From a virus, in IMG/VR virus record IMGVR_UViG_3300027708_000032, positions 1-64,000 of that record: DNA of 64,000 bases; one strand, written 5' to 3'. Shown here one piece after another: positions 1 to 64,000 of this stretch. A model generated the notes under the pieces. That model was not told the DNA's origin. It did no database searches and saw only the letters and a list, made by a program, of their open reading frames with translations. The number at the start of each line of letters is the position of its first letter. Position 1 is the first letter of the stretch. The translations under genes were made by a program, and so were the position numbers.

Positions 1-119
1 GCTTTTTTATCAGCAGCCATATCTTTTTTAGAACCTTCTTTACTATGAGATCCTTTAGCATCCATTTTTTTATCATAAGAAGATTTCTCATAAGCAGCCA
101 TTCCCATTTTCTTTTTCAT
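1..119 (-). CDS. small Lys-rich protein (runs off window start)
   Basis: Manual translation MKKKMGMAAYEKSSYDKKMDAKGSHSKEGSKKDMAADKK...; abuts the next ORF. Confidence 0.7.
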   Translation of the reverse strand, partial: MKKKMGMAAYEKSSYDKKMDAKGSHSKEGSKKDMAADKK

Positions 120-123
120 GTTA

Positions 124-273
124 TTATTTTTTAGATTTAGCTTTTATTTTACGTTCTTGTTTAAGCATTTCAGGAGTGGGCTTTTTACCAGAACCTTTAG
201 CAGCTCTGATGTTATCCCACAATCCACGTTGTGATGTAGACCCATCTTTACGCTTAATCATTTGTTTAGCCAT
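124..273 (-). CDS. small basic protein, 49 aa
   Basis: Manual translation MAKQMIKRKDGSTSQRGLWDNIRAAKGSGKKPTPEMLKQERKIKAKSKK; tightly packed in operon. Confidence 0.75.
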   Translation of the reverse strand: MAKQMIKRKDGSTSQRGLWDNIRAAKGSGKKPTPEMLKQERKIKAKSKK

Positions 274-284
274 TGTAATAATAT

Positions 285-1223
285 TTAATTAAAGTCTGCT
301 GTTATATCTACCCAACCATCAGCAACTATCCATTTCTTAAATGAACTTATAGTAATATATGGTAGGTAACCATCGTCTACATTTATAAATATTCCACTAC
401 AGAAGAATACATCTTTACTAAGACCACCTATAGCTTCTATACCTGTAGGTCCTGTTAAGAATGTTTCACCAGCAGCTCTTATTGTTTCTGTAGCAGCTAC
501 CATTCTTTCCCCTGTTGTTGTTAATGCAGCAAGAGCAGTTTTAGTAGGAAACAATATATCAGTTAAAAGAAACTGTTGGTAATCATTTTCTGGAAAAGCA
601 ACAGATGGAAATGTAGGAGCTGATCCATTTGCTAACACCCATGTAACAGCTGCAAGTACAGCACCACATGAAGTGTTTTGTCCTGTCTGTCCTCTTCTAA
701 TTATAGAACCTACAGTACCATTACTAGATATACCAATATGTGGCATATTAAAAACAAATAAATGTCCTGTATCTGTAATGTGACTAGCATAAGCACCAAG
801 TCCAGTAATACCTGTATGAGGATAACCAGCTAAACCACCAGACATAAACGGTCCTAAAAAATTATTTAGTGATAAAGGATGTTGTCCTAAATTATCTACA
901 TTTAAAAAATTAGGAGCATTAACATCATCTGCACAAACTGATAAAGACATTAATGTATTATCAGGATTGTATCCTAAACCTTTTAAAAATCTTTTTATTT
1001 TTAAACCCATATCCTGAGCATATATTGCATTAGGATATACAGCATTAACTCTATCTGTATAAATGAATGGGTTATTATAATACTTGGCCTCATTCATCAC
1101 CTCTATCCAATCTCCAGTTTTTGGTGCCTTGTATGCAAATGTTAAAGAACCAGCTACTACAGCACCATCTGGTGTACGCAATACATAAGGTTTCTTGGGT
1201 TTGTTATTTCCGTTTCTAAACAT
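285..1223 (-). CDS. LCIB/LCIC-family (theta-type, beta-like) carbonic anhydrase with N-terminal extension
   Basis: Motifs SVCADDVN, GPFMSGGLAGYPHTGITGLGAYASH, PHIGIS...RRGQ, SCGA give the Cys/His/Cys Zn ligands of the LCIB family. Confidence 0.85.
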   Translation of the reverse strand: MFRNGNNKPKKPYVLRTPDGAVVAGSLTFAYKAPKTGDWIEVMNEAKYYNNPFIYTDRVNAVYPNAIYAQDMGLKIKRFLKGLGYNPDNTLMSLSVCADDVNAPNFLNVDNLGQHPLSLNNFLGPFMSGGLAGYPHTGITGLGAYASHITDTGHLFVFNMPHIGISSNGTVGSIIRRGQTGQNTSCGAVLAAVTWVLANGSAPTFPSVAFPENDYQQFLLTDILFPTKTALAALTTTGERMVAATETIRAAGETFLTGPTGIEAIGGLSKDVFFCSGIFINVDDGYLPYITISSFKKWIVADGWVDITADFN

Positions 1224-1224
1224 T

Positions 1225-1461
1225 TTATTTCTTTTTATAGGGGTTATCTTTATGCCATTTCTTAGTAGCAGCTACACCTTGTTTAACAGTTTTAGCTTTA
1301 GCTTTTTCTGTAAGATCTATAGTATCCCATTTACCTTTATCTGTAGATGGATGGTTTACCATAATATGACCTTGTTTACCTTTACCTATTCCTGTTGCAC
1401 TAGTCTTTTTATATATAACATGCTTCTCACCACCAGCTGAAACTTTAACCTTCTTAGCCAT
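1225..1461 (-). CDS. small basic protein, 78 aa
   Basis: ORF track; Lys-rich; directly adjacent to neighbours. Confidence 0.75.
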   Translation of the reverse strand: MAKKVKVSAGGEKHVIYKKTSATGIGKGKQGHIMVNHPSTDKGKWDTIDLTEKAKAKTVKQGVAATKKWHKDNPYKKK

Positions 1462-1462
1462 A

Positions 1463-1603
1463 CTATTTATTTTTAGCCATTTTTTTAAATGTCATAGCAA
1501 GAGCTTTTCTCTTGGGCGTACATGTGGCTTTAGTCATAGGAGTGCAATATCCTTTATGTGCTGGATTAACTGCTTTTTGTATCCACTTCTTATCTTTTGC
1601 CAT
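1463..1603 (-). CDS. small basic protein, 46 aa
   Basis: Manual translation MAKDKKWIQKAVNPAHKGYCTPMTKATCTPKRKALAMTFKKMAKNK; TAATG coupling with upstream ORF. Confidence 0.75.
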   Translation of the reverse strand: MAKDKKWIQKAVNPAHKGYCTPMTKATCTPKRKALAMTFKKMAKNK

Positions 1604-1770
1604 TATTTCTTTTTATTAAACTTATTAGCAAATTTCTTTTCTGCTCCTAGTTTCATAAAAGCAGCTTTACTATCAGCCTTACCTTTCATATAAGACTGGA
1701 TACCTTTATCTCCACAACCAGTACATGGTTGTTTCTTAGATGCTCCTCTTGTATTTGACTTAGCTTTCAT
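1603..1770 (-). CDS. small basic protein, 55 aa, with CxxC
   Basis: Manual translation MKAKSNTRGASKKQPCTGCGDKGIQSYMKGKADSKAAFMKLGAEKKFANKFNKKK. Confidence 0.7.
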   Translation of the reverse strand: MKAKSNTRGASKKQPCTGCGDKGIQSYMKGKADSKAAFMKLGAEKKFANKFNKKK

Positions 1771-1781
1771 TATTTATAATT

Positions 1782-2798
1782 TTACATGTTCCAATACTGT
1801 TCTACCTTCTTAGTAAGATCCATAAGAATCTCTTCATTTAAAGGGTTCTTAAGATATTCCAATACATCTGTAGCTGTTCTTCCCATTAGTACGCTCTTCT
1901 CAATATGCCAAATAAAACCATCAGCTTTAGTGGCAATTAACTTATAATAGTTACTATCTTTTACAATAGCTCTAATCTTAAGTGTTTCCATATCAAGATT
2001 AACGGCATCCAAAAACTTCTGTCCTGTTCTGCGTTTATCTTTATCTACAGACTCTCCGTTAATAAATTTATCCATGTTATCATAGATAATATCATTAGGT
2101 GTAGATTTCTTGTACTGGGTGCTATTAACATCTAGCACTTTAGCTATATAGAATAACTTGTTTTGGTTCTTATCAAATAACTTCTGAAGTTCTGAAAGAG
2201 CTTTATTTCTAAGCTTCTTAACTTCTGTATTAAGAGATGCTGTCTCTTCTATTCTATCTAAATAGAATTTTGTAGGTGTAGGTTTACTACGAGCTTCTTC
2301 TAAAGATCTAGATACTAATGAAAAACCACCAGCTTCTATAGCATATAATCTAATAAGATCATATGGATCTTTTTCTGGATCTAAATGTAATGGAGCATTA
2401 CTACATCTAACTTTAATTTTATCCCAGAACTCTCCATTATCATGTCTAAGTAGTTTTATTTTATTCCAAAACTCTTTATCTTCTGGATCTACTACATTAC
2501 CTGCAAGTTCCTTTTCAAGCTGTGCTACTATAGTTCTAATCTGTTTAATCTTAGCTTCTTGCTCTTCTAAAGGAAGACTTTTAACTTCTGGAGCAAACTC
2601 GTTCAAGCCTGTCAAATATCTTTTTATTCCGTTAATCTCTAAACAAGCTATACTTTCTTCATGAAAAGCTCCGTCAAAAAGACTAAGTCCATACTTCTGA
2701 AGTCCCATGTTTTCTACAGCAGCATCAAAATAAGGACGAATAGCTATTGTTGACTTTTTGTTTTGTGGGTATTTCTCCACCATTACTAAGTTACTCAT
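1782..2798 (-). CDS. conserved crAss-like protein downstream of MCP (putative virion protein)
   Basis: 338 aa; position in the crAss-like head module. Confidence 0.55.
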   Translation of the reverse strand: MSNLVMVEKYPQNKKSTIAIRPYFDAAVENMGLQKYGLSLFDGAFHEESIACLEINGIKRYLTGLNEFAPEVKSLPLEEQEAKIKQIRTIVAQLEKELAGNVVDPEDKEFWNKIKLLRHDNGEFWDKIKVRCSNAPLHLDPEKDPYDLIRLYAIEAGGFSLVSRSLEEARSKPTPTKFYLDRIEETASLNTEVKKLRNKALSELQKLFDKNQNKLFYIAKVLDVNSTQYKKSTPNDIIYDNMDKFINGESVDKDKRRTGQKFLDAVNLDMETLKIRAIVKDSNYYKLIATKADGFIWHIEKSVLMGRTATDVLEYLKNPLNEEILMDLTKKVEQYWNM

Positions 2799-2865
2799 GT
2801 TTGGTTTTTGGTTTTTTATATATAGATTATCGGAAATACTCCGATAATAGTCTAACTATTTTACA

Positions 2866-2929
2866 TTGAACCTAATAAAGGTTTTGAGCCTTTCACATGA
2901 TCAGTGTGGTGTGTCTACACACAATAGGT
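2866..2929 (-). ncRNA. tRNA-like four-way-junction element (GAT in anticodon-like loop)
   Basis: Minus strand reads ACCTATT GTGTG-TAGA-CACAC CACA-CTGATCA-TGTG AAAGG-CTCAAAA-CCTTT ATTAGGT TCAA. Confidence 0.55.
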
Positions 2930-2950
2930 GGGAGGGGATGAAATAAATAA

Positions 2951-2976
2951 GTAGAGGATCTTACGGGACCCTCTAC
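2951..2976 (-). terminator. hairpin / probable terminator with CCGTAA loop
   Basis: GTAGAGG...CCTCTAC stem followed by TTATTTATTT on the minus strand. Confidence 0.5.
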
Positions 2977-2984
2977 AAATTTTA

Positions 2985-3128
2985 TTATTTCTTTTTCTTC
3001 ATTCCAACTGCTGTAGACATTACTACACCTTTTCCTGCATTCATACCAACCTTAACACCTTTAGAGCCAGGTTTCATTTGAGCAGTTTTAGGAGCTACAG
3101 CTTTTGGAGTTTTTGGATTACCAGCCAT
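2985..3128 (-). CDS. small basic protein, 47 aa
   Basis: Manual translation MAGNPKTPKAVAPKTAQMKPGSKGVKVGMNAGKGVVMSTAVGMKKKK. Confidence 0.7.
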   Translation of the reverse strand: MAGNPKTPKAVAPKTAQMKPGSKGVKVGMNAGKGVVMSTAVGMKKKK

Positions 3129-3164
3129 TGTTTTATATTTAAATTGTGATTAAACTATATAATG

Positions 3165-3198
3165 ACCTGCTAGCAGTTCTTACGGTATGCTAGCAGGT
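3165..3198 (-). promoter_or_regulatory. 11-bp stem hairpin directly after the MCP stop
   Basis: ACCTGCTAGCA/TGCTAGCAGGT; loop contains CCGTAAGA; no U-tract. Confidence 0.5.
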
Positions 3199-3208
3199 AC
3201 TGTTATAA

Positions 3209-4828
3209 TTAGAATGAACCACCAGTAACTGGGTTTCTCATAACGATCTTCAACACTTTGGTTGGATCTTTAACCCAGATAGCAGGCATTGTTTGTGTCA
3301 TGAACACACGGTATCCATTAAAGTTTCCAGAAGACTGGAACCCTTGAGTTCTACCCATGTAATCCATAGTACCATTTTGATAGAACCACTTTAATTGATT
3401 ATCCCAAGATAACTTCAATAAGAAGATGTTATCGTTAGTATTATCAGTGATATCAAAAATGATAAAGTTGTAAGAAGATAATGGGAAACCATCAATGATT
3501 GGGTTCTCAATATCATTAGTGTGGATGTTATCAAACGCTGGGTTCAACACAAACTTAACGTTAGCCAAGAACGGAATAACGTAGCTAGTGTATGCAAATC
3601 CAAAGTTTAGATCCATGCCTTTACCAGTTACAGCTCCAAGCTCATGAGCATTAAGAACTAAACCAGAGTTAACTGCCTCTTTCTTAATAGCCTCGTTAAC
3701 AAGCTTCATACCACCCATACCTGTTTGAACAATCAAAGAACGGTTAGGCTCTGGTCCTTGGAACTCCACACGACCATTGAAGAAGTTAAAGATTTCAGAT
3801 TTAAACAAGTCTAAGTTAAATGAACCACGGTTGTAAATTCTCTTGTAAGAATTATCCAACTGCTTCCAAAGACCTACAGACAAACGGATATCATCTGGAC
3901 CATCTTGCTTAATACGTCCACCTTGTCCCCACATTAAGTAGGTCTCAATGTCATTAGCAATCTTAGTCAAGTGAGCTGCTTCTAAAGTAGTCAAGAATGA
4001 ACGTGACAACTGACCATTAGCATAAGCCTTCTTAACATAGTCTTTACCCATCTTCTCAGCCATTGTTTCCAAGTTGGTGATAGAAGGATCAAGAGTTTTG
4101 TCAAAGTTTCTCCACATTTCTACTACTGGTACAGTACCATCAGCTTTCATACCACCCTTCATCATCAAGTCAGCACGACTAGAGATAGAATAGTGTACGT
4201 GAGCTTCTGCTCCTCCTACATAGTTGTAGAACTCACGGAAACCAGCAGATACATTACCAATGTCAGAAAAACGCTCACCATACTCTCCACGAGCCGAACC
4301 TTTACGGAACAACTTGGTACCAGTAGTGATGTAAGCATTAGATAAAAACTTGTTGTTATCATTATTAACCAACTGAACAGTGTAGATGAAACCATCACCA
4401 GCTGGAATAACATCATCAGCAGTAACGTACATTTCCACACCATTGTACTTATCATAAGTGATGATATCACCATGACCAAAGTAACGTTTGTTAATCTTGA
4501 TCTTAAAAGTTTGACCGTCAATACCTTTTGTAGCATTGCCTGACTCAATATCTTCTAAGAAATAAGGAAGATCCTGAGCTACAGGAATCTGCCATTTGTA
4601 CTCTCCACGAGCGTTATCTACCATGATAACGTTCTTACCACCAAAAGATGACATTTGGTACAAAGGCATTTCTACTTTTTGTGCCATTGCCCAAAGATCC
4701 ACTGGACCTAAATCTGTAGGCTCAGCTGATTTAAGGAGGTTAGAAAGGTGGTAAGAGTCTACGTGCGAACTAGTCTGATAGTTATTATCACGCAGGAATA
4801 TACCATTGTTTAAAACTGGGGTTGCCAT
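3209..4828 (-). CDS. major capsid protein (crAss-like)
   Basis: 539 aa; position in TerL-portal-X-MCP order; high-expression codon bias; crAss-type MCP segments (LMWGQGG, GLWKQL, C-terminal IWVKDPTK). Confidence 0.85.
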   Translation of the reverse strand: MATPVLNNGIFLRDNNYQTSSHVDSYHLSNLLKSAEPTDLGPVDLWAMAQKVEMPLYQMSSFGGKNVIMVDNARGEYKWQIPVAQDLPYFLEDIESGNATKGIDGQTFKIKINKRYFGHGDIITYDKYNGVEMYVTADDVIPAGDGFIYTVQLVNNDNNKFLSNAYITTGTKLFRKGSARGEYGERFSDIGNVSAGFREFYNYVGGAEAHVHYSISSRADLMMKGGMKADGTVPVVEMWRNFDKTLDPSITNLETMAEKMGKDYVKKAYANGQLSRSFLTTLEAAHLTKIANDIETYLMWGQGGRIKQDGPDDIRLSVGLWKQLDNSYKRIYNRGSFNLDLFKSEIFNFFNGRVEFQGPEPNRSLIVQTGMGGMKLVNEAIKKEAVNSGLVLNAHELGAVTGKGMDLNFGFAYTSYVIPFLANVKFVLNPAFDNIHTNDIENPIIDGFPLSSYNFIIFDITDNTNDNIFLLKLSWDNQLKWFYQNGTMDYMGRTQGFQSSGNFNGYRVFMTQTMPAIWVKDPTKVLKIVMRNPVTGGSF

Positions 4829-4856
4829 AGGGCTTAAAATTTAAGGGTTAATAAAA

Positions 4857-6107
4857 TTATCGTTTAAAAATATTTTGTGGTCTAGCTATTTTTCTAGACT
4901 TTGTTTGTTCTTCTTCTTCATATGTAGAAGCATACTTACGAGACTGTTCTGTTTTGAGCTGTCTCACTGTTTGTTCTACTGCTGCATTCTTTCCCTGTTT
5001 TCTTAAAGAATCTCTATAATCATCAGGGTTAGATAGTAACCAAAGAGCTTCTGCAATCAATGGATAGTTAGGTTCTACAAACTGATACTTCTCTAAAAGG
5101 TGTCCCAACAAGTTAGTTGGTTTACCAGATATAGAAGGATACTGAGGTTGAACCAATCCACTATATAACTGAGCTTGAACTTTTTTATCTAGTTTCAGTC
5201 CGTTAATTTCTGCAGGTCTAAGAGCTTCAAAGACATTCTTCATGTACGCATCTGCTGCGTTTTCTTGTTGTTGTCTTTTATATTCTTGTTCAGCTAACTG
5301 AGCTTGAACAATCTGTTCGTGCATAGAATCAAGCTTTGGCTTAAACTGCTTAGCTTTCTTTTCAAGTACACCAAGATCTTTCCATGTTACAACTTCTTCT
5401 TCTATTTCTTCAGGAGATCCAAAGTTTGTAGCTTGTAAATATTGTCTAACAATGAACTCTTGATCATTATCATCTCTAGGATCCATTTCTCTTACAGCTT
5501 CCACTTGAGCTAAAGCAGCAAATAATCCTTTAAGATCAGAACCACCATCTGCTACATATTTAGCAGCATATTGTAATTCTTCTGGAAGACTTTGAAAGAA
5601 CTCAGCTGGTGTTGATGCAGCCACCTCTTGTTTAAGATTATCTACATTAGCTTTCCAAAGTTCTTCTACGTCTTTTTCTCCAAGACCACCAAGATACTCA
5701 TCTAATGATTGTTTACCTTCATCGTAGTCATCAAAAGCAAACATCTCTTTAGACTCTATCCGTTTTTTTAAGAACTCTACCAATCCAGACTTTTCAGTCT
5801 TTGGTCTACCACCCTTTCCTTTAACTTCATCATCAAATGATTCTGGGGCTACCCCTTCATCTAAAATATCTGTAAGAAGTTCTTTTGCTGTTTCACGTGA
5901 AACTTCTTTTTCTTTTTCTTCTACACCTTTTTGAGATCCATCAGGATCTAAAAAAGAAAGATCAGCTCCTTTCTTTGTAAAGATGTTTGGTTTAATCTCT
6001 GTAGGTTCCCCAGACGGTGTTACAATACTATCGGCTCCAGGAGCTCCAGAAAATAAACTGTCAATGTCAAGGTCTATCTGTTGTACAGATGTTTGGTTAT
6101 CAATCAT
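4857..6107 (-). CDS. conserved acidic helical protein between portal and MCP (putative scaffold)
   Basis: 416 aa; acidic N-terminus, coiled-coil; conserved crAss-like gene order. Confidence 0.6.
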   Translation of the reverse strand: MIDNQTSVQQIDLDIDSLFSGAPGADSIVTPSGEPTEIKPNIFTKKGADLSFLDPDGSQKGVEEKEKEVSRETAKELLTDILDEGVAPESFDDEVKGKGGRPKTEKSGLVEFLKKRIESKEMFAFDDYDEGKQSLDEYLGGLGEKDVEELWKANVDNLKQEVAASTPAEFFQSLPEELQYAAKYVADGGSDLKGLFAALAQVEAVREMDPRDDNDQEFIVRQYLQATNFGSPEEIEEEVVTWKDLGVLEKKAKQFKPKLDSMHEQIVQAQLAEQEYKRQQQENAADAYMKNVFEALRPAEINGLKLDKKVQAQLYSGLVQPQYPSISGKPTNLLGHLLEKYQFVEPNYPLIAEALWLLSNPDDYRDSLRKQGKNAAVEQTVRQLKTEQSRKYASTYEEEEQTKSRKIARPQNIFKR

Positions 6108-6216
6108 AATGTTTGGTTTTTTGTTTATCTCTACAGTAAAAATATACTAATTTAAACTATAAAAATTTAAAATTATTTCTTTGAAATATCAAAGCAACGG
6201 ATTATAGAGCTATAAT

Positions 6217-8967
6217 TTATTTCTTTTTTTCCGCTGGCTTCTTTACGTCATACTTATTTTTATTTTCTCTAGCAATCTGTAATTGCTTATCAGCTATTTC
6301 TTTTTGTGTCTGAAGTCTACGTTCTTCTACATTAAGCTTTTGCTGAGTCATCATGGTCTTATTAGTTTCCTGATCTCTTTTAAGATTCATTTGATCTTGG
6401 TGTTGTTGATCAGCTCTAATATTTTCTAAAGCATCCATATAGTCAGACTGCTTATTTTCATTAATATCTACAGTGGAACCATAGCCAGCTGCTTTAATTT
6501 GTGCTTCTTCTATCTTAGCATCTCTATCTTTCTGGTTTTCCTCAGCTTCAAACTGTTGAGCCATCTGCATTTGTTGTTGCTGAGCCTGAAGCTGTTCTTG
6601 TTGCATCTGCTGCTGTTGCTGCATTTCAGCTTGTTTCTGAGCCTGCATTTTTTCTTCAGACTTCTTAAGAACACCAGTAAGTTCAGCAATACTCTCAGAC
6701 TTAATAACATTACCAAGATCATATATAGAAGCACCCATTGTGTTATTCTGTATAGCCAATTGCTTTAGTTGTTCTAATATAGCTCTAGAATTAGTCTTAG
6801 TGGTGCAGAATATATTAAGATCTCTCATCAAAAGATCTGTACCATTCATCTGAAAGTTTACTTTTTCGTCTGTACTTGTAATATACTGAAGACGCACACT
6901 AGGTTTTGTAGAATGATAATACTGAGCCAAGTCAGTACGCATCTGATGTACGCGAGGCATTAGGTTGTCACTATGCTGTACAAAGTATTGTTCTGTCTGA
7001 GCATAAGAAGCTGTCATAGCTTGTTCTATACCAGTGGCTGTTTGTTGTTGAGCAATAGGCTGACCCATACGTTGTTGATTAAGTCCTATTACAGCAAAAG
7101 CTTCATTCTTAAAATAGTTAGCCAACTGTATTCTAGACATTAAACGTTGTGTCTGTTCTAGATTTAACACTTGATAGTGTTGGAAAGATAGAGGATTTTC
7201 AGTGTTAGTAATAGTGGTATCCAATGGTAACATCTGAAAGTTCTTCATGGCTACATATGCCTTAGATAGATTGTTCTTTCCCCAATCTTCTCCTAATGAG
7301 TGACGTGGTAGGGCATTCTGATCTAACATGATAACAGTACCTAATTCATCTACTAAGATGTCAGCTATCTGATTATTTACAATATTATAACCAATCTGAA
7401 ATGGTTTCATTAAATCTACTAAACTTACTGATCTAGTATTTCTATCTCCAAATATACATCCCTCTACAGGAAGTTTACATCCATATATAGTGGAATCTCC
7501 TTTAAACTGAAAAGGTACACGTCCTGGTTTACCACCTTGTAAACCAAGATATATAGGATTGATACCTCCTGGATTATTCATACCCCAGAATGCAGGTCTG
7601 TTAGGACCAATTTTAATTCCACCCCAGGTTTCATTAATCCATATCCAATCTATATGCTCACCAAACATAAGATTGTCTTTTGTTTTCTGTTTGTAAACTA
7701 CAGTGTTATACTGAGGAGCATCTGTTACTTTATAAGTTTCATCTACAATATCTTGTACAAGATCTCCGTCTTGAGTTATTTTAGTAAGATGGCCCACCTT
7801 TCTTTGACTCTTCCAATAAATTGTAGAAACACGTAACATGTATGACTTACCAAAATCTTGAAGATCTTCAGAGTCTGATAAAATCCATTGTACAATATCT
7901 CCGAACTGAGATCCAGCATCGTACAAAGAAGTAAACTGTCTATAAGCCAACGAAGGCATTTGTGTGTTCCATTCATGAGATCTAGTTGGGTCATAGTATG
8001 TACCATCATTTTGGTATCCTTGTATTGCATATCCTGCAGATCTAGCTGGATATATAGCTTCTAAAGCTTCCAACTGATCTTGGTTCATCATCCAACCAAA
8101 CTTATCTATAACATCTGATATAGACATCATATCCATTTTACCCACCCAGTTACCCTGAGATACATAACGAATGTCTGGAGATTTATGATAAAATGTAAGT
8201 AGAGGATTCCAAAGTTCCACCTCATAATCATCTTCTTTCATATCAAAATGCCAGAACTCTCTGTCTGTAATAAGCATATCTCTAAATGCTCTTTCCTCTA
8301 ACTCTTGCATTTTAAATCTTTCCTCATCTACAGTTTTTTGATGAGCAGCCCACTCTTCTATCATAGAACGATAATCTTTTTTAAAGAATTGTTCTAATTC
8401 TGGAAGTTGTTTTATAGCATCAGGAGACATAGCTTTTTGAGCTTCTTCTGATTTAATATCTTGACCTTGATCAATAAGCTGTATTCCTATTTTTCTTTCT
8501 GCATCTTTAACTAAAATGTCTTCTAACATCTTACGTTTCTCTTCCAACATCTCATTATAAGAAGTGTCATCAGTAGCTCTAAACATAATTTTAGAAGTAC
8601 GTTTAGAAAACTCATTTGTAAGAACATTAACTACACTTGGAATAATAGGATAGAACTTAAGCTCAAATGCTGATACGTCTTCTTTTGTAAGAGTGTCAAT
8701 AAGATCTGCCATTTCATTATCTTCCTCTACAATATAATCCTGTTTGTCTATAATACCTTTAGCTAGTTTATAGTTCTTCATCAAACGTCTAGCGTTTCTT
8801 CTTAACTGTTTCATTCCCTGAAACTCTAACCAATCAAGATTCCAAGCTCTCCACTCTTCATCTTTTTCTTTTTCTGATACAAACTGAAAAGGCTGTATAA
8901 GAGTACCCATCTTGTTGTACTCCACCTTGGCTCCTTTCTTAAGTTGTAGGGCGTTATATATCTGCAT
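6217..8967 (-). CDS. portal protein (crAss-like)
   Basis: 916 aa downstream of TerL; SLVDLMKPFQIGYNIV motif; Gln-rich coiled-coil C-terminus. Confidence 0.85.
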   Translation of the reverse strand: MQIYNALQLKKGAKVEYNKMGTLIQPFQFVSEKEKDEEWRAWNLDWLEFQGMKQLRRNARRLMKNYKLAKGIIDKQDYIVEEDNEMADLIDTLTKEDVSAFELKFYPIIPSVVNVLTNEFSKRTSKIMFRATDDTSYNEMLEEKRKMLEDILVKDAERKIGIQLIDQGQDIKSEEAQKAMSPDAIKQLPELEQFFKKDYRSMIEEWAAHQKTVDEERFKMQELEERAFRDMLITDREFWHFDMKEDDYEVELWNPLLTFYHKSPDIRYVSQGNWVGKMDMMSISDVIDKFGWMMNQDQLEALEAIYPARSAGYAIQGYQNDGTYYDPTRSHEWNTQMPSLAYRQFTSLYDAGSQFGDIVQWILSDSEDLQDFGKSYMLRVSTIYWKSQRKVGHLTKITQDGDLVQDIVDETYKVTDAPQYNTVVYKQKTKDNLMFGEHIDWIWINETWGGIKIGPNRPAFWGMNNPGGINPIYLGLQGGKPGRVPFQFKGDSTIYGCKLPVEGCIFGDRNTRSVSLVDLMKPFQIGYNIVNNQIADILVDELGTVIMLDQNALPRHSLGEDWGKNNLSKAYVAMKNFQMLPLDTTITNTENPLSFQHYQVLNLEQTQRLMSRIQLANYFKNEAFAVIGLNQQRMGQPIAQQQTATGIEQAMTASYAQTEQYFVQHSDNLMPRVHQMRTDLAQYYHSTKPSVRLQYITSTDEKVNFQMNGTDLLMRDLNIFCTTKTNSRAILEQLKQLAIQNNTMGASIYDLGNVIKSESIAELTGVLKKSEEKMQAQKQAEMQQQQQMQQEQLQAQQQQMQMAQQFEAEENQKDRDAKIEEAQIKAAGYGSTVDINENKQSDYMDALENIRADQQHQDQMNLKRDQETNKTMMTQQKLNVEERRLQTQKEIADKQLQIARENKNKYDVKKPAEKKK

Positions 8968-8972
8968 GATTA

Positions 8973-9086
8973 TTAAATAGTTAGTGTGACAAATTCAGCT
9001 GTAGCTGTTGTAACATCAAATCTTACGTTTTCTGTAGACACGCTAACAGAAACATTTGTACTAGGTGTGATTGTAATAGTGTTCAT
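8973..9086 (-). CDS. 37-aa Thr/Val-rich peptide between TerL and portal
   Basis: Manual translation MNTITITPSTNVSVSVSTENVRFDVTTATAEFVTLTI fills the intergenic gap. Confidence 0.55.
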   Translation of the reverse strand: MNTITITPSTNVSVSVSTENVRFDVTTATAEFVTLTI

Positions 9087-9087
9087 T

Positions 9088-11292
9088 TTATCTCATGTTT
9101 TTAAATGCGTTACGAGAAGGTCTCATAAGACCATTACTTTTGGTAGAACTACCAATATGCCTAAATGGGCTATAGTTTAATTTACTAAATTTTTGGGAGT
9201 TAACCAAATTATCCTTCTTAACTTCTATACGTTTAGCTAGTCCTCTATTAGATTGTTGTACCTTGGCAAATGCTATAAGAGAACAGAATGCCACAAGTCT
9301 ATCCACGTTTAGTCCATCTCTGTATGCCTGCATCTCTTTAAGTAACATAACATCAGGTATACGCTGTACGCCATATATAGTTTTAACTATAGTTCCATCT
9401 GGTAAAGTTTCAGTGTCAAGCTCTTCTTGTAAAAACTCAATACCATATGATAGAATAGTACCCTTAAATAATGTACCTACGTTCTTCCAACCATACTGCT
9501 GAAATACATTTCTGTTTGCTCCTATGTCCTTGAGAAACAATATCATATCTTTTGGTACCAAATATTTCTGTCTCTTTCTAGATATCATGTATTGTATAAA
9601 CAAAGCTACGTTATTCTCCACTATAGTCCAGGCATTATACCATTCTATGAGTAGCTCTAGTCTTTCATGTGTTTTATTAATATCATCAAACCTACCACAC
9701 CATGAAGCAACTATAGCATCACGTTCTATTGTATTCTTCACCTTACCATCCCCATCATCCTGTATAATCTCCACTGGGTTTTTATATACGTATATAGAAC
9801 ATAATGAGTCTGATGTAGTAGTCTTACCCTCGCCTACGGGATCCACAGAAGCATAGTACATACCAAACGTAGGATCTTTGTGTGGTCTTTCATATACACA
9901 TATCACACCTTCTTTATCTTCTGTCTTCTTAGATATAGGAAATTCCATAATAGGAATCTTTCTAGATGGTTTGTCTATTATTTTACCCTCAGCATTTCTA
10001 CTAAGTTCTAAATATTCTACAGGATATTCTTTCTCTGCTATCCTTTGCATCTGTTTAGAAACAAGATGTGGAGGAAATACACTCACCTTTCTAGTAGCAA
10101 AAGCTTCTTCTATAGTACGTGGATGCTGAGATATGGTGAGCTGATACGCAGCTGGGTCCATATTCTTTTTAGCTTTCTCAAACTCTTCATCAAGAGCAGT
10201 TAAAGCTTCTTCCACTTTAGAGTTACCATAGTTGTCTATATATGGTGGCATAGACCACTGCTCAGGAATAAATAGTCCTGTCACACCAACACTACCATCT
10301 TTGTCTAACAGATTAGATGGCACACCATAAAAACCATTCTCTTCTGGCTGTAGTATATATTCTTTAAGAGGTTCACACTGATCAAGATCACCCACAGAAC
10401 CAGCAGCTATAAACTGTCCTGTAATCATATGACCAGATTTAAGAGCTGGTTTCATAAACCCATAAGTGTCATTCATCTTAGGAGCAATACCACCCTCTTC
10501 ATGAAAGAAATATGTTACGGGACCACCAACACCATTAGTTGGATCTTTTTCAAATGAATAAGATGATATGTTACTCTTAAGTCCTCTATATGTATCACGA
10601 TTATTTATTCTCACTTTAATACGCTGCATCCAAGCTCCCACCTTATCTGGTTCACTAGGTCTATACCAAGCAGTGTGTTCATTTAAAAAGTTCTTATATT
10701 CATCTAAGAACTTCCAGGATCCTTTCTCATTAATATAATCTTTCAAACTAGCTCCTATCTTTAACACGGCACCTTCTTCAAACCAATACTGGTTTATAAG
10801 CTTACCCATATGAAAATAAGAAGAAGCTATCTGACGTTTCTTTAAAATTACAGCATGCTTCCAATGTAGTTCTGCCAAGTGTTCATATAGAGCCATGTGA
10901 TATTGTGCATCTCTCACCTTAGCAAAGTCAAACCTCTTTTCTTCCTTATCATAAATAGGAAGAAAGTTAAGCCACATGTAATAGTCTCTACTAAGAAACC
11001 ATGACTTATCATTGTTCTTAATAATTACACCCTTACGACATTTATTCTTTTGATCATCCCAATAAGCTATAAAGTCTTTAGTTTTTACAGGAGCATCACA
11101 GTAATACTTTTGTTTCTGAAACTTTCTAGCCTCAGCATTAAATATTAAAGAACTTTCGTCAAACTCATACTTCCCTGGTTCTTTAAATATAGATAATAGA
11201 AAGTCTCTGAACTCTTCCCTTGTTTGAAACTCAGTAGTAGTCCAGAGACCATTCTCGTATGTAGGAACCTCTATAAAATTATTACTCAACAT
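9088..11292 (-). CDS. terL: terminase large subunit
   Basis: Walker A variant LKKRQIASS; Walker B FFHEEGG; RNase H-like YASVDPVGEG, IVENN, NVDRLVA. Confidence 0.9.
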   Translation of the reverse strand: MLSNNFIEVPTYENGLWTTTEFQTREEFRDFLLSIFKEPGKYEFDESSLIFNAEARKFQKQKYYCDAPVKTKDFIAYWDDQKNKCRKGVIIKNNDKSWFLSRDYYMWLNFLPIYDKEEKRFDFAKVRDAQYHMALYEHLAELHWKHAVILKKRQIASSYFHMGKLINQYWFEEGAVLKIGASLKDYINEKGSWKFLDEYKNFLNEHTAWYRPSEPDKVGAWMQRIKVRINNRDTYRGLKSNISSYSFEKDPTNGVGGPVTYFFHEEGGIAPKMNDTYGFMKPALKSGHMITGQFIAAGSVGDLDQCEPLKEYILQPEENGFYGVPSNLLDKDGSVGVTGLFIPEQWSMPPYIDNYGNSKVEEALTALDEEFEKAKKNMDPAAYQLTISQHPRTIEEAFATRKVSVFPPHLVSKQMQRIAEKEYPVEYLELSRNAEGKIIDKPSRKIPIMEFPISKKTEDKEGVICVYERPHKDPTFGMYYASVDPVGEGKTTTSDSLCSIYVYKNPVEIIQDDGDGKVKNTIERDAIVASWCGRFDDINKTHERLELLIEWYNAWTIVENNVALFIQYMISRKRQKYLVPKDMILFLKDIGANRNVFQQYGWKNVGTLFKGTILSYGIEFLQEELDTETLPDGTIVKTIYGVQRIPDVMLLKEMQAYRDGLNVDRLVAFCSLIAFAKVQQSNRGLAKRIEVKKDNLVNSQKFSKLNYSPFRHIGSSTKSNGLMRPSRNAFKNMR

Positions 11293-12351
11293 TTATTTTT
11301 TAAAATACTCCACCCAAATATTTTCAGCCTTTTGAGAATGTTTAACCAATCCCTTAAAATTAACTTCAACATTTCTTCTAGGCACTCTGTATGTTTTATT
11401 CAATACGTCTGTTATATCTGATGTATCATTAGGATCAGCAGTGTATACATTACCTAACCATTGTATTTCAGAAGTACCAATTGTTGGTACACCTTGGCTA
11501 ACAAGATCAGCACACACTATATTAAATGTTTCTGAAAATGAACATTGCATACCTAAGTCCATGGTTCCACATAAAGCTACAAATTCTTCTTTGGTATACC
11601 AAGAATGTTCTACAAGTCTATGTCCTTTGTCTTTAATAGACTCAAAAAAGTTTTGTATATTTCTAAGAACAGCTTCACCTCTTTGTTCCACTCTAGATGA
11701 GTTAATATGAAACACCACTTTCTTCTTAGCCTTTTCTGCAAACATCACTGCAGCAACTGCTTGTGTAAGCTGATTTTTCATAGGACGTATAGCTCCAAAA
11801 CAAGCAACGTTTATTTCATCAGATGAGAATGTATAATCTTTTTTAGGAAGAGTGGTGGTTGGATAGTAGTTAGGAAGATAGACAAGATTATCATCTACCA
11901 CATCATCTTCTATGTCTTGTTTATGTCTAAGTATAAATGCAAGTTCTCTAAATAATCTTTTAGAGTTTACAATAACCATTACATTAGGATTCTCTATATA
12001 TGCAGCAATCCACTCCATGGCCACACCTTCATTAGCTAAGAATGGTAGGTCACTATGTAAATGTACATACCATTTAATAGTAGGGTGAATAGTAGATAGT
12101 TGTTTAAACTTTACAGGCACAACCCACAATGCTTCTATAATAACATCTGTTGGTTTATATTCTGTAACTTCTTTATTTATACTATTATTATCTTTTACTA
12201 CAACAAGCTTAGCTTCTATGCCATTTTTATTTAGCATATCTACCACGTACTGCGTAGAGTTAAGAAGTCCTGTTGCAAAGTTCACCTGACCAGTGGTGGT
12301 ATCAGATCCATAGTCAAATCTTTCTTTCAGAATAAATAAAATCTTTTTCAT
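11293..12351 (-). CDS. GT-B fold glycosyltransferase (GT4-like)
   Basis: FGAIRPMKNQ and SFSETFNIVCADLVSQGVPTI motifs. Confidence 0.75.
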   Translation of the reverse strand: MKKILFILKERFDYGSDTTTGQVNFATGLLNSTQYVVDMLNKNGIEAKLVVVKDNNSINKEVTEYKPTDVIIEALWVVPVKFKQLSTIHPTIKWYVHLHSDLPFLANEGVAMEWIAAYIENPNVMVIVNSKRLFRELAFILRHKQDIEDDVVDDNLVYLPNYYPTTTLPKKDYTFSSDEINVACFGAIRPMKNQLTQAVAAVMFAEKAKKKVVFHINSSRVEQRGEAVLRNIQNFFESIKDKGHRLVEHSWYTKEEFVALCGTMDLGMQCSFSETFNIVCADLVSQGVPTIGTSEIQWLGNVYTADPNDTSDITDVLNKTYRVPRRNVEVNFKGLVKHSQKAENIWVEYFKK

Positions 12352-12370
12352 TGTTTTATAGGGGTTTAAA

Positions 12371-12883
12371 TTATTGATCGTAAGCTAAGTTTTGTCCACC
12401 ACGCACGCTTGACTGCTGCTCTTCCATAAGGTCTCTATATACACCTTTAAATGATTGACGTACACCATCATACTTCTCAGCCATTCTTAGTAGTGCAGGA
12501 CTAGATCCATCTCTACCAAAGGTGAGTTGTTCTGTTGCCATACTCTTAGCCATGTTGTCTAAGAATATCTTAATACCAAGGTATGCCCTATATGTAGGTG
12601 TTTGATACATCTTCTCACACATCTTTAATCCATGCATAATAGACTCTTCATCTATGCTAAAGTCTGCATCTATTTCTTTAAGAATGATTTCTTCTTTGTC
12701 TGTTTCTGGAATATCAAAGAAAGGGTTCATGTCTGGGTTGGGACATGTCATGTAGAATAAATATGTGTATATCTTTAAATGATCTTCTGGAAACTCATCC
12801 ATTATATCTTTAAGAAACTTTAGTGTATAACAATGTTCACTAGCTATCACTTTACCACCCTGTATATCAAAAAGTCTTATCAT
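12371..12883 (-). CDS. conserved crAss-like protein upstream of TerL
   Basis: Likely start MIRLFDIQ (12883) avoids overlap; C-terminal VRGG motif. Confidence 0.55.
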   Translation of the reverse strand: MIRLFDIQGGKVIASEHCYTLKFLKDIMDEFPEDHLKIYTYLFYMTCPNPDMNPFFDIPETDKEEIILKEIDADFSIDEESIMHGLKMCEKMYQTPTYRAYLGIKIFLDNMAKSMATEQLTFGRDGSSPALLRMAEKYDGVRQSFKGVYRDLMEEQQSSVRGGQNLAYDQ

Positions 12884-12884
12884 G

Positions 12885-13109
12885 TTATTTACTATTACGT
12901 AATAAATCTCTGCTAGATCTCTTGCCCATATTCTTAAGAAGCATTTGGTTCTTAAGTTCATGGTCATGTATCCAGCTTACTATGTTTTTATATTTGTGTG
13001 CTTCTGTCATATAATACTTACGAGCTGAGTTTCCCACTTCTATTTTACCAGCTTCAAATTCATTCAGAAGTTCTTCTAATGTTGGAATATTATTTTTTTG
13101 AATATTCAT
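12885..13109 (-). CDS. hypothetical protein
   Basis: ORF track; packed in operon. Confidence 0.55.
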   Translation of the reverse strand: MNIQKNNIPTLEELLNEFEAGKIEVGNSARKYYMTEAHKYKNIVSWIHDHELKNQMLLKNMGKRSSRDLLRNSK

Positions 13110-13743
13110 ATTCTAATATTTTACCTACTAAATCTGATCTATGATTATGCTTAAGTTTTATCCATTTAATCTCTTCTATTTTTTTAGATAGGTCTATAAT
13201 ATAAGATAAGCCATTATATGGATCTTTTATATCTTTTTGTTCATTATCTCCATTAATAATTATTCTTCCTGATCTCCCCAGACGGGTGAGAATAGCCAAC
13301 ATCTCAGCTTTAGTAAGATTTTGTGCTTCTTCAACGATAAGAATATCATCAACCGTTTTGCCCCTGATAAACTGTACAGGAAGAGCAACCACTTTTTTAT
13401 CAAGAATAATCTGTTGAATTTTAACTTTGTCATAGCACTTAATTAAGTTTTCCTGAAATGCTTCTAGATAAGGATCAAACTTATCATTTAAACTACCAGG
13501 TAGAAAACCTAAACTATGTCCCACCTCAACTGCTGCTCTTGTAACTAATATTTGACTATACTCTTTTTTAAAGAGGAAATCTAGTGCACATTGTGCAGAC
13601 ACCAAACTTTTACCACAACCAGCTCTACCAGTGATAACAACAATCTGATTATCGAGGATGAGTCGTTTAACTTCCTTTTGTTCGTCATTAAGCTGTATAT
13701 TATATTTAATATCATTCTTAAGAACTTTTTTTTCTTTTTCCAT
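13090..13743 (-). CDS. phoH: PhoH-family ATPase
   Basis: GRAGCGKS Walker A, LGFLPG, FIRGKT, EEAQN, LTRLG, GDNEQKD, RSDLV. Confidence 0.92.
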   Translation of the reverse strand: MEKEKKVLKNDIKYNIQLNDEQKEVKRLILDNQIVVITGRAGCGKSLVSAQCALDFLFKKEYSQILVTRAAVEVGHSLGFLPGSLNDKFDPYLEAFQENLIKCYDKVKIQQIILDKKVVALPVQFIRGKTVDDILIVEEAQNLTKAEMLAILTRLGRSGRIIINGDNEQKDIKDPYNGLSYIIDLSKKIEEIKWIKLKHNHRSDLVGKILEYEYSKK

Positions 13744-14027
13744 TATACTTTTTTTAAAAAATCCATATTATGTTTAGCATCTTTAGGTAGTTTTGTCACT
13801 CTATCTGACCAGTCAGATTTATCTATATCATACCCATTACCATTCATAGGATTGTCATACATTCTTATATCATCACTATAAAAGTGTTTTATATGACCAC
13901 CAGGTAGTCTAACTACCCACACAGTATTTACATTTAGTCCATAGTCTATAATCATTATAGCCTCACCATCTCCATGATCTTTACATACCACTGGTATTGT
14001 AGGATTTAGTTGTAATATCATAATCAT
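13743..14027 (-). CDS. hypothetical phage protein
   Basis: ORF track; LQLNPTIPV...IIDYG...WVV pattern seen in environmental phages. Confidence 0.6.
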   Translation of the reverse strand: MIMILQLNPTIPVVCKDHGDGEAIMIIDYGLNVNTVWVVRLPGGHIKHFYSDDIRMYDNPMNGNGYDIDKSDWSDRVTKLPKDAKHNMDFLKKV

Positions 14028-14860
14028 TTTGCTTTTATTTTACTTCTATTATCTTCTAACCAATGTATTACAGCAATTGCTTCCTGCTTTAAATATGGTA
14101 GGTCATACTGCACTATATCTGTGACAATAGGATTACCATGAGTATCACGAGCAGATATAGGATTATTAAAAACATCTCTACCTGCTTCTTCGAACAGTAT
14201 GTGATGAATTGTAAGAATGCCAGGGCTAAGCTTAGGATTGTGCTTAAGAATAATATACATATACATGCTAAGCTGAAGAGCATAATGGTTAAGATGACAA
14301 TCGTCCAAGTGAGACACTGGACCAGACATCTTCTGTGTTTTTCCTTCCCAGTTTGTAAAACCTTCAACTTTAATCTCTTTATTAGTTTTATAATCTGTTA
14401 TGTGCACCACCCCGTTCACCACCTCTACCAAATCAGACTGACCACATACGCCAGCAGATCTGAGGTACACCATATGTTCTGGATAGACACCATCTTTAAG
14501 TTTTTGTTCTGGTGAGTATTTAATACCCTCTTTCTCTATGGGTTTAAATATAGGAATAGTGAACCCGTGTCTTTCCATATTCTCTATCTCACATATATCA
14601 GTCTCACGTTGGTTATGATACCATGTACCAAGATCAGTGGCTCTCTTAGCCTCACTTTTCCAGGCTTCCTTAATATCTTCTGGTGTCATACCATACCACT
14701 TACTCTTTTTATTTTTAGAAGACTTCACTGCTATAGTGTCTGCGTCAAATGGTTGTTTAAAATTAGAAATCAAACTTGTCACACTCAGCCAATCTTTCTC
14801 ATCTTCTGGTTTAATACTTATATACTTGTGATTGTGTGGTGTGAATTTTAAAAGTGTCAT
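14024..14860 (-). CDS. PD-(D/E)XK exonuclease
   Basis: SVTSLI, GTWYH, CGQSDLV...ITDYKT, YALQLSMY motifs. Confidence 0.8.
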   Translation of the reverse strand: MTLLKFTPHNHKYISIKPEDEKDWLSVTSLISNFKQPFDADTIAVKSSKNKKSKWYGMTPEDIKEAWKSEAKRATDLGTWYHNQRETDICEIENMERHGFTIPIFKPIEKEGIKYSPEQKLKDGVYPEHMVYLRSAGVCGQSDLVEVVNGVVHITDYKTNKEIKVEGFTNWEGKTQKMSGPVSHLDDCHLNHYALQLSMYMYIILKHNPKLSPGILTIHHILFEEAGRDVFNNPISARDTHGNPIVTDIVQYDLPYLKQEAIAVIHWLEDNRSKIKAK

Positions 14861-15183
14861 ATGTTTAATTTTTGATTTATTGCATCTTCCTCTTCCTGTG
14901 TAAGTTCAGCTTTCCAATGTCCCATTGGACAATCAGCTGATAAAGATCTAGTTTTAAATCCTAGACTACACCCACATCCTCCTTTATCTTGATTGCAACA
15001 AGGAGATGTTCCTACCACCATACATCCTTTATCATCTTCAGTGTACAAATCACAAAAATGACAAATACTCATTCTAGCTTCTGCAATCTCTTCTACATGT
15101 TCCTTCTTAAATACACTATTCTTCACTCCCTCCAGTATCTGTCCCTTTGCTTTCCAAATCTGTATTATGTTTTTTAGATTCAT
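14857..15183 (-). CDS. Cys-rich Zn-binding protein
   Basis: RMSICHFC...C...CC...CGC...CP..HW. Confidence 0.6.
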   Translation of the reverse strand: MNLKNIIQIWKAKGQILEGVKNSVFKKEHVEEIAEARMSICHFCDLYTEDDKGCMVVGTSPCCNQDKGGCGCSLGFKTRSLSADCPMGHWKAELTQEEEDAINQKLNI

Positions 15184-15538
15184 TCTTGTGTAGTTTTATA
15201 AAATCTTTACGTTGGTTTTCTTCTTCTACAATCTTCTTTAAGTTCTTTAGATCAAACAAACTCTCAGCTGTTTTAAACCTAGCTGTTATTTGTTGCATTC
15301 CTTTTAGTTTATTACTCTCCTCCCACTTCTCTAGCATCTCTATCTTCTCATCTATCTTCCAATGTTTTGTCACAAAATCTCCAAGATTTGTGACATGTAT
15401 TCTGCTGTGAGATAGACCAGACAAACTTTTGCGTATTTCTCTCCAGTAGTAGAGAATAACATCCTCAGCTAATTCTACAGACACATCTGCTTTATTAGCT
15501 ATGATTGGTATGAACTCTTTAGACTTCCTGGGTCGCAA
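15116..15538 (-). CDS. HU/IHF-like DNA-binding protein
   Basis: KEFIPIIANKADVSVELAEDVI...IHVTNLGDF matches the HU/IHF N-terminal pattern; IHF-like genes are usual in this crAss block. Confidence 0.6.
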   Translation of the reverse strand: MRPRKSKEFIPIIANKADVSVELAEDVILYYWREIRKSLSGLSHSRIHVTNLGDFVTKHWKIDEKIEMLEKWEESNKLKGMQQITARFKTAESLFDLKNLKKIVEEENQRKDFIKLHKNESKKHNTDLESKGTDTGGSEE

Positions 15539-15890
15539 TGCTTAAAAATTTATAATCTAAAAAAATGTTCCCCTTAGAGAACACTTTTAAATCTGGATGG
15601 ATGAATATCTTTTTACGGTTCTTTCCTTCCTTCTTTATAAGATGTTTCTTCTCAGCTTTAGTGAGACAGTTACGCACACTCTGTATAGAACTAAATATAT
15701 GTTGGCCATGAGCCTTACTACAGAAAGCAGTTAGTTCTTGGTCTCCCTCTAAAGCCAAATAAGTGAGACAGTTTAAATCTGCCTCACTTACGGATATCTT
15801 GTTTAGATAGCAGTGTGTTAGTATTTGATACTTTACAATATCAAACCTATCCATTTTAACACGTTTATCTATTTGGTTTACTAAAGCCAT
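15519..15890 (-). CDS. putative winged-helix DNA-binding protein
   Basis: SIQSVRNCLTKAEKKHLIKK pattern. Confidence 0.45.
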   Translation of the reverse strand: MALVNQIDKRVKMDRFDIVKYQILTHCYLNKISVSEADLNCLTYLALEGDQELTAFCSKAHGQHIFSSIQSVRNCLTKAEKKHLIKKEGKNRKKIFIHPDLKVFSKGNIFLDYKFLSIATQEV

Positions 15891-16234
15891 TATTTATCTT
15901 TTTTTAAACCCCTTGCTTTAGGAGCTTCTGTTTTTTCTACTAACACTTCGTCACCCACCTTAAACCCTTGTTCAGCTATTTCAGGATTGGCATCCATGTC
16001 TTCCTGTGTAATAACATGAGGCTGAGCATTAGCTGGTGGCTGGGGATTAGTAATCTGAGCTATAAAGCTAAGAGCCTTAAGCTCATCTGCTCTGTACGTA
16101 GCTAGCTTAGTGTTAATCTCCTGAAGTTCTAGCTGTACTTTTTTAACTTCAATCTGTTCTTGTAAAAACTTAATCACCTCTTCTTTAGACGGTGGTGTTT
16201 GAACTGGTTCTTGAGCTGTCGTTTGTTCTGACAT
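15890..16234 (-). CDS. hypothetical coiled-coil protein
   Basis: ORF track; TAATG coupling. Confidence 0.6.
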   Translation of the reverse strand: MSEQTTAQEPVQTPPSKEEVIKFLQEQIEVKKVQLELQEINTKLATYRADELKALSFIAQITNPQPPANAQPHVITQEDMDANPEIAEQGFKVGDEVLVEKTEAPKARGLKKDK

Positions 16235-16253
16235 AATTATTGGTTTTATTGGT

Positions 16254-16562
16254 TTATAATTCTAAATCATTTTCATCAGAGATGTCATCTTCTCTATCAA
16301 GAATACTAAAGTTGTTCCACTGTGTAAACTTCTTAAAGAACTCTTGAGGATCAGTATCTATAATATACGTATCACCACCCCTAGTAAATATAGTGGTGCA
16401 GTTGTATGTTGGAGAGTCTAGCTCATCAGAGCTGAGCTTGGCTGCCTCCACCATATCCATGTCAAATATAAATGGTAACCATTTACCATTATCTTCTATG
16501 CCCAAAGCGTCCATGTCTTTAATGTTCATACTGTGGCATTGTACTTTACATTCGTGTATCAT
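16254..16562 (-). CDS. hypothetical protein
   Basis: Likely start MIHECKVQ (16562), just after the upstream stop. Confidence 0.6.
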   Translation of the reverse strand: MIHECKVQCHSMNIKDMDALGIEDNGKWLPFIFDMDMVEAAKLSSDELDSPTYNCTTIFTRGGDTYIIDTDPQEFFKKFTQWNNFSILDREDDISDENDLEL

Positions 16563-16563
16563 A

Positions 16564-16794
16564 TTATATATGTTGTTTAGGTTTTTGTGATCTATGGTAT
16601 TCTGTATAGTTGATGTATTTAGAACGGTTGGTTGACTTTTCCATTTGATAAGCCATAGCTCTATAGGTCCAACCATCTCTAACGTCTACGACAGGGACTA
16701 CTACTTCTTGACCATACTTGTTTGTAGATATTCTATAATGGGATAGGAGCTCTTCTCCTTCGTCAGTGGTTAGATGTTTAATAGTTGGTTTCAT
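16564..16794 (-). CDS. hypothetical protein
   Basis: ATG directly preceded by GTATATTATATT motif. Confidence 0.5.
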   Translation of the reverse strand: MKPTIKHLTTDEGEELLSHYRISTNKYGQEVVVPVVDVRDGWTYRAMAYQMEKSTNRSKYINYTEYHRSQKPKQHI

Positions 16795-16806
16795 AATATA
16801 ATATAC
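16795..16806 (-). promoter_or_regulatory. candidate late-promoter motif GTATATTATATT
   Basis: Identical 12-mer also at 17397 and 50401, each heading minus-strand late genes. Confidence 0.55.
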
Positions 16807-16891
16807 TTTAAATGTTTAAACTTGCCAAATTTAATTTATTATATTATTCTAAAGATTATAACTTATCAACACTATGTTTATAAAACACAAA

Positions 16892-16913
16892 GCCCTTAGA
16901 TTTCTCTAAGGGC
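16892..16913. terminator. hairpin (GAAA loop on minus strand)
   Basis: GCCCTTAGA-TTTC-TCTAAGGGC downstream of 16943..17380. Confidence 0.6.
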
Positions 16914-16942
16914 CTTGTTATATATTTCATAGGAATTTTATA

Positions 16943-17380
16943 TTAACACCAATTTGTTCCATTTATAACTCCATTAGTAACCTCACCACCAGTTAATCCA
17001 AGCTTAGTTAAATAGAATATACCATCTTCTAACACTATATGACCCATACCACCTAGTCTAGTGTTAAGAGCATTTAATAATGCACCTATAGTGTTATCTG
17101 CATTAAGTGGAGCAATAGCTGTACTAAAAGTTAAACTGGTACCTCCTAGGCTTCCATCAAAATTAGTATCTATTGTAAGTTCTATGTTATCTGCATTTAC
17201 TAAAGTGTTCATCTTTGCACCACCTCTTACAGATAATGCACCTTGTGCAGTTAGTGCGTATTTAATATTAGTGGGAACATTAAAATTTATATACTCACCT
17301 ACAGCAGGTTTCTTCTCTACTATAGAAGCACCCACTACAGGCTTAGCTCCTTTGCTCTTTTTTACAAAAAATGTTTTCAT
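16943..17380 (-). CDS. putative virion/decoration protein
   Basis: Gly/Thr/Asn-rich; own late-type motif and terminator; N-terminus resembles that of the LCIB protein. Confidence 0.5.
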   Translation of the reverse strand: MKTFFVKKSKGAKPVVGASIVEKKPAVGEYINFNVPTNIKYALTAQGALSVRGGAKMNTLVNADNIELTIDTNFDGSLGGTSLTFSTAIAPLNADNTIGALLNALNTRLGGMGHIVLEDGIFYLTKLGLTGGEVTNGVINGTNWC

Positions 17381-17396
17381 GTCTTATTTAGTTTAT

Positions 17397-17408
17397 AATA
17401 TAATATAC
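17397..17408 (-). promoter_or_regulatory. candidate late-promoter motif GTATATTATATT
   Basis: Exact copy 16 nt upstream of the ATG at 17380. Confidence 0.55.
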
Positions 17409-17552
17409 AATATTTCTCTGTGGTTTTAAAAAATATTTTTCTACCCCCTAGAAAATATAGCGTGTTACAGAATGTGGTTACCTATCCCTGAACCAGCCCT
17501 ACCCTGAATTTGCAGACACGGTACCCCCGTCAAAACCTGCAACAAACATATT

Positions 17553-17870
17553 ATGTCAGAACATTTAAAACAAACTGCAGTAACCTTTAAAGGTTCATTA
17601 ACTCGTCAAAAAGTTCAAGACGGTGTTGTAGTACTCTACTATCGTAACACTTTTAACATTGACGGTAAAACTCACGCTGTGTCGTCACCCGTTGACTTAG
17701 CGGGATTAGACGGAATGGTTCAGTTCGTTAAGAAAGGCGAACCACACCCTTCGGGCACGGGAACTGTAGCTCAAGATGCTTACTCTCTTGTCGAAGTAGT
17801 AAGCATTCAGTCTTTACGTAACCGTACTGAAACTCTTAAGCTTAAGCGTGAAGCTGAAGCATTAGGTTAA
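17553..17870 (+). CDS. hypothetical protein, first gene of plus-strand block
   Basis: 105 aa; distinct codon usage (CGT, TCG, GAC); followed by terminator. Confidence 0.7.
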   Translation: MSEHLKQTAVTFKGSLTRQKVQDGVVVLYYRNTFNIDGKTHAVSSPVDLAGLDGMVQFVKKGEPHPSGTGTVAQDAYSLVEVVSIQSLRNRTETLKLKREAEALG

Positions 17871-17872
17871 TT

Positions 17873-17898
17873 GAAAGGGCTAATGCCCTTTCTTTTTT
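17873..17898 (+). terminator. intrinsic terminator
   Basis: GAAAGGGC-TAAT-GCCCTTTC followed by T-tract. Confidence 0.8.
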
Positions 17899-18151
17899 AT
17901 TATATATACACAACATTACCATACAATCCGCAGATAATCAATGAGTTATGTGTGTCTATATGTGTAGTAGACAACCAACACATCTTTTCTTAAACTATTT
18001 CTATTTAGCTATACAGACCATTTTGGGTCGGATCAGATAGCTATAACTCTTATGTGTTCCTTTCAGAGAGTATAAACAAATGATAAATAACAGAAGGGCA
18101 TGGTAGCTCAACCTTAAAGAGTATGTCTCTCTATAACAGACAACAACAGTT

Positions 18152-18598
18152 ATGAAAAATTTTAATAAAGTTATCACCGTAGAAGTATCAGTAGACTCTA
18201 TTGCTAACATGTTATTAGACTCTATGTCTCCAGAGTTTAAACACAAAGAATTGGTAGCAGAAGCTATAGTAGGTAGAATGATGAACGATGGTTCATTAGG
18301 ATATCTATATAACTCTCTTAATGGTTATCCTACAACTATTGACTTTCAAGTAGGTGATGAAGTTAGTTCTAACTCTGGCTTTAGAGCTTATGCTTATTGG
18401 ACACCTGAGTCTATTGAGAAGAACGACAGCTGTTATGGTTCTGTAAAGAGTGGTAAGATAATAGAGATTAATGAGTATGGAGATCAAAAATTGAGAATAG
18501 AGTATCAGGTTCCTAATAAGAAAGGAGAAATGGATACCAACACTCAATGGGTTAAACATACTGATTGGAACAGAGTGGTTGTAGAAGCTGCTCTATAG
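18152..18598 (+). CDS. hypothetical protein (SH3-like C-terminal part)
   Basis: FQVGDEV...GKIIEI...IEY pattern. Confidence 0.6.
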   Translation: MKNFNKVITVEVSVDSIANMLLDSMSPEFKHKELVAEAIVGRMMNDGSLGYLYNSLNGYPTTIDFQVGDEVSSNSGFRAYAYWTPESIEKNDSCYGSVKSGKIIEINEYGDQKLRIEYQVPNKKGEMDTNTQWVKHTDWNRVVVEAAL

Positions 18599-18688
18599 TT
18601 ATTTAAGGTTGGCTGAACTAGTAATAGGGAGGCCAACCATTTCTTTTTAAAACAAACGGTAAGGCTACCATACACAGCCACAATTAGC

Positions 18689-18988
18689 ATGATGATACAT
18701 TATAACATTGCTAAAAAACAAGAAATTAACCCATTTGATGGTGTTAAAGTAGTAACTCTTTCTAGCTGTTCAAGAGGTAAGGAACTGTTACAGGGCTTCT
18801 TTGATAGAAAGTCTGAAGATAGTGTAGAAACAAGGAAGATAAATGGTTCATGGGTGATAGCCTATGATATTAACCATTTAGATTACACCACTATAATGGA
18901 ATGGTACAGTCCTATCAGAGGTAAGTTCCAGTTTAGAGGACAGTGGATACACTTCACTATAGAAGATGATGTAATGGCTTGTTTCTAA
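18689..18988 (+). CDS. hypothetical protein
   Basis: ORF track; followed by hairpin 18992-19012 plus T-run. Confidence 0.55.
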   Translation: MMIHYNIAKKQEINPFDGVKVVTLSSCSRGKELLQGFFDRKSEDSVETRKINGSWVIAYDINHLDYTTIMEWYSPIRGKFQFRGQWIHFTIEDDVMACF

Positions 18989-19019
18989 AGCATTGGGTGT
19001 GTACAGCCCAATTTTTGCT

Positions 19020-19553
19020 CATAAGGGAGATAAAAGGCTACCGAATGACTAGTGATACTCTAGTTACTGTAATAGAGAGCAATACAGTAGTAAATCTAAT
19101 TATACCTAACAGGATAGGTATGTCCCGTTATCTTAAGTACTGAACATCATAGGGAAAAGGCTCTAAGCATAAGGAGAACAACAATGCTATTAGCTTAAGG
19201 TAAACAAACAAAGTCGTAAGGGGAACATTATGCTGACCCAAGCCATACGTTAAGTGGCTCATTTATGTAACCAACTTCTAATTCCCTGGATCAGGGTTGC
19301 ACCGCTTGTAGGCCATGGTGTGTAATGTAAAACAACCTTCCAATGGTGGTAACGAGCCCACTATTCCTAATGCATCAGATATAATATGTCTGTAGTGAAT
19401 CCACATAAGGGCGTCCACCTTCAACAAGTGGCAGTGGTTATCTACGTCAATGTAACCCTTTAAAAAAGGTTGCGGATATATTACATCTGTTGCATATAGG
19501 AAAAAAACAGGTATGGGACTGAGGCCCTACTAACACATCTAGCGGACCTGTTT
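19020..19553 (+). ncRNA. large (~530 nt) structured non-coding RNA candidate
   Basis: ORF-free; many stems, including ~31-bp helix 19364-19394/19471-19502 with G-U pairs and AAACAGGT/ACCTGTTT. Confidence 0.6.
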
Positions 19554-19601
19554 GTTTTATTTTGTATTCATATTCATCACACCTATAAAAATTCATTAAA
19601 C

Positions 19602-19841
19602 ATGAAAATGGAACTTACACGTAATGCTGACAATAAGATTGTTGGCTACAAGTTAATCAAAGAAGCATCTGATGATGTAGAAACCTTTGAAACGGTTAGA
19701 GACATGTATTTCTGGTCTTTAGATCAGAAGGTATTAGTCTACGATGGTAGAACAAGTGATAAAACAACAGATGAAACTGTTGAACTTATGTTTTCTACCA
19801 AAGAACACCACAAACAAAAGATGGACAAAATTAATTCTTAA
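19602..19841 (+). CDS. hypothetical protein
   Basis: ORF track; A-rich leader. Confidence 0.65.
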   Translation: MKMELTRNADNKIVGYKLIKEASDDVETFETVRDMYFWSLDQKVLVYDGRTSDKTTDETVELMFSTKEHHKQKMDKINS

Positions 19842-19861
19842 CCACCTAAAAATTCATTAAC

Positions 19862-19999
19862 ATGAAACAGGTAACATTAACAATTAAAGAGTTTTATCTC
19901 TTTAAAGACATTGCTCATTTTATATATGAGTTTAGTGTAAACAACAATTTCATCACTATTAAAGCTGATTCCCATCAGTTAGAACTATTGGGCTATTAG
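19862..19999 (+). CDS. small hypothetical protein, 45 aa
   Basis: MKQVTLTIKEFYLFKDIAHF...; leader nearly identical to that of 19602. Confidence 0.55.
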   Translation: MKQVTLTIKEFYLFKDIAHFIYEFSVNNNFITIKADSHQLELLGY

Positions 20000-20000
20000 T

Positions 20001-20225
20001 ATGAAAAAGTTTATCATCTTTTGCAGTACAGCTGCTATACCATTTATACTAGTATGGATGGGTTTTATTCTCACTGGTTTTAGTTACAATCCTTTAGATA
20101 TATTTCAGAACGGAAACTTCTGGGGTGTAAGCGTTCTTTATTGGTTTCTATGGATATGTATGTCTCCACTAATAATGGAGACTATCAACGAAATACATAA
20201 CAAGAAACCAGTGAGTAAAATATAA
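20001..20225 (+). CDS. small membrane protein (2 TM)
   Basis: Two hydrophobic stretches. Confidence 0.6.
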   Translation: MKKFIIFCSTAAIPFILVWMGFILTGFSYNPLDIFQNGNFWGVSVLYWFLWICMSPLIMETINEIHNKKPVSKI

Positions 20226-20495
20226 GATAGTAGGAAGGTTTAGTGTCAACCTCAGAGCTCTTAGAGCAAAAACACTTTTTTATTTCATCATCATTTAAAT
20301 TATATACACTATGAAGTATGTATTAATTTCTCCTGTATGGGCAGTATTGTTTATACTATCTATGTTATTAGGTGGTATTATGTATCTATGGCAGTTTTCT
20401 CAAGATGATTTCTTTAGAGGTGCTAGATATATAAACGAAAACGTAATAAGATTTGGAGACTGGTATTTTAAACATTAATCTTAAAAACATTAAAC

Positions 20496-20744
20496 ATGAC
20501 TATTAAAGAAACAGCACTTAACATTGCTATAATAGTAATACTACTAACAGGATTGGTAGTAAGCTTTATGTACTCTTTTGAACAACGTAGAAAAGTTAAA
20601 GAATTACAGCGTATAAAAGACACTGCAGAATATCAGTTTATCATTACAGATGATAGCATCACTGTATATGATTATGGTAGAACAGTGGGTACGATTAAGT
20701 TAGACGGATCATTAGATAGTCTTATGATAGAAGATAATCAATAA
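20496..20744 (+). CDS. membrane-anchored hypothetical protein
   Basis: N-terminal TM helix. Confidence 0.6.
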   Translation: MTIKETALNIAIIVILLTGLVVSFMYSFEQRRKVKELQRIKDTAEYQFIITDDSITVYDYGRTVGTIKLDGSLDSLMIEDNQ

Positions 20745-20787
20745 TCCTTATATTTGTAACTAATTAACAAACCATAAAAAAACAGCA

Positions 20788-21252
20788 ATGAAAAAATTCA
20801 TTCTTATTCTTGCAGCATGTGCTACAACTACCGCATATGCCCAGAAAACAAAAATGTCCTACAAAGTAGGTGTAGTAACTAGTCTACCAGCTAATGTTAC
20901 AAGCACAAGTATTAATGCTGGTAGCACAATGTTAGAAGCCTCTAAAAAGGTTTCTAAAAAGATTTCTGCAACAGCTAATGTAGGATACATTAGATTAACA
21001 GCTACAGATGCTCCAATTTCACAGATTCCTGTGTTTGTGGGTGCAAGATACTCTGTAACTGATCAGTGGTACTTTGGTGCTGCTGCAGGTGTTACCATCT
21101 CAACCAAAAAGGGATATGGTAGCACAGAGTTTGGCTACAGTCCATACTTAGGTTATCAGAAAGGACATATCAGCGTAGATGCTAGATATTACCTATCTGG
21201 ATTACAAACACCGTTGTCTACTATTGGACTAGTGTTTAGCTACAGTTTATAA
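20788..21252 (+). CDS. outer-membrane beta-barrel protein (8-strand type)
   Basis: Sec signal ending AYA-Q; alternating amphipathic strands (IPVFVGARY, WYFGAAAG, SVDARY); terminal IGLVFSYSL; TAnnTTTG upstream. Confidence 0.75.
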   Translation: MKKFILILAACATTTAYAQKTKMSYKVGVVTSLPANVTSTSINAGSTMLEASKKVSKKISATANVGYIRLTATDAPISQIPVFVGARYSVTDQWYFGAAAGVTISTKKGYGSTEFGYSPYLGYQKGHISVDARYYLSGLQTPLSTIGLVFSYSL

Positions 21253-21268
21253 TTCTTGTTATTTTACC

Positions 21269-21346
21269 ATGAGCCCACTGATGGGCTGTAAACAATACCA
21301 CTATATTAGTATAATGGTAATGTTTAGAGCTCACTGGTGGGCTCAT
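21269..21346. repeat. long imperfect inverted repeat (~32-bp arms)
   Basis: ATGAGCCCACTGATGGGCTGTAAACAATACCA ... TGGTAATGTTTAGAGCTCACTGGTGGGCTCAT. Confidence 0.8.
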
Positions 21347-21615
21347 CCTTTTATGACATCATAACACTTAAAAAACATTTACATGAGTAAATACACCATT
21401 ATTAAAATATTATTGACAATTATTACGCTTGGTAGTTTAGTCTTATTTGCTATGACCTCTTGCCGTACAGGATATGGATGCCATGGTAACCAATCATGGA
21501 AACACATGGAGCGTAGGATAAATAGACCTTATTAAACTCATAAGGTGTATGATGGAGCCCTGAAACTTTTATAAGTGTAGGGGCTCATCTACATTAAACT
21601 TTTAAATATTTAACA

Positions 21616-22362
21616 ATGAAAAAGATAACATTATTAGTTCTTCCTTTTCTTTTTTCTTGTTCTATAGGAACAACAAAAGACGAAGAACATTTAGTTTATG
21701 GAATGGATGATGATATGTATTATTCTAAGCTAAAAACTATTGATCTTATTGAAGCACCCAATGGATATAAAAGAACAATAGTTTCTGATACGTCATTTGG
21801 TACTTTTTTAAGAACTCTTGAGTTATCAAATGATAACACAGTTTATTATTACAATAAAGAAAAAAGAGATGACCAAAATCAGTATGCAGTTATAGCACTG
21901 CCTCTTGATGGTGAGTTAGAGCAGTGTGCAGATTTTGTAATGAAACTTAGAATGTTGTACTTAAGAACTCAGAATAGAGATATTGTATTTTATGACAATG
22001 AAAACGGTGTGTATACATTGTCTAGTCCTTATAATAACTTTGAACAGTATAAACAAACAGTGTTTGGTATGTGTGGTAGCATGTCTTTATGTAAACATTT
22101 ACAACCAAGAGATATAAAAGATATACATATTGGTGATGTTTTTATAAGAGGTGGTTTTCCTGGTCATGTACAAATTGTAATAGATATTGTAGAAAATGCT
22201 GAAGGACATAAGATGTTTATGTTAGCAGAAGGATATACACCAGCTCAAAGTCCGCATATAATTAGAAACTCAAAAGATAATAGTCCATGGTTTAATTGTG
22301 ATGAAAGCATTATAGCTTCTTCTAGTTATTTATTCACTGCATCTGAATTAATGACATGGTAA
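21616..22362 (+). CDS. DUF4846-like lipoprotein (Cys/His NlpC/P60-related fold)
   Basis: Lipobox LFSC; LEQCADFVMKLR; IGDVFIRGGFPGHVQIV; LAEGYTPAQSPH. Confidence 0.7.
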   Translation: MKKITLLVLPFLFSCSIGTTKDEEHLVYGMDDDMYYSKLKTIDLIEAPNGYKRTIVSDTSFGTFLRTLELSNDNTVYYYNKEKRDDQNQYAVIALPLDGELEQCADFVMKLRMLYLRTQNRDIVFYDNENGVYTLSSPYNNFEQYKQTVFGMCGSMSLCKHLQPRDIKDIHIGDVFIRGGFPGHVQIVIDIVENAEGHKMFMLAEGYTPAQSPHIIRNSKDNSPWFNCDESIIASSSYLFTASELMTW

Positions 22363-22374
22363 ATACTAAATTTT

Positions 22375-22602
22375 ATGACTAAAGAACAAGCACAAAGAGA
22401 GACCATAAAACGTTTTACTAATCTTATAGATGGTAAAGTGTTACCGTTTGCATCTGTAGCAACCATTTTAAACTATTATGAGACGTTGTTAGCAGATAAT
22501 AAACCAAATGTAACATCACCATGTAATATTACAAAAAGCTTTGAAGAAGAGTGGGTTAAAGAACTTGAGCAAGAAGCTGCTGAATATGATGGTGATATTT
22601 AA
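22375..22602 (+). CDS. hypothetical protein
   Basis: ORF track. Confidence 0.55.
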   Translation: MTKEQAQRETIKRFTNLIDGKVLPFASVATILNYYETLLADNKPNVTSPCNITKSFEEEWVKELEQEAAEYDGDI

Positions 22603-22606
22603 GATA

Positions 22607-22830
22607 CGTGGCAAGTAGTTACTGCCTAGTGTGCCTTACATGATAAGAAATGGTATAACAACCATATAGGTATGCTGATAGGACATGGTTCTATCCAGGA
22701 GAACATCCTGGAATCAACAATTCAATATGTTTACCTAACCTGCCTAGACAAAACAGCACGGGAGAACAGAGAGCCTCCTGCAGGGACAGCCACGACACTT
22801 ATAAGTTGGGAAGAACAGAGTGTCACTTTT
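22607..22830 (+). ncRNA. structured RNA candidate (~220 nt) with GAACA loops
   Basis: CGTGGC/GCCACG closing stem; TAGTGTGCCT/AGGTATGCTG; TCCAGGA-GAACA-TCCTGGA; GACACT/AGTGTC followed by T-run. Confidence 0.55.
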
Positions 22831-22853
22831 AATAACATTTTAAAACCTATTAT

Positions 22854-23072
22854 ATGGGAAAAATGAAAGACTTGGTCATAGACCAAATGAACGATGAAGG
22901 TCCACAGTATGACTCTGCAGGATATACATCTGCAGATAATCAATTACATCCACCACCAGATGAAATAAACCTAGAGTCTGGATTATCCATGTGGGTTATT
23001 AAAGATATAAGAGTGTGGGCTACAGATTACCCACAAGCCTGTAAGCTTTATGAGATAATAGATAAATTCTAG
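22854..23072 (+). CDS. hypothetical protein
   Basis: ORF track. Confidence 0.6.
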   Translation: MGKMKDLVIDQMNDEGPQYDSAGYTSADNQLHPPPDEINLESGLSMWVIKDIRVWATDYPQACKLYEIIDKF

Positions 23073-23075
23073 TTT

Positions 23076-23636
23076 ATGAGAAAAACTGATTACTCTAAAG
23101 CACACAATAAAAAATTAGTTCAACAGATAGTATTTGATGACTTTAAAAGAAGAGGGATAAATAAGTTAATTGGTTTGGCTGGTCCAAACATTACTGATTA
23201 TCTTTCTTTTGTTAAGAGTAAAGGTATAAAACATGCCGAAGTGTATGAAAGAGACTATGTTAATCTCATTTACCAAATGGCAGACTTTAAACCACCTATC
23301 AAAACTGTTGTAAAGTATCAAGATATATACACTGCTGATTTATATCAGGATGTATTGTACGATCTTGACTTTTGTTGTACTATTAAGAATGCAGCACCCC
23401 ATATACAAAGATTCAAGAAGAATGCTATTGTTACACTTGCTTTAAGAAAAATAGGTTTAATGCCTACATTAAAGAAGTTTTGTAAACTAGTAAGCAATCT
23501 TAAACCGTACATACAACTAAATGTACAGGTTACAAACAACTACAAAATGCATATACTGCATTTTGAAGATTTATCATATACTGTCTATCAGTATCATGAT
23601 ACAACACCTATGGTGTTAATTAAACCCAATTTTTAA
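23076..23636 (+). CDS. possible class I SAM-dependent methyltransferase-like protein
   Basis: LIGLAGP...EVYERD...YDLDFC Rossmann-like spacing. Confidence 0.35.
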   Translation: MRKTDYSKAHNKKLVQQIVFDDFKRRGINKLIGLAGPNITDYLSFVKSKGIKHAEVYERDYVNLIYQMADFKPPIKTVVKYQDIYTADLYQDVLYDLDFCCTIKNAAPHIQRFKKNAIVTLALRKIGLMPTLKKFCKLVSNLKPYIQLNVQVTNNYKMHILHFEDLSYTVYQYHDTTPMVLIKPNF

Positions 23637-23657
23637 AAACATTTAAATTAAAAAACC

Positions 23658-23993
23658 ATGTCAAAAGGACTAAGATTTTACACTAGAGAAGAACTTAATG
23701 CATTACATCAGCTTGCTGTATCAGAAGCTCCTGTTAATAAAAAATTACTTGAACAGTTTTGTAAAGACTATAATAGATCTTTTCATTCTGCAGGATTAAA
23801 AGTTTATGAGTTTAGAAAGAAATTAAACATTGGAAATGCAAAACCTCCAAGAAATAAAACAGTTATGCCTAAAGCAGATCTTGTAAAAGATAGTTCTGTA
23901 GCAAAAATATCAAAGAATGAATTTAAAATTCCAGTAAACAACTGGAACATTACAAATGAAAACGGACAGATGTTTCTAAACATCAAGTTTTAA
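23658..23993 (+). CDS. hypothetical protein (HTH-like N-terminus)
   Basis: FYTREELNAL...YNRSFHS pattern. Confidence 0.55.
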   Translation: MSKGLRFYTREELNALHQLAVSEAPVNKKLLEQFCKDYNRSFHSAGLKVYEFRKKLNIGNAKPPRNKTVMPKADLVKDSSVAKISKNEFKIPVNNWNITNENGQMFLNIKF

Positions 23994-24020
23994 AATAGGT
24001 GAGGCTAGCATAAGCTAGTA

Positions 24021-24284
24021 CCTACATTATCGCGAGTAGTGTAGGAATAAGGGGCACGTTCTTGCTCTAACCAATCCAACTCAGGACACTGATCAACCAT
24101 GAACGTGTGTCTAGACAAGATTCTAGACTAATCAGGGATGAAAACATAACCTGTAATTGTGATCAGCCTATTACACCCTTGTTACGTTGGGACTTTGTCC
24201 TGTATCTACCATATGTGGAGCCTTAGAGCTGCTGCAGTGACTAGTAGTAATACATGCAGGGTGGGTTAAGCCCTGTATTTTTTT
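24021..24284 (+). ncRNA. multi-pseudoknot structured RNA candidate ending in a terminator
   Basis: Nested stems plus four long-range pairings from one loop; ATGCAGGG/CCCTGTAT plus T-tract at the 3' end. Confidence 0.65.
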
Positions 24285-24306
24285 ATACACTTAAAAATTT
24301 ACAATT

Positions 24307-24798
24307 ATGCTAAAATTTAAGCATGAAGAAGAACAGATGCATAAAGCATTGTGTTTATCAGATGAAGTAAAAGACAATGTTAGAGAGAAGATATTTTTCT
24401 CTACATTCAGTAACACTCTTGTAAAAGAAGAGTTATTTGATAACAAGGATGATGTTCCTGCACAGTTAACCACTGTTACTGGGATACTAGAGAAAGCTAT
24501 AGCCTTAGCTAATGAGCAAGAGTATGATTATATGTTGTTAACGTTTAATAACACACATGATTTAGCTCATAAAGCTCTTGCACATTATAAGATTCTTAGT
24601 GATGATACAACTAAAGAGGCAAGAACTAAGATGAAGCTTTTGGAGCTATTAGCAGGACTTAAAGAATTAGATATGGATGAGGCTGATGAAGTGAGAAGTT
24701 TAGCACCAACTAATCTTGTAAAAAGAGTTAAGATGGTTAAAAAGAGTGGGTACAATTTTGACAAATACATGGAGCTTATTGCTGATATAATGGAATAG
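24307..24798 (+). CDS. hypothetical helical protein
   Basis: ORF track. Confidence 0.65.
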   Translation: MLKFKHEEEQMHKALCLSDEVKDNVREKIFFSTFSNTLVKEELFDNKDDVPAQLTTVTGILEKAIALANEQEYDYMLLTFNNTHDLAHKALAHYKILSDDTTKEARTKMKLLELLAGLKELDMDEADEVRSLAPTNLVKRVKMVKKSGYNFDKYMELIADIME

Positions 24799-24830
24799 TT
24801 TATATTTGTTGTACACAAGACAAAACAACA

Positions 24831-25112
24831 ATGAAACAAAATCCACGTATTAGTAATGCTTATGGTATTGTTAATAAGAACATTATAATAGACCCTTCTT
24901 TAAACTTCGGCCAAAAGGCCATCTATGCATACTTATGTACGTATGCAGATATAAATAACGAATTACACGTTAGCGTTAGTAGGATAGCAGTGGAATGTGA
25001 TGTAGGACATAGCACTGTTAAAAGAATACTTGACCAGCTTCTTAAGAAAGGGATAATATCTCGTGAACGAAGAGGAGCTGGTCAATCATTTAAAACCATT
25101 TTATTAAAATAA
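24831..25112 (+). CDS. helix-turn-helix protein (HTH_36 / replication-initiator N-terminal type)
   Basis: IIIDPSLNFGQKAIYAYLCTYA...SVSRIAVECDVGHSTVKRILDQLLKKGII. Confidence 0.75.
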   Translation: MKQNPRISNAYGIVNKNIIIDPSLNFGQKAIYAYLCTYADINNELHVSVSRIAVECDVGHSTVKRILDQLLKKGIISRERRGAGQSFKTILLK

Positions 25113-25279
25113 TATACGATCTGAGGAGCCATACGAGTATAGAAGTGGGATCCAAGTATGTACGGTGAACACATAAGTATCAACCCGCATGACAGATAGG
25201 GCCTGGGAACTGAGAAAATGTAAGTAGCTATGGGATCAATGGTATCTCTAAATTAGAAAGTATGTCCCTCGGATGTATT
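25111..25279 (+). ncRNA. structured RNA candidate (~165 nt)
   Basis: ATCTGAGG..CATAC / GTATG..CCTCGGAT closing helix; inner GATCC/GGATC. Confidence 0.4.
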
Positions 25280-25290
25280 AACTTTGTTAT

Positions 25291-25599
25291 ATGGTAGAAT
25301 GCATATGTATAAATGATAAAGACAGACCCAAGGAAATACCTGCTAACAAATGGGTTAAAAAAGGTGAGCCATACACAGTGATATACACTGTCACTGTACT
25401 GCCACAAAAACAATTAGCGTTCCATTTAGCAGAGATAGAACTTGATGAGTCTTGTCATCCGTATGAGTATTTTCTTGCTCATAGGTTTGCGTTTACACAA
25501 GAAAACTTAGAAAAGCTCATAGAACTTATTAAAGACTGTAATGATACAGACTTTAGTATGGACGAGTTATTAAAACAAACAGAATTAGAAACAATCTAA
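25291..25599 (+). CDS. hypothetical protein
   Basis: ORF track; TAACTTTG directly upstream. Confidence 0.65.
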   Translation: MVECICINDKDRPKEIPANKWVKKGEPYTVIYTVTVLPQKQLAFHLAEIELDESCHPYEYFLAHRFAFTQENLEKLIELIKDCNDTDFSMDELLKQTELETI

Positions 25600-25608
25600 A
25601 TTTAAAAC

Positions 25609-25938
25609 ATGAACAAAAGAACATTTCAAATTGTAGATACAGCTGGTGATGGTTACAGTCATGATTATGATGTATCTGTAGAAATTACAGATGCAGGAAT
25701 AGTGTATACTATGTCTTATAGTATGAACCATTATTGGAATGAAAACAGAAGAGGAGAAAAGATTATGACTGTCACTGATGATGGTGATGGTTATGTAGTT
25801 AATCCAAAGTTTAGTAAAGCTATGGATTATGCTGAGATGGCAGAACTATTTGCTATGCTATCATTTATAAACTCTCAAGAAAAGTATGGTTTGTACAAGG
25901 GTGACATTTTAGAAACAACTTTTATTAAAAGCATATGA
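25609..25938 (+). CDS. hypothetical protein
   Basis: ORF track. Confidence 0.65.
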   Translation: MNKRTFQIVDTAGDGYSHDYDVSVEITDAGIVYTMSYSMNHYWNENRRGEKIMTVTDDGDGYVVNPKFSKAMDYAEMAELFAMLSFINSQEKYGLYKGDILETTFIKSI

Positions 25939-26171
25939 GGATAGCTCTTATATTGCTTGTGGTGCTTGCAAGTTGTTCTACTCGTAGGACAATTTGTAAG
26001 ACACCCACTAGACGAGAAATAAACAGAGCTATGAAATATAGCACATGGAAATATTCCCAACCATCTTTAAAAAATTATAGAAAATGACATTATTAATCTT
26101 AGCATCATGTACATCTACAGCATCTGTAATATGTGCAACGTTATTAGTAAAACACCTAAAAAAACAATCAA

Positions 26172-26516
26172 ATGAATGGAAATCTAAAATATAACCAAAC
26201 AGAATGGTTAGTTACACAAGAAGGTCAAGAAAGATCTTTTCCTATACATCCTGAACAACAAGATCAAATGGGTGTATTTGATAAGTTTAAAGAATATTCT
26301 GTACAATATAGTCTTTGTTATTTAGTAGAGTTTAAACTATATTGTGTAAAAATAGCACGTTCTAGTTTTCCAGAACCTGAAATAGAAAAGTCACACATTA
26401 ATGCTACAAGCATAGAAATAATAAATGATGATGAGTCTTTCTATATAGGTGAAAATCTAAGTATAGAAGTTGGATACAGAAACGATGTTATGAAGGTTTA
26501 TGTAAAAACTAAATAA
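26172..26516 (+). CDS. hypothetical protein
   Basis: ORF track; TAATG coupling. Confidence 0.6.
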   Translation: MNGNLKYNQTEWLVTQEGQERSFPIHPEQQDQMGVFDKFKEYSVQYSLCYLVEFKLYCVKIARSSFPEPEIEKSHINATSIEIINDDESFYIGENLSIEVGYRNDVMKVYVKTK

Positions 26517-26845
26517 TGGAAAAAGAAAACTTTGTGGACACTACATACTCTCTAGCTAAAAGTTTACATCATATAAACATAGCTAGAGAGTATTTAGAAG
26601 ATGTTAAAAGAGAAACCAAAGGAACCGTTAAAGACCTGTTTAATAACTATATTAACAAATGTGATTTTATTATACATAGTATGCGTGATAGACTTACACC
26701 TGAAAACAGAGAGGTATTTAAACAAGAACTTAGAGACTCATTCATGATAGAAGCTATCAATGATAAGCTTATACATTTGGATGAGCAACAACGTCTAGAA
26801 GTAGAAAACTTTATAGATGAATTAATTAAAAAAAGTAGTGTATGA
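26516..26845 (+). CDS. hypothetical protein
   Basis: ORF track; coupled overlaps. Confidence 0.65.
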   Translation: MEKENFVDTTYSLAKSLHHINIAREYLEDVKRETKGTVKDLFNNYINKCDFIIHSMRDRLTPENREVFKQELRDSFMIEAINDKLIHLDEQQRLEVENFIDELIKKSSV

Positions 26846-27207
26846 CCTTTTTAAAGAAACCAGACCCTAATAAAATTTATAGAAAAGAATTACCAAAGAT
26901 TAATACAGAAGGTCCTAAAAGTAAAAAACTTACTACATTTCAGATTATAAAAAATGGTATACTTGATATAGAAATGGAACCAAAAGAATATCATAAATAT
27001 GATACTATTAAAACTGAATTTAAAGTTTATTTATTTACATTTTTAATAGCTTTTGGTATGTTTTATGTGGCAATTCATAGTAGTATAACTAGTGGACCCA
27101 TAACAGAAACCCGAGATAGTTGGTTTGATAAAACAATTGACACTGTATTAAACTTTTTAGCAGATCAGTGGGATAATTTAACTGATAAAATTCAAAACTT
27201 ATTTTAA
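26842..27207 (+). CDS. hypothetical single-pass membrane protein
   Basis: Central TM VYLFTFLIAFGMFYVAI. Confidence 0.6.
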   Translation: MTFLKKPDPNKIYRKELPKINTEGPKSKKLTTFQIIKNGILDIEMEPKEYHKYDTIKTEFKVYLFTFLIAFGMFYVAIHSSITSGPITETRDSWFDKTIDTVLNFLADQWDNLTDKIQNLF

Positions 27208-27755
27208 TGACAAAAGAAGAATACAGTAGTTTAAAAGAAAACTACATAGATCATCTTACAGGTATGATGTCTGAAATAGGTAGCATACCTGCACACATAA
27301 CAGTGTTTGCAGATCATATAGATACTAAAGATTCTAAAAAACCAGCTCTTGTTCATATGCTTATACCACCTCATTATATGGAATCTGAAGATTCTAAAGA
27401 TAGGTTTGTTAATGAAGAGCTTCCACCAGCATTTAAAGCTATGAAACAAAAGTTCAAGCCTTATTGTATAACATGGGCAGCAGAAGCTTGGGTGAGAATA
27501 GCTGGTGCAGACTTTGATGTAGATAAACAAAACTGGAAAGCTATACCTATTAAGAAAGAAGTGGTTATAGTGAGTATGGAAACAGAAGATACTACTGAAA
27601 CTATTATATACAACATTCACAGAAACGGTAAACAAGTTACTAAAGATGGAGATATTGTAGATAATGTAACTTTAGAATTAGATGAAGATTTAAACCAAGG
27701 TGGAGCTGCTGGAGGCAGGTTTACTGGGTTATTTAGAACATTTAAAAATATATAA
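27207..27755 (+). CDS. hypothetical protein
   Basis: ORF track; AAEAW...KKEVVIVSMET...GGRFTGLF. Confidence 0.65.
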   Translation: MTKEEYSSLKENYIDHLTGMMSEIGSIPAHITVFADHIDTKDSKKPALVHMLIPPHYMESEDSKDRFVNEELPPAFKAMKQKFKPYCITWAAEAWVRIAGADFDVDKQNWKAIPIKKEVVIVSMETEDTTETIIYNIHRNGKQVTKDGDIVDNVTLELDEDLNQGGAAGGRFTGLFRTFKNI

Positions 27756-27756
27756 A

Positions 27757-27984
27757 ATGAGTTTATTAAACCTTTTTGGAAAAAGTAAAGCTTTACAACA
27801 AGAAGTTGAAAGTCTTAAAACAGCATTAGAAGAATGTAGTGGCAAACTTGCAGAAAAGCAAGAGCATATTAATACTACTAATGCCTATTGGAAAAAGAAA
27901 CTTAAAGAACAGCAAATGAGTGGTGAAAAGAAACCAAAAGCTAAAAAAAGCACAGGTTATCCAAAACCACCATTAGACGCTTAA
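27757..27984 (+). CDS. hypothetical coiled-coil protein
   Basis: Likely start MSLLNLFG (27757). Confidence 0.55.
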   Translation: MSLLNLFGKSKALQQEVESLKTALEECSGKLAEKQEHINTTNAYWKKKLKEQQMSGEKKPKAKKSTGYPKPPLDA

Positions 27985-28072
27985 TTATAGCTCTATTATC
28001 CACCTATTCTGTATAAACTATTAGTTTATTCAATATTATATTGTTATTTTTATAACAACATAATGTTTATCA

Positions 28073-28321
28073 ATGATTTATCAGTTACCAAACGGTAAAT
28101 GTATAGAGATAAGCACAGAACAGTTTATAGAAATGTCGGATGAAGAACTGGAGTATCTGATAGCTTATAACTATGGTGATGTAGTGGAGAACCCATGGCA
28201 CGGGTCTATATTAAATAGGCCAAGCAGTGTTATCGATGATGAGTATATACTACCAGATATCACAGACATACCAGAAATAGACAAGCTTATGGATTTAGAT
28301 GCTGATATAGAACCTGAATAA
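28073..28321 (+). CDS. conserved hypothetical protein
   Basis: MIYQLPNGKCIEIS...; acidic. Confidence 0.65.
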   Translation: MIYQLPNGKCIEISTEQFIEMSDEELEYLIAYNYGDVVENPWHGSILNRPSSVIDDEYILPDITDIPEIDKLMDLDADIEPE

Positions 28322-28394
28322 TAGTTTTCAATGTGTGTAGTCATTCCCTGGGTATAAACCTGGGGATTTTTATTTATAACAAAAAACAAAAAGC

Positions 28395-28865
28395 ATGAAC
28401 GAAAAAGTAACAGTTGCTGCTGACAAGAACGGAAACGTAATAGGCGTTTCTACAAACAACCCAGAGTATGGGTATTTACGTGTAGAACAAACAACTACAC
28501 AAATTAATGATGAAGGTTGGTTACGTAATGTAAAGAGATCCGCTCTTATCAAAGGTAAGGTGGAAGATTTAATGGGTACAGGTTACAAAGAAGGAACACA
28601 GATTCCTGGTAAGATTGTAGTACGCGAGAGTTTAGAACCATTTAATCCTGTTAATCCAGATAGAGATCTGAAGATTGCTGGTGATACTGGTGTTATATGT
28701 CGTATAGATGATCAGCCTATCTACAGGCAGACATTCTTTACTTCTAATCTTAATGCGTTTGATGAGTTAATTACTCATAATAACTCTGAAGAAATTAGAG
28801 AAGTACAAGCTGCACAAAGAGCTATGGTTAACTTAACTTCTGATAAAGAACCAGTTACTCTCTAG
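28395..28865 (+). CDS. conserved crAss-like protein (possible OB-fold)
   Basis: NPEYGYLRVEQ...GKIVVRESLEPF...KIAGDTGVIC...PIYRQTFF; followed by terminator. Confidence 0.55.
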   Translation: MNEKVTVAADKNGNVIGVSTNNPEYGYLRVEQTTTQINDEGWLRNVKRSALIKGKVEDLMGTGYKEGTQIPGKIVVRESLEPFNPVNPDRDLKIAGDTGVICRIDDQPIYRQTFFTSNLNAFDELITHNNSEEIREVQAAQRAMVNLTSDKEPVTL

Positions 28866-28884
28866 GATGGTTATGTTTTAGGTT

Positions 28885-28916
28885 AAAAAAGGGCTTGGGA
28901 AACCGAGCCCTTTTTT
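28885..28916. terminator. bidirectional intrinsic terminator
   Basis: AAAAAA-GGGCTTGG-GAAA-CCGAGCCC-TTTTTT. Confidence 0.85.
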
Positions 28917-28960
28917 ATTTATAGAAATTAGTATTATCTTTAACAACTAAATATTAAATC

Positions 28961-29482
28961 ATGAACTCTAACAAAACAGTTAGTGCTAACTCTAAAGGTA
29001 TAATTATATCTTATGGAGATGTTAACAAGCATATGTTTACTCACTATGAGAGTAGATATAGCTTTATTAATAAAATTCAGGTGGAGGGTACAAGTAAGTA
29101 CCAACATACTGAAACTAAACATTTTACGTTATTACAACAAGAAATGTATAACAAGATTGTATATGGCTTTTCTGCATATACAAAGGAAGAAATACAGCAG
29201 ATGTCTAAAACTAGTAAGTTTAACATCACTGTTACATACACCAAAGCTCACCGCATACTGAACCGCTGGAAGCAAGAACTTATAAATGAGAAGATAGATA
29301 GCTTACTTATAAAGCTATTTCCTAACTCTCCTATTATAAAGCAGATGACAGCTGTAAAAGGTTATGATGATAACCTAACCGTTAACACTACGTTTAAAGA
29401 TCTCGGAATAACCAGAGAAGCCATAGCTAACAAGCTTATGGAATATGGCTTCCTACCGAACAATTTTTATCAACTAACTTAA
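28961..29482 (+). CDS. hypothetical protein
   Basis: ORF track. Confidence 0.65.
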   Translation: MNSNKTVSANSKGIIISYGDVNKHMFTHYESRYSFINKIQVEGTSKYQHTETKHFTLLQQEMYNKIVYGFSAYTKEEIQQMSKTSKFNITVTYTKAHRILNRWKQELINEKIDSLLIKLFPNSPIIKQMTAVKGYDDNLTVNTTFKDLGITREAIANKLMEYGFLPNNFYQLT

Positions 29483-29491
29483 AACCTAAAC

Positions 29492-29740
29492 ATGGAACAC
29501 ATATTTGTTACCAATGGAACTGTACAGCTAATACTATCACCTGAAGATGACTTAGATCGTCTTCTTCTAGCAGAACTTTTAAAAGACGGACCCTTAGAAC
29601 TAGATACTATCAGACAACCTGTTAGTATATTGGGTAAGTCTGTAAAGGACGGATTAATCATTAGAAAAAAGAAAACAGATGCAGCAGAAACTAAAGATGT
29701 GTCGGGGCTGCCAAAGTCTAAAACACATATGGAAGTCTGA
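29492..29740 (+). CDS. hypothetical protein
   Basis: ORF track; overlaps the next gene by 62 nt. Confidence 0.6.
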   Translation: MEHIFVTNGTVQLILSPEDDLDRLLLAELLKDGPLELDTIRQPVSILGKSVKDGLIIRKKKTDAAETKDVSGLPKSKTHMEV

Positions 29741-30065
29741 CAAGAAAGATAAGTATTGTAAAGAATGCTGGTACAAAATAGAAAAGCCTAAATCTATAGC
29801 TCCTGTCTCTGAAAAGAGGCAGGTGGCTATGGATGAGTATTCTAAGAAAAGACTAGCATTCTTAACATTACATACTAACTGTCAAGCAAGAATGCCTGGC
29901 TGTACAGGTTTAAGTAATGACGTACACCATAAAGCTGGCCGTATAGGAGACAACTATCTAAACATGAACACATGGCTTGCTGTATGTAGGTCGTGCCATT
30001 CATGGATTGAGCTTAACCCAGATGCAGCTAAAGATCTTGGGTTTTCAGAGTCTAGACTTCAGTAA
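29679..30065 (+). CDS. HNH-type endonuclease with Zn ribbon
   Basis: CRGC...CKEC; C...C...DVHHKAGR...NTWLAVCRSCH. Confidence 0.75.
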   Translation: MQQKLKMCRGCQSLKHIWKSDKKDKYCKECWYKIEKPKSIAPVSEKRQVAMDEYSKKRLAFLTLHTNCQARMPGCTGLSNDVHHKAGRIGDNYLNMNTWLAVCRSCHSWIELNPDAAKDLGFSESRLQ

Positions 30066-30286
30066 TATATTACTTAAACACCCTATAATGTGTCATAAAA
30101 CACACAAAACAGGGCATAATAGGTATTATATTACTAGTTATAATGTATGTTATATGTAGCATTAATGACCCATTATGCTTAAAAGCATATTGTAGTATGC
30201 AATATTGTAAATGTCTTAAAAACCATACATTAAGTTAAAAACTTCAAAATATTTGGTATAATGATGGATATATTGTACATTGTATT

Positions 30287-30871
30287 ATGAAGACAAATTT
30301 AATTTATGGTCTCAGAGACCCTAGAAATGATGTATACTATTACATTGGTAAGACTACAGTAGGTTATGAAAGACCTCTTAAACACTTAACAAAATCTCAT
30401 AGTAAAACTGTTAACGATTGGGTAAACCAGCTTGAAAGTTTAGGTTTGGTACCAGCTGTTGATGTTATAGAAAGAGATATATTATTAGAAAATTTAACAG
30501 AAAGAGAGAAGTTCTGGATAGACTATCATTATGATTTAAATCCAGAACTTTTTAATATTCAATCACTACCTGAAACTATTAATAAAGTAAGAACTCAGGA
30601 TGATGATGCTAAGTTTAATTCTCTAGTAAGTTTAGTGCTTAACATAGGTAATATACTAAAAACTGAAAGAATGTCTAGAAAACTTACACAAGAGGAACTT
30701 GCAAAAAAATCTGGACTTCATAGAAGTACTATTTCATTATGTGAAGGTGGTAACAATGTAACAGTAGAAGCTATTAAAAAGTATTTAGCAGCATTAAAAG
30801 GTGTAGATATACTTACTAGAAATCTAGATTGTATTAGAGTTGGTAAATCCCACCAGAAAACAGTAAAATAG
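30287..30871 (+). CDS. GIY-YIG endonuclease fused to an XRE-type HTH
   Basis: LIYGLRDP...YYIGKT...R..KH...EREKFWI...FN; C-terminal LTQEELAKKSGLHRSTISLCEGG. Confidence 0.8.
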   Translation: MKTNLIYGLRDPRNDVYYYIGKTTVGYERPLKHLTKSHSKTVNDWVNQLESLGLVPAVDVIERDILLENLTEREKFWIDYHYDLNPELFNIQSLPETINKVRTQDDDAKFNSLVSLVLNIGNILKTERMSRKLTQEELAKKSGLHRSTISLCEGGNNVTVEAIKKYLAALKGVDILTRNLDCIRVGKSHQKTVK

Positions 30872-30964
30872 CTTTTTGTGATGATATTTACCTACATTTT
30901 AACCTATTTTGTAGATAATAAACAACAGTTTACGTAAACGTAAACAACCTAAAAAAGTAAACAT

Positions 30965-31348
30965 ATGACATCAATAGAATGGTTAATAGAACAATTAATG
31001 GAAAGAGGTTTCCAAGAAAAGAATTTTGAAATACTTAACCAAGCCAAAGAAATGCACAAGCAAGAGATAATAGATGCTGTTGATTCCAATTTTTCTTATT
31101 CTAGTAATGAATATCCTACATTGGGAGAACAATATTATCATAAAACTTTTGTAAGTAATGAAAGTAATAACCATATTTCTGACATCAGCAAAATGGTAGA
31201 AGTTCACCAACAAGAAATATCAGATGAAGAAATAGAGAAAGCAGCAAGAGATTATGACAACAGTGTTATTTATGGACCACCATTACTGCATTTTGAACAA
31301 GGTGCATTTTGGTATAGAGAACAATTAAAACAAGCTAAAAAAGATTAA
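30965..31348 (+). CDS. modular hypothetical phage protein
   Basis: TSIEWLIEQL..QAKEMHKQEII module plus EISDEEIE..WYREQLK module. Confidence 0.65.
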   Translation: MTSIEWLIEQLMERGFQEKNFEILNQAKEMHKQEIIDAVDSNFSYSSNEYPTLGEQYYHKTFVSNESNNHISDISKMVEVHQQEISDEEIEKAARDYDNSVIYGPPLLHFEQGAFWYREQLKQAKKD

Positions 31349-31350
31349 TT

Positions 31351-31605
31351 ATGATAATATCAGAAGCAATAAGTATCTTAAAGATACATCAGCAATGGAG
31401 ATTAGGTGCTGATATAGTAATGAGTGAACCAAAAGAGTTGACTGAAGCATTGGATGTGCTATTAAACCATTGTACTGATACCACAGAAATATCAGATGAA
31501 GAAATAGAGGATGTTGCTTGGGAAAGATATACAGGAGATTCTGCAAGACTTGCTTGGGTAGCAGCAATTAAATGGTATAGAGAACAATTAAAAAGTAAAC
31601 AATGA
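31351..31605 (+). CDS. modular hypothetical phage protein
   Basis: Shares EISDEEIE..WYREQLK module with the upstream gene. Confidence 0.65.
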   Translation: MIISEAISILKIHQQWRLGADIVMSEPKELTEALDVLLNHCTDTTEISDEEIEDVAWERYTGDSARLAWVAAIKWYREQLKSKQ

Positions 31606-31694
31606 AAAAAACATTAGTTATAACAATAATACTTTGGGAAACAGTTAAGTATGTTGTAAAAAAGATTTGGCAAAAAATAGTAAATAATTAAGTT

Positions 31695-31892
31695 ATGAGA
31701 GATCTACCACTAAATAAACAGCAACAGAAGGATGGATGTTTTAATCTATCTCTTTTTCTAGTATTCTTTATAATAGGATTAGCAATACTACACTATGCAG
31801 TAAATGATTCTGTATCTGGAATGATACAGTTTACAGCAGGGTTTGTTATAACTCTTATTATATTAAAAATTATAGACAAAATAATGAAATAG
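31695..31892 (+). CDS. small membrane protein (2 TM)
   Basis: Two hydrophobic segments. Confidence 0.5.
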   Translation: MRDLPLNKQQQKDGCFNLSLFLVFFIIGLAILHYAVNDSVSGMIQFTAGFVITLIILKIIDKIMK

Positions 31893-31939
31893 TAGAATAT
31901 TTTCCACTATAACACTAAAAACATAGAAAATTTTCCATT

Positions 31940-32125
31940 ATGGCACTAATATGTGACCCACCATCAGGGTGGAAATATGGGTTTCCTAAACCTATTCCTG
32001 AAGATAGAAGATATGACTCTCTAACTTGGTTAGTAGAAGAAGGTTATCCTCAAGAATTAATAGATGAACTAGGAGAACATTTCTACTGTAGGTATTGGGA
32101 ACAACCAGATAAAGATGTCAAGTAA
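31940..32125 (+). CDS. conserved small phage protein
   Basis: DPPSGWKYGFPK...WLVEEGYP motif common in environmental phages. Confidence 0.65.
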   Translation: MALICDPPSGWKYGFPKPIPEDRRYDSLTWLVEEGYPQELIDELGEHFYCRYWEQPDKDVK

Positions 32126-32232
32126 ACTGTAACAAAAACTTGACAAATCTGTTACTAATTTAAGGAAATTGGTCACAAATTTAGTAGATATTTGCGACAA
32201 AACTGCATGTAGTTTTAGTAAAAATTCATGCA
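32116..32232. repeat. array of four 27-30-bp imperfect dyad elements, mostly TG...CA bounded
   Basis: TGTCAAGT-N14-ACTTGACA; TGTTACTAATTT-N4-AAATTGGTCACA; GTCACAAAT-N9-ATTTGCGAC; TGCATG-N17-CATGCA. Confidence 0.65.
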
Positions 32233-32242
32233 AAATCTTATT

Positions 32243-32315
32243 AGTCAGGTAGCTCCAACTCTTAGAGCCTTTGCTTGTAGCAGAGAGTGTGTGGGTGAAA
32301 ATCCCACCCTGACTG
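32243..32315 (+). tRNA. degenerate tRNA, anticodon TGT (Thr)
   Basis: AGTCAGG TA GCTC..GAGC CTTTG-CTTGTAG-CAGAG AGTGT GTGGG-TGAAAAT-CCCAC CCTGACT G; no CCA; N26 missing. Confidence 0.65.
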
Positions 32316-32605
32316 ATTTTTTATATCTTTAACATCAGCTTAAACCTGACATATAACCTATGAAACATCTATTAATATTTCTTAGAATTACAGAAGACAA
32401 TGACTTTTACCACTTAGATGAGGGACTTACAAGAGTACCTTATTTTATAGCTGGAATATTTTTCATACTACTAATACTACGTCTAGTTGAAAATAAGAAA
32501 TAAAATAATATGTTGGTACATGGTGTTTATACATAGAATAGTCTATGTTAAGGATTCTGCTATACATCAATATATAAAACAAGAATATTGTAACCATTGT
32601 AATTT

Positions 32606-32809
32606 ATGAAAGCTACAGTAAAATTTAATAATGGCAACCTAGCCGTACTATGTTCTTATTGTCATAAGATAATTAAGACAGGAGCAGACTTAACTAATGA
32701 TGAGCTATTCTTAGTTCTATCAGAAGATGAAAACATGCTACCAGCACAATATTGTGAAACTTGTAAACCAAACGAAAATGGAACAGAAACAGACAACACC
32801 CCCAGTTGA
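32606..32809 (+). CDS. small Zn-finger protein
   Basis: KFNNGNLAVLCSYC...YCETC. Confidence 0.6.
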   Translation: MKATVKFNNGNLAVLCSYCHKIIKTGADLTNDELFLVLSEDENMLPAQYCETCKPNENGTETDNTPS

Positions 32810-32927
32810 TAAAAGAGATGAAGCTTTTCATGCTCTTAGAGAAATTATACTAGATGCCCCTACAGATGCAGAGTATAAAATTAAACTATTAAATGCATTA
32901 GGCATATACATAAAAACACTTACATAA
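32778..32927 (+). CDS. small hypothetical protein
   Basis: Likely start MEQKQTTP (32778). Confidence 0.5.
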   Translation: MEQKQTTPPVDKRDEAFHALREIILDAPTDAEYKIKLLNALGIYIKTLT

Positions 32928-33178
32928 TGGAAACAATAACTAAAATTACAGATGCAGAAGAAATATTCTGCTTTTTTAAATTAGGTAAAGAAGGTTCATT
33001 TATGACCTCTCTTATAAATGTCATCTTTAAAGGAGATGTACATAATCAAGCCAAGATTGCTAAAGGATATCCCGAACTTGTAGAAGTTATTCAGAGATAT
33101 GGTAGTGAAAGAGGCTATTGGAAAGACTTAGTAAACAGATGGAACAAAGAATATCCATTATTAAAACTTTATGAATAA
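32927..33178 (+). CDS. hypothetical phage protein
   Basis: GSFMTSLI..IFKGD..NQAKIAKGYPE motif. Confidence 0.6.
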   Translation: METITKITDAEEIFCFFKLGKEGSFMTSLINVIFKGDVHNQAKIAKGYPELVEVIQRYGSERGYWKDLVNRWNKEYPLLKLYE

Positions 33179-33561
33179 TGAGCCATCCCTTACACCACGC
33201 TATCTCTAGTAAAAAGAAACATGGAGGTAGTATAGAAGATTATATAAAATTACATAACTGGTTTGATGAAACTAAAGCACACTTTCCAGACATGCGTCAT
33301 AGAGCCCTCAGACACCACTCTGAGGGTATTTTTTGGCTAGAACAACAGTTTGGTACATATATAACCAACTCTGATGGTAAAATGGTACCAGTAAGAGCTA
33401 TAGGAGAACAACACGTTATGGAAGATGTGGGATTTATTCCCACTATAGCAGACTACCTAAAAGAAATGAACCAGGCTGGTTGGATGTATAAGCCTGGAGA
33501 AGGTAGAAAAGTATTAAAAGAAATTAGAGAAGAAAAATTAGATTACACAGTAAACATTTAA
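33178..33561 (+). CDS. DUF6915-like His-rich protein
   Basis: MSHPLHHAISS..HGG...HNWFDETK...RHRALRHHSEG...IGEQHVMED. Confidence 0.75.
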   Translation: MSHPLHHAISSKKKHGGSIEDYIKLHNWFDETKAHFPDMRHRALRHHSEGIFWLEQQFGTYITNSDGKMVPVRAIGEQHVMEDVGFIPTIADYLKEMNQAGWMYKPGEGRKVLKEIREEKLDYTVNI

Positions 33562-33563
33562 AC

Positions 33564-33815
33564 ATGGAAAAAGAATTTATAACAATAACTTATTATTTTA
33601 TAATAATACTATTTTATTATCTTATTGGTCTTCTTGTATCCATATTTAATATATGGTATTATAGATACTCAAAATGGAAAACCCAACCTAAAACATCAGA
33701 TGCTATTGCAGCCTTGTTAGGAGTTTGGGTGTGGCCTTTACAATTAATTTTATTTGTTTTAATAACAAAATATATTTGGAGAAAAAAGAAACCTCAACAT
33801 TTAAAAACTAAATAA
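33564..33815 (+). CDS. small membrane protein
   Basis: Two TM segments with WVWP. Confidence 0.55.
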   Translation: MEKEFITITYYFIIILFYYLIGLLVSIFNIWYYRYSKWKTQPKTSDAIAALLGVWVWPLQLILFVLITKYIWRKKKPQHLKTK

Positions 33816-33816
33816 C

Positions 33817-34521
33817 ATGAAAAAATCAATCTTAGCTTGGCTAAAAGAAAAAACTGATGAAGGTGGAGAAATTAAAATGAAATGGGAAGGTGGTGGAGAT
33901 AGTGGCTGGTGTTATTTTGAGATAGATGGTGAAACTATAGACAATGAGTATGCAGACTGTTTGTTACAAAGAATAGACAACACTCTTAACTATGGTTCAT
34001 GGGCAGGAGAGTTTAATGCTAGCGGTGAAGCTATATATGATCCAAAGAAGAATGCTTTTGAGGGTACAGACTTCTACGGAGAAGATACTAGTGAAGTGTT
34101 AGATGTAGACTTTACTGTTAGAGTTCCTAAAAAATTATGGTTTGATACATTACATGTAGAAGTAGAAGCTAACTATGATGATGAGCCACAAATGTCTGTA
34201 AGATTACTTGTAAAAAATGGCTTTCTAACTGATGAACATACAGAATTTTGTAGTAACTTAGAGACAGATTTAGGAAAAGATTTTACTGATCTTTTTGCTA
34301 ATTATAAGTCTAGTGAAGGTTATGAATTTAGCAGTTGTACAGACAGCTGGATATTAGAAAGAGCTGATGCTGTAGAGTCTGGTGATGATTTACTTTTCTA
34401 CATAAAACAAGTGGACATACAAGTAATGACCAATGAAGAAAGAGGTATAGTATTAGAACTAGATGAAGAAACAGTAACCGCTATTGACGAACAATTAAAC
34501 GAAGAAGAACATGCAGAGTAG
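33817..34521 (+). CDS. acidic protein with DUF6878-like N-terminus
   Basis: WEGGGDSG motif followed by YGSWAGEFNASG. Confidence 0.45.
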   Translation: MKKSILAWLKEKTDEGGEIKMKWEGGGDSGWCYFEIDGETIDNEYADCLLQRIDNTLNYGSWAGEFNASGEAIYDPKKNAFEGTDFYGEDTSEVLDVDFTVRVPKKLWFDTLHVEVEANYDDEPQMSVRLLVKNGFLTDEHTEFCSNLETDLGKDFTDLFANYKSSEGYEFSSCTDSWILERADAVESGDDLLFYIKQVDIQVMTNEERGIVLELDEETVTAIDEQLNEEEHAE

Positions 34522-35269
34522 TTATGCAAATTATAAATATGTAGTTAACGGTAGAGATGGATACCATCTTACAGCAGCACTAAGACTTTGGAAGACCAAG
34601 TATCAAGATGATATTAGAGACTTCTTTAAAGATGTTATTACACACGACCAGTTACAAGACTTTGGATTGTTTGTAGAAGAATGCTGGAACAGAATAGAAC
34701 CTGTCACAGTAGAAGAAGCTCTTCAACAAGAAAATACAGAAGACAGAAGAGTGTTCTTTGATGCTATTGGTATAGAAAAACTATTTAAGAGTCTTGATCC
34801 TAAACTTCTAGACAAACAAGTGATAGATAAGAATAGAACAAGATGGGATGATGAGCTTAATGAGTATACATATACGTTTGAAGATGTGTATGAACTATAT
34901 GAACTAGATGCTAAAAAGATGTTTAAAACAGACAGATGGGGTAATGAACCTAGAGAACATATTTATGCAGTTAGATGTTGGTGTACTACTACTAATAGAG
35001 AATATTGGTTGTATGTACCAAGAGAAGCAGCATTAGGTAGTACATGGTGGGCAGGTGATCAAGATAATGAAGCTAGAGCAGATGCTATCAGAGCTATAGC
35101 TTGGACTGTTAGAATAGATGTACCAGAAGAGAACGTAGAAAAGATATATAGACAAGGTGATATAATTGTAGCTAAAATGAAAGATAAAGCTAAAGCTACA
35201 GTATCTACTTTTAATCCATATCATCTTTCTAAAGAACAATATTTATCACTAATGTATTCAGAAACTTAA
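34511..35269 (+). CDS. DUF6745-like protein
   Basis: NTEDRRV...YAVRCWCTTTNREYWLYVP...AIRAIAWT; RQGD motif. Confidence 0.55.
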   Translation: MQSSYANYKYVVNGRDGYHLTAALRLWKTKYQDDIRDFFKDVITHDQLQDFGLFVEECWNRIEPVTVEEALQQENTEDRRVFFDAIGIEKLFKSLDPKLLDKQVIDKNRTRWDDELNEYTYTFEDVYELYELDAKKMFKTDRWGNEPREHIYAVRCWCTTTNREYWLYVPREAALGSTWWAGDQDNEARADAIRAIAWTVRIDVPEENVEKIYRQGDIIVAKMKDKAKATVSTFNPYHLSKEQYLSLMYSET

Positions 35270-35281
35270 AAAATAAAAATT

Positions 35282-35617
35282 ATGCCTAGAGGTAGAAAAC
35301 CAAAAATTAAAACAGAAGAAGCAGTAGTTAAAAAAGAAATTAACCAAGCTGCAGTAGATCTTAAAGTTCTTGAAATAGCAAGAATAAAAGAGATAGAAGC
35401 ATTATATACAGATTTAGCTAAGATTAAACATCAATTAAATTCAGCAGTATCTAGAATAGGTAATATTGATAGTTGTGAAAACTTAGCAGAAGCTGCATTT
35501 AAAGCAGGTTTAGCTTATAATCCAATAGATCAAGCTAATGATAAACTTGAGGAAATGCTAGAAAACTTATATGAAACTTATGACTTAGAACATTGGTCTG
35601 ATGTTAATGAAAACTAA
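35282..35617 (+). CDS. hypothetical coiled-coil protein
   Basis: ORF track. Confidence 0.6.
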   Translation: MPRGRKPKIKTEEAVVKKEINQAAVDLKVLEIARIKEIEALYTDLAKIKHQLNSAVSRIGNIDSCENLAEAAFKAGLAYNPIDQANDKLEEMLENLYETYDLEHWSDVNEN

Positions 35618-35719
35618 AAGTTATGCAAATTTTAGCAGGTGTAATAATATTAGTTCTTTATTCAGTTTGTGTATATGGACTAATAGATATTTTTAAACAA
35701 ATAAAAAAAATAAAATAAC

Positions 35720-35965
35720 ATGCAAAAAGCAAAACGTATTGTGTTAGGTGAGGGAGAAATCATCGGACACAAGCATATTCTAGAGTCTAAGAAAGACATG
35801 CAGTATTCTCAAACTACAGACAGCATAACTTTTATGCTGAAAGACATGGGTATTCTTACACATGATGAACATGATAAGATGGTGTTTCCTAAAGGTAAAT
35901 ACAGATCATACAATCAGGTGGAGTTTAACCCATTTGATAACACAGTACAACGTGTATTTGACTAA
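35720..35965 (+). CDS. small His-motif protein (LGEGE..GHKH...HDEH)
   Basis: Motif usually seen next to DUF6745-like genes in phages. Confidence 0.6.
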   Translation: MQKAKRIVLGEGEIIGHKHILESKKDMQYSQTTDSITFMLKDMGILTHDEHDKMVFPKGKYRSYNQVEFNPFDNTVQRVFD

Positions 35966-36086
35966 TGAAAAAGTATAATAGGTTAGTTATTATAATTTAC
36001 ATTATAATAAGTTTAATAACTGCATATTCAGTTATAGCCTTTCTACTTTTTATAAATTGGTTATTACACTTAAGACACTTTATAAA

Positions 36087-37193
36087 ATGAGTAAAAGAGA
36101 TGACATCCAGAAAGAAGCTCTGGAAATAACACAGAAGCATAAACGCTGTGGTTTGGGAGTAAGTATGGGTGTTGGTAAAACTCTTATTGGACTTAAGTAT
36201 ATTAATAGGTTACAGGGACAAAATATGGGGATGCTTAGGGTGCTAGTTGTAGCACCCAAGCTCTCTATATTTAAATCTTGGACAGATGATGCTGAAAAGT
36301 TCAATATAGACATTACTAATATAGAGTTTACCACTTATCTCTCTTTATATAAACAAAACCCACACGCTTATGATGTAGTTGTATTAGACGAGTGTCATAG
36401 TTTACTATCTAGTTCTCTTGTATTTCTTGAGAACTACAGAGGTAGAATACTAGGACTAACGGGTACGCCACCACGACATAATAATTCAGAGAAAGGAATT
36501 TTAGTAGCTAAGTATTGTCCTATAGTTTATAAGTATATTACAGATGATGCTGTAGATGATGACATATTAAATGATTATAGAATCATCGTACACAGGATGC
36601 CGTTATCTCATGCTAATACATTACATGTAAAGCTTAAAGATAAAGACTTCTGGACATCAGAATCTAAGAACTATGCTTATTGGACACAAAGGATAATGCA
36701 GGCTAATACTAAAAAGCAAGAGCAGATAGCATCTATCATGCGTATGAAAGCTATTATGGGCTTTAAGACTAAAGAAGATTACACCAAGAAACTGTTAGAA
36801 GATATAGAAGACAAATGCATAGTGTTTTGTAATACACAAGACCAAGCAGACTACATGTGTAGTCACTCCTATCATTCTAATAATCCAGAGTCTGAAGAGA
36901 ACTTAGATATGTTCAAGCATGGTAAGATAGATAAACTATCTTGTGTACTACAGCTCAACGAAGGTGTAAATATACCAGAGCTTAGAGCAGGTATAATTAT
37001 GCATGCATATGGTAATGAGCGTAAAAGCTCTCAGCGTATTGGTAGACTACTTAGACTTAACCCTACAGAAACAGCTATAGTGCATATACTTTGTTATAGA
37101 GACACTGTAGATGATAGATGGGTGACAGAAGCTCTTAAAGACTTTGATCAGAAGAAAATTAAATATTTTGATATAGATGATACTATCAGGTAA
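36087..37193 (+). CDS. SF2 (DExH) helicase
   Basis: MGVGKT, DECH, LTGTP, LNEGVNIP, QRIGRLLR; likely start MSKRDD (36087). Confidence 0.9.
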   Translation: MSKRDDIQKEALEITQKHKRCGLGVSMGVGKTLIGLKYINRLQGQNMGMLRVLVVAPKLSIFKSWTDDAEKFNIDITNIEFTTYLSLYKQNPHAYDVVVLDECHSLLSSSLVFLENYRGRILGLTGTPPRHNNSEKGILVAKYCPIVYKYITDDAVDDDILNDYRIIVHRMPLSHANTLHVKLKDKDFWTSESKNYAYWTQRIMQANTKKQEQIASIMRMKAIMGFKTKEDYTKKLLEDIEDKCIVFCNTQDQADYMCSHSYHSNNPESEENLDMFKHGKIDKLSCVLQLNEGVNIPELRAGIIMHAYGNERKSSQRIGRLLRLNPTETAIVHILCYRDTVDDRWVTEALKDFDQKKIKYFDIDDTIR

Positions 37194-37566
37194 ATATAGA
37201 AAGGAAAGAGGTTTATTAAAACCTTTGACAATAGGTAGTATGAAACAGTACGAACAGTTTGTTTCTCATTTAGAAGATGGAGCTATTGTAGAGTTTTTCT
37301 ACGAAGTACAACATGATGATGGTACGCTACCACAGTTAGCTAAGCTTCACGCTATGATTAAACAACTAGCCACACATATTGGTGAGACAGCAGAGAACAT
37401 GAAGCTGCTGATAAAAGACAGAGCTGGACTTTGTATAGCAAGAGAAGTGTCTGGTAGAGAATACTTCTTGGCTAAAAGCTTTGGAGAATGTTCTAGAGAA
37501 GAACTATCTCTGGCTATACAAGCAGCTATTGAAATTGGTGAGCAGATTAACTTTCCCTTGGGATGA
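37177..37566 (+). CDS. possible NinB/Orf-like recombination protein
   Basis: TLPQLAKLHAMIKQLA...KSFGECSREELS pattern. Confidence 0.4.
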   Translation: MILSGKYRKERGLLKPLTIGSMKQYEQFVSHLEDGAIVEFFYEVQHDDGTLPQLAKLHAMIKQLATHIGETAENMKLLIKDRAGLCIAREVSGREYFLAKSFGECSREELSLAIQAAIEIGEQINFPLG

Positions 37567-37837
37567 TTGTATCCGATATATCTCCTTCATAAGTGAAACC
37601 TTGCTCTTCTGCTTTAGTTTCTATCTCTTTAAGAAGAATAGATAGGGTAGTAAGATGTTCCATCCATGGTTCTGTAAGCTCTTCATTTTTTTCGTTAAGC
37701 TTTTTATACAGTTCCATATCTTCAGGTGTAAGATCCATTGTCATGTACAACAACATCTTCTGCAATTTCTGAAGAAAACCTGTACCAATCTTGATGTCTA
37801 TTACAGCATCATGTTTAATCATCTTTACTTTTTCCAT
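37547..37837 (-). CDS. hypothetical protein, lone minus-strand gene
   Basis: Likely start MEKVKMIK (37837); TAAATTTG upstream on the minus strand. Confidence 0.6.
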   Translation of the reverse strand: MEKVKMIKHDAVIDIKIGTGFLQKLQKMLLYMTMDLTPEDMELYKKLNEKNEELTEPWMEHLTTLSILLKEIETKAEEQGFTYEGDISDTIIPRES

Positions 37838-37873
37838 GTGGTATATTTTTGTAACAAATTTAACTGTAAAATT

Positions 37874-38596
37874 GTGACAGACCAAATAAATTTAGAAGAC
37901 GTAAAACTAAAGCTAGTAGAACGTTTACAACCATCAGGTTGGGCTAGTAAGCTTAAGGGTTTTGTTCAAAGCTCTGACTTTGATAAAATCCTAGAAACAT
38001 TATATAAACTAAGAGAAGACGGTAAACGTTTTACTCCTCCTCTTAAACAAGTGTTTAGAGCATTTGAAGAGTGTCCACATGATAAACTAAAAGTTATCAT
38101 GATAGGACAAGACCCCTATCCACATTTTGGTGTAGCTGATGGTTTAGCTTTCTCTTGTAGTAATACAGGTAAGGCACAACCAAGTCTTGCTAAAATGCTT
38201 GAGAACATAGATAATACAGTGTATACTTCTGAGTTCCCTCCACGGGAGCATGATGTAGATCTTACACGTTGGGCAAACCAGGGTGTGTTATTATTAAACA
38301 CAGCTCTAACATGTCAAGTGGACAAAGTAGGATCTCACTATGCTGTATGGCATGAGTTTATTATGTACACCTTAGATATATTAAACTTTACAGACACAGG
38401 ACTAATCTTTGTCCTAATGGGAAAACAAGCACAAGAACTAGAGGGTATGATTGGAGAACATCATCATATCATTAAGACCACACATCCAGCGTATGCTAGT
38501 TATACTAAGCAACCATGGGACAGTGGTAACATGTTCAATGAAGTAAACAAAATTATTAACGGACAGAACGGTCCATCATTTAAAATTACCTGGTAA
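37874..38596 (+). CDS. ung: uracil-DNA glycosylase, family 1
   Basis: GQDPYP, GLAFS, QPSL, WANQGVLLLN, HPAY; likely GTG start at 37874. Confidence 0.92.
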   Translation: MTDQINLEDVKLKLVERLQPSGWASKLKGFVQSSDFDKILETLYKLREDGKRFTPPLKQVFRAFEECPHDKLKVIMIGQDPYPHFGVADGLAFSCSNTGKAQPSLAKMLENIDNTVYTSEFPPREHDVDLTRWANQGVLLLNTALTCQVDKVGSHYAVWHEFIMYTLDILNFTDTGLIFVLMGKQAQELEGMIGEHHHIIKTTHPAYASYTKQPWDSGNMFNEVNKIINGQNGPSFKITW

Positions 38597-38943
38597 TGGC
38601 TATCAACAAAGTAGATTTAACGGTCTCTCAGATTATTAATGACCTAAACACAGGTTTAACATGGTTCAAGAAAGATGATCTTGGCTATGGTTCTATAGAA
38701 ACTAAGTATGGTGCTAATGCTCCACAGATTATGGCTATTAGAAAGCACCCATCTCTTAAAGATGCTGAGACTACTATTACAATCTTTAACATTATAGACG
38801 ACACTAAGAATGAAAATAGCTCCTCCACAGAATCCTCAGCTACAAGGACAAGTAGTGATATGGAACAACCAAAATTGGATTTGGTATGTGAGCCTACAAA
38901 GGTGGGTTCAAATGAAGCAGCAGACATCTTCGCAAACCTCTAA
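38596..38943 (+). CDS. hypothetical protein
   Basis: TAATG coupling with ung. Confidence 0.6.
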   Translation: MAINKVDLTVSQIINDLNTGLTWFKKDDLGYGSIETKYGANAPQIMAIRKHPSLKDAETTITIFNIIDDTKNENSSSTESSATRTSSDMEQPKLDLVCEPTKVGSNEAADIFANL

Positions 38944-38947
38944 TAAT

Positions 38948-40516
38948 ATGGCAAGTAAAACAACAAGACCTAGTCCTTCACAAAGTGCTACATTATATCC
39001 TCCAGGTACAAAAATGACAGGTAATAATGGTGGACAATGGGTAGTAACACAAAATAGTAATGGTGTTAAAAGATGGGTATCTGCAGCTGGTGTAAAACCA
39101 CCAATACCAACTAGACCATTAGGATCAGGTTTTAATTATAAATTCCAAATTGGAGATAAAGTAAAAGTAGTAGAATCTGGATCAGGATGTGGTCCAGAAG
39201 ATTTTGATAAAGAAGTAGTTATTATAAGAAAAGGAAACTATGGTGGATATCCAGGATATGAAGTGGCACCACCTATAGGAAACAGTAAACCAATCAGCAA
39301 TGCTCATAGCTTTTATGATGGTATGATAGCAGAACACACATTTGAACTAGTAGAAGAACCAATTACAAAACCCCAACAACCAAAACCCATTACAATGGCT
39401 ACAGCAACCAAAACCATTACGAGAAAAACGACACAAGAGGTTCGTAGTATTGAAACTTCCTTGATCAATAAGGAAGAAGTATTTAAGATGCTAGCGTTAG
39501 CAGAAGCTACAGGATTACCACTATTGTTAGTAGGTGAGCCAGGTGTAGCAAAGACAAAAACTATTATAGACTATGCTAAGGCATGGTTGAACAAGGACGG
39601 TAAGATGACAGAACAAGATTTCATGAACAAGATTTATGTTCTAGAGACTGACGAGGGTACTAAAGCATCAGAGATCAAGGGTATGCCAGATCTTGAAAGG
39701 TTATTTACAGATAACAAGTATGATCTTAACACTCCTATTGCAGATGCAGAGATAGTAGTTATCAACGAGGTGGACAAAGCTAGTTCAGCTATTAGAAATG
39801 CAATGCTAGGTGTTATGAACGAGAAGTTCTTGTTTAACGGTAAGCATAAGATTCCATGTAAATGGAAGCTGTTTGTAGCCACTTGTAATGAAATCCCTAA
39901 AGAAGAGGCTAACAGTCCTTTCTGGGATAGATTTATGCTAAAGATGACGGTTAACCGTGTATCTGCAGGTGAGATGGCTAAGTATTATGAGAAGGGTGCA
40001 CGTAACTACAAAGAGAACTTTAAGATTGGTATTCCTAACAAGGCAGAGATTGCTGGTGTAGAAATTCCAACTAAAAAGCTTGAGAAGTATTTAGAAGTGG
40101 GTTATGCTAAGAGTTCAGATCGTACTCTTACGTTTGTACCTAATCTAACTAGAGCTGTAAGCTATATATGGGATATCTCTGTAGATAAGTCCTTAGTAAA
40201 GACTGCTCAGATTATGATTGACCAGACAGCAGGTTCTGAACTACAGAATAAGCTTATGTCAGCAGAAGTTAAGGCAGTGATGTCTAAGGTGGAGATGTTA
40301 CATTCTCATAGTAATAATGAAGCTCTTGAGCTAGCAGTGGCTGAGATAGAAAGCTTGATTAATGCTTATGCTACAAGAGGTGTAATGGATATGGGACAAG
40401 TGGAAGAGATAGAACTATCTATGCAGTATATTTTACAGAACCATCCAGCTCGTAAAGACTATCAAACGTCTGAAGAGTTTGATGCTATGTTAGAGGATGC
40501 ACCATCTTTTCAATAG
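38948..40516 (+). CDS. MoxR/RavA-type AAA+ ATPase with extra N-terminal modules
   Basis: GEPGVAKT Walker A; VINEVDKA Walker B variant; ATCNEIP; FWDRF; adjacent VWA gene; alternative in-frame starts at 38810 and 39395. Confidence 0.85.
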   Translation: MASKTTRPSPSQSATLYPPGTKMTGNNGGQWVVTQNSNGVKRWVSAAGVKPPIPTRPLGSGFNYKFQIGDKVKVVESGSGCGPEDFDKEVVIIRKGNYGGYPGYEVAPPIGNSKPISNAHSFYDGMIAEHTFELVEEPITKPQQPKPITMATATKTITRKTTQEVRSIETSLINKEEVFKMLALAEATGLPLLLVGEPGVAKTKTIIDYAKAWLNKDGKMTEQDFMNKIYVLETDEGTKASEIKGMPDLERLFTDNKYDLNTPIADAEIVVINEVDKASSAIRNAMLGVMNEKFLFNGKHKIPCKWKLFVATCNEIPKEEANSPFWDRFMLKMTVNRVSAGEMAKYYEKGARNYKENFKIGIPNKAEIAGVEIPTKKLEKYLEVGYAKSSDRTLTFVPNLTRAVSYIWDISVDKSLVKTAQIMIDQTAGSELQNKLMSAEVKAVMSKVEMLHSHSNNEALELAVAEIESLINAYATRGVMDMGQVEEIELSMQYILQNHPARKDYQTSEEFDAMLEDAPSFQ

Positions 40517-40621
40517 GAGGTTTTCTTAAGCCAATGAACCCAGGGAGTGTAAATGCACTCTCTGGTGTTTCATTAGAAGATCTCGTAAGACAGGCTAATG
40601 AAAAAATTAAACAAAACCAAA

Positions 40622-42136
40622 ATGGCTCAAAAATATAGGAATGTATATACAATTCTTGAAAAAGTAAAGAAGGGTGAGATAGACACCTATTATAAAAAAG
40701 ATGATGGTGGTTTGTTTGGTAAGATAAACTTCTATAAGAAACCTGATTTAGTTAAACCACACATGCATTGGTTAGATGAGCATAAGATAGATGCTATCAT
40801 GGATGCTTATGTAACAGACGGTAAACTAGTTTCAGAGGAGTTTAGTAAGTTTGCAAAAACTGCAGACTATACTAAAAAGATTCCAGATGGTAAGAAACCA
40901 GATGCATCAACTTTTCATCAAAAGTTTTTAGATAACTACAGAAAGTTTCCTAAGCATATGATAAAGGACATTTTCAAGATGTACAACAACCCAATGGAAA
41001 AGTTGGAGTTTGAAGAGCGTACAGACAAGAACAACACTAAGTTTAAGTTCTTAGAGAATGCCAATAATCCAGTTGCTAAGATTATGTCTCAGGGTTCTAA
41101 TCTAAAGTCTGCAATCTTTGCTCGTAATATTCTAGCAAACTACATTATGAGAATGACTATGCTAGACTATGTAGATCCAGATGCATCTGAAAGTATTAAG
41201 AAAGGGCTCAACGGAGCTTCTGACTTTGATACTAAAGATGCTGCTGAAGCTGTAGATGATATGTGTAATAGTACACAAGCTAAGAAAGCTATGGAAGATG
41301 CTATTAATAAAGCTACAGAGCTTTGTAAGAACATGGATGACGCTATGGATGAAGATATACAAGAACAAATGTTTGACAACGCCACAGAACATGGAGAAAA
41401 CTGTTCTGCAGGTGATATTAGTCCAAACTATATCAAACAAGTTACTTCTAGACTAGAAAACATAAAGCTTTCTATGGGATCTGTTAAAGAGAAACTTAAA
41501 AAACTATTGGATAAGTCTGCTAGTTATTTCAGTTCTAGACAACAAGTTACATACGATGACTTGTTTAACTCAGATAACATAGCAGGGCTAGAAGACTATG
41601 AACTACTACATCCAAAGCTTAGAAAGATCTTTGCAGAAGATCTACAAGTGAAAGAAACCAAGTCTATAGGTAAGATAGATGTCTATATAGATATCTCTGG
41701 TTCTATGGACAGTGGTTGTGGTATTGAAAATAGTCAAGGAAATAGTATTACTAGACTAGACTTTTGTAAATCTATGGTAGTTAAACTATCTCAGATGGAC
41801 ATGCTTAATGATGTATATGTATTTAACAACAGGGTAAAGAAGTACAAGAAAGATCCTGTTAGTATTTCTATGCTAGACATAAGCGGTGGTACAACCATCG
41901 ATGCTGCTGTCAAAAGTATAGAAAGAAATGGTGTTAATGCTATTGTTCTCACTGACGCAGAAGATCATTGTAATACATATTCTGAAAAAGCATTCTTCAT
42001 TGGCCTACAAGGAGCTAATTTTAACTACTTCCAAGAAGATGTTATTAAACAGTATTCTGAAAAAGATCAAGTTATTGTATTTGACGGACATACCATTAAG
42101 TATGTAAATGAGAATGGATACGTTGTAAAAGATTAG
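40622..42136 (+). CDS. VWA-domain protein (MoxR partner)
   Basis: MIDAS DISGSM, GGTTID, LTDAED. Confidence 0.85.
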   Translation: MAQKYRNVYTILEKVKKGEIDTYYKKDDGGLFGKINFYKKPDLVKPHMHWLDEHKIDAIMDAYVTDGKLVSEEFSKFAKTADYTKKIPDGKKPDASTFHQKFLDNYRKFPKHMIKDIFKMYNNPMEKLEFEERTDKNNTKFKFLENANNPVAKIMSQGSNLKSAIFARNILANYIMRMTMLDYVDPDASESIKKGLNGASDFDTKDAAEAVDDMCNSTQAKKAMEDAINKATELCKNMDDAMDEDIQEQMFDNATEHGENCSAGDISPNYIKQVTSRLENIKLSMGSVKEKLKKLLDKSASYFSSRQQVTYDDLFNSDNIAGLEDYELLHPKLRKIFAEDLQVKETKSIGKIDVYIDISGSMDSGCGIENSQGNSITRLDFCKSMVVKLSQMDMLNDVYVFNNRVKKYKKDPVSISMLDISGGTTIDAAVKSIERNGVNAIVLTDAEDHCNTYSEKAFFIGLQGANFNYFQEDVIKQYSEKDQVIVFDGHTIKYVNENGYVVKD

Positions 42137-42161
42137 GGTTTACGGGGAACGGAAACATAAA

Positions 42162-42212
42162 GCCCCTGTAGAAATACAGGGGCCTCTTTCCTATATAAGG
42201 ACTATATAGGAA
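42162..42212. terminator. tandem hairpins at a convergent junction
   Basis: GCCCCTGTA-GAAA-TACAGGGGC and TTCCTATATA-AGGAC-TATATAGGAA. Confidence 0.7.
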
Positions 42213-42223
42213 TATATAGAGGG

Positions 42224-42346
42224 TTAGCGTCCTTGTCCTACGTATTTCTTAGGTCTAGGGTTATGCTTATTAAAGCTCTTCTTAGCAGATCCTGACTTAC
42301 GTCTACCAAATGTAACCTTTCTAAGATCTCCTGCTGATTTTGCCAT
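42224..42346 (-). CDS. 40-aa basic peptide ending KKYVGQGR
   Basis: Manual translation MAKSAGDLRKVTFGRRKSGSAKKSFNKHNPRPKKYVGQGR. Confidence 0.7.
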   Translation of the reverse strand: MAKSAGDLRKVTFGRRKSGSAKKSFNKHNPRPKKYVGQGR

Positions 42347-42351
42347 TATTA

Positions 42352-43023
42352 TTATTTTAAGTCAAACAGAATTATTTCAGATTCTGCTGTAGGTATTATT
42401 TCTATTTTGTTTTCTTCTGTAAAACTTAGTCCATCTCCTTCTATTAACTTATAACCATTAATAGTTAGCTCACCTGATATAACGTATAGATAATAGCTCC
42501 GTGCATTATCTATTTCAAACGTATACTCTTCTGTAAAAATACCAGCTAGAAATCTAGCATCTTGTTTTATTGGTAGTTTCTCAGTGATGTTACAGAACTT
42601 GTTTAGTTTATCTTCTCTAGTAAACTGATGCCACTCATGTATTGGTTCAGTGTCTAATACATTAGGTCTTACCCACAGCTGTAAATACCTATTAGGTGTA
42701 TCTGATGCATTACCTTCTGTATGTTTTATACCACTACCAGCACTCATTCTTTGTACAGCACCAGCAGGTATATCTAAAACAGCACCATGACTATCTGTAT
42801 GTCTACATACACCCTCTACAACATACCCAAAGATTTCCATGTTCTTGTGTTCATGTATTGGAACATGACCACCTGGTTGCACCCTGTCATCATTAATAGT
42901 TTGCAGATCACTAAAGTGAATATACTTTCTATCAAAGTATCCAGGAAAGCTAAATGTTCTAAAAGAACTAATCCAGCTAGCTCTTGGGTTTCCTCTAGTA
43001 TGTGCAGGTCTATGCTTTATCAT
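42352..43023 (-). CDS. pirin family protein (YhhW-like)
   Basis: TFSFPGYFD, INDDRV, HEHKNMEI, HTDSHG, VQRMSAGSGIKHTE, LQLW. Confidence 0.9.
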   Translation of the reverse strand: MIKHRPAHTRGNPRASWISSFRTFSFPGYFDRKYIHFSDLQTINDDRVQPGGHVPIHEHKNMEIFGYVVEGVCRHTDSHGAVLDIPAGAVQRMSAGSGIKHTEGNASDTPNRYLQLWVRPNVLDTEPIHEWHQFTREDKLNKFCNITEKLPIKQDARFLAGIFTEEYTFEIDNARSYYLYVISGELTINGYKLIEGDGLSFTEENKIEIIPTAESEIILFDLK

Positions 43024-43547
43024 GCCTCATTTACAGATATATCACCACCAATAGAAATAATTATTTTTCTAACATTGTCAGGTTGTAGATTATAAGCTGG
43101 TCTTCTAGCTTGTGAAAGTCTAGACTTTAAAATTCTTTTAATACACACTTTATTATCTTGGTTACCACCAAGTACATGATATGTTGTAGCATCTTCTGCT
43201 ACATATATCCCAACGTGTCCACCACCTTTTCTTGTGAATGTAACAACATCACCAAGCATAGGAGCTGACACCTTTACACCGAAATTATTCCAGTTGAGAG
43301 CACCAAGTGGGTTTAAAACCACAGGTCTTTCAGCTCTTTTCATAACTACAGCTATGTATAACCCACACCATGGAATTTCATCAGCTGTATATATACCACT
43401 AAGTCCTAACTCTTTAGCCCATCCAAGTATAACAGGGTTATGTTTAGAACCTACCACTTCTTGTGTACCATAAAGCTCAATAGCTTTTAGAAGATGCCGT
43501 GGAGCATCTTCTAAAGCTAGCCATTGATATGTTTGGGGTAGTTTCAT
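43020..43547 (-). CDS. TIGR02594-type NlpC/P60 peptidoglycan hydrolase (candidate endolysin)
   Basis: DEIPWCG, GDVVTFTRKGGGHVG, LGGNQ. Confidence 0.85.
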   Translation of the reverse strand: MKLPQTYQWLALEDAPRHLLKAIELYGTQEVVGSKHNPVILGWAKELGLSGIYTADEIPWCGLYIAVVMKRAERPVVLNPLGALNWNNFGVKVSAPMLGDVVTFTRKGGGHVGIYVAEDATTYHVLGGNQDNKVCIKRILKSRLSQARRPAYNLQPDNVRKIIISIGGDISVNEA

Positions 43548-43948
43548 TTCTTATTTAATTTTTTAATTTCTTTTAAGATCTTACTATGATCTTCTATAGC
43601 TTTTCTATCAAGCTTTAAATCTTCTTCAAGTTTCATAAGAAGAACTAATACAGCTTGTAATAACTCTTTAGAATCTTCATCAACCTCAAGATCTTTTTTC
43701 ATATGTTCTCTATCTTTCTCAGCTTGTCTATTACCTGACATAAGAATCATAGGTGTAGCATAAGCTGCTTGTGCTGATAGAAACAAGTTCATTAATATAA
43801 AAGGATATGGATCAAAATCTACAACATTGTCTAAATTAATCAGCATCCATACTATAAGTATCACTGATTGTAAAATTATAAATGTCCAGCTTCCTACAAA
43901 GCTAGCTATGTTGTCAGCTAGATTTATTCCAAATTCTTTTAGTTTCAT
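43544..43948 (-). CDS. DUF1003 membrane protein
   Basis: GSWTFI...FDPYPFILMNLFLSAQAAYATPMILMSGNRQ. Confidence 0.85.
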   Translation of the reverse strand: MKLKEFGINLADNIASFVGSWTFIILQSVILIVWMLINLDNVVDFDPYPFILMNLFLSAQAAYATPMILMSGNRQAEKDREHMKKDLEVDEDSKELLQAVLVLLMKLEEDLKLDRKAIEDHSKILKEIKKLNKK

Positions 43949-45648
43949 TGTACAATAAATTTAACCACTGTACGTTTGTTATTTATAATATAATAGAGAG
44001 CATACACACCACGCTCAAGATTTAAACTAAAGTCTTTGCTGAGTACACCATCCACACTTTTAATTCTTTCACTATACACTGTTCTACCAGTCATATCAAT
44101 AATGTTTACATTAGCATATGCTGTCTTAGTGATGGTACTTTGTACATTAAGTGTAAAGTTTCCATTATTAGGAATAGGATAGAGAGCAACTAAGTCTTTT
44201 TGTAAATCTTCTACACCTATTCTTGTTCCAAATGCACAATTAATATGTGTAAGTGTTTTAGATATTGGTGTACTAAGTGTACCACATAATGTAGTGGCTT
44301 TAGCTGTTAAAGGACCACCTGTGTAACCAGTGTTAAACTGAAGTGTTACAACAGAACTATCTGCATTAGCATATGTAAATGTTGTATTAGCTGGTTTAGT
44401 CCATCTAAAAGCTACCCCCGGAGGAATTGATACATTTGGAACAGCAGAGATTACAGAATATGTAGCACTGTTACCAATACATCCATTCCAAAATCCTGTA
44501 GATGAAGACATATCTAAAGGTTTAGATGGTGCCACTGCTAAACTCTTAGCTGCACTAACTATATTACAAGCACTTTGACATTTAACTGTAATAGCTCCTG
44601 TACTAAAAGTAGAACCAAATCTTATAGTGACAGAAGAACTATCTGTGTTAGCAGCTGTAATTGTGCTACCTACAGGAACTGTCCATCTAAATACACTATT
44701 AGCCACTTGAGAAGAAGTTGGAATAGCTGCACTTGTTGTATATGTAAATGTACTATTAGGACAAGGTGCTACAGAACCAACTATACTAACTGGAGCAGGA
44801 GGTAATGCTCTTGTAAAAGCTGATGACACTGTAGGAATACTTCCTGCATTATTACTTAATGTAAGATATACAGAACCTGCAGCTTTAATTGCAGCTGTAA
44901 TACTATTAGTACCTTGACCACTTGTTGCACTGATTATATAATTACCAGTACCTGATATACTCCAAGCATAATTAACACCACTTTCTACAGGAACAGAGAA
45001 TGTTCTTAAAGTGTCACATAGTCCAGAAACTGGAGTTTGTGTAATCACTTGTGTAGTTGGCACTGTAGCAGTTGGAGGAGGAGCTACATATTTAGTAGAA
45101 CTAAATGTTGTAGTGTATACATAATCCTGAGCTTCATTACCATTATTATTACCAGCCACTGCAGAAACATAAAACTTTACTTTACTTGGAGCTACACTTG
45201 GTGCATTCCATGTAAGTCCTGTGTATGTGTAGTTATTAGCCACTGTAGTAACAGCAGCATTAGCATGGCTTAATTCATATGTTGCACCACCAGCTGTTCC
45301 TTTAATAGAACTGTTAGCGTTAGTGCTAGTCCATGTACCAACAACAGTGTTAGTGGTTGTGTCTACAGCTTTAATAGCATATCCCCACACCTTTCTATCA
45401 GCTGTTCCATGAGCTATCTTAATACTAAAAGGGTAAGCTACACCTGCAGTGAATGTAGTAGGTAGGCCAGTGAGAGTGATGTTACCACCACCAGAGTTAA
45501 GACTATAGTCACCATGACAATTAGTACAGTTTCTTGTAGATCCTGTAGATGTTGGAGCCATAGTGTAACCTGTAGGACAGTTTGGATTGCTTAGTACAAA
45601 AGAAAAAGCAATAATAACAAAACTTAATAAGTACAATACTTTTTTCAT
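43945..45648 (-). CDS. secreted protein: CxxCH/Reeler-like N-domain, PKD-like repeats, T9SS type A C-terminal sorting domain
   Basis: Signal peptide; GYTMAP..CTNCHG; TWNAPS; repeated FRWT domains; LYPIPNNGNF...IIDMTGRTV...GVY...KFIVQ. Confidence 0.8.
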   Translation of the reverse strand: MKKVLYLLSFVIIAFSFVLSNPNCPTGYTMAPTSTGSTRNCTNCHGDYSLNSGGGNITLTGLPTTFTAGVAYPFSIKIAHGTADRKVWGYAIKAVDTTTNTVVGTWTSTNANSSIKGTAGGATYELSHANAAVTTVANNYTYTGLTWNAPSVAPSKVKFYVSAVAGNNNGNEAQDYVYTTTFSSTKYVAPPPTATVPTTQVITQTPVSGLCDTLRTFSVPVESGVNYAWSISGTGNYIISATSGQGTNSITAAIKAAGSVYLTLSNNAGSIPTVSSAFTRALPPAPVSIVGSVAPCPNSTFTYTTSAAIPTSSQVANSVFRWTVPVGSTITAANTDSSSVTIRFGSTFSTGAITVKCQSACNIVSAAKSLAVAPSKPLDMSSSTGFWNGCIGNSATYSVISAVPNVSIPPGVAFRWTKPANTTFTYANADSSVVTLQFNTGYTGGPLTAKATTLCGTLSTPISKTLTHINCAFGTRIGVEDLQKDLVALYPIPNNGNFTLNVQSTITKTAYANVNIIDMTGRTVYSERIKSVDGVLSKDFSLNLERGVYALYYIINNKRTVVKFIVQ

Positions 45649-45649
45649 A

Positions 45650-46108
45650 TTACATTTTTTTTATGTAGAGATCTCTATAATGTAGCATTTCCCCTGTAAG
45701 AATAAATGCTCCTCCAATTAGAACAATATCCCAAAGAGTATTCTTCACTTGGTTCTTTCTATATTTTTTAGAAAGAATATTAAAGTTATTTTCTAAAGGA
45801 GCATATGCACCTTTATACATATTAACTTGTTCTGTAAGGTTCTTAACTTGATCTTTTAAGTTAGTTTCTGAAGATTTGTATAAGTCTATAGCATTCATCT
45901 GATCAAACACTTGTCTTTTTAACAATGCTGATTCAGTGGATGTAACAGATAACAAAGCTTTAGCAGAGTCACCAATTAAAAGATCTGTTTGAATACTTTT
46001 AATGACAGGATAAGGGATGCAAACATCCCTCACCGTGTCAGTATTCTTTTGAGCATTACAAATAAATGCTAAAACTAATAGTAAGATTGTAGTTGTTGAT
46101 TTTTTCAT
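45650..46108 (-). CDS. signal-peptide coiled-coil protein (spanin-like candidate)
   Basis: N-terminal signal, coiled coil, C-terminal hydrophobic helix; lysis context. Confidence 0.45.
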   Translation of the reverse strand: MKKSTTTILLLVLAFICNAQKNTDTVRDVCIPYPVIKSIQTDLLIGDSAKALLSVTSTESALLKRQVFDQMNAIDLYKSSETNLKDQVKNLTEQVNMYKGAYAPLENNFNILSKKYRKNQVKNTLWDIVLIGGAFILTGEMLHYRDLYIKKM

Positions 46109-46113
46109 ATAAA

Positions 46114-46635
46114 TTATTGTTTAAGATTACCTGATAAACTAAAGGTATTACTCCCTTGACATATAACTGTAATAACACCATATTGTGTTTGTGAACGTCT
46201 GTAATTAAATACACTGTGAATAGTCACACCACTAGCAGCTGCAAAAGTAATAGTTCCACCAGCTTGTAACACCTTACAAGTCCAACCATCAGGTAAACCT
46301 GCAGGAAGAGTAATTGTAGAGACACCACCAGTAGTCATACTAACTAGTTTATTAAAATCACCAGTTACTACAGTGTAGATGCTACCTGTTTGTGTATTTC
46401 CAGCAGGGTAAGCTGTAGCTCCACCAACTAAAGCAGCAAGCTGAGTCATAGCTGTAGCTGTCATATAACCATTTGCAGATGTTGTAGCAGCTTGCATAAA
46501 CAAAGTGTCTTTTACAGCACCACCAGTTCTAACTACTCCTAAGGGAGATTTAACAACTGTTGTGTCATAAACCATAGTTTGTGCAGAAGCACCAAAAGAG
46601 AAAAGAATACCAAGAATAAATAATAGTTTTTTCAT
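46114..46635 (-). CDS. secreted protein with tail-fibre-like C-terminal domain
   Basis: Signal peptide ending ASA-Q; TITLP..LPDGW...ITFAAASGVTI...QYGVITV...LSGNL. Confidence 0.55.
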   Translation of the reverse strand: MKKLLFILGILFSFGASAQTMVYDTTVVKSPLGVVRTGGAVKDTLFMQAATTSANGYMTATAMTQLAALVGGATAYPAGNTQTGSIYTVVTGDFNKLVSMTTGGVSTITLPAGLPDGWTCKVLQAGGTITFAAASGVTIHSVFNYRRSQTQYGVITVICQGSNTFSLSGNLKQ

Positions 46636-46659
46636 GTGTTTATTTTTTTTTTAGATTAA

Positions 46660-46821
46660 TTAAACTGTTTTAGCATCTTGTGCTGAAGCTCCCAAGAAGA
46701 ATAAACCAATAGCTTGACATACTTGTCCTACTATTTGTAACACTCCTGTTTGAGAATTTACTAAGTAGCTACCCACTGCAGCTAAAATACCACCGATTGT
46801 TGTTTTCCAATTTGCTTTCAT
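46660..46821 (-). CDS. holin-like 2-TM protein, 53 aa
   Basis: Manual translation MKANWKTTIGGILAAVGSYLVNSQTGVLQIVGQVCQAIGLFFLGASAQDAKTV. Confidence 0.6.
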   Translation of the reverse strand: MKANWKTTIGGILAAVGSYLVNSQTGVLQIVGQVCQAIGLFFLGASAQDAKTV

Positions 46822-46825
46822 AATT

Positions 46826-49240
46826 TTAATTTTTAAATTTTAAACGTGATTTAATAATAGAAGAAATATATGTAACTGTAAAGTTAAAGTCATGTGTACA
46901 ACCATTAGCATCTTTAGCTGATATAGTATGATCACCAGAAGTTACACCAGTGAAAGATGTACCTGATTGATAAGCTCCACCATCTAGACTATACGTCTTA
47001 GCTCCTGTACCACCTGTTACACTAACTGTCACAGTAGTAGTCCCACCTTGAACAGTGATAGGAGTGAAAGATACTGTTCCTGTTACATCTGTAGGCTGTG
47101 ACAAAGTAACAGATATATTAGCGGTGGAACCAACAGCATCACTTATATTGTAAGACGTACTTCCTGCTGCTTGTATAAATGTTCCAGTTCCATTATACGG
47201 AGGAACACCACCTGTAGCACCAACTGTAACATTTGTTGTACCATTAAAACATGTAATTGTTCCTGTTGTTACAGTGGCTGTTAATGATGTTACACTAGTT
47301 GATGGTTTGTACAAACCAATAAATGGTGTAATACCAACAATACTATTACCCTCAAAGTCTGTAGTAAAACCTGATATAGCCACGCCATTATTACGAGCAT
47401 AGCTTGTGTCATTTAAATGTAAGTCCCAGTTCTCTGGATATATACTATTAAGAGTATCTTTAAATAAAAGACCACTAGTCATAGCTCTTTCTTTAGTACC
47501 TCTATAATTAAGTGTACCACCAACAGCAGATGCATATCTAGCCCCACCTAAATAATAATAAATATTAGCAGAACGCTTGTATCTATTTCTATCATATAAT
47601 GCTTGTATACCCGTAGTCCAATAAAATATATTATTTCTATTGTCAATCATTGTATCTATGTTAGATCCCCATAGTGTAGCATCCCCTGAATACTGCATAG
47701 TAAATCTAGTTCCACCATAGTTTTGATAAGCAGGATTACTAGGATTACTCCATGTTGTATTAGATACAGGAAGATAAAAACCTGACATACCAGAACATGT
47801 ATAGTTTGATTCTGATCTTGTAGATGGATCACTAAGTGTAAGACTAAGACCATTAATAGCAGTGACTGTTACTGTTTTATATACTATACTAGCAAGATCA
47901 TCATCATCTGTAAACCAAACTGAACCAACGAATATACCTGTGGCATTACTCACTGTAATAACATTAGAACCTGCTGTAGTACTAACTGTGGGTCTTAATG
48001 GATAGCCTGGAGGATTAAATGTATTAGCTATATCTCTACAGAACCACCAAGGTTGTGTTGTACCAGGTCTAAAACCTTGTCCATCTCCATATACATCTTT
48101 ACCAAAACCTAAACCATTCAGTCTATCATTATTATTAGATATAATTACATTATTCCAATGTGATAAATGATGATTATTTCCTTGGAAAGCATCACCTACA
48201 CTACCATGAATATAAGCAAACTGACCACAGTTTATTATTTTATTAAAAGCAAATGTATCATACTGTGAACCTGAGTTACTATCATTTCTATCAAGGTTAC
48301 CAATCTCATATGCTCCACCACAATCTATAATAGTATTATAACAAACTTTAGAGTTGTATAGATTAAATATATCCATAGCTACACCACCTAAACCTTGACA
48401 AGATCCTATTCTACCACTCTTACCCCAAGCTCCTTTAATATAGTTATAACTAATCTCTGTTCTAATAGCTGCAATACCCTCTATAGCACCAGCCATAATA
48501 TCATGTGTACCAGCTGTATCTGCAGAACTCTTGAAGTTAGTGAACCTGTTATTTGTTATCTTAGAATCAACAGTAGCCATTCCTTGTATACCATACATAG
48601 TATTGTTAAACACACAGTTTCTCACTGTAAATCTAGTGACCATGTATTTTCTTCTACTAGTATCTCCATAACTATTTTTAAGACCACCACTTGTACCTTG
48701 TGTCCATTCTCCTAATATCCAACCACCAGAATAACCTGGATTAGCTTTATCAGTTTCAGGTACTCTATAATCATTAGATTGTATACCATCTATGATGATA
48801 TCATGTACGCCTGCAAAATATACTATACCTCTACCTTCTCTTGATATCCATGTACTTACAGGATATGTAGCACTTGGATATAACCAGTTTGGCAAACTTC
48901 CTGTACCATAATTAGTAATTACTATAGGTTGACTAGGTGTACCTGACGGAGCTGTAAAATATGTACCACCATCATTAGCCCATTGCATACTAGAAAACCC
49001 ATTAACAAACCCATTGGCAAATACATCACCTCTTTTAAATGCTATAGTATCACCAGGTAAAAAAGTACTAACTCCACTAGTTACACATCTTTGTAGTTTT
49101 TGTAAAGTCTGCCATGGTGTAGCTTGGTTCTGAGCTTGTGTAGATGTATAGTTGTCATTACCAGTAGAAGAACTGAAATAAAACTTTCTACCAAATACTA
49201 TGGTAGGCAATAAAAATAAAATCAGTAAGAGTTTTTTCAT
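46826..49240 (-). CDS. secreted right-handed beta-helix protein with C-terminal SprB-like repeats
   Basis: Signal peptide; FYFSSSTGND..PWQTL..PGDTIAFKRGDVF; Asn-ladder repeats; TGGTGAKTYSLDG...DANGC. Confidence 0.7.
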   Translation of the reverse strand: MKKLLLILFLLPTIVFGRKFYFSSSTGNDNYTSTQAQNQATPWQTLQKLQRCVTSGVSTFLPGDTIAFKRGDVFANGFVNGFSSMQWANDGGTYFTAPSGTPSQPIVITNYGTGSLPNWLYPSATYPVSTWISREGRGIVYFAGVHDIIIDGIQSNDYRVPETDKANPGYSGGWILGEWTQGTSGGLKNSYGDTSRRKYMVTRFTVRNCVFNNTMYGIQGMATVDSKITNNRFTNFKSSADTAGTHDIMAGAIEGIAAIRTEISYNYIKGAWGKSGRIGSCQGLGGVAMDIFNLYNSKVCYNTIIDCGGAYEIGNLDRNDSNSGSQYDTFAFNKIINCGQFAYIHGSVGDAFQGNNHHLSHWNNVIISNNNDRLNGLGFGKDVYGDGQGFRPGTTQPWWFCRDIANTFNPPGYPLRPTVSTTAGSNVITVSNATGIFVGSVWFTDDDDLASIVYKTVTVTAINGLSLTLSDPSTRSESNYTCSGMSGFYLPVSNTTWSNPSNPAYQNYGGTRFTMQYSGDATLWGSNIDTMIDNRNNIFYWTTGIQALYDRNRYKRSANIYYYLGGARYASAVGGTLNYRGTKERAMTSGLLFKDTLNSIYPENWDLHLNDTSYARNNGVAISGFTTDFEGNSIVGITPFIGLYKPSTSVTSLTATVTTGTITCFNGTTNVTVGATGGVPPYNGTGTFIQAAGSTSYNISDAVGSTANISVTLSQPTDVTGTVSFTPITVQGGTTTVTVSVTGGTGAKTYSLDGGAYQSGTSFTGVTSGDHTISAKDANGCTHDFNFTVTYISSIIKSRLKFKN

Positions 49241-49243
49241 AGT

Positions 49244-49594
49244 TTAATAGTTATAACGTTGTTTAAAAAATGTATCAAGATCTGATGGGGTAGATGTTCT
49301 AGACTTAGTTATCTTATCACTGTACACTTTCTGAATAACCACTCTAGATGTTCCTACATCTGTAAGTCTGTTTTCTATATCTTCAATTCTAGCATCATAC
49401 TGAGCTGTAAGACTATCTATCTCTATCTGTTTTTTAATAAGTTCTAAGTTATTAGCCTCAAGATCTTCTATTTTCTTTTGTAGTTCTTTAGTGTCTTGTG
49501 GTAATACTACTTTAGGAGTGAGGACATTTACAAGAATAATAACTCCTATTACTATTCCAAGTCCAATTAATGCATACTTTGCGTACTTGTTCAT
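49244..49594 (-). CDS. inner-membrane coiled-coil protein (i-spanin-like candidate)
   Basis: N-terminal TM plus coiled coil. Confidence 0.5.
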   Translation of the reverse strand: MNKYAKYALIGLGIVIGVIILVNVLTPKVVLPQDTKELQKKIEDLEANNLELIKKQIEIDSLTAQYDARIEDIENRLTDVGTSRVVIQKVYSDKITKSRTSTPSDLDTFFKQRYNY

Positions 49595-49606
49595 ATATGT
49601 TTGTTT

Positions 49607-50023
49607 TTAATTGTATACTTTTATTTCTATAGTAAATGAAGTATTAGCAACAACATCTATTCTAGATCCTTGATAGTTTGTAGTTAAAAAATAAATTTGA
49701 TCTGTATCAATATAGCCATATTGAATATGTAATGGATACGCAGTTCCATACGAAATAATTGATGTATTTAATACAGAAGTTTTATTAGGAGTAAATAACC
49801 CCTCTCCAAAACATTTAATTAATGGACCAGAACCCTCATAAGTCCAAACAATATTTCCAAGTGTATTTTCTATTACTGTTACTATAGGATCACTTGTACC
49901 ATTTGGTTTTACTAAAGCTGTATACACTTTATAAGAAGGGTTATTTACAGTATGAGCAACAGCTCTTATTCTTCTGTCATTGTAGTTAAGTCTACCAAAT
50001 ATGTCTGTATAGTTAGGATTCAT
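49607..50023 (-). CDS. putative virion accessory protein
   Basis: YKVYTAL...VIENTLGNIVW...IEIKVY domain typical of Bacteroidota phage late genes. Confidence 0.5.
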   Translation of the reverse strand: MNPNYTDIFGRLNYNDRRIRAVAHTVNNPSYKVYTALVKPNGTSDPIVTVIENTLGNIVWTYEGSGPLIKCFGEGLFTPNKTSVLNTSIISYGTAYPLHIQYGYIDTDQIYFLTTNYQGSRIDVVANTSFTIEIKVYN

Positions 50024-50339
50024 GCTCTATATATTTTTTAATGTCAAAGATTTCTTCATGCTTAAAATACTTATCATAAGATGACTGCCTTACTGTTTCA
50101 ACATTACCTACTAACTTCTTATTAAACGTAGCCTGCTCTAACATTTTTACATCTTTCTCAAGACTTTCAATCTTAGTCTTGTCTATATTAGACTGAGCTA
50201 ATAAAGCTTTAACATCTGATCTTAGCTCCGAGACATCTCTCCAGATTAACATTGCTAAGATACTAAGTAAAGATGGAAATAAATATACTTTTACAGTATT
50301 TCCAATGTTATGTTTTTGGGAGTTTTGCACAGGTGTCAT
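50013..50339 (-). CDS. TM plus coiled-coil protein (holin/lysis-associated candidate)
   Basis: Single TM then coiled coil; first gene after the late motif. Confidence 0.5.
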   Translation of the reverse strand: MTPVQNSQKHNIGNTVKVYLFPSLLSILAMLIWRDVSELRSDVKALLAQSNIDKTKIESLEKDVKMLEQATFNKKLVGNVETVRQSSYDKYFKHEEIFDIKKYIEHES

Positions 50340-50400
50340 TTTTAGACAGATGTTTTTAATTAGTTTTCATATATTTGTTACCCTTTGTGATGAAGTTCAC

Positions 50401-50412
50401 AATATAATATAC
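50401..50412 (-). promoter_or_regulatory. candidate late-promoter motif GTATATTATATT
   Basis: Third exact copy, heading the lysis block. Confidence 0.55.
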
Positions 50413-50462
50413 GATTTTTTTACTTCATAAAATATAAACCACCCCTTAAACTTAAAATAGTT

Positions 50463-50924
50463 ATGCCTAGAGACATAAAAGAAGAAAAAGAGTTTACTAA
50501 ACACTTTGTAAAGAGGTTTTATAGAAAGTTTAATTACTATCCTACAGTAATTATAAACAAAGAAAGAGCTAGTGATGATTATAACTTACTCAGTCTGAGT
50601 CAGTTAGAAGAATGCTTTACACCCTTTCTGCCTACATTACGTAATAAGATTATACCATTAAACAGTAGAGAAAGAATAAGAGAAATAACAGAGCTAAGAC
50701 ATGTATTTTGTTTCTTAGCTAGAAGCATGAACTTTAAAGTGACCACTATAGGTAGATATCTAGGTGGTAGAGACCATACCACTGTAGTACACAGTGTAAT
50801 GGTTTTCAAGAACTTATATGAAACAGATGAAGCATTTAGAGAGAAATTTAAACGTATTACTAACCACATAAAACAAAAGTATGAGTCATCAATTATGGAG
50901 CACGTTGATCAAGCATGGAATTAG
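50463..50924 (+). CDS. DnaA C-terminal (domain IV) HTH protein
   Basis: RIREITELRHVFCFLAR...IGRYLGGRDHTTVVHS. Confidence 0.8.
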   Translation: MPRDIKEEKEFTKHFVKRFYRKFNYYPTVIINKERASDDYNLLSLSQLEECFTPFLPTLRNKIIPLNSRERIREITELRHVFCFLARSMNFKVTTIGRYLGGRDHTTVVHSVMVFKNLYETDEAFREKFKRITNHIKQKYESSIMEHVDQAWN

Positions 50925-51468
50925 TCCAAACCAAATGTATTTTTTAGACTGCTGTAGATCCAGCATTAAACCAAGTAGTATCATCAATCAGGATGCTGAG
51001 AAAATGATATGTGTAGCTAAATGTCTTATTAATGAACAAGGTGAGCTTACTAACCTTGGAGCCACTGTATTAAATGAGTTTGAAGCTTATTTAGTTAAAC
51101 GTAAGAAAGCTATAACAAGAGAAGTTTTAGGTCCAGATTTTAAAGCTAAAGTAGAAGAGTACATAAAATTATGGCCTGCTATGACGCTTCCTTCTGGAAA
51201 AGCAGCTAGACAAGGTAAAAATGATATAGAAAAAAAGTTTGTAGTTTTCTTTAAAGACTATCCAGAGTATGATTGGAATCTAGTATTGGATGCCACTCAA
51301 ATTTATGTACAAGAGTTTGAAAAGAAAGATTATAGATTTATGGTAAACAGTTTATATTTTATTAGTAAAACTAATAATATGACTAAAGATTCTACATCTG
51401 ACTTAGCCAGTAGATGTCAGGTTATATTAGACAACCCTGCAGAATTAAACAAAATTGAACAAAGATGA
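50881..51468 (+). CDS. conserved replication-associated protein upstream of DnaB
   Basis: Position; YIKLWP..TLPSGK..R motif. Confidence 0.5.
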   Translation: MSHQLWSTLIKHGISPNQMYFLDCCRSSIKPSSIINQDAEKMICVAKCLINEQGELTNLGATVLNEFEAYLVKRKKAITREVLGPDFKAKVEEYIKLWPAMTLPSGKAARQGKNDIEKKFVVFFKDYPEYDWNLVLDATQIYVQEFEKKDYRFMVNSLYFISKTNNMTKDSTSDLASRCQVILDNPAELNKIEQR

Positions 51469-51536
51469 TAAAATAATTTTGGTGTTTTAAAAAAAACTAT
51501 ATACATTTACAGTACAAAAAGCAAAATCACAATAAC

Positions 51537-52577
51537 ATGTCACAAGCAGAGAGACACTACGGTGCAAAGAAGTATTCTGAAATACTCAACGAAGGTCTTC
51601 AATATATAAAAGATAGAAAGTCTGGTAAGATAAAATCTTTTAAAACCCCATGGAATAGTTTAAACAACGCAGGTGTTGGTGGTCTTGAGTGGGGAGCTAT
51701 GCTAACAATAGCAGCACGTCCAGGTGCAGGTAAGACAATGTTAGTTTCTCATATTATAAGAGAGAGTAAAATTTTAAATCCCACACAAGATTTTAATATT
51801 TTAGAATTTCAGTTTGAGATGGCTCCAAAACAAACTGCATCTAGAGATTTTGCTGCTCTTACAGCTTTAGACTATGATATAGTGTTAAGTACTAGACAAG
51901 CAGTAGATGACTATTCTGTAGAGATGATGGAAAAATATGTAAAAGAAACTGAAAGGCTTGAGGGACAAGGTGTACATAGACTACAGATTAATAATCCTCT
52001 TACACATAAAGACATGGAAAAGGCTATTCATCATTATTATAATGCAATGGGTGGTAAACCTATGATTGTTACTATAGATCATAGCTGGCTTATGAAAAAA
52101 GACGTAGGAGATAAAGAGAAGATTAACACTCTTTATAACACTGTAGAAATGCTTATGCAGGTTAAAAATAAGCTACCTATTATTGTACTTATGATATCTC
52201 AGCTTAACAGAGATATAGAAGATCCAGGAAGAAAAACACCAGGTAGTATTCAAAACTACCCAACTAGTAGTGACATATTTGGTGGTGATGCTCTTATGCA
52301 GGGTTCAGATATGGTGCTAGTTCTTACTAGACCATTTAGATCAGAGATCAGATGTTATGGTCCTAAACAATTTCAAACTACTAAAGAAGATATATTCGGT
52401 CATATTCTAAAATCTAGAAATGGTTCTGATGATGATAATATCATTTACATGAAAGGAGACTTTAAGAAACAGAGTATGATTGAAAGTCCTCCTCCTATAG
52501 CTAGTAACCCCTCAGGTACCTTTGTAGCAAGGAGTAGAAGTAGATTACAGTCCACAGATGCTGATATAAACATTTAA
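51537..52577 (+). CDS. dnaB: DnaB-like replicative helicase
   Basis: IAARPGAGKT, FQFEM, TIDH, SQLNR, GGDALMQGSD, KSRNG. Confidence 0.9.
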   Translation: MSQAERHYGAKKYSEILNEGLQYIKDRKSGKIKSFKTPWNSLNNAGVGGLEWGAMLTIAARPGAGKTMLVSHIIRESKILNPTQDFNILEFQFEMAPKQTASRDFAALTALDYDIVLSTRQAVDDYSVEMMEKYVKETERLEGQGVHRLQINNPLTHKDMEKAIHHYYNAMGGKPMIVTIDHSWLMKKDVGDKEKINTLYNTVEMLMQVKNKLPIIVLMISQLNRDIEDPGRKTPGSIQNYPTSSDIFGGDALMQGSDMVLVLTRPFRSEIRCYGPKQFQTTKEDIFGHILKSRNGSDDDNIIYMKGDFKKQSMIESPPPIASNPSGTFVARSRSRLQSTDADINI

Positions 52578-52616
52578 CATTTTCACCCAATACATTCACA
52601 ATTTAAAACAAACAAC

Positions 52617-53198
52617 ATGTTTCAGACAAACTTGCAACAAGCAAAAGTAGATGCTACTAATGCACAATGGAAAAAGGATAAGCTAGAAGCTATCCGTAGT
52701 TTTCACCAAGAACTTATTAGTGATCTTGGTATTGAAAGATCAGATTTTAACATGAAGATGCCATTCTATGATCAGAAAGCTAGAATGGTTGTAGGCATTT
52801 TTGCCTCAGAATTTAAGAAGGACAAAGGTTTCTTCTTTGAACTAGTAACAAGACAGCTAGACCCTGCAGACGAAGAACGCAAAGTTTACAGAGTGGCTCC
52901 TAGTGGTAGTTATGAAGAAGAGTATGAACTGAATGAAAAAGGTTCTTATCTTGTTCCTGTTGAAGAACTAAGAGTGGTTAATCCAGACTCTGTAGCTATT
53001 AGTAAATCATCAGCTGTTACAGCTAGTGATAACTTTCTAAAAGGAACACAGCCTTTAGTAGAAAGATACAAAGCTCCAGCTCCTATGGAAGATGCTGCTT
53101 ATAGTGAGATGACCATCAGAGACTACTATGCTATTCATAGTGGTAAACCAGTAAGTGCTAAGAACTGGTTGAACGAACTTATAAAAAACAACAAGTAA
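52617..53198 (+). CDS. hypothetical protein
   Basis: ORF track; C-terminal MTIRDYYAI motif. Confidence 0.65.
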   Translation: MFQTNLQQAKVDATNAQWKKDKLEAIRSFHQELISDLGIERSDFNMKMPFYDQKARMVVGIFASEFKKDKGFFFELVTRQLDPADEERKVYRVAPSGSYEEEYELNEKGSYLVPVEELRVVNPDSVAISKSSAVTASDNFLKGTQPLVERYKAPAPMEDAAYSEMTIRDYYAIHSGKPVSAKNWLNELIKNNK

Positions 53199-53199
53199 T

Positions 53200-53883
53200 A
53201 TGGCACACGGTATTTTAATTATTGCAGAGTCAGGTGCTGGTAAATCTACCAGCATCGAGACTCTCGATCCTACAGAAACATTTATTATTAATGTAGCTAA
53301 CAAAGCTCTACCTTTTAAAGGCTGGCGTAAGAAGTACAGTATCTGGAGTAAGGAAAATCCTTCTGGAAATATGTATGACAAAGCTGGTCCTGAGAATATA
53401 GAAGCTTGTCTTAAATACATTAGTGAGAAACGTCCAGAAATTAAGACAGTAGTAGTAGATGACTTTCAGTACATGTCAAGCTTTGAGTTCTTTGATAAAG
53501 CTGATGAGAAAGGGTACGAGAAGTTCACTAAGATTGGTGCACACTTAGCTCGTATAGCTAGAATGCCCAAGGATCTAAGAGAAGACTTACAGATTTATTT
53601 TCTTACGCATGCTGAAGAGTCTACAGACTTAGAAGGTAAACGTAAGTTTAAGGCTAAGACCATAGGTAAGATGGTGGATGAAAAGCTTACCCTAGAAGGT
53701 TTGTTCTCTATTGTTCTATTTGGTAAGACCAAGAAAAACAAAGAGGGAGAAATCAGATATGTATTTGAAACTCAGACTAACGGTGAGAATACATGTAAGA
53801 GTCCTAGAGGTATGTTTGATACATTAGAAATACCAAACGACCTTAAACTTGTACGAGACTCTATTATAGCTTACGAGAATTAA
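53200..53883 (+). CDS. AAA_24/Sak4-like ATPase
   Basis: ESGAGKST, VVDDFQY, LTHAE, KTIGKMVD, CKSPRGMF. Confidence 0.8.
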   Translation: MAHGILIIAESGAGKSTSIETLDPTETFIINVANKALPFKGWRKKYSIWSKENPSGNMYDKAGPENIEACLKYISEKRPEIKTVVVDDFQYMSSFEFFDKADEKGYEKFTKIGAHLARIARMPKDLREDLQIYFLTHAEESTDLEGKRKFKAKTIGKMVDEKLTLEGLFSIVLFGKTKKNKEGEIRYVFETQTNGENTCKSPRGMFDTLEIPNDLKLVRDSIIAYEN

Positions 53884-53912
53884 CTTTTATTATAAATTAA
53901 AATCACAAAAAA

Positions 53913-54536
53913 ATGTTTAGTACCAAAGGACAAGAAGTAAAACAAGGTAGCTCCGTTTCTAAATCTTTAGAACCAGGAGTGGCATTAGCACACATTTATA
54001 GTGCTAACGTAAGAACAGCATCTACAGGAAAGAAATGTTTAGAATTGGTTCTTGAAGGACCAGCTCTAGAAAACTTTGAAGGTTGGGCTGTGGATAAAAA
54101 TAACCAAGAAGGAACTAAGTTTAGAGGCCAGTCTGCTAAAGTTAGTGCAACCATCTACACTGCAGATTATGATAGCAGTGACATTAACAAGAATGACATT
54201 CTAAGAAAGATCATCACTATTGCTGATGAAGCTGGTCTTAGAACTGAAGTGGATGCTCTATCTGGAGATGGTAGTATCACTACCATTGAACAGTGGGTGG
54301 AAGCTGCAGCTAATGTTCTTAAAAACCAATCTTTATATTTCTTCTTAGTAGGTACTGAGAAAGAATATAACGGTAAAACTATTTTGATATTGTCTCTTCC
54401 AAAGTATAAGTTTTGTGCGGCTGATCCAAGCAAGCTTAACAAGTTTGACAAGAACAATAAGTATCACTATATAGCACTAACTAACAAACCTGTATCAGGT
54501 TTTGAACCAGCTAGTGATGACTTCGGAGGTCTTTAA
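53913..54536 (+). CDS. putative single-stranded DNA-binding protein
   Basis: Follows Sak4-like ATPase; beta-rich N-terminus; acidic-aromatic tail DDFGGL. Confidence 0.5.
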   Translation: MFSTKGQEVKQGSSVSKSLEPGVALAHIYSANVRTASTGKKCLELVLEGPALENFEGWAVDKNNQEGTKFRGQSAKVSATIYTADYDSSDINKNDILRKIITIADEAGLRTEVDALSGDGSITTIEQWVEAAANVLKNQSLYFFLVGTEKEYNGKTILILSLPKYKFCAADPSKLNKFDKNNKYHYIALTNKPVSGFEPASDDFGGL

Positions 54537-54567
54537 TTTATATAAAGGTTTAGTTTTTCTGATTGAC

Positions 54568-54599
54568 AAGGGGAATGTTTCTACATTCCCCTTATTTTT
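54568..54599 (+). terminator. intrinsic terminator
   Basis: AAGGGGAATGT-TTCT-ACATTCCCCTT-ATTTTT. Confidence 0.7.
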
Positions 54600-54616
54600 G
54601 TAATAAACTTTAATGT

Positions 54617-55687
54617 ATGTTCAAAACTAAAGATCTTATACATAATATAAAAGATGTTCCTGGAACATGGATATTTGAGCATTTCTGTAAGCTTAAACAT
54701 AAACTTACAGGTGAAGATGTTAAGATTAAAAGTATGTTCAATCCTAATGAACGCACACCTAGTATGTGTATTTATGTAAACAAAGATGGAACGTATTTAT
54801 TTAAAGATTTTTCTACAGGTAAAGGTGGTGATGGTGTTACGCTTGTAAAAGAAATAACAGGACTAGCTTTTAGTAAAGCCTGTGAGCTCATCATAGAAAA
54901 CTATAATGATTTTGTACTACACAATAATGGAGGACAAGATATACAAAAGTTTCAGAGGGCATCTAAGTACAAGGTGACAAGTACTAAGCCTAGATCATGG
55001 ACAACACAGGACCAGTATTACTGGACACAGTTTAACATTGGATCTAAGTTACTAAACGCACACCACGTTAAACCTTTAGAAAGTTATTGTATGACCAAAG
55101 AAGAAGATGAACTTTGTATAAAGGGACTCTATCTCTATGGTTATTTTAAAGAGGACGGTACGCTATATAAGATATACCAACCGAAGACACTAGATAAGAA
55201 GTTTATTAAAGTGTCAGATTATATACAAGGATATGAGCAGATACACAGAACTGATAATCTGCTAATCACGTCTAGTCTTAAAGATGTTATGTCTATTAAA
55301 TCTTTAAAGCTTGATATAGATGTTATAGCTCCTGATAGTGAGAACACCATGCTTAAACCAGATGTCATGGAACAACTACATGAAAGATATAAAAACATTG
55401 TAGTGTTGTTTGATAATGATGATGCAGGTGTTGCAGCTATGAAGAAATATAAAGAAACATATCCCTATGTTGAAGTGGCCGTTCTACCTATGAGTAAGGA
55501 TGTATCAGATAGTATAAAAGATTTTGGAGCTAAAGAAGTTAGAAACAGATTAGTTCCTATCTTAGATAGAAAATTAAAATATGACAAAGAAGAAGAGAGT
55601 AACAGCTCCCAAGACAAGAAACGCAGGGACCATGACAGATGCTGCTTTCTGGAGTTTCATAAGAAGTGCACTACGACAGAAGTCTAG
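54617..55687 (+). CDS. DNA primase (Zn-binding-like N-domain plus TOPRIM)
   Basis: ERTPSM...FKDFSTGKGGD; ITSSLKD; APDSE; LFDNDDAG; SKDVSD. Confidence 0.85.
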   Translation: MFKTKDLIHNIKDVPGTWIFEHFCKLKHKLTGEDVKIKSMFNPNERTPSMCIYVNKDGTYLFKDFSTGKGGDGVTLVKEITGLAFSKACELIIENYNDFVLHNNGGQDIQKFQRASKYKVTSTKPRSWTTQDQYYWTQFNIGSKLLNAHHVKPLESYCMTKEEDELCIKGLYLYGYFKEDGTLYKIYQPKTLDKKFIKVSDYIQGYEQIHRTDNLLITSSLKDVMSIKSLKLDIDVIAPDSENTMLKPDVMEQLHERYKNIVVLFDNDDAGVAAMKKYKETYPYVEVAVLPMSKDVSDSIKDFGAKEVRNRLVPILDRKLKYDKEEESNSSQDKKRRDHDRCCFLEFHKKCTTTEV

Positions 55688-55964
55688 ATGGTGGAAACCT
55701 ATAGCTCAAGCTAAAGCAAAAGCTAAGAGATCTTATAAAGGTCCACTTAAGAGACAGAAGTTTGAGTATCAGTGTGCAGAGTGTTTAAACTGGTTTCCTG
55801 ATAAGGAGATCAATGTAGACCATGTTGTACCTGCTGGTACTTTAAGGTGTGCTGATGATCTTCCAGGTTTTGTAGAAAGATTATTTTGTGAAGTGGACAA
55901 TCTACAGGTGCTCTGTTCTACCTGCCACAATAAAAAAACACAACATGAAAAGTCCAAAAAGTAA
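55581..55964 (+). CDS. HNH endonuclease
   Basis: CAEC...VDHVVP...NLQVLCSTCHNKKT. Confidence 0.85.
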   Translation: MTKKKRVTAPKTRNAGTMTDAAFWSFIRSALRQKSRWWKPIAQAKAKAKRSYKGPLKRQKFEYQCAECLNWFPDKEINVDHVVPAGTLRCADDLPGFVERLFCEVDNLQVLCSTCHNKKTQHEKSKK

Positions 55965-56139
55965 ACAGGACCTTATAGAAAAAGTAGTGGAACAGATTAA
56001 AGAAGATGTCCACTGTGGTTATTATGAATCTTTAGAAGGACTGCTTGAAATTCTATCTGTAGATAATTTGATAGAATATTTACCAGAAGAAGACTGGAAA
56101 CAATTTAAACACTTAACAGATGACACCACAACTACATGA
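55945..56139 (+). CDS. hypothetical protein
   Basis: Likely start MKSPKSK (55945). Confidence 0.55.
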   Translation: MKSPKSKQDLIEKVVEQIKEDVHCGYYESLEGLLEILSVDNLIEYLPEEDWKQFKHLTDDTTTT

Positions 56140-56326
56140 TACCATGATTGGTAAAAAACTTATAGAAGGTACAATACCAGATATAGCACATCAGCTTAAA
56201 AGAATAGCTGATATTTTAGAAAGTAAACAGCAAGACCAAGTGACATCAGCTTTTAAAGCTTATGTAAACAGTGGTGCATCAGATTCAGAAATTGTAAAAC
56301 AACTTAGAGAAATATGGCAGAAGTAA
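56120..56326 (+). CDS. hypothetical protein
   Basis: ORF track. Confidence 0.55.
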   Translation: MTPQLHDTMIGKKLIEGTIPDIAHQLKRIADILESKQQDQVTSAFKAYVNSGASDSEIVKQLREIWQK

Positions 56327-56466
56327 CAAACGGAAAGGATCTAAATGATCCTATCAACATTCAACATCTTATAGAATTTTTAGAGTATGAAGAGGCTCTA
56401 ACTAAAGACAAAGAAACAGCAACAAGAATTAGAATACTTTTAAAACTATTAGGTGTATGGAACTAG
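56314..56466 (+). CDS. small hypothetical protein, 50 aa
   Basis: Manual translation MAEVTNGKDLNDPINIQHLIEFLEYEE...LLGVWN fills the gap. Confidence 0.5.
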   Translation: MAEVTNGKDLNDPINIQHLIEFLEYEEALTKDKETATRIRILLKLLGVWN

Positions 56467-57485
56467 AAGATTTAATGAATGATTCTATAGAAAATTTAGA
56501 GAAAGAGTTTTACAGTAAGAGGTTTGAGTTTTCATATAGTAGCCTTAACAAGCTTATGTGGAACCCAGCAGTATTTCACCAGCTATATGTACTGGGATTA
56601 AAAGAAGAGAAGACAGATGCTCATCTTGTAAATGGTAAGATTATTCATGGATTATTGTTAGAACCTGAAAAGTTTTTAGATAATTTTATTGTTAGTCCTA
56701 GTAACTTACCAACAGGTAACACACGCACTGTCATAGACAGAGTGTATAGTCATCATGTAGAGCTTGCTAAGAATGGAGATGAGAGAGAAAATCTTGTAGA
56801 ATTTGCTAAAGCTATACTAGATATTCTTAAAGATATGAACCTTCATCAAAGTTTAAAAACAGATGAACAAAGATTAGATAAAATATTTACACCAGAGGCT
56901 GTAAACTATTGGCATTTTCTTAGAGCTAAAGGAGATAAGAATCTTATAGATGAAGAAACATATAACTATTGTGGTAGTGCTGTAGAAATTATTAGGAGTA
57001 ATAAAGATGTATGCAAGCTTATTGGTTGTGATGTAAATGAGTTTGAAAACAAGGAAGTTCTTAATGAGATAAAACTAAGTTGTAATGTGAACATGAAACC
57101 ATTTGGTCTTAAGGGTATTGTTGATAATTTAGTTATAGACCATGACCAAAAAATTGTGTATATTAATGATGTAAAGACTACTAGCAAAGACTTAAAAGAT
57201 TTTCCTGAAACTGTAGAGTTTTATTCTTATTGGATGCAAGCAGCTGTATATGCAAGCTTAGTTGTTTCTAACTATGCACATCTGATAGATGCAGGTTATA
57301 ATGTTAAGTTTAACTTTGTAGTGATAGATAAAATGTATAATGTTTATCCTTTTCCAGTTAGCCAAAGCACACTAATGACTTGGTTATCTAGATTGGAACA
57401 TGTTTTAGATAAAGCAGCATGGCATTATACTAATAATAATTTTAATCTACCATACGAATTTGCTCAGGGTCTTGTATCATTATAA
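56457..57485 (+). CDS. PD-(D/E)XK exonuclease (RecE/ExoVIII-like)
   Basis: SYSSL, GKIIH..LLEP, LKGIVDNL..INDVKTT, YWMQAAVY. Confidence 0.8.
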   Translation: MELEDLMNDSIENLEKEFYSKRFEFSYSSLNKLMWNPAVFHQLYVLGLKEEKTDAHLVNGKIIHGLLLEPEKFLDNFIVSPSNLPTGNTRTVIDRVYSHHVELAKNGDERENLVEFAKAILDILKDMNLHQSLKTDEQRLDKIFTPEAVNYWHFLRAKGDKNLIDEETYNYCGSAVEIIRSNKDVCKLIGCDVNEFENKEVLNEIKLSCNVNMKPFGLKGIVDNLVIDHDQKIVYINDVKTTSKDLKDFPETVEFYSYWMQAAVYASLVVSNYAHLIDAGYNVKFNFVVIDKMYNVYPFPVSQSTLMTWLSRLEHVLDKAAWHYTNNNFNLPYEFAQGLVSL

Positions 57486-57504
57486 CCCTTAAACCTTTAT
57501 AGAA

Positions 57505-58065
57505 ATGATAGACAAACTGTACAATAAATACTTTCAGAAATCAAAGTCATTTCTATATCCTACATTAGGTATAAAACGTAATAGCTACGCTTCTCCTCTG
57601 AACACCTACCTGTCTTTAGAAGGGCAGGTGGGTGCTCATGAGTGCAAGCTAATATGTTTATTCAAAAAAGATGCCTCAGATAGATACAAAGAGTTTGAAC
57701 AGAACATGCTTATCAGTAGTCCACTCTATCTAGAAAAGATAGAAACAGATGATGCTAACCTGTACGTGTTCAGTCTTGAGATATATGAGTCTGACTTTTT
57801 TAATGTTATACTTGGAAAGTATTCCAAACTATCTAATGTATTGAAGAAAGCCATAAGAGAACACTTTGGAGAAAGATCTAAAGAATATTCTTACATAGAA
57901 ACCTTTCTATATCCTGATAAGTTTTATCCAGTGTATGCTAAACTGTTAGATATAGATATAAATATCTTAGAAAAAACAAAAGAACTCTGTGATGCTGCAG
58001 ATTTAGAGCAAGAAACTTTAAAATTACCTAAAGAAAATTTGGAAGTTATGACAAAAACTTTATAA
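57505..58065 (+). CDS. conserved hypothetical protein
   Basis: ORF track; FLYPTLG, GKYSK. Confidence 0.65.
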   Translation: MIDKLYNKYFQKSKSFLYPTLGIKRNSYASPLNTYLSLEGQVGAHECKLICLFKKDASDRYKEFEQNMLISSPLYLEKIETDDANLYVFSLEIYESDFFNVILGKYSKLSNVLKKAIREHFGERSKEYSYIETFLYPDKFYPVYAKLLDIDINILEKTKELCDAADLEQETLKLPKENLEVMTKTL

Positions 58066-58087
58066 ATTTGAAAAATAAAACCAACGT

Positions 58088-58507
58088 ATGAATAAAACAA
58101 TGATGTTAATTACCTCTACCTGGGGTAGTAATGCTCAGAAAACATTTAAGCTTATCCCTGTTACAGATGATTGTCCTTATAATGAAGGTATCTATGATGC
58201 AGATAGTAAAGTGTTAGCTCTTATTTCTAAAGAAAAGAAAGAGAGTATGCACATGTTACCTAAGCTTAATGAATGGGGTGATCTTACACCAATGAAAATT
58301 GGAAAGAGACCTAACGGAAAAGATTATGCTGAAGAGCGTAAAACATTAGAAACATTCTATGAGTATTATGTAGAGAATGTAGAAGAAGTTAAATACTTAC
58401 TAACTAGTCTCGCTATAAATTCAGATAGTTTTGATTACTCTGTGTACTTAGATGGTGCTCCAAAGAGCAAGATAGAAGCTGCACCAAGTTTAATTCAGAC
58501 TATCTAG
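58088..58507 (+). CDS. conserved hypothetical protein
   Basis: ORF track; TAAATTTG upstream. Confidence 0.65.
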   Translation: MNKTMMLITSTWGSNAQKTFKLIPVTDDCPYNEGIYDADSKVLALISKEKKESMHMLPKLNEWGDLTPMKIGKRPNGKDYAEERKTLETFYEYYVENVEEVKYLLTSLAINSDSFDYSVYLDGAPKSKIEAAPSLIQTI

Positions 58508-58527
58508 TCCTATTTTAAAACCAACAC

Positions 58528-58558
58528 AAGGGAGTGTATTTCTACACTTCCTTTTTTT
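58528..58558 (+). terminator. intrinsic terminator
   Basis: AAGGGAGTGTA-TTTC-TACACTTCCTT plus T-tract. Confidence 0.75.
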
Positions 58559-58596
58559 ATCTCAAAGGGGGAACAGCTTAACTGAACATATACAAA

Positions 58597-60534
58597 ATGG
58601 CACAAGAAAGAGTACATTGGATCATGGATTATGAAACCATCTGCAACTGTTTCATAGGTGTATTCCAACATTACAAAGATCCTACAGTAAGAAAGCTGTT
58701 CGTTGTTTGCGAACAGAGAAATGACCTACCTGAGTTTATAAAGTTTCTAAAATCTAATATTAAGAACAACGAGTGGCATATATCCTTTAATGGACTAAAC
58801 TTTGACGCTCAGATTACTAATAAGATATTAGATGAACAAAAGAAACTTCTAGCTATGGACACTGCATCTGTAGTTAGGTTTATATATCATTATGCACAGA
58901 GTGTAATAGAAAAGTCTAGTAGAGGTACATTCTTAGACTATCCTCCCTTTAAAATGAAGATTAAACAGATAGATCTGTTTAAGCTAAACCACTGGGATAA
59001 TAAAGCTAAGATGTCTAGTCTAAAGTGGATACAATATTCCATGGACTGGCAGAACGTAGAGGAGATGCCTCACAGACATGACCAACCCGTGACAGATGAT
59101 CACACTTTGAACTCTGTTATAGAGTATTGTATTAATGATGTACTATCTACTAAAGAGGTGTTATATCATTCTAAAGAACAGATTAATCTTAGACAGACTC
59201 TTAGTACAGAGTATGGTATAGATTTATATTCTGCTTCAGAGCCACGTATATCCAAAGAACTCTTTCTGCATTTCTTACAGCAACGTCTAGGCTGGGATAA
59301 AGCTGAGATCAAAACTCTGCGTACACCTAGAGACTATATAGTGTTAGCTGATTGTATCCTACCCTATATATCTTTTGAAACTCCTGAGTTTAAAAGTGTA
59401 CTAGATTATTTCCGTACCAAGGTGATTACATCTACCAAGGATGGTTTTAAGCATAGTGTTAATCTTAAAGGAGTGAAGGTTGATTATGGGCTAGGTGGTA
59501 TACATGGTGCAGCACCTGCAGGAGTTTATGAAGCTAAACCAGGATGGACAATAATGACGTCTGACGTTGTTAGTTACTATCCTAATCTAGCTATTAAAAA
59601 TAAATTTCATCCTGAACATCTACCTAAAGACCAGTTCTGTAATTTGTATGAGTGGATCTTTGAAGAGAGAAAGAAGATACCTAAGACAGATCCTAAGAAC
59701 TATGTGTACAAGATTATTCTAAACTCTACCTACGGCTTAACAGGTGACGAGAATAGCTTTCTATATGATCCTAAAATGACTATGCAGATTACTATAAACG
59801 GTCAGCTACTATTATCAAAACTTGCAGAAATGTTAAGTTTGGCTATTCCAGAATGCCAGCCTCTTATGTTTAATACAGATGGTTTGGAAATGATGATACC
59901 CAATGATAAGATAGCCACCTATCATAGTATATGTAGTGTATGGGAACTTATGACACAGCTTTCTCTTGAGCATGATGAGTATGGTAAGATGGTTATTAGA
60001 GATGTAAACAACTACATGGCTGTTAGTAAAGAAGCTAAGGTTAAATGTAAAGGTGCTTTTGAGTGGGAAGATCTGTCTAAGAAAAAGGTAGCAACGTTCC
60101 ACAAAAATAAAAGCTTCTTGATTATACCAAAAGCTATCTATGCATTCTTTGTGCACGGAACCAAGCCAGAAGATTTCTTAGATCAGAATCAGAATATATA
60201 TGACTACTGTGGTGCTGTTAAAGCTAAAGCTGGTTGGCATTTTGAACAGAGATATGTAAAAGATGGCATAGTAGTTAATGATAAACTACAGAAGATTGTT
60301 AGATATTATATATCTAATGAAGGTGGTAAGATGGTTAAACGTCATCAAGATGGTCGTGAGATCCAGGTAGAATCTGGTGAGTGGTTACAAACCACAATGA
60401 ATAAGTTAGATCCTTCTATAGCATATGATAAATATGATATAGACAAGAAGTATTACTTAGAAGAGATCTATAAACAAATAGAGGGTATACAGGTTGTAAG
60501 TCAGAAGAGTATGACGCAGCTTTCCCTATTTTAA
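58597..60534 (+). CDS. polB: family B DNA polymerase
   Basis: Exo MDYET, FNGLNFD, YCINDV; Pol SDVVSYYPN, KIILNSTYG, NTDG. Confidence 0.92.
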   Translation: MAQERVHWIMDYETICNCFIGVFQHYKDPTVRKLFVVCEQRNDLPEFIKFLKSNIKNNEWHISFNGLNFDAQITNKILDEQKKLLAMDTASVVRFIYHYAQSVIEKSSRGTFLDYPPFKMKIKQIDLFKLNHWDNKAKMSSLKWIQYSMDWQNVEEMPHRHDQPVTDDHTLNSVIEYCINDVLSTKEVLYHSKEQINLRQTLSTEYGIDLYSASEPRISKELFLHFLQQRLGWDKAEIKTLRTPRDYIVLADCILPYISFETPEFKSVLDYFRTKVITSTKDGFKHSVNLKGVKVDYGLGGIHGAAPAGVYEAKPGWTIMTSDVVSYYPNLAIKNKFHPEHLPKDQFCNLYEWIFEERKKIPKTDPKNYVYKIILNSTYGLTGDENSFLYDPKMTMQITINGQLLLSKLAEMLSLAIPECQPLMFNTDGLEMMIPNDKIATYHSICSVWELMTQLSLEHDEYGKMVIRDVNNYMAVSKEAKVKCKGAFEWEDLSKKKVATFHKNKSFLIIPKAIYAFFVHGTKPEDFLDQNQNIYDYCGAVKAKAGWHFEQRYVKDGIVVNDKLQKIVRYYISNEGGKMVKRHQDGREIQVESGEWLQTTMNKLDPSIAYDKYDIDKKYYLEEIYKQIEGIQVVSQKSMTQLSLF

Positions 60535-60563
60535 CAATTAAAAAAGTGTAAAATAAACCAATT

Positions 60564-61433
60564 ATGCCAAGTAAAGTACCGTTCTACGCAGAACAAGAAG
60601 TAAGATTAGCTGCTCTTCCCAATCATGGGGGAAGATATGCCGTGGTAAGCCATGGTGATGTTATAGACAATGCAAAGAACCAGATATTAGGTGCTGGTTT
60701 CACCATTAAGAAAGAAGAATATAGAATGAGTAATGATGGAAATATTGCTCAGGGTGTTTATCATTTAGACTATGCAAATGATCCCGACATGGGAATGATG
60801 TTTGCGTGGAGTAATAGTTACAATAAAACCATGAGATTTAAGTGTGCTGTTGGTGCATATGTATTCATATGTGGTAACGGTGTAGTTAGAGGAGACATGG
60901 GCAGCTATTCTAGAAAGCATTCTGGTACAGCATTACAAGATGTTATATCTGAGATTAATCATCAGATAGCTCATGCTAAAGAACACTATGATATACTACT
61001 TGGTGATAAGCAGATGCTTAAGAATGTTACTCTCACTCCTAGACTTAAGGGTAAGATATTAGGTGAGCTGTTTGCGTATGATGAGATACTTACGCTCACT
61101 CAAGTGGGTATAGTAAAACGTGAAATGGATAAACCATCTCATACGTATAACGCAGATGTTCATTCAGCATGGACTATGTACAACCATATCACTCTTGCTC
61201 TAAAAGAATCTCATCCTAGTACTTTCATGAAAGATCATCAGAGAGTACATGGATACTTTGTAGATGCTTTTGGTCAGCTACATACACCTCCTCAAATAGA
61301 TGGAGGTGTAGATCCTGAAGAAGAAGATGAAATCTACACTGTAGAACCAGTTAGTCCAGCAGGAGGAGCTGACTTTGACATAGACAAAGCAGATGCTATG
61401 AGCCAGTCGTTGTATGGTGTAAACTTTTTATAA
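60564..61433 (+). CDS. DUF932/DUF945-like protein
   Basis: YAVVSH...NSYNKT...GAYVFICGNG...RKHSG...WTMYNHIT. Confidence 0.7.
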   Translation: MPSKVPFYAEQEVRLAALPNHGGRYAVVSHGDVIDNAKNQILGAGFTIKKEEYRMSNDGNIAQGVYHLDYANDPDMGMMFAWSNSYNKTMRFKCAVGAYVFICGNGVVRGDMGSYSRKHSGTALQDVISEINHQIAHAKEHYDILLGDKQMLKNVTLTPRLKGKILGELFAYDEILTLTQVGIVKREMDKPSHTYNADVHSAWTMYNHITLALKESHPSTFMKDHQRVHGYFVDAFGQLHTPPQIDGGVDPEEEDEIYTVEPVSPAGGADFDIDKADAMSQSLYGVNFL

Positions 61434-61445
61434 CCCAAGAAAGCA

Positions 61446-61480
61446 GGAGGTGGCTACATATTGTAGTCATCTCCATTTTT
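61446..61480 (+). terminator. intrinsic terminator
   Basis: GGAGGTGGCTACA-TAT-TGTAGTCATCTCC-ATTTTT. Confidence 0.7.
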
Positions 61481-61567
61481 ATGTTATGTACCAAAGAAAA
61501 AATACATTAAGAGGTTGGCTACACCATATATGGTTAGCTATTTTATCACTCACTAAAAAAACTCCTT

Positions 61568-62221
61568 ATGATAATAGGCGTTAGCGGCTACTCTGGTTCT
61601 GGCAAAGATACAGTCGGAACTATTATACAGTATTTAAAATGTTCTAATCCACAGTCATCTATAGAACAGATGTGTGCTGACTATTCAGAATATGAATACT
61701 GGTTAGACGAACAATCTGGATGGGAGATTAGAAAGTTTGCAGGTAAGCTTAAAGACATAGCCTCTCATCTAACAGGTATAGACATAGAAGATTTTGAAGA
61801 CCAAGAGTTTAAGAAAACTAACTTAGGTCCTGAGTGGTGGACCATATGTGACGAAGGTCATCAGCCAATGACTGTAAGAGACTTCTTACAGAAACTTGGT
61901 ACAGATGCATTACGTATAGGCCTACATGATAATGTGTGGGTGAACGCTCTTATGTCTGATTATGTAAATGATGATCAAACTGGTGAGCTACCCAACTGGA
62001 TTATTACAGATGTTAGATTTCCTAATGAAGCTCAAGCTATCAAAGACAAGGGTGGAATTATGATCCGTATAGACAGACCAGGAGTATCACCTATTAATGA
62101 TCATCCTAGTGAGACAGGCTTAGATGGTTGGAAGTTTGATTATAGAATAGCCAACGTATCTGATATATACACTCTTAAAGAAACTATAAGAGGAATTTTA
62201 AAGCATGCTAAAATAATATAA
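61568..62221 (+). CDS. deoxynucleoside monophosphate kinase
   Basis: GYSGSGKDT, FAGKLKD, RDFLQKLGT, ITDVRFPNE, HPSE. Confidence 0.9.
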   Translation: MIIGVSGYSGSGKDTVGTIIQYLKCSNPQSSIEQMCADYSEYEYWLDEQSGWEIRKFAGKLKDIASHLTGIDIEDFEDQEFKKTNLGPEWWTICDEGHQPMTVRDFLQKLGTDALRIGLHDNVWVNALMSDYVNDDQTGELPNWIITDVRFPNEAQAIKDKGGIMIRIDRPGVSPINDHPSETGLDGWKFDYRIANVSDIYTLKETIRGILKHAKII

Positions 62222-62403
62222 TGAAAAATAAATTCTCAGTAGAGTTTTTTCCTAAACAGTATACTGTAATAGGACTAGTTTATGATGAAGGAGAAGCAGA
62301 AAATTTAAATACGGGAAAAGTTTTTCCCGTTTACAAAATAAGTCTAGGACTATTAATAGTACTATTTGAATTTGTATTTAGTTTTGAAAAAGGAGAGAAA
62401 TAA
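62221..62403 (+). CDS. hypothetical protein
   Basis: ORF track. Confidence 0.5.
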   Translation: MKNKFSVEFFPKQYTVIGLVYDEGEAENLNTGKVFPVYKISLGLLIVLFEFVFSFEKGEK

Positions 62404-62416
62404 TCTCTCCTTTTTT
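62387..62416. terminator. bidirectional terminator at a convergent junction
   Basis: AAAAAGGAGAGA-AATAA-TCTCTCCTTTTTT. Confidence 0.75.
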
Positions 62417-62417
62417 A

Positions 62418-64000
62418 TTAGTATTTTATGTCAAAAGACTTTCTAAAGTCATCATTAATAAAAGCATAGTTACTCTGTAGTTCTTTGGTGATAGGTAAAA
62501 TCTTATTAAGATATTTTAACGGATGGTTCTTCTTCATCTGCTCTTCATCATCTCTTAAGAAACCTACACCTTGTCCTATAGTATTACCAATTAAGTCTTC
62601 AGTATCTGTTAGAAGACCTATAAGAGGAACTGGACTCTTTATCATAGATGTAAACTCTCCAGGACTATAATAAAAAGCAAACTCATTCTTATATTTTCTA
62701 AGAGCTTTAGCTATCCATTTTCTAGCTCCTGATTTATCTTCATCATCATCTCCACCACCTGCAGCCCAGAATACTAAGCTAGCAAACCCTAACCACATAA
62801 TAAGTTCTCTCATCATAGATCTTAGATTACCAACATACATATCTATGAACTCAGCTTCTGTCATAAACTCAGAGTCATCATTAATTTTTCCTTCTTCTTT
62901 AAGTCTGACAATAAACTCTCTGTAACGTTCTTTAGCTTTATCTATAGTATTTGTTCCAAAACCTGTAGTAAGTTCTCCGATAAGAGGAAGAATGTTTTTA
63001 TTAGCCAAATGCTTAAAGAACAATCTAGCTTTACCGTACTGCCATGATTCCATGTCCATATCATATGTCATGTCTCCAAAACGTTCTGCCATCATCTGAG
63101 GCATCCATGAACGAAACTGCATCATGATACTACCAGCTAGACTCATTCTTACTTGGTTAATATCTTGACGACTAGCATTACCTATAATTTGCTTTATAGT
63201 CTTTTGTACAGCTCCTCTAAATGCTGTAGTGTTTTCTATGTTATCAGTCATGCCAGGAATAACAAGCTTTCCATTTTCTATTTTAGCTGTAGCTTTTAAA
63301 GACTTATTATCCATTAAGTCTTGTACTTCAGCTTCCATCTTAGCTCTTAAAGTTTTTTGTTCAGATATAGGTAGATTATAAAAGTTGTCATAGTTGTTCT
63401 TAGATTTTACATAGTTACGGATGTTTACAACTTTACCATCTTCTCCTATCATATATGTTCTAAGCATTGTAGCAGATACTGGAAGAGTTGCCCACTTATC
63501 ACCTGTTCTCTGTATAAACATTAAATGGTCACTAGTAGCATGTTTCATTACACCTTCTACAGATAACTCTCTTAACTTTTTATTAGTTTCGTCTTCTACA
63601 CTAAGTCCAAACTGATATATGGCAGCTAATGTTACTTCATCTTTAGATGTATAATCTTTTACACCCTGCACCCACTCACCTTCTGTAAACACTAAACGTT
63701 TACTACCTATAAAGAAAGCATTGGCTGTACCACCTACAAACGTAGCTGTACCACTCAATACGTTTAGACCAAGGGTTTTCATAGCCATATACCTTAAAGC
63801 TTTTCTAACTCCTTTTACAGCAGAGTATTCTTCACCATTAATTTGTATAGCTTTATCTATATTAGATGATGTTTCTCTACCGTATAAATAGTAGTTAATA
63901 TGGTTTTCTAAAACCTCAGCATTAGTTTCATTTTTATTTATTTTTTTCTCTTTATTTATTTTACCAAACTGGTTTTCAGCATAGCTTTGTTTATCATTTT
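62418..64000 (-). CDS. C-terminal part of a large protein (crAss-like giant virion/ejection protein)
   Basis: Frame stays open to the window end (true start lies outside); MQFRSWMP motif and C-terminal hydrophobic helix typical of large ejected proteins. Confidence 0.6.
   Translation of the reverse strand, partial: NDKQSYAENQFGKINKEKKINKNETNAEVLENHINYYLYGRETSSNIDKAIQINGEEYSAVKGVRKALRYMAMKTLGLNVLSGTATFVGGTANAFFIGSKRLVFTEGEWVQGVKDYTSKDEVTLAAIYQFGLSVEDETNKKLRELSVEGVMKHATSDHLMFIQRTGDKWATLPVSATMLRTYMIGEDGKVVNIRNYVKSKNNYDNFYNLPISEQKTLRAKMEAEVQDLMDNKSLKATAKIENGKLVIPGMTDNIENTTAFRGAVQKTIKQIIGNASRQDINQVRMSLAGSIMMQFRSWMPQMMAERFGDMTYDMDMESWQYGKARLFFKHLANKNILPLIGELTTGFGTNTIDKAKERYREFIVRLKEEGKINDDSEFMTEAEFIDMYVGNLRSMMRELIMWLGFASLVFWAAGGGDDDEDKSGARKWIAKALRKYKNEFAFYYSPGEFTSMIKSPVPLIGLLTDTEDLIGNTIGQGVGFLRDDEEQMKKNHPLKYLNKILPITKELQSNYAFINDDFRKSFDIKY

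What the first reader, a model, noticed from the sequence alone, without database searches (positions are those of the whole stretch)
285..1223. Phage LCIB-type carbonic anhydrase inside the capsid operon, fused to a possible virion-anchor domain
Seen: intact Cys(CADD)/His(PHIG)/Cys(SCGA) ligands plus the Asp and the Arg of RRGQ. The gene is co-oriented in the head block among tiny basic ORFs. Its N-terminal ~45 aa (YVLRTPDGAVVAGSLTFAYKAPKTGDWIEV) follow the same pattern as the N-terminus of late gene 16943-17380 (FFVKKSKGAKPVVGASIVEKKPAVGEYINF). Known: LCIB/LCIC proteins act in algal CO2-concentrating mechanisms and have bacterial homologs. Inference: the enzyme may be displayed on or packaged in the virion, or may supply bicarbonate for host anaplerosis and nucleotide synthesis. 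I am not aware of this being characterised in phages.
Basis: partly seen in the sequence, partly recalled or inferred. Interest (0 to 1): 0.8.

Follow-up and report, generated by a model that had tools for sequence, protein, structure and literature searches.

The report
Phage carbonic anhydrase on portable handle
A lake-water phage related to the crAss group carries an optional gene for an algal-type (LCIB/theta) zinc carbonic anhydrase with an intact active site, joined to a small N-terminal handle that related phages attach to other proteins; nobody has yet tested what the enzyme does for a phage.

Summary
ORF 285-1223 (-) encodes a 312-aa protein with an LCIB_C_CA domain (Pfam E 9e-40). 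Its model matches PtLCIB4 (TM 0.82). Cys97, Asp99, His162, Arg176 and Cys186 are kept in 81 of 81 phage homologues. The gene is packed into the late operon downstream of the crAss-type capsid gene, among tiny lysine-rich ORFs.

It is not a core capsid-operon gene. Of 54 close relatives that span the slot, 2 carry it, and the slot varies from 11 bp to 4.9 kb.

All phage LCIBs sampled form one clade on a long stem, apart from bacterial and algal forms. They carry at least six different N-terminal modules.

This phage's ~40-aa handle is a portable module. It heads 21 non-LCIB ORFs in related loci. Its likeness to the 16943-17380 protein is weak but above chance.

Best reading: a probably active, tethered, late carbonic anhydrase. 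Virion carriage is plausible but not shown, and a cytoplasmic metabolic role is nearly as likely.

My literature searches found no paper on it. This scan has noted phage LCIBs before on other genomes.

The parts
285..1223 (-). LCIB/theta-type carbonic anhydrase gene, 312 aa
   Evidence: ORF; Pfam PF18599 E 9.3e-40; PDB relatives 6kfs, 9vzj, 5b5y; AF2 model pLDDT 76.5; Foldseek top match PtLCIB4, TM 0.82 normalised to target
336..1019 (-). LCIB_C_CA catalytic domain (residues 69-296). Holds the codons of Cys97 (933-935), Asp99 (927-929), His162 (738-740), Arg176 (696-698) and Cys186 (666-668)
   Evidence: Pfam envelope; codons read; the five residues are kept in 81 of 81 phage homologues and in 8 of 8 tandem second copies
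1098..1196 (-). N-terminal handle (residues about 10-42), three short beta strands
   Evidence: AF2 strands 11-16, 28-30 and 38-41 with pLDDT about 80. A handle HMM also hits 21 non-LCIB ORFs in 16 related loci, E 2e-7 to 5e-23. Mean identity to crAss-type relatives is 48%, against 33% for the linker and 59% for the catalytic domain
124..273 (-). tiny basic ORF, 49 aa, directly downstream
   Evidence: relatives next to LCIB in 27 of 80 LCIB loci; no Pfam or PHROG hit
3..119 (-). start of a 100-aa lysine-rich ORF that continues at the other end of the contig (127752-128054); the contig ends overlap by 129 nt
1225..1461 (-). tiny basic ORF, 78 aa, directly upstream
   Evidence: relatives in 22 of 80 LCIB loci; no family hit
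1463..1603 (-). tiny basic ORF, 46 aa
   Evidence: relatives in 27 of 80 LCIB loci
1603..1770 (-). tiny basic ORF, 55 aa
   Evidence: no BLASTP hit in the 80 LCIB loci at E 1e-3
1782..2798 (-). conserved 338-aa late protein; upstream edge of the variable slot
   Evidence: no family hit above threshold
2951..2976 (-). 10-bp-stem hairpin with a T-rich tail, after the capsid gene and its 47-aa follower
   Evidence: The count of terminator-like sites in the region is not above the shuffles (3 found, 2.6 expected)
3209..4828 (-). major capsid protein, crAss type
   Evidence: Pfam PF23898 E 5.8e-31; phrog_11589
16943..17380 (-). 145-aa protein whose N-terminus weakly resembles the handle

Best explanation
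The gene encodes a phage-adapted member of the LCIB/theta group of beta-type zinc carbonic anhydrases. It very probably binds zinc and probably interconverts CO2 and bicarbonate.

It is an optional cassette. It lies in a hypervariable slot of the late operon downstream of the capsid gene, so it should be made together with virion proteins.

Its catalytic domain belongs to a single clade that has spread among unrelated phages. That clade has been joined to at least six different N-terminal modules. Here the module is a ~40-aa three-strand handle that related phages also put on poly-threonine and other proteins.

I read the handle as a tether. The most likely target is the virus particle, either displayed on it or packed inside with the small basic proteins and delivered at infection. 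The enzyme would then act on CO2/bicarbonate/pH at the host surface or in the cell from the first moment.

Shown: family, fold, conserved site, operon position, accessory status, portability of the handle, single phage clade.

Inferred: zinc binding, activity, late expression, tethering, virion location.
For: Family, fold and site:
- Pfam E 9.3e-40; PDB relatives; Foldseek TM 0.82 to PtLCIB4.
- Cys97, Asp99, His162, Arg176 and Cys186 are kept in 81 of 81 phage homologues at 40-72% identity and in 8 of 8 tandem second copies.
- PtLCIB3/4 are reported as constitutively active (PMC9614477, passages read).

Operon packing: 1-nt and 11-nt gaps to same-strand neighbours.

Placement in virion blocks on three different backbones:
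- Here and in 26 of 80 LCIB loci, between the capsid gene plus p338 and a weak virion-structural match.
- In L048, between the major head protein (phrog_138) and head-tail adaptor (phrog_211) genes.
- In L029, directly after a collagen-like tail-fibre gene.

Modularity and portability:
- Six N-terminal architectures on one domain clade.
- The handle HMM finds 21 non-LCIB ORFs of 80-627 aa in 16 loci. Several have poly-Thr linkers and one has two handles.
- The handle is more conserved than the linker.

One phage clade: SH-aLRT 100, stem 1.38 substitutions per site, holding all 34 phage-locus rows.
Against: - No virion proteome exists. No cultured phage in 50,697 records carries the gene, and PHROGs has no family for it.
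- No partner for the handle is known.
- In this genome no other ORF matches the handle HMM significantly. The likeness to 16943-17380 is weak.
- The gene is patchy: 2 of 54 close relatives that span the slot have it. This fits a metabolic moron as well as an accessory virion part.
- In large phages the LCIB pair lies beside dCMP deaminase, HNH endonuclease and RNA ligase genes rather than virion genes (L036).
- Chlamydomonas LCIB/LCIC showed no activity in vitro despite an intact site (PMC5876011, passages read), so activity cannot be read from the sequence.
- Which residues bind zinc is my recollection of the LCIB structures. The primary paper was not held.
Confidence: 0.42

Rival explanations
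1. It is a cytoplasmic auxiliary metabolic gene. A late-made, soluble or self-associating carbonic anhydrase traps respiratory CO2 as bicarbonate in the infected cell. The bicarbonate feeds carboxylations such as carbamoyl-phosphate and purine synthesis, acetyl-CoA carboxylase and anaplerosis, or buffers pH. This would be useful in CO2-poor lake water. On this reading the handle serves oligomerisation or an intracellular target, not the virion.
For: - Patchy, cassette-like distribution typical of morons: 2 of 54 relatives, and a variant that skips 105-1465 in a DNA run.
- In large phages the LCIB genes sit among nucleotide-metabolism genes such as dCMP deaminase and RNA ligase.
- The catalytic residues are strictly kept.
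- The sequence occurs in freshwater and lake metagenomes of 14 studies.
- That bacteria need carbonic anhydrase for growth in air is established knowledge of E. coli can mutants (recalled, not checked here).
Against: - Swapping of six N-terminal modules on one enzyme clade is unusual for a soluble metabolic enzyme.
- The gene recurs inside virion gene blocks on three backbones.
- Late timing suits nucleotide supply poorly.
- The host and its own carbonic anhydrases are unknown. MAG labels of relatives' contigs are scattered over many phyla.
Confidence: 0.35
2. It is a non-catalytic use of the fold. The zinc site is kept for structure or for binding CO2, bicarbonate or another small ligand, and the domain serves as a structural, sensing or receptor-binding part. 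This would resemble Chlamydomonas LCIB/LCIC, for which a non-catalytic barrier role has been proposed.
For: - LCIB/LCIC lacked activity in vitro despite intact sites (PMC5876011).
- The long stem of the phage clade (1.38) allows a change of function.
- The domain occurs fused in a 776-aa protein (L028/L035; Pfam finds only the LCIB domain in it).
- Tandem paralogue pairs in large phages recall the LCIB-LCIC pair.
Against: - Beyond the presumed metal ligands, the Asp and Arg next to them and many glycine/proline positions around the pocket are invariant across 81 sequences.
- The residue after the first Cys is Ser or Ala in 81 of 81. From memory, an Arg at that position inactivates PtLCIB4; only the existence of that S47R mutant structure is seen.
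Confidence: 0.1
3. The ORF is a recently acquired passenger with no role in this phage. It would be carried along with the shuffling tiny-ORF cassettes, and the handle would be a leftover from the donor phage.
For: - The slot is highly plastic.
- The crAss-type LCIBs are not one group in the tree: 3 changes, at least 2 forced by starred branches. This implies transfers between phage lineages.
- Handle-bearing partner proteins are found only in other lineages.
Against: - The gene is intact, with 96% to 41% identical full-length relatives on many contigs of 115-127 kb.
- The catalytic residues are invariant.
- The handle is conserved above the linker within the crAss-type set.
- Contigs identical to it occur in an RNA library, although that does not prove transcription.
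Confidence: 0.05

Closest known systems
PtLCIB4 / PtLCIB3 of Phaeodactylum tricornutum (LCIB family, theta-type carbonic anhydrase; PDB 5b5y)
   Same: Same Pfam family. Best structural match (Foldseek E 3e-14, TM 0.82 normalised to target). The Cys, Asp, His, Arg and Cys positions align. The residue after the first Cys is small (Ala here). Reported as constitutively active (PMC9614477).
   Different: About 25% identity. The phage proteins form their own clade on a long stem. They carry N-terminal handles instead of plastid targeting. They are encoded by a virus of bacteria, with no link to a CO2-concentrating mechanism known.
Chlamydomonas LCIB/LCIC (PDB 5k5w, 5b5x)
   Same: Same fold and site. 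Tandem paralogue pairs in large phages recall the LCIB-LCIC hetero-complex.
   Different: More distant (E 1e-10, TM 0.69-0.77). LCIB/LCIC showed no activity in vitro (PMC5876011). They are pyrenoid-associated algal proteins.
Bacterial single-domain LCIB_C_CA proteins (PDB 6kfs 'CCM related protein', 9vzj; MAG proteins of Pirellulales and Acidobacteriota)
   Same: Best sequence matches among solved structures (E 5e-24). Proteins of this size class (234-312 aa) are the nearest rows outside the phage clade in the tree, and two of them are named as bacterial MAG proteins.
   Different: They have no handle and the protein alone is about 230-280 aa. They are separated from the phage clade by a branch of 1.38 substitutions per site. 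Most of the neighbouring rows carry no name, so the donor lineage is not identified.
Canonical beta-carbonic anhydrases (Pfam Pro_CA; E. coli Can/CynT, H. influenzae HICA)
   Same: Same superfold at low score (Foldseek E 3e-3 to 0.1, TM about 0.45). Same kind of Cys/His/Cys zinc site (recalled).
   Different: No Pfam Pro_CA hit. Different topology details and a long C-terminal half.
Viral carbonic anhydrases reported from viromes (alpha, beta and gamma classes; bioRxiv 10.64898/2026.01.21.700432)
   Same: Phage or virus contigs from fresh water encoding a carbonic anhydrase, read as an auxiliary gene (passages read).
   Different: The passages name alpha, beta and gamma classes only. I saw no mention of LCIB/theta type, handles or virion-operon placement. 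Its supplements were not seen.
Hyperplastic internal-protein locus of T4-like phages, and virion display through shared anchor domains (Hoc-like Ig domains, fibre adaptor modules)
   Same: Working analogy only. Variable small basic proteins are encoded among head genes. Different cargo domains are joined to a common N-terminal module.
   Different: Recalled, not tested here. No capsid-targeting or protease-cleavage motif was sought, there is no sequence relation, and no virion data exist.

Membership tests
LCIB / theta-type carbonic anhydrase (Pfam PF18599 LCIB_C_CA) | Profile match above the curated cut-off over most of the domain | tested here: met
   136.7 bits against a cut-off of 25, profile positions 4-220 of 223
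LCIB / theta-type carbonic anhydrase (Pfam PF18599 LCIB_C_CA) | LCIB-type fold | tested here: met
   AF2 model pLDDT 76.5. The eight best Foldseek PDB hits are all LCIB-family chains, TM 0.69-0.83 normalised to target
LCIB / theta-type carbonic anhydrase (Pfam PF18599 LCIB_C_CA) | Cys / His / Cys metal ligands with the neighbouring Asp and an Arg | tested here: met
   These residues align with the same residues of 6kfs and 9vzj. They are invariant in 81 of 81 phage homologues. That they are the ligands is recalled from the LCIB structures, not read here
LCIB / theta-type carbonic anhydrase (Pfam PF18599 LCIB_C_CA) | Bound zinc and CO2 hydration activity | not testable with these tools
   Needs purified protein. 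Family members differ: PtLCIB3/4 are active, CrLCIB/C are inactive in vitro
LCIB / theta-type carbonic anhydrase (Pfam PF18599 LCIB_C_CA) | Homodimer that completes the active site | not tested
   No co-fold job was sent. A pass would mostly reflect likeness to solved dimers
Canonical beta-carbonic anhydrase (Pfam Pro_CA) | Pro_CA profile match | tested here: not met
   Only PF18599 was reported at E up to 1. Foldseek to beta-CAs is weak (E 3e-3 and above, TM about 0.45)
Virion-associated (displayed or packaged) phage protein | Encoded within the virion gene block and co-oriented with it | tested here: met
   also true in L048 and L029, but not in L036
Virion-associated (displayed or packaged) phage protein | Anchor module shared with known virion proteins | tested here: inconclusive
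   The handle is shared with 21 other ORFs, none of which has a known function (the two tried had no PHROG hit). Likeness to 16943-17380 is P 0.0018 and probability 14.8%
Virion-associated (displayed or packaged) phage protein | Detected in purified particles | not testable with these tools
   No cultured relative: 0 matches in 50,697 phage records
Core gene of this crAss-like phage family | Present in nearly all close relatives at the same place | tested here: not met
   3 of the 80 capsid-nearest loci have it, and 2 of the 54 that span the slot. In 24 of those 54 the flanking genes are 100 bp or less apart
Auxiliary metabolic gene (host-derived enzyme carried by some members of a phage group) | Cellular homologues exist, distribution among related phages is patchy, catalytic residues are kept | tested here: met
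   The gene is however not a recent host copy, because the phage clade sits on a long stem

The most novel reading that the evidence does not exclude
A phage-specific clade of theta-type carbonic anhydrases is a virion-borne enzyme. Interchangeable N-terminal anchors hold it on the particle, or it is packed with the small basic proteins and injected. The phage would then change CO2/bicarbonate/pH at the host envelope or in the cytoplasm at the moment of infection. This would be a new class of virion-associated enzyme and a new route by which lake viruses touch inorganic-carbon chemistry.
Probability: 0.3. Interest if true: 0.85.

Novelty: new variant of a known kind. Interest (0 to 1): 0.6.

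Why it matters
Carbonic anhydrases of the LCIB/theta type are known from algal CO2-concentrating mechanisms and from a few bacterial structures. My searches found no paper that places them in phages.

Here they turn out to be a distinct and widespread phage clade:
- 142 IMG/VR contigs matched, and 80 were examined.
- 57 rows form one clade in the tree.
- The clade is spread over unrelated phage backbones and wired to exchangeable N-terminal modules.

If the enzyme is active and rides on the particle, it would be a new kind of virion enzyme. If it acts inside the cell, it would be a new auxiliary gene bearing on inorganic carbon in lakes, where the host family of phages is very common (at least 596 contigs with a close capsid gene).

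Either way the 312-aa protein is small, has a ready assay, and offers a handle/cargo system that can be tested by pull-down or co-folding.

Tried and rejected
N-terminal likeness to 16943-17380:
- BLASTP of the two proteins found no N-terminal match.
- Two handle HMMs against all ORFs of the 128-kb genome gave 16943-17380 at E 1.4 (rank 2 of 463) and E 3.5 (rank 9 of 753). Neither is significant.
- AF2 of the 16943-17380 family gave an N-terminus with pLDDT about 48-51, so the two N-terminal folds could not be compared. Its confident C-terminal domain had 0 BFVD matches at E 0.001 or better.
- Relatives of 16943-17380 were not found in viral contigs, nor in 5 related phage records, 2 of them at least 90% complete. 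Seventeen proteins including the query turned up in the large protein search.

Searches on the handle and modules that led nowhere:
- The protein Atlas search on residues 1-52 gave no usable hit.
- Pfam on 10 variant-architecture proteins found only the LCIB domain.
- PHROGs on 8 LCIB proteins of other architectures or handle-bearing ORFs, plus one neighbouring gene, gave no hit, apart from one marginal match in the 776-aa fusion (E 0.0084, unknown function). My impression that some N-termini look fibre-like or Ig-like is therefore untested.

Cellular relatives and host:
- A genome-contig scan with phage-type motifs found one 1.6-kb MAG contig only. It says little about cellular relatives.
- Host inference from MAG labels of capsid-bearing contigs failed. 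The 17 loci carry labels from many phyla, four of them Bacteroidota-type names, which probably reflects mis-binning.

Expression:
- Contigs from an RNA library (X5), identical to the window, cover 294-527 and 766-1047 of the gene and parts of its neighbours. Contigs cannot show transcription, and DNA may be present in the library.
- Parts without cover mean nothing.

Not done or not available:
- No co-fold job was sent. No specific partner is claimed, and a capsid monomer is a poor bait.
- Jin et al. 2016 was not held.
- Supplements of the virome preprint were not opened.
- I first thought LCIB was a core gene of the family, because many full-length relatives lie on contigs of about 125 kb. 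The capsid-seeded test rejected this.
Full report
WHAT IS THERE

The window is the first half of a single 128,065-bp contig with 33.9% G+C. Its ends overlap by 129 nt, so the genome is circular or terminally redundant.

On the minus strand a long co-oriented block runs as follows:
- large terminase (9088-11292)
- portal (6217-8967)
- a 416-aa protein
- major capsid protein (3209-4828; Pfam Crass_capsid E 5.8e-31; phrog_11589)
- a 47-aa ORF
- a conserved 338-aa protein (1782-2798)
- three tiny lysine-rich ORFs
- the finding's ORF (285-1223, 312 aa)
- another tiny basic ORF (124-273)

Across the contig junction follow two more basic ORFs, a 232-aa protein with a weak virion-structural match, a Dps-like protein and further late genes.

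The capsid protein's nearest cultured relatives are distant: Leptolyngbya phage Lbo-JY46 at 27%, then crAss-like and Cellulophaga phages.

THE PROTEIN

It matches Pfam LCIB_C_CA at E 9.3e-40 over residues 69-296. It also matches solved LCIB-family chains: 6kfs E 5e-24, 9vzj, PtLCIB4, and Chlamydomonas LCIB and LCIC.

An AF2 model built on 20 sequences has pLDDT 76.5. The eight best PDB matches of that model are all LCIB-family chains, with TM 0.82 to PtLCIB4. Ordinary beta-carbonic anhydrases follow far behind.

Cys97, Asp99, His162, Arg176 and Cys186 are invariant in the window protein plus 80 phage homologues down to about 40% identity (81 of 81). They are also invariant in 8 of 8 second copies. 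The residue after the first Cys is Ser or Ala in all 81.

Pfam's family is the theta class of carbonic anhydrases (PMC8119650, passages). PtLCIB3/4 are described as constitutively active (PMC9614477, passages). Chlamydomonas LCIB/LCIC were inactive in vitro (PMC5876011, passages). Sequence alone therefore makes activity probable but not certain. The primary structural paper was not available, so the assignment of these residues as zinc ligands is from memory.

NOT A CORE CAPSID-OPERON GENE

A large protein search gave 261 hits. The best 120 were listed, all carrying PF18599, and many are full-length on contigs of 115-127 kb. This first suggested a core gene.

The direct test says otherwise. 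A capsid-seeded scan found at least 596 viral contigs with a close capsid gene. Among the best 80 loci (capsid 80-94% identical):
- only 3 carry LCIB;
- of the 54 loci that contain both flanking genes (p338 and p232), 2 carry it;
- in 24 of those 54 the two flanking genes are 100 bp or less apart;
- in the others the gap reaches 4.9 kb and is filled with changing sets of small and medium lysine-rich proteins.

A DNA metagenome run also holds a contig that joins position 104 to 1466, skipping the 49-aa ORF, LCIB and the 78-aa ORF. Its word depth is 34 against about 6 for the LCIB-bearing form. That joint comes from a related strain at 90% likeness, with a shorter side of 42 letters, so it should be read with care.

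LCIB is thus an optional cassette in a hyperplastic slot of the late operon. It evolves faster than the capsid gene: 62-72% identity where the capsid is 92-93%.

A PHAGE CLADE WITH EXCHANGEABLE HEADS

A scan of IMG/VR with the family alignment found 142 relatives, and 80 loci were kept. Twenty-six of them share the crAss-type capsid block. The rest belong to other phages.

By N-terminal architecture the 80 loci divide as follows:
- 54 have the short handle seen here;
- 5 have a roughly 90-aa N-terminus that is also found on a neighbouring small ORF;
- 11 have a roughly 85-aa beta-rich module;
- 5 have a helical, charged N-terminus;
- 3 have a roughly 140-aa module;
- 2 are 776-aa fusions.

Pfam sees only the LCIB domain in all ten representatives tried. 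PHROGs gives nothing beyond one marginal match of unknown function in the 776-aa fusion.

In the last three helical or large-module groups, eight loci carry a second LCIB gene immediately downstream.

The tree has 174 rows: 140 cluster representatives and 34 phage-locus domains. I left out 10 of the 150 representatives whose best domain covered fewer than 150 profile positions, and I took only one to nine loci per architecture. All 34 phage rows and 23 unlabelled representatives form one clade, with SH-aLRT 100 and a stem of 1.38 substitutions per site.

The nearest rows outside are single-domain proteins of 234-312 aa. Two are named, as Pirellulales and Acidobacteriota MAG proteins. Eukaryotic multi-domain forms (a pelagophyte, a diplonemid) lie further away. 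Their high whole-protein scores come from tandem domains.

Within the phage clade the crAss-type rows are not one group, which indicates exchange between phage lineages. In all, 979 cluster representatives match at E 0.001 or better.

THE HANDLE

Residues about 10-42 fold as three short strands at pLDDT about 80.

An HMM of the LCIB N-termini hits 75 ORFs in the 80 loci at E 0.01 or better. Twenty-one of these are not LCIB proteins (E 2e-7 to 5e-23). They are 80-627 aa long, several carry long poly-Thr tracts, one carries two handles, and all lie in 16 loci of the non-crAss group. So the handle is a genuine portable module.

Within the crAss-type set the handle is 48% identical on average, against 33% for the linker and 59% for the catalytic domain.

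In the window's own genome no other ORF reaches significance with either HMM.
- BLASTP is negative.
- Its own family of 17 proteins has a highly conserved N-terminus.
- A profile-profile comparison aligns handle 12-42 with its residues 4-33, at P 0.0018 and probability 14.8%.
- None of 300 whole-alignment column shuffles, and none of 300 shuffles of its first 45 columns, reached the observed score.

That is a weak but non-random likeness. AF2 gave its N-terminus low confidence, so the folds could not be compared.

CONTEXT ELSEWHERE

- In L048 the LCIB gene lies between a major head protein (phrog_138) and a head-tail adaptor (phrog_211), after a head maturation protease.
- In L029 it follows a collagen-like tail-fibre gene, with an endolysin nearby.
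- In the 203-kb contig behind L036 the tandem pair lies beside dCMP deaminase, an HNH endonuclease, an ATPase and an RNA ligase.
- In L060 a virion structural protein lies 2 kb upstream, with nucleases between.

Placement in virion blocks therefore recurs on three backbones but is not universal.

OCCURRENCE AND EXPRESSION

The stretch is held, in whole or part, by freshwater and lake metagenome runs of 14 studies.

Contigs of one lake metatranscriptome library are identical to parts of the LCIB gene and of its neighbours. This shows presence in an RNA library, not transcription.

A 10-bp hairpin with a T-rich tail follows the capsid gene and its 47-aa follower. It could lower read-through into the slot, but the count of such sites is not above chance.

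HOW IT MOST LIKELY WORKS

The conserved pocket argues for a working zinc enzyme that hydrates CO2.

The feature that most needs explaining is the repeated exchange of N-terminal modules on one catalytic clade. Together with the placement among virion genes, it points to a tethered enzyme. The particle is the most economical tether target, either as a surface decoration or as cargo packed with the basic proteins of the same slot and delivered with the DNA.

I give this 0.42. Nearly as likely, at 0.35, is a late cytoplasmic auxiliary enzyme that secures bicarbonate or buffers pH in the infected cell. This fits the patchy distribution and the nucleotide-metabolism neighbourhood in large phages. 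A non-catalytic use of the fold (0.1) and a functionless passenger (0.05) are less likely, given the strict conservation.

The host is unknown. MAG labels of related contigs are scattered.

NOVELTY

- No match in 50,697 deposited phage records.
- No PHROG family.
- No paper linking LCIB or PF18599 with phages in five full-text searches.
- One preprint reports alpha, beta and gamma carbonic anhydrases in freshwater sponge viromes.

This scan has already noted phage LCIB-type enzymes on other N-terminal modules in other genomes. The general phenomenon is therefore not new to the scan. New here are:
- the crAss-like lineage;
- the demonstration that the gene is an accessory cassette in a hyperplastic slot;
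- the single phage clade;
- the evidence that this particular handle is portable.

Noticed in passing
window 1-2800 (-) and G000 contig 126800-128054 (-); loci L082-L161: The interval between the conserved 338-aa and 232-aa late genes is a hyperplastic slot in this phage family. It ranges from 11 bp to 4.9 kb and is filled with shuffled sets of lysine-rich small proteins, many with repeated Met-Lys-Lys-Gly-Gly-like motifs. They may be internal or DNA-associated virion proteins. None has a Pfam hit.
   Followed up: partly
G000 contig 127500-127748 (-) = L162:5501-5749: The 82-aa basic ORF matches the C-terminal ends of eight PHROG families of unknown function (for example phrog_3477 positions 849-928 of 928, E 7e-38). 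It is therefore a widespread phage C-terminal module that here stands alone.
   Followed up: partly
G000 contig 126333-126794 (-) = L162:4334-4795: A Dps/ferritin-like protein (phrog_858, E 3e-21) is conserved inside the late block of the whole phage family, including relatives without LCIB.
   Followed up: partly
L036:9617-11683, L037, L045, L046, L050, L060, L076, L077: Large phages (contigs up to 217 kb) carry two LCIB genes in tandem, both with the full set of site residues. The arrangement recalls the LCIB-LCIC pair of Chlamydomonas.
   Followed up: partly
L028:9632-11962 and L035: A 776-aa protein holds the LCIB domain at residues 149-364, between an unknown ~125-aa N-terminus and an unknown ~400-aa C-terminal part. 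It follows a 516-aa ORF that had no PHROG hit.
   Followed up: partly
window 2951-2976 (-): A strong hairpin (10 pairs, 5 G-C) with a T-rich tail lies right after the capsid gene and its 47-aa follower. It is a possible attenuator between the capsid gene and the downstream late genes.
   Followed up: no
window 104 / 1466 (run X2): A DNA-run contig of a related strain joins these two places, leaving out the 49-aa ORF, LCIB and the 78-aa ORF. Its depth is higher than that of the LCIB-bearing form.
   Followed up: partly
window 1-129 and G000 contig 127936-128065: The contig ends repeat each other over 129 nt with near identity. The record is therefore a closed circle or a terminally redundant genome of about 127.9 kb.
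   Followed up: yes
L163-L179: Contigs of this phage family sit in MAG bins labelled Fluviibacter, Micavibrio, Clostridium, Rickettsiales, Campylobacteraceae, Chitinophagaceae, Patescibacteria and others. This is most probably binning error, and such labels should not be used as hosts.
   Followed up: no
P0131, P0134 and other representatives with 2-3 matched stretches: Eukaryotic LCIB-family proteins with two or three tandem LCIB domains in one chain (a diplonemid transcript of 1013 aa, a pelagophyte protein of 539 aa).
   Followed up: no
window 11293-12351 (-) and 13090-13743 (-); 32242-32316 (+): A weak glycosyltransferase-like match and a PhoH-like ATPase lie just upstream of the terminase in the late strand. 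A single tRNA-Thr (TGT) lies in the plus-strand block.
   Followed up: no

What the first reader, a model, noticed from the sequence alone, without database searches (positions are those of the whole stretch)
19020..19553. ~530-nt ORF-free, highly structured RNA candidate
Seen: the longest non-coding gap in the window, more GC-rich than its flanks. Stems include TACTGTA/TACAGTA, TACCTA/TAGGTA, AGCCA/TGGCT, CCCTG/CAGGG and AAACAGGT/ACCTGTTT. A ~31-bp helix (19364-19394 with 19471-19502) has three G-U wobbles that only pair on the plus strand. GAACA recurs three times. Known: phages carry large ornate ncRNAs (ROOL, GOLLD). Inference: a member of such a class or a new one.
Basis: partly seen in the sequence, partly recalled or inferred. 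Interest (0 to 1): 0.75.

Follow-up and report, generated by a model that had tools for sequence, protein, structure and literature searches.

The report
New modular structured RNA, crAss-like phages
The gene-free gap in this freshwater crAss-like phage most likely encodes a long, folded non-coding RNA of a family not yet catalogued, which turns up patchily in distantly related phages and whose job is still unknown.

Summary

It is not ROOL, GOLLD, OLE, an intron or any other Rfam 15 family. It is a new family.

- **Core.** A core of about 105 nt (19279-19385) recurs in 10 distinct phage or metagenome loci. Compensatory changes support three hairpins (covariation 0.312 against 0.142 in shuffles, 0 of 500 shuffles as high).
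- **5' half.** The 5' 280 nt are conserved, with four compensatory pairs, in one further relative, L351. That relative carries a different cassette in place of two core hairpins.
- **Distribution.** One copy per genome, always co-oriented with neighbouring genes, with no fixed neighbour gene. It is absent from 40 of 40 close relatives searched, yet present in a phage whose capsid protein is only 25% identical.
- **Expression.** Contigs from four lake RNA libraries contain it.
- **Precedent.** Abundant early long ncRNAs of unknown function are reported in crAss-like phage phi14:2 but do not match this model.

Function is inferred, not shown. The scan had not noted this sequence elsewhere.

The parts
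18992..19017 (+). Hairpin ATTGGG/CCCAAT followed by a T-run. Either the terminator of the upstream 99-aa gene or the first hairpin of the RNA unit.
   Evidence: Terminator-like site. Kept in L351 with two compensatory pairs (GC to UA, UG to AU).
19027..19160 (+). 5' domain with three hairpins: 19048-19064 (ACTAG/CTAGT), 19065-19089 (TACTGTA/TACAGTA) and 19103-19120 (TACCTA/TAGGTA).
   Evidence: Homologous only to L351. ACTAG/CTAGT becomes AGTGG/CCACT (two compensatory pairs). TACTGTA/TACAGTA is kept with one GC to GU change. The third hairpin is shortened but kept. No match in 45 other related records.
19164..19262 (+). Central domain: AGCAT/ATGCT 19166-19188, the AAGGTAAAC motif 19197-19205, and hairpin HP0 AGCCA/TGGCT 19241-19259.
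   Evidence: Nearly identical in L351, and in L018 from 19183. Other groups have hairpins of different sequence at the HP0 position, and a GGTAA motif (by eye). The equivalent domain of group C shows two compensatory pairs.
19262..19283 (+). Linker carrying TTTATGTAAC and TAATT.
   Evidence: TTATG/ATATG follows HP0 in groups A, B, C and L351.
19284..19296 (+). HP1 (CCCTG/CAGGG).
   Evidence: Helix 1: 95% of cells paired, and 2 of 4 pairs change on both sides (CCCT/AGGG, CCTT/AAGG, CCTGG/CCAGG, CCAG/CTGG).
19295..19337 (+). Proposed P2: GGTTG 19295-19299 pairing with CAACC 19333-19337.
   Evidence: Invariant in 10 of 10, so there is no covariation (helix 2). It overlaps the last two G of HP1. 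L351 keeps CAACCTTC without any GGTTG. The pairing is therefore unproven.
19300..19320 (+). HP2: CACC/GGTG stem with the 13-nt loop GCTTGTAGGCCAT (19304-19316).
   Evidence: Helix 3: 100% paired, and 3 of 4 pairs change on both sides (CACC/GGTG, TACA/TGTA, CATC/GATG). Loop invariance partly reflects how members were found, because the search patterns contained it.
19321..19340 (+). Junction YGTAAT... followed by CAACCTTC.
   Evidence: GTAA and CAACCTTC are invariant in 10 of 10, and also present in L351. CAACCTTC was not part of the pattern that found six of the members.
19343..19364 (+). HP3 (ATGGTGG/CCCACTAT).
   Evidence: A hairpin of differing sequence starts 1-4 nt after CAACCTTC in 11 of 11 members.
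19366..19500 (+).
   Evidence: 28 pairs including 3 G-U. The helix base TAA(T)GCA ... TGC(A)T(T) is shared. The helix is long in window, L018, L227 and L121, with different interior sequence. It is short (about 5 bp) in L003, L022, L032 and L351, and by eye in L081. A U-rich tract follows in most members.
19505..19564 (+). Terminal hairpin AAACAGGT...ACCTGTTT plus the T-rich tract GTTTTATTTTG. Likely intrinsic terminator and 3' end.
   Evidence: Read from sequence. Identical in L018. The same hairpin follows an unrelated gene in L351, so it is a reusable terminator module.

Best explanation
The gap encodes a stand-alone, plus-strand, structured non-coding RNA of about 540 nt (roughly 19020-19565). 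It belongs to a previously uncatalogued family found in freshwater crAss-like (Crassvirales) phages of Bacteroidota.

The RNA is modular:
- a variable 5' string of hairpins;
- a central domain ending in hairpin HP0;
- a conserved core of about 105 nt (HP1, HP2 with a 13-nt loop, a GUAA...CAACCUUC junction, HP3);
- a terminal helix P4 of very variable length;
- a U-rich terminator.

It sits in the early-gene block as an accessory gene that moves between phages independently of any protein gene.

Shown: the structure is conserved, and the sequence is present in contigs of RNA libraries.

Inferred: it acts as RNA in trans. The conserved core would serve as the docking surface for a conserved host or phage partner, during host takeover or counter-defence. 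P4 with the terminator and the 5' hairpins would give stability and define the ends.

My odds: a real transcribed structured RNA, about 0.85; one that acts in trans rather than in cis, about 0.5; a role specifically in counter-defence or host takeover, about 0.3. The confidence figure given for this explanation (0.55) is for the whole statement, including trans action.
For: **Structure.**
- Ten distinct loci carry the core and score 101-125 bits with model R1. The next best score is 21 bits.
- On the model-based alignment, 88.8% of cells pair. Seven of 17 pairs change on both sides. The covariation score is 0.312 against 0.142 +/- 0.025 in shuffles (0 of 500 as high) and 0.04-0.11 when partners are slid.
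- HP3 is present in 11 of 11 members with different sequences. The base of P4 is conserved while its length runs from about 5 to about 28 bp.
- The 5' 280 nt are homologous to L351 with 4 compensatory pairs and several GC/GU exchanges. The group C 5' domain has 2 compensatory pairs.

**Strand.** G-U pairs occur in P4 (3), HP3 and the 5' hairpins. On the other strand these would be C-A mismatches. The element is co-oriented with flanking genes in 10 of 10 loci and in L351.

**Not coding.**
- No ORF of 60 aa or more, under the standard or recoded codes.
- Indels between relatives are not multiples of three.
- tblastn of 185 neighbouring ORFs against the gap gave nothing real.

**Independent gene.**
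- No neighbouring protein family travels with it. The same small genes lie upstream in one locus and downstream in another.
- L018 lacks the downstream 79-aa gene.
- One copy per record in the window's genome and in 5 of 5 other records.

**Accessory and mobile.**
- 0 of 40 records with 80-94% identical capsid protein have it.
- nhmmer with all 11 gaps found nothing in 3 complete relatives, and the positive controls worked.
- It is present in G041, whose capsid protein is 25-27% identical.

**RNA libraries.** Contigs at 99% identity or more from four lake-water metatranscriptome runs cover 18971-19544 in pieces.

**Precedent.** In crAss-like phage phi14:2, two long early intergenic regions are transcribed above most genes and persist. 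The authors call them long non-coding RNAs of unknown function (passages read from preprint 10.1101/2020.03.07.982082).
Against: - No strand, 5' end or 3' end has been measured. Only assembled contigs were available, and DNA carry-over in the RNA libraries is not excluded (caveats).
- The sample is small, 11 distinct sequences, several of them close. Window and L018 differ at only about 6 positions from 19240 on.
- Most members were found with patterns that contained the HP2 loop. Its invariance is therefore partly by construction, and L351 shows it can be replaced.
- P2 has no covariation and clashes with HP1.
- The 5' domain is supported by a single relative.
- The energy z-scores barely favour the plus strand.
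- No promoter was recognised.
- No partner was found. There is no homologue in 151 Bacteroidota genomes. There is no excess of sites complementary to the loop in 401 genomes: 25 matches against about 75 for the reversed control, by my count of the table. The phage's own genome has none either.
- Absence from most relatives shows the RNA is dispensable.
Confidence: 0.55

Rival explanations
1. A cis-acting leader. The core acts on the transcribing polymerase or on the P4/U-tract terminator, as a put-like antiterminator or a riboswitch-like attenuator, to control read-through into the next early genes.
For: - It is always co-oriented with and embedded among early genes.
- Its layout is a conserved junction followed by a variable hairpin plus U-tract and then a gene start 40-130 nt later.
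- HP0 plus a T-rich tail also scores as terminator-like.
- The GG shared by HP1 and P2 allows alternative pairings.
Against: - The downstream genes are unrelated between loci, unlike riboswitch regulons.
- The conserved structured sequence extends 150-280 nt upstream of the core.
- No Rfam riboswitch or leader matched.
- The resemblance to put RNA is recalled, not tested.
Confidence: 0.2
2. Two or more separate RNAs rather than one. An upstream RNA of about 200 nt (about 19000-19220) and a downstream RNA carrying the core (about 19185-19565), or a precursor cut into pieces.
For: - Homology breaks fall at module borders. L018 shares only 19179 onwards, and L351 only up to about 19275 plus the 3' part.
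- RNA-library contigs break at 19177-19222 in all four runs. The upstream pieces carry higher per-contig depth (13.1, 42.5, 16.8) than the downstream ones (3.9, 3.8, 4.6). The tool warns that contig depth cannot rank parts of a gene, so this is a hint only.
Against: - Contig ends are not RNA ends.
- No terminator lies at 19180-19220.
- RNAalifold pairs 19030-19042 with 19191-19196 and 19258-19264, across the supposed border. Those pairs are invariant, so this is weak.
Confidence: 0.2
3. An RNA anti-CRISPR or solitary-repeat mimic. The unit GUUG-hairpin-GUAA...CAAC imitates a host CRISPR repeat. Type VI-B repeats of Bacteroidota begin GUUG and end CAAC, by my recollection.
For: The phage carries one copy, in the early region, with a patchy distribution like anti-defence genes. 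The termini GUUGCA...GUAAAACAAC resemble that repeat class (recalled, not tested by alignment). Racrs are documented; I saw only the search listing and abstract of PMC10651486.
Against: - The core pattern has 0 matches in one genome for each of 185,579 species.
- R1 gave no real match in 151 Bacteroidota genomes.
- The termini pattern gave only scattered single hits in 80 of 401 genomes, with no genome above 3 and no array.
- The unit is 43 nt with a 13-nt loop and is embedded in a much larger conserved structure.
Confidence: 0.04
4. A DNA-level element: hairpins extruded from DNA that serve as a promoter for the virion RNA polymerase (as in phage N4, recalled), as a replication origin, or as a recombination hotspot.
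For: Compensatory changes preserve hairpins equally well in single-stranded DNA. In phi14:2, early promoters lack a recognisable motif. Module borders coincide with recombination joints.
Against: - G-U pairs (T-G in DNA) are tolerated in several helices on one strand only.
- One copy per genome is too few for early promoters.
- It is absent from complete close relatives, which still need origins and promoters.
- It is present in RNA-library contigs.
Confidence: 0.05
5. Decayed coding sequence or functionless spacer.
For: The region is hypervariable. Small spurious ORFs exist.
Against: - The core is 85-90% identical between phages whose capsid proteins are 25% identical.
- There is covariation.
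- There is no protein similarity.
Confidence: 0.01

Closest known systems
Early long non-coding RNAs of crAss-like phage phi14:2 (g004-g005 and g005-g006 intergenic regions; preprint 10.1101/2020.03.07.982082, passages read)
   Same: Both lie in a crAss-like phage of a Bacteroidota host, in long ORF-free gaps inside the early-gene block, in the same direction as the early genes. Both appear in RNA data, and the function of both is unknown.
   Different: Model R1 finds nothing in phi14:2 1-9000 with filters off; the best score is 17 bits, inside a gene. In what I read, the phi14:2 RNAs have expression data but no comparative structure. This family has comparative structure but only contig-level RNA evidence.
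Large ornate orphan RNAs
   Same: Hundreds of nucleotides long, ORF-free, GC-richer than the surroundings, associated with phages, and of unknown function.
   Different: There is no Rfam match even at E up to 10. Only about 105 nt are conserved across the family, and the rest is exchangeable modules. It is not next to a tRNA gene; the only one is 13 kb away. Multimer formation was not tested.
Second uncatalogued ncRNA of the same phage at window 24021-24284 (earlier finding e1-6156547)
   Same: Same genome, same early block, about 290 nt, no Rfam family. It is also covered by RNA-library contigs (23942-24241 and others).
   Different: R1 does not match it. I did not compare the two structures further.
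RNA anti-CRISPRs (Racrs; PMC10651486, listing and abstract only)
   Same: A small conserved hairpin unit carried singly by phages, with a patchy distribution.
   Different: No matching CRISPR repeat was found in any genome collection searched. The unit is part of a much larger conserved RNA.

Membership tests
ROOL / GOLLD / OLE / raiA / HEARO and other Rfam 15 large RNAs | Match to the family covariance model at its gathering score. | tested here: not met
   (whole window, gathering thresholds): only tRNA at 32243-32315. (18800-19800, E up to 10): only MIR7993 at 16.2 bits (gathering score 100) and a 21-nt viral pseudoknot model at 15.6 bits (gathering score 35).
Group I / group II introns | Match to the intron covariance models, and interruption of a host gene. 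| tested here: not met
   No Rfam match. The flanking ORFs are complete, separate genes, and unrelated across loci.
tRNA / tmRNA-like | Cloverleaf or tmRNA detected by ARAGORN. | tested here: not met
   only tRNA-Thr at 32242-32316.
RNA anti-CRISPR (solitary repeat unit) | Close similarity to the repeat of a CRISPR array in host genomes. | tested here: not met
   0 matches in genome contigs. No real R1 match in 151 Bacteroidota genomes. No array-like clustering in 401 genomes. The true host is unknown, so the test is not exhaustive.
crAss-like early long ncRNAs (phi14:2 type) | A long ORF-free gap in the early block, co-oriented with the early genes. | tested here: met
   Crass_capsid Pfam hit at 5.8e-31. 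The gap lies in a run of small plus-strand genes starting at 17553, next to the minus-strand structural block.
crAss-like early long ncRNAs (phi14:2 type) | High and persistent transcript level during infection. | tested here: inconclusive
   Present in contigs of four RNA libraries. Contigs give no level, strand or time course.
crAss-like early long ncRNAs (phi14:2 type) | Sequence or structure homology to the phi14:2 RNAs. | tested here: not met
   R1 on phi14:2 1-9000 with filters off: nothing in 2905-4601.
23S rRNA GTPase-associated-centre mimic (idea from a recalled resemblance) | Significant alignment to 23S rRNA around positions 1050-1110. | tested here: not met
   Best local alignment score to E. 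coli rrlH was 31, against 28.7 +/- 3.7 for 200 shuffles, and it fell elsewhere in the rRNA.

The most novel reading that the evidence does not exclude
A horizontally mobile 'cassette' RNA. The scaffold is a phage ncRNA of about 400-550 nt (5' hairpins, HP0, the CAACCUUC-HP3 junction, P4 and terminator). Exchangeable recognition cassettes of about 50 nt are plugged into it: HP1 plus HP2 with its 13-nt loop in most members, and an unrelated hairpin with an 11-nt loop in L351. The RNA would work as an RNA-only counter-defence or host-takeover factor, and the cassette would set which conserved host protein or RNA is captured.
Probability: 0.15. Interest if true: 0.85.

Novelty: new variant of a known kind. 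Interest (0 to 1): 0.6.

Why it matters
crAss-like phages are among the most abundant phages known. Their early regions are almost entirely unannotated. The one cultured model studied by RNA-seq makes abundant early long ncRNAs whose function nobody knows.

This finding supplies what those lacked: a family with a comparative structure, defined modules and natural variants. The variants include a cassette swap, long and short forms of P4, and presence or absence among near-identical phages. Together they amount to a ready-made mutational series.

If the RNA proves to be a trans-acting host-takeover or anti-defence factor, it would add an RNA-only mechanism to a field dominated by proteins. If it is a cis antiterminator, it would explain how early transcription crosses the many terminators between these small genes.

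With the second ncRNA at 24 kb (earlier finding e1-6156547), it suggests that structured RNAs are a regular part of crAss-like early regions.

Tried and rejected
**Similarity searches that found nothing**
- blastn of the gap and of 17000-22000 against 50,697 phage records: no match.
- The upstream 99-aa protein has no relatives in viral contigs.
- PHROGs: 0 of 10 flanking small proteins belong to a family.
- DNA search of 18990-19262 in 45 related records: 0 matches.
- The early block 16900-22400 in 5 long relatives: one 76-nt match at E 9.5e-4 only.

**Chance pattern hits, discarded after reading them**
- L005, L006 and L009.
- 10 of 13 metagenome hits.
- L023, which lies inside a gene.
- Most of the 119 hits. 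They belong to a GC-rich coding gene that happens to begin with the complement of the loop.

**Ideas tested and dropped**
- 23S rRNA GAC mimicry: not significant.
- Host homologue: R1 in 5 and then 151 Bacteroidota genomes gave one 28.5-bit hit. It lies inside a 527-aa ORF and lacks HP2, so I read it as chance.
- Antisense-seed idea: the complement of the 13-nt loop has 25 exact sites in 22 of 401 genomes. That is fewer than the reversed-pattern control, about 75 by my count. The phage's own genome has only 2-mismatch sites inside genes.
- CRISPR-repeat idea: see rival 3.
- A loop-to-CUAAGCA pseudoknot and a CAACCUUC-to-AAGGU pairing, considered by eye: the partners are not kept across members.

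**Metatranscriptome details I do not count as evidence**
- The structural-gene block 14000-16800 has no cover in 3 of 4 runs.
- Contig ends fall at 19177-19222.
- Adjacent contigs differ in per-contig depth.
- One X7 contig has a 21-nt-sided joint 19090>19237 and a loose end at 19257 that runs straight into a P4-like arm. This suggests a variant without the core.

**Limits of the tools**
- Supplementary files of the phi14:2 preprint (ncRNA coordinates and abundances) were closed.
- Paper searches for a published crAss-like ncRNA family found only that preprint.

Full report
**Setting.** The window is the first 64 kb of a 128,065-bp IMG/VR virus record that CheckV estimates to be complete. It is a crAss-like phage: the 539-aa protein at 3209-4828 matches the Crassvirus major capsid family at 5.8e-31. 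A 567-aa protein carries a type IX secretion sorting domain, which points to a Bacteroidota host. Runs that hold the sequence are labelled freshwater or lake water. Structural genes run on the minus strand up to 17380. From 17553 a block of small plus-strand genes of no known family begins. The finding lies inside that block, between a 99-aa gene (18689-18988) and a 79-aa gene (19602-19841).

**The observation.**
- The gap is 613 nt, the longest ORF-free stretch at a 60-aa cut-off.
- GC is 0.40, against 0.33-0.36 beside it.
- All five short stems are present, and GAACA occurs three times.
- The long helix has 28 pairs with three G-U pairs clustered at its inner end.

Alternative stop-codon readings do not open a gene. 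Energy alone says little: z is -2.18 on the plus strand and -1.85 on the minus strand.

**Known families.** Rfam 15 gives nothing at gathering thresholds except the tRNA at 32.2 kb. At E up to 10 on 18800-19800 there are two meaningless matches, one of which merely picks up the long hairpin. ARAGORN finds no tRNA-like or tmRNA-like gene there. ROOL, GOLLD, OLE and intron membership therefore fail.

**Finding relatives.**
- The downstream 79-aa protein led to L002/L003 (78% identical). In their 720-nt ORF-free gap only 76 nt align with the window, 19279-19353 at 85.5%.
- Exact-pattern scans built from that island added L018 and L022 from metagenomes.
- Further scans added L032, L052, L081, L088, L103 and L121 from IMG/VR.
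- The genome collection of 185,579 species has none.
- A covariance model built on the ten sequences (R1) scores them at 101-125 bits and everything else at 21 bits or less.
- There is one copy in the window's genome, and one in each of five other records searched whole.

**Structure of the core.** On the model-based alignment:
- HP1 pairs in 95% of cells, with two of four pairs changed on both sides.
- HP2 pairs in 100% of cells, with three of four pairs changed on both sides.
- Overall covariation is 0.312, against 0.142 +/- 0.025 in 500 shuffles (none as high) and 0.04-0.11 for slid partners.
- HP3 was poorly aligned there. Folded locally, it is a hairpin of differing sequence starting 1-4 nt after the invariant CAACCUUC in 11 of 11 members.
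- The proposed P2 (GGUUG/CAACC) never varies and shares two G with HP1, so it is unproven.

One caveat applies. Most members were fished with patterns containing the HP2 loop, so the loop's invariance is partly by construction. GUAA, CAACCUUC and UUCC were not in the pattern, and they are still invariant.

**The long helix.** In every member a helix starts just after HP3 at UAA(U)GCA and closes at UGC(A)U(U).
- It is long, with different interior sequences, in window/L018, L227 (the same record as L103) and L121.
- It is about 5 bp in L003, L022, L032 and L351. In L081 I see the same short stem by eye, though the computed fold differs.
- L052 and L088 have a different pair of hairpins there.
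- A U-rich tract follows in most members.
- In the window a further hairpin plus T-tract (19505-19564) follows. The same hairpin ends an unrelated gene in L351, so it is a portable terminator.

**The 5' half.** I first thought only the core was conserved. A scan with the HP0 hairpin found L351.
- Its gap is homologous to window 18990-19275.
- RNAalifold finds four compensatory pairs, two in the 18992-19012 hairpin and two in 19048-19064, plus several GC/GU exchanges.
- In the L052/L088/L103/L121 group, conservation begins about 150 nt upstream of the core, and two pairs change on both sides.
- L351 keeps GUAA, CAACCUUC, HP3 and a short P4. It replaces HP1 and HP2 with about 45 unrelated bases that form a 5-bp hairpin with an 11-nt loop, by eye.
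- R1 scores L351 at only 16.4 bits, so R1 misses such variants.

**Distribution.**
- The capsid protein has at least 596 relatives in IMG/VR.
- In 40 of the best 80 records (80-94% identical; three at least 90% complete) R1 finds nothing.
- The whole early block is not conserved at DNA level in five long relatives.
- nhmmer with all eleven 420-600-nt gaps finds nothing in three complete relatives, while controls work.
- Conversely G041, a complete 87-kb phage with terminal repeats whose capsid protein is only 25-27% identical, carries the core at 114 bits.
- No neighbouring protein family is constant. The same small genes appear on either side in different loci, and L018 lacks the 79-aa gene.

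This is the pattern of an independently mobile accessory gene.

**Expression.** Contigs at 99% identity or more from four lake-water RNA libraries cover the gap in pieces. The tool warns that contigs show neither strand, ends nor level, and that DNA may be present, so I count this only as presence in RNA libraries. The published precedent is stronger. In crAss-like phage phi14:2, two long early intergenic regions are transcribed above most genes from the earliest time point and persist. Early transcripts there have no common promoter motif. R1 does not match phi14:2.

**Function.** Nothing computational identified a partner: no host homologue, no CRISPR repeat, no enriched antisense target, no rRNA mimicry. 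From the anatomy I favour a stand-alone trans-acting RNA whose conserved core docks a conserved partner. The main rivals are a cis antitermination or attenuation element, and a pair of adjacent RNAs.

**Verdict.** This is a real, new, modular structured-RNA family in crAss-like phages. The ROOL/GOLLD reading is rejected, and the 'new class' reading is supported. Function is open.

Noticed in passing
window 19580-19604 and 19841-19864; also L018 and L351: A near-identical A/T-rich motif, (C)ACCTA(T)AAAAATTCATTAA(A)CATG, directly precedes the start codons of two consecutive small genes and of their homologues. L022 has its own repeated pre-ATG motif (TTCTTAACCNCTAAAT) before three genes. It may be a phage-specific translation-initiation or promoter signal.
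   Followed up: no
L032 1293-1311, L052 8434-8452 (-), L121 4716-4734; L351 about 1497-1637: A second conserved non-coding module: TAATGCACC...CTCACTTCCCAAGGGTGAG...CAGTTGTA, with a distant complementary arm. It lies near the RNA, downstream in L032 and upstream in L052 and L121. It is absent from the window. In L052 it is preceded by what looks like the short P4 plus U-tract tail of another RNA copy.
   Followed up: partly
window 19505-19553 and L351 about 1050-1100 (-): The same terminator hairpin (AACAGGTATGGGACTGAGGCCCTAC...ACCTGTTT) ends the RNA in the window and ends an unrelated protein gene in L351. It is a portable terminator module.
   Followed up: partly
window 23942-24244: The other uncatalogued ncRNA of this genome (earlier finding e1-6156547) is also covered by RNA-library contigs in three of the four runs laid.
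   Followed up: no
L022 323-433: A 36-aa ORF with a lipoprotein-type signal peptide (ends ...TSC) lies just upstream of the RNA in L022.
   Followed up: no
Viral contigs: More than 100 small IMG/VR contigs from isolate genomes share a GC-rich gene whose start, read on the other strand, contains the 13-nt HP2 loop sequence. I judged this a coincidence.
   Followed up: partly
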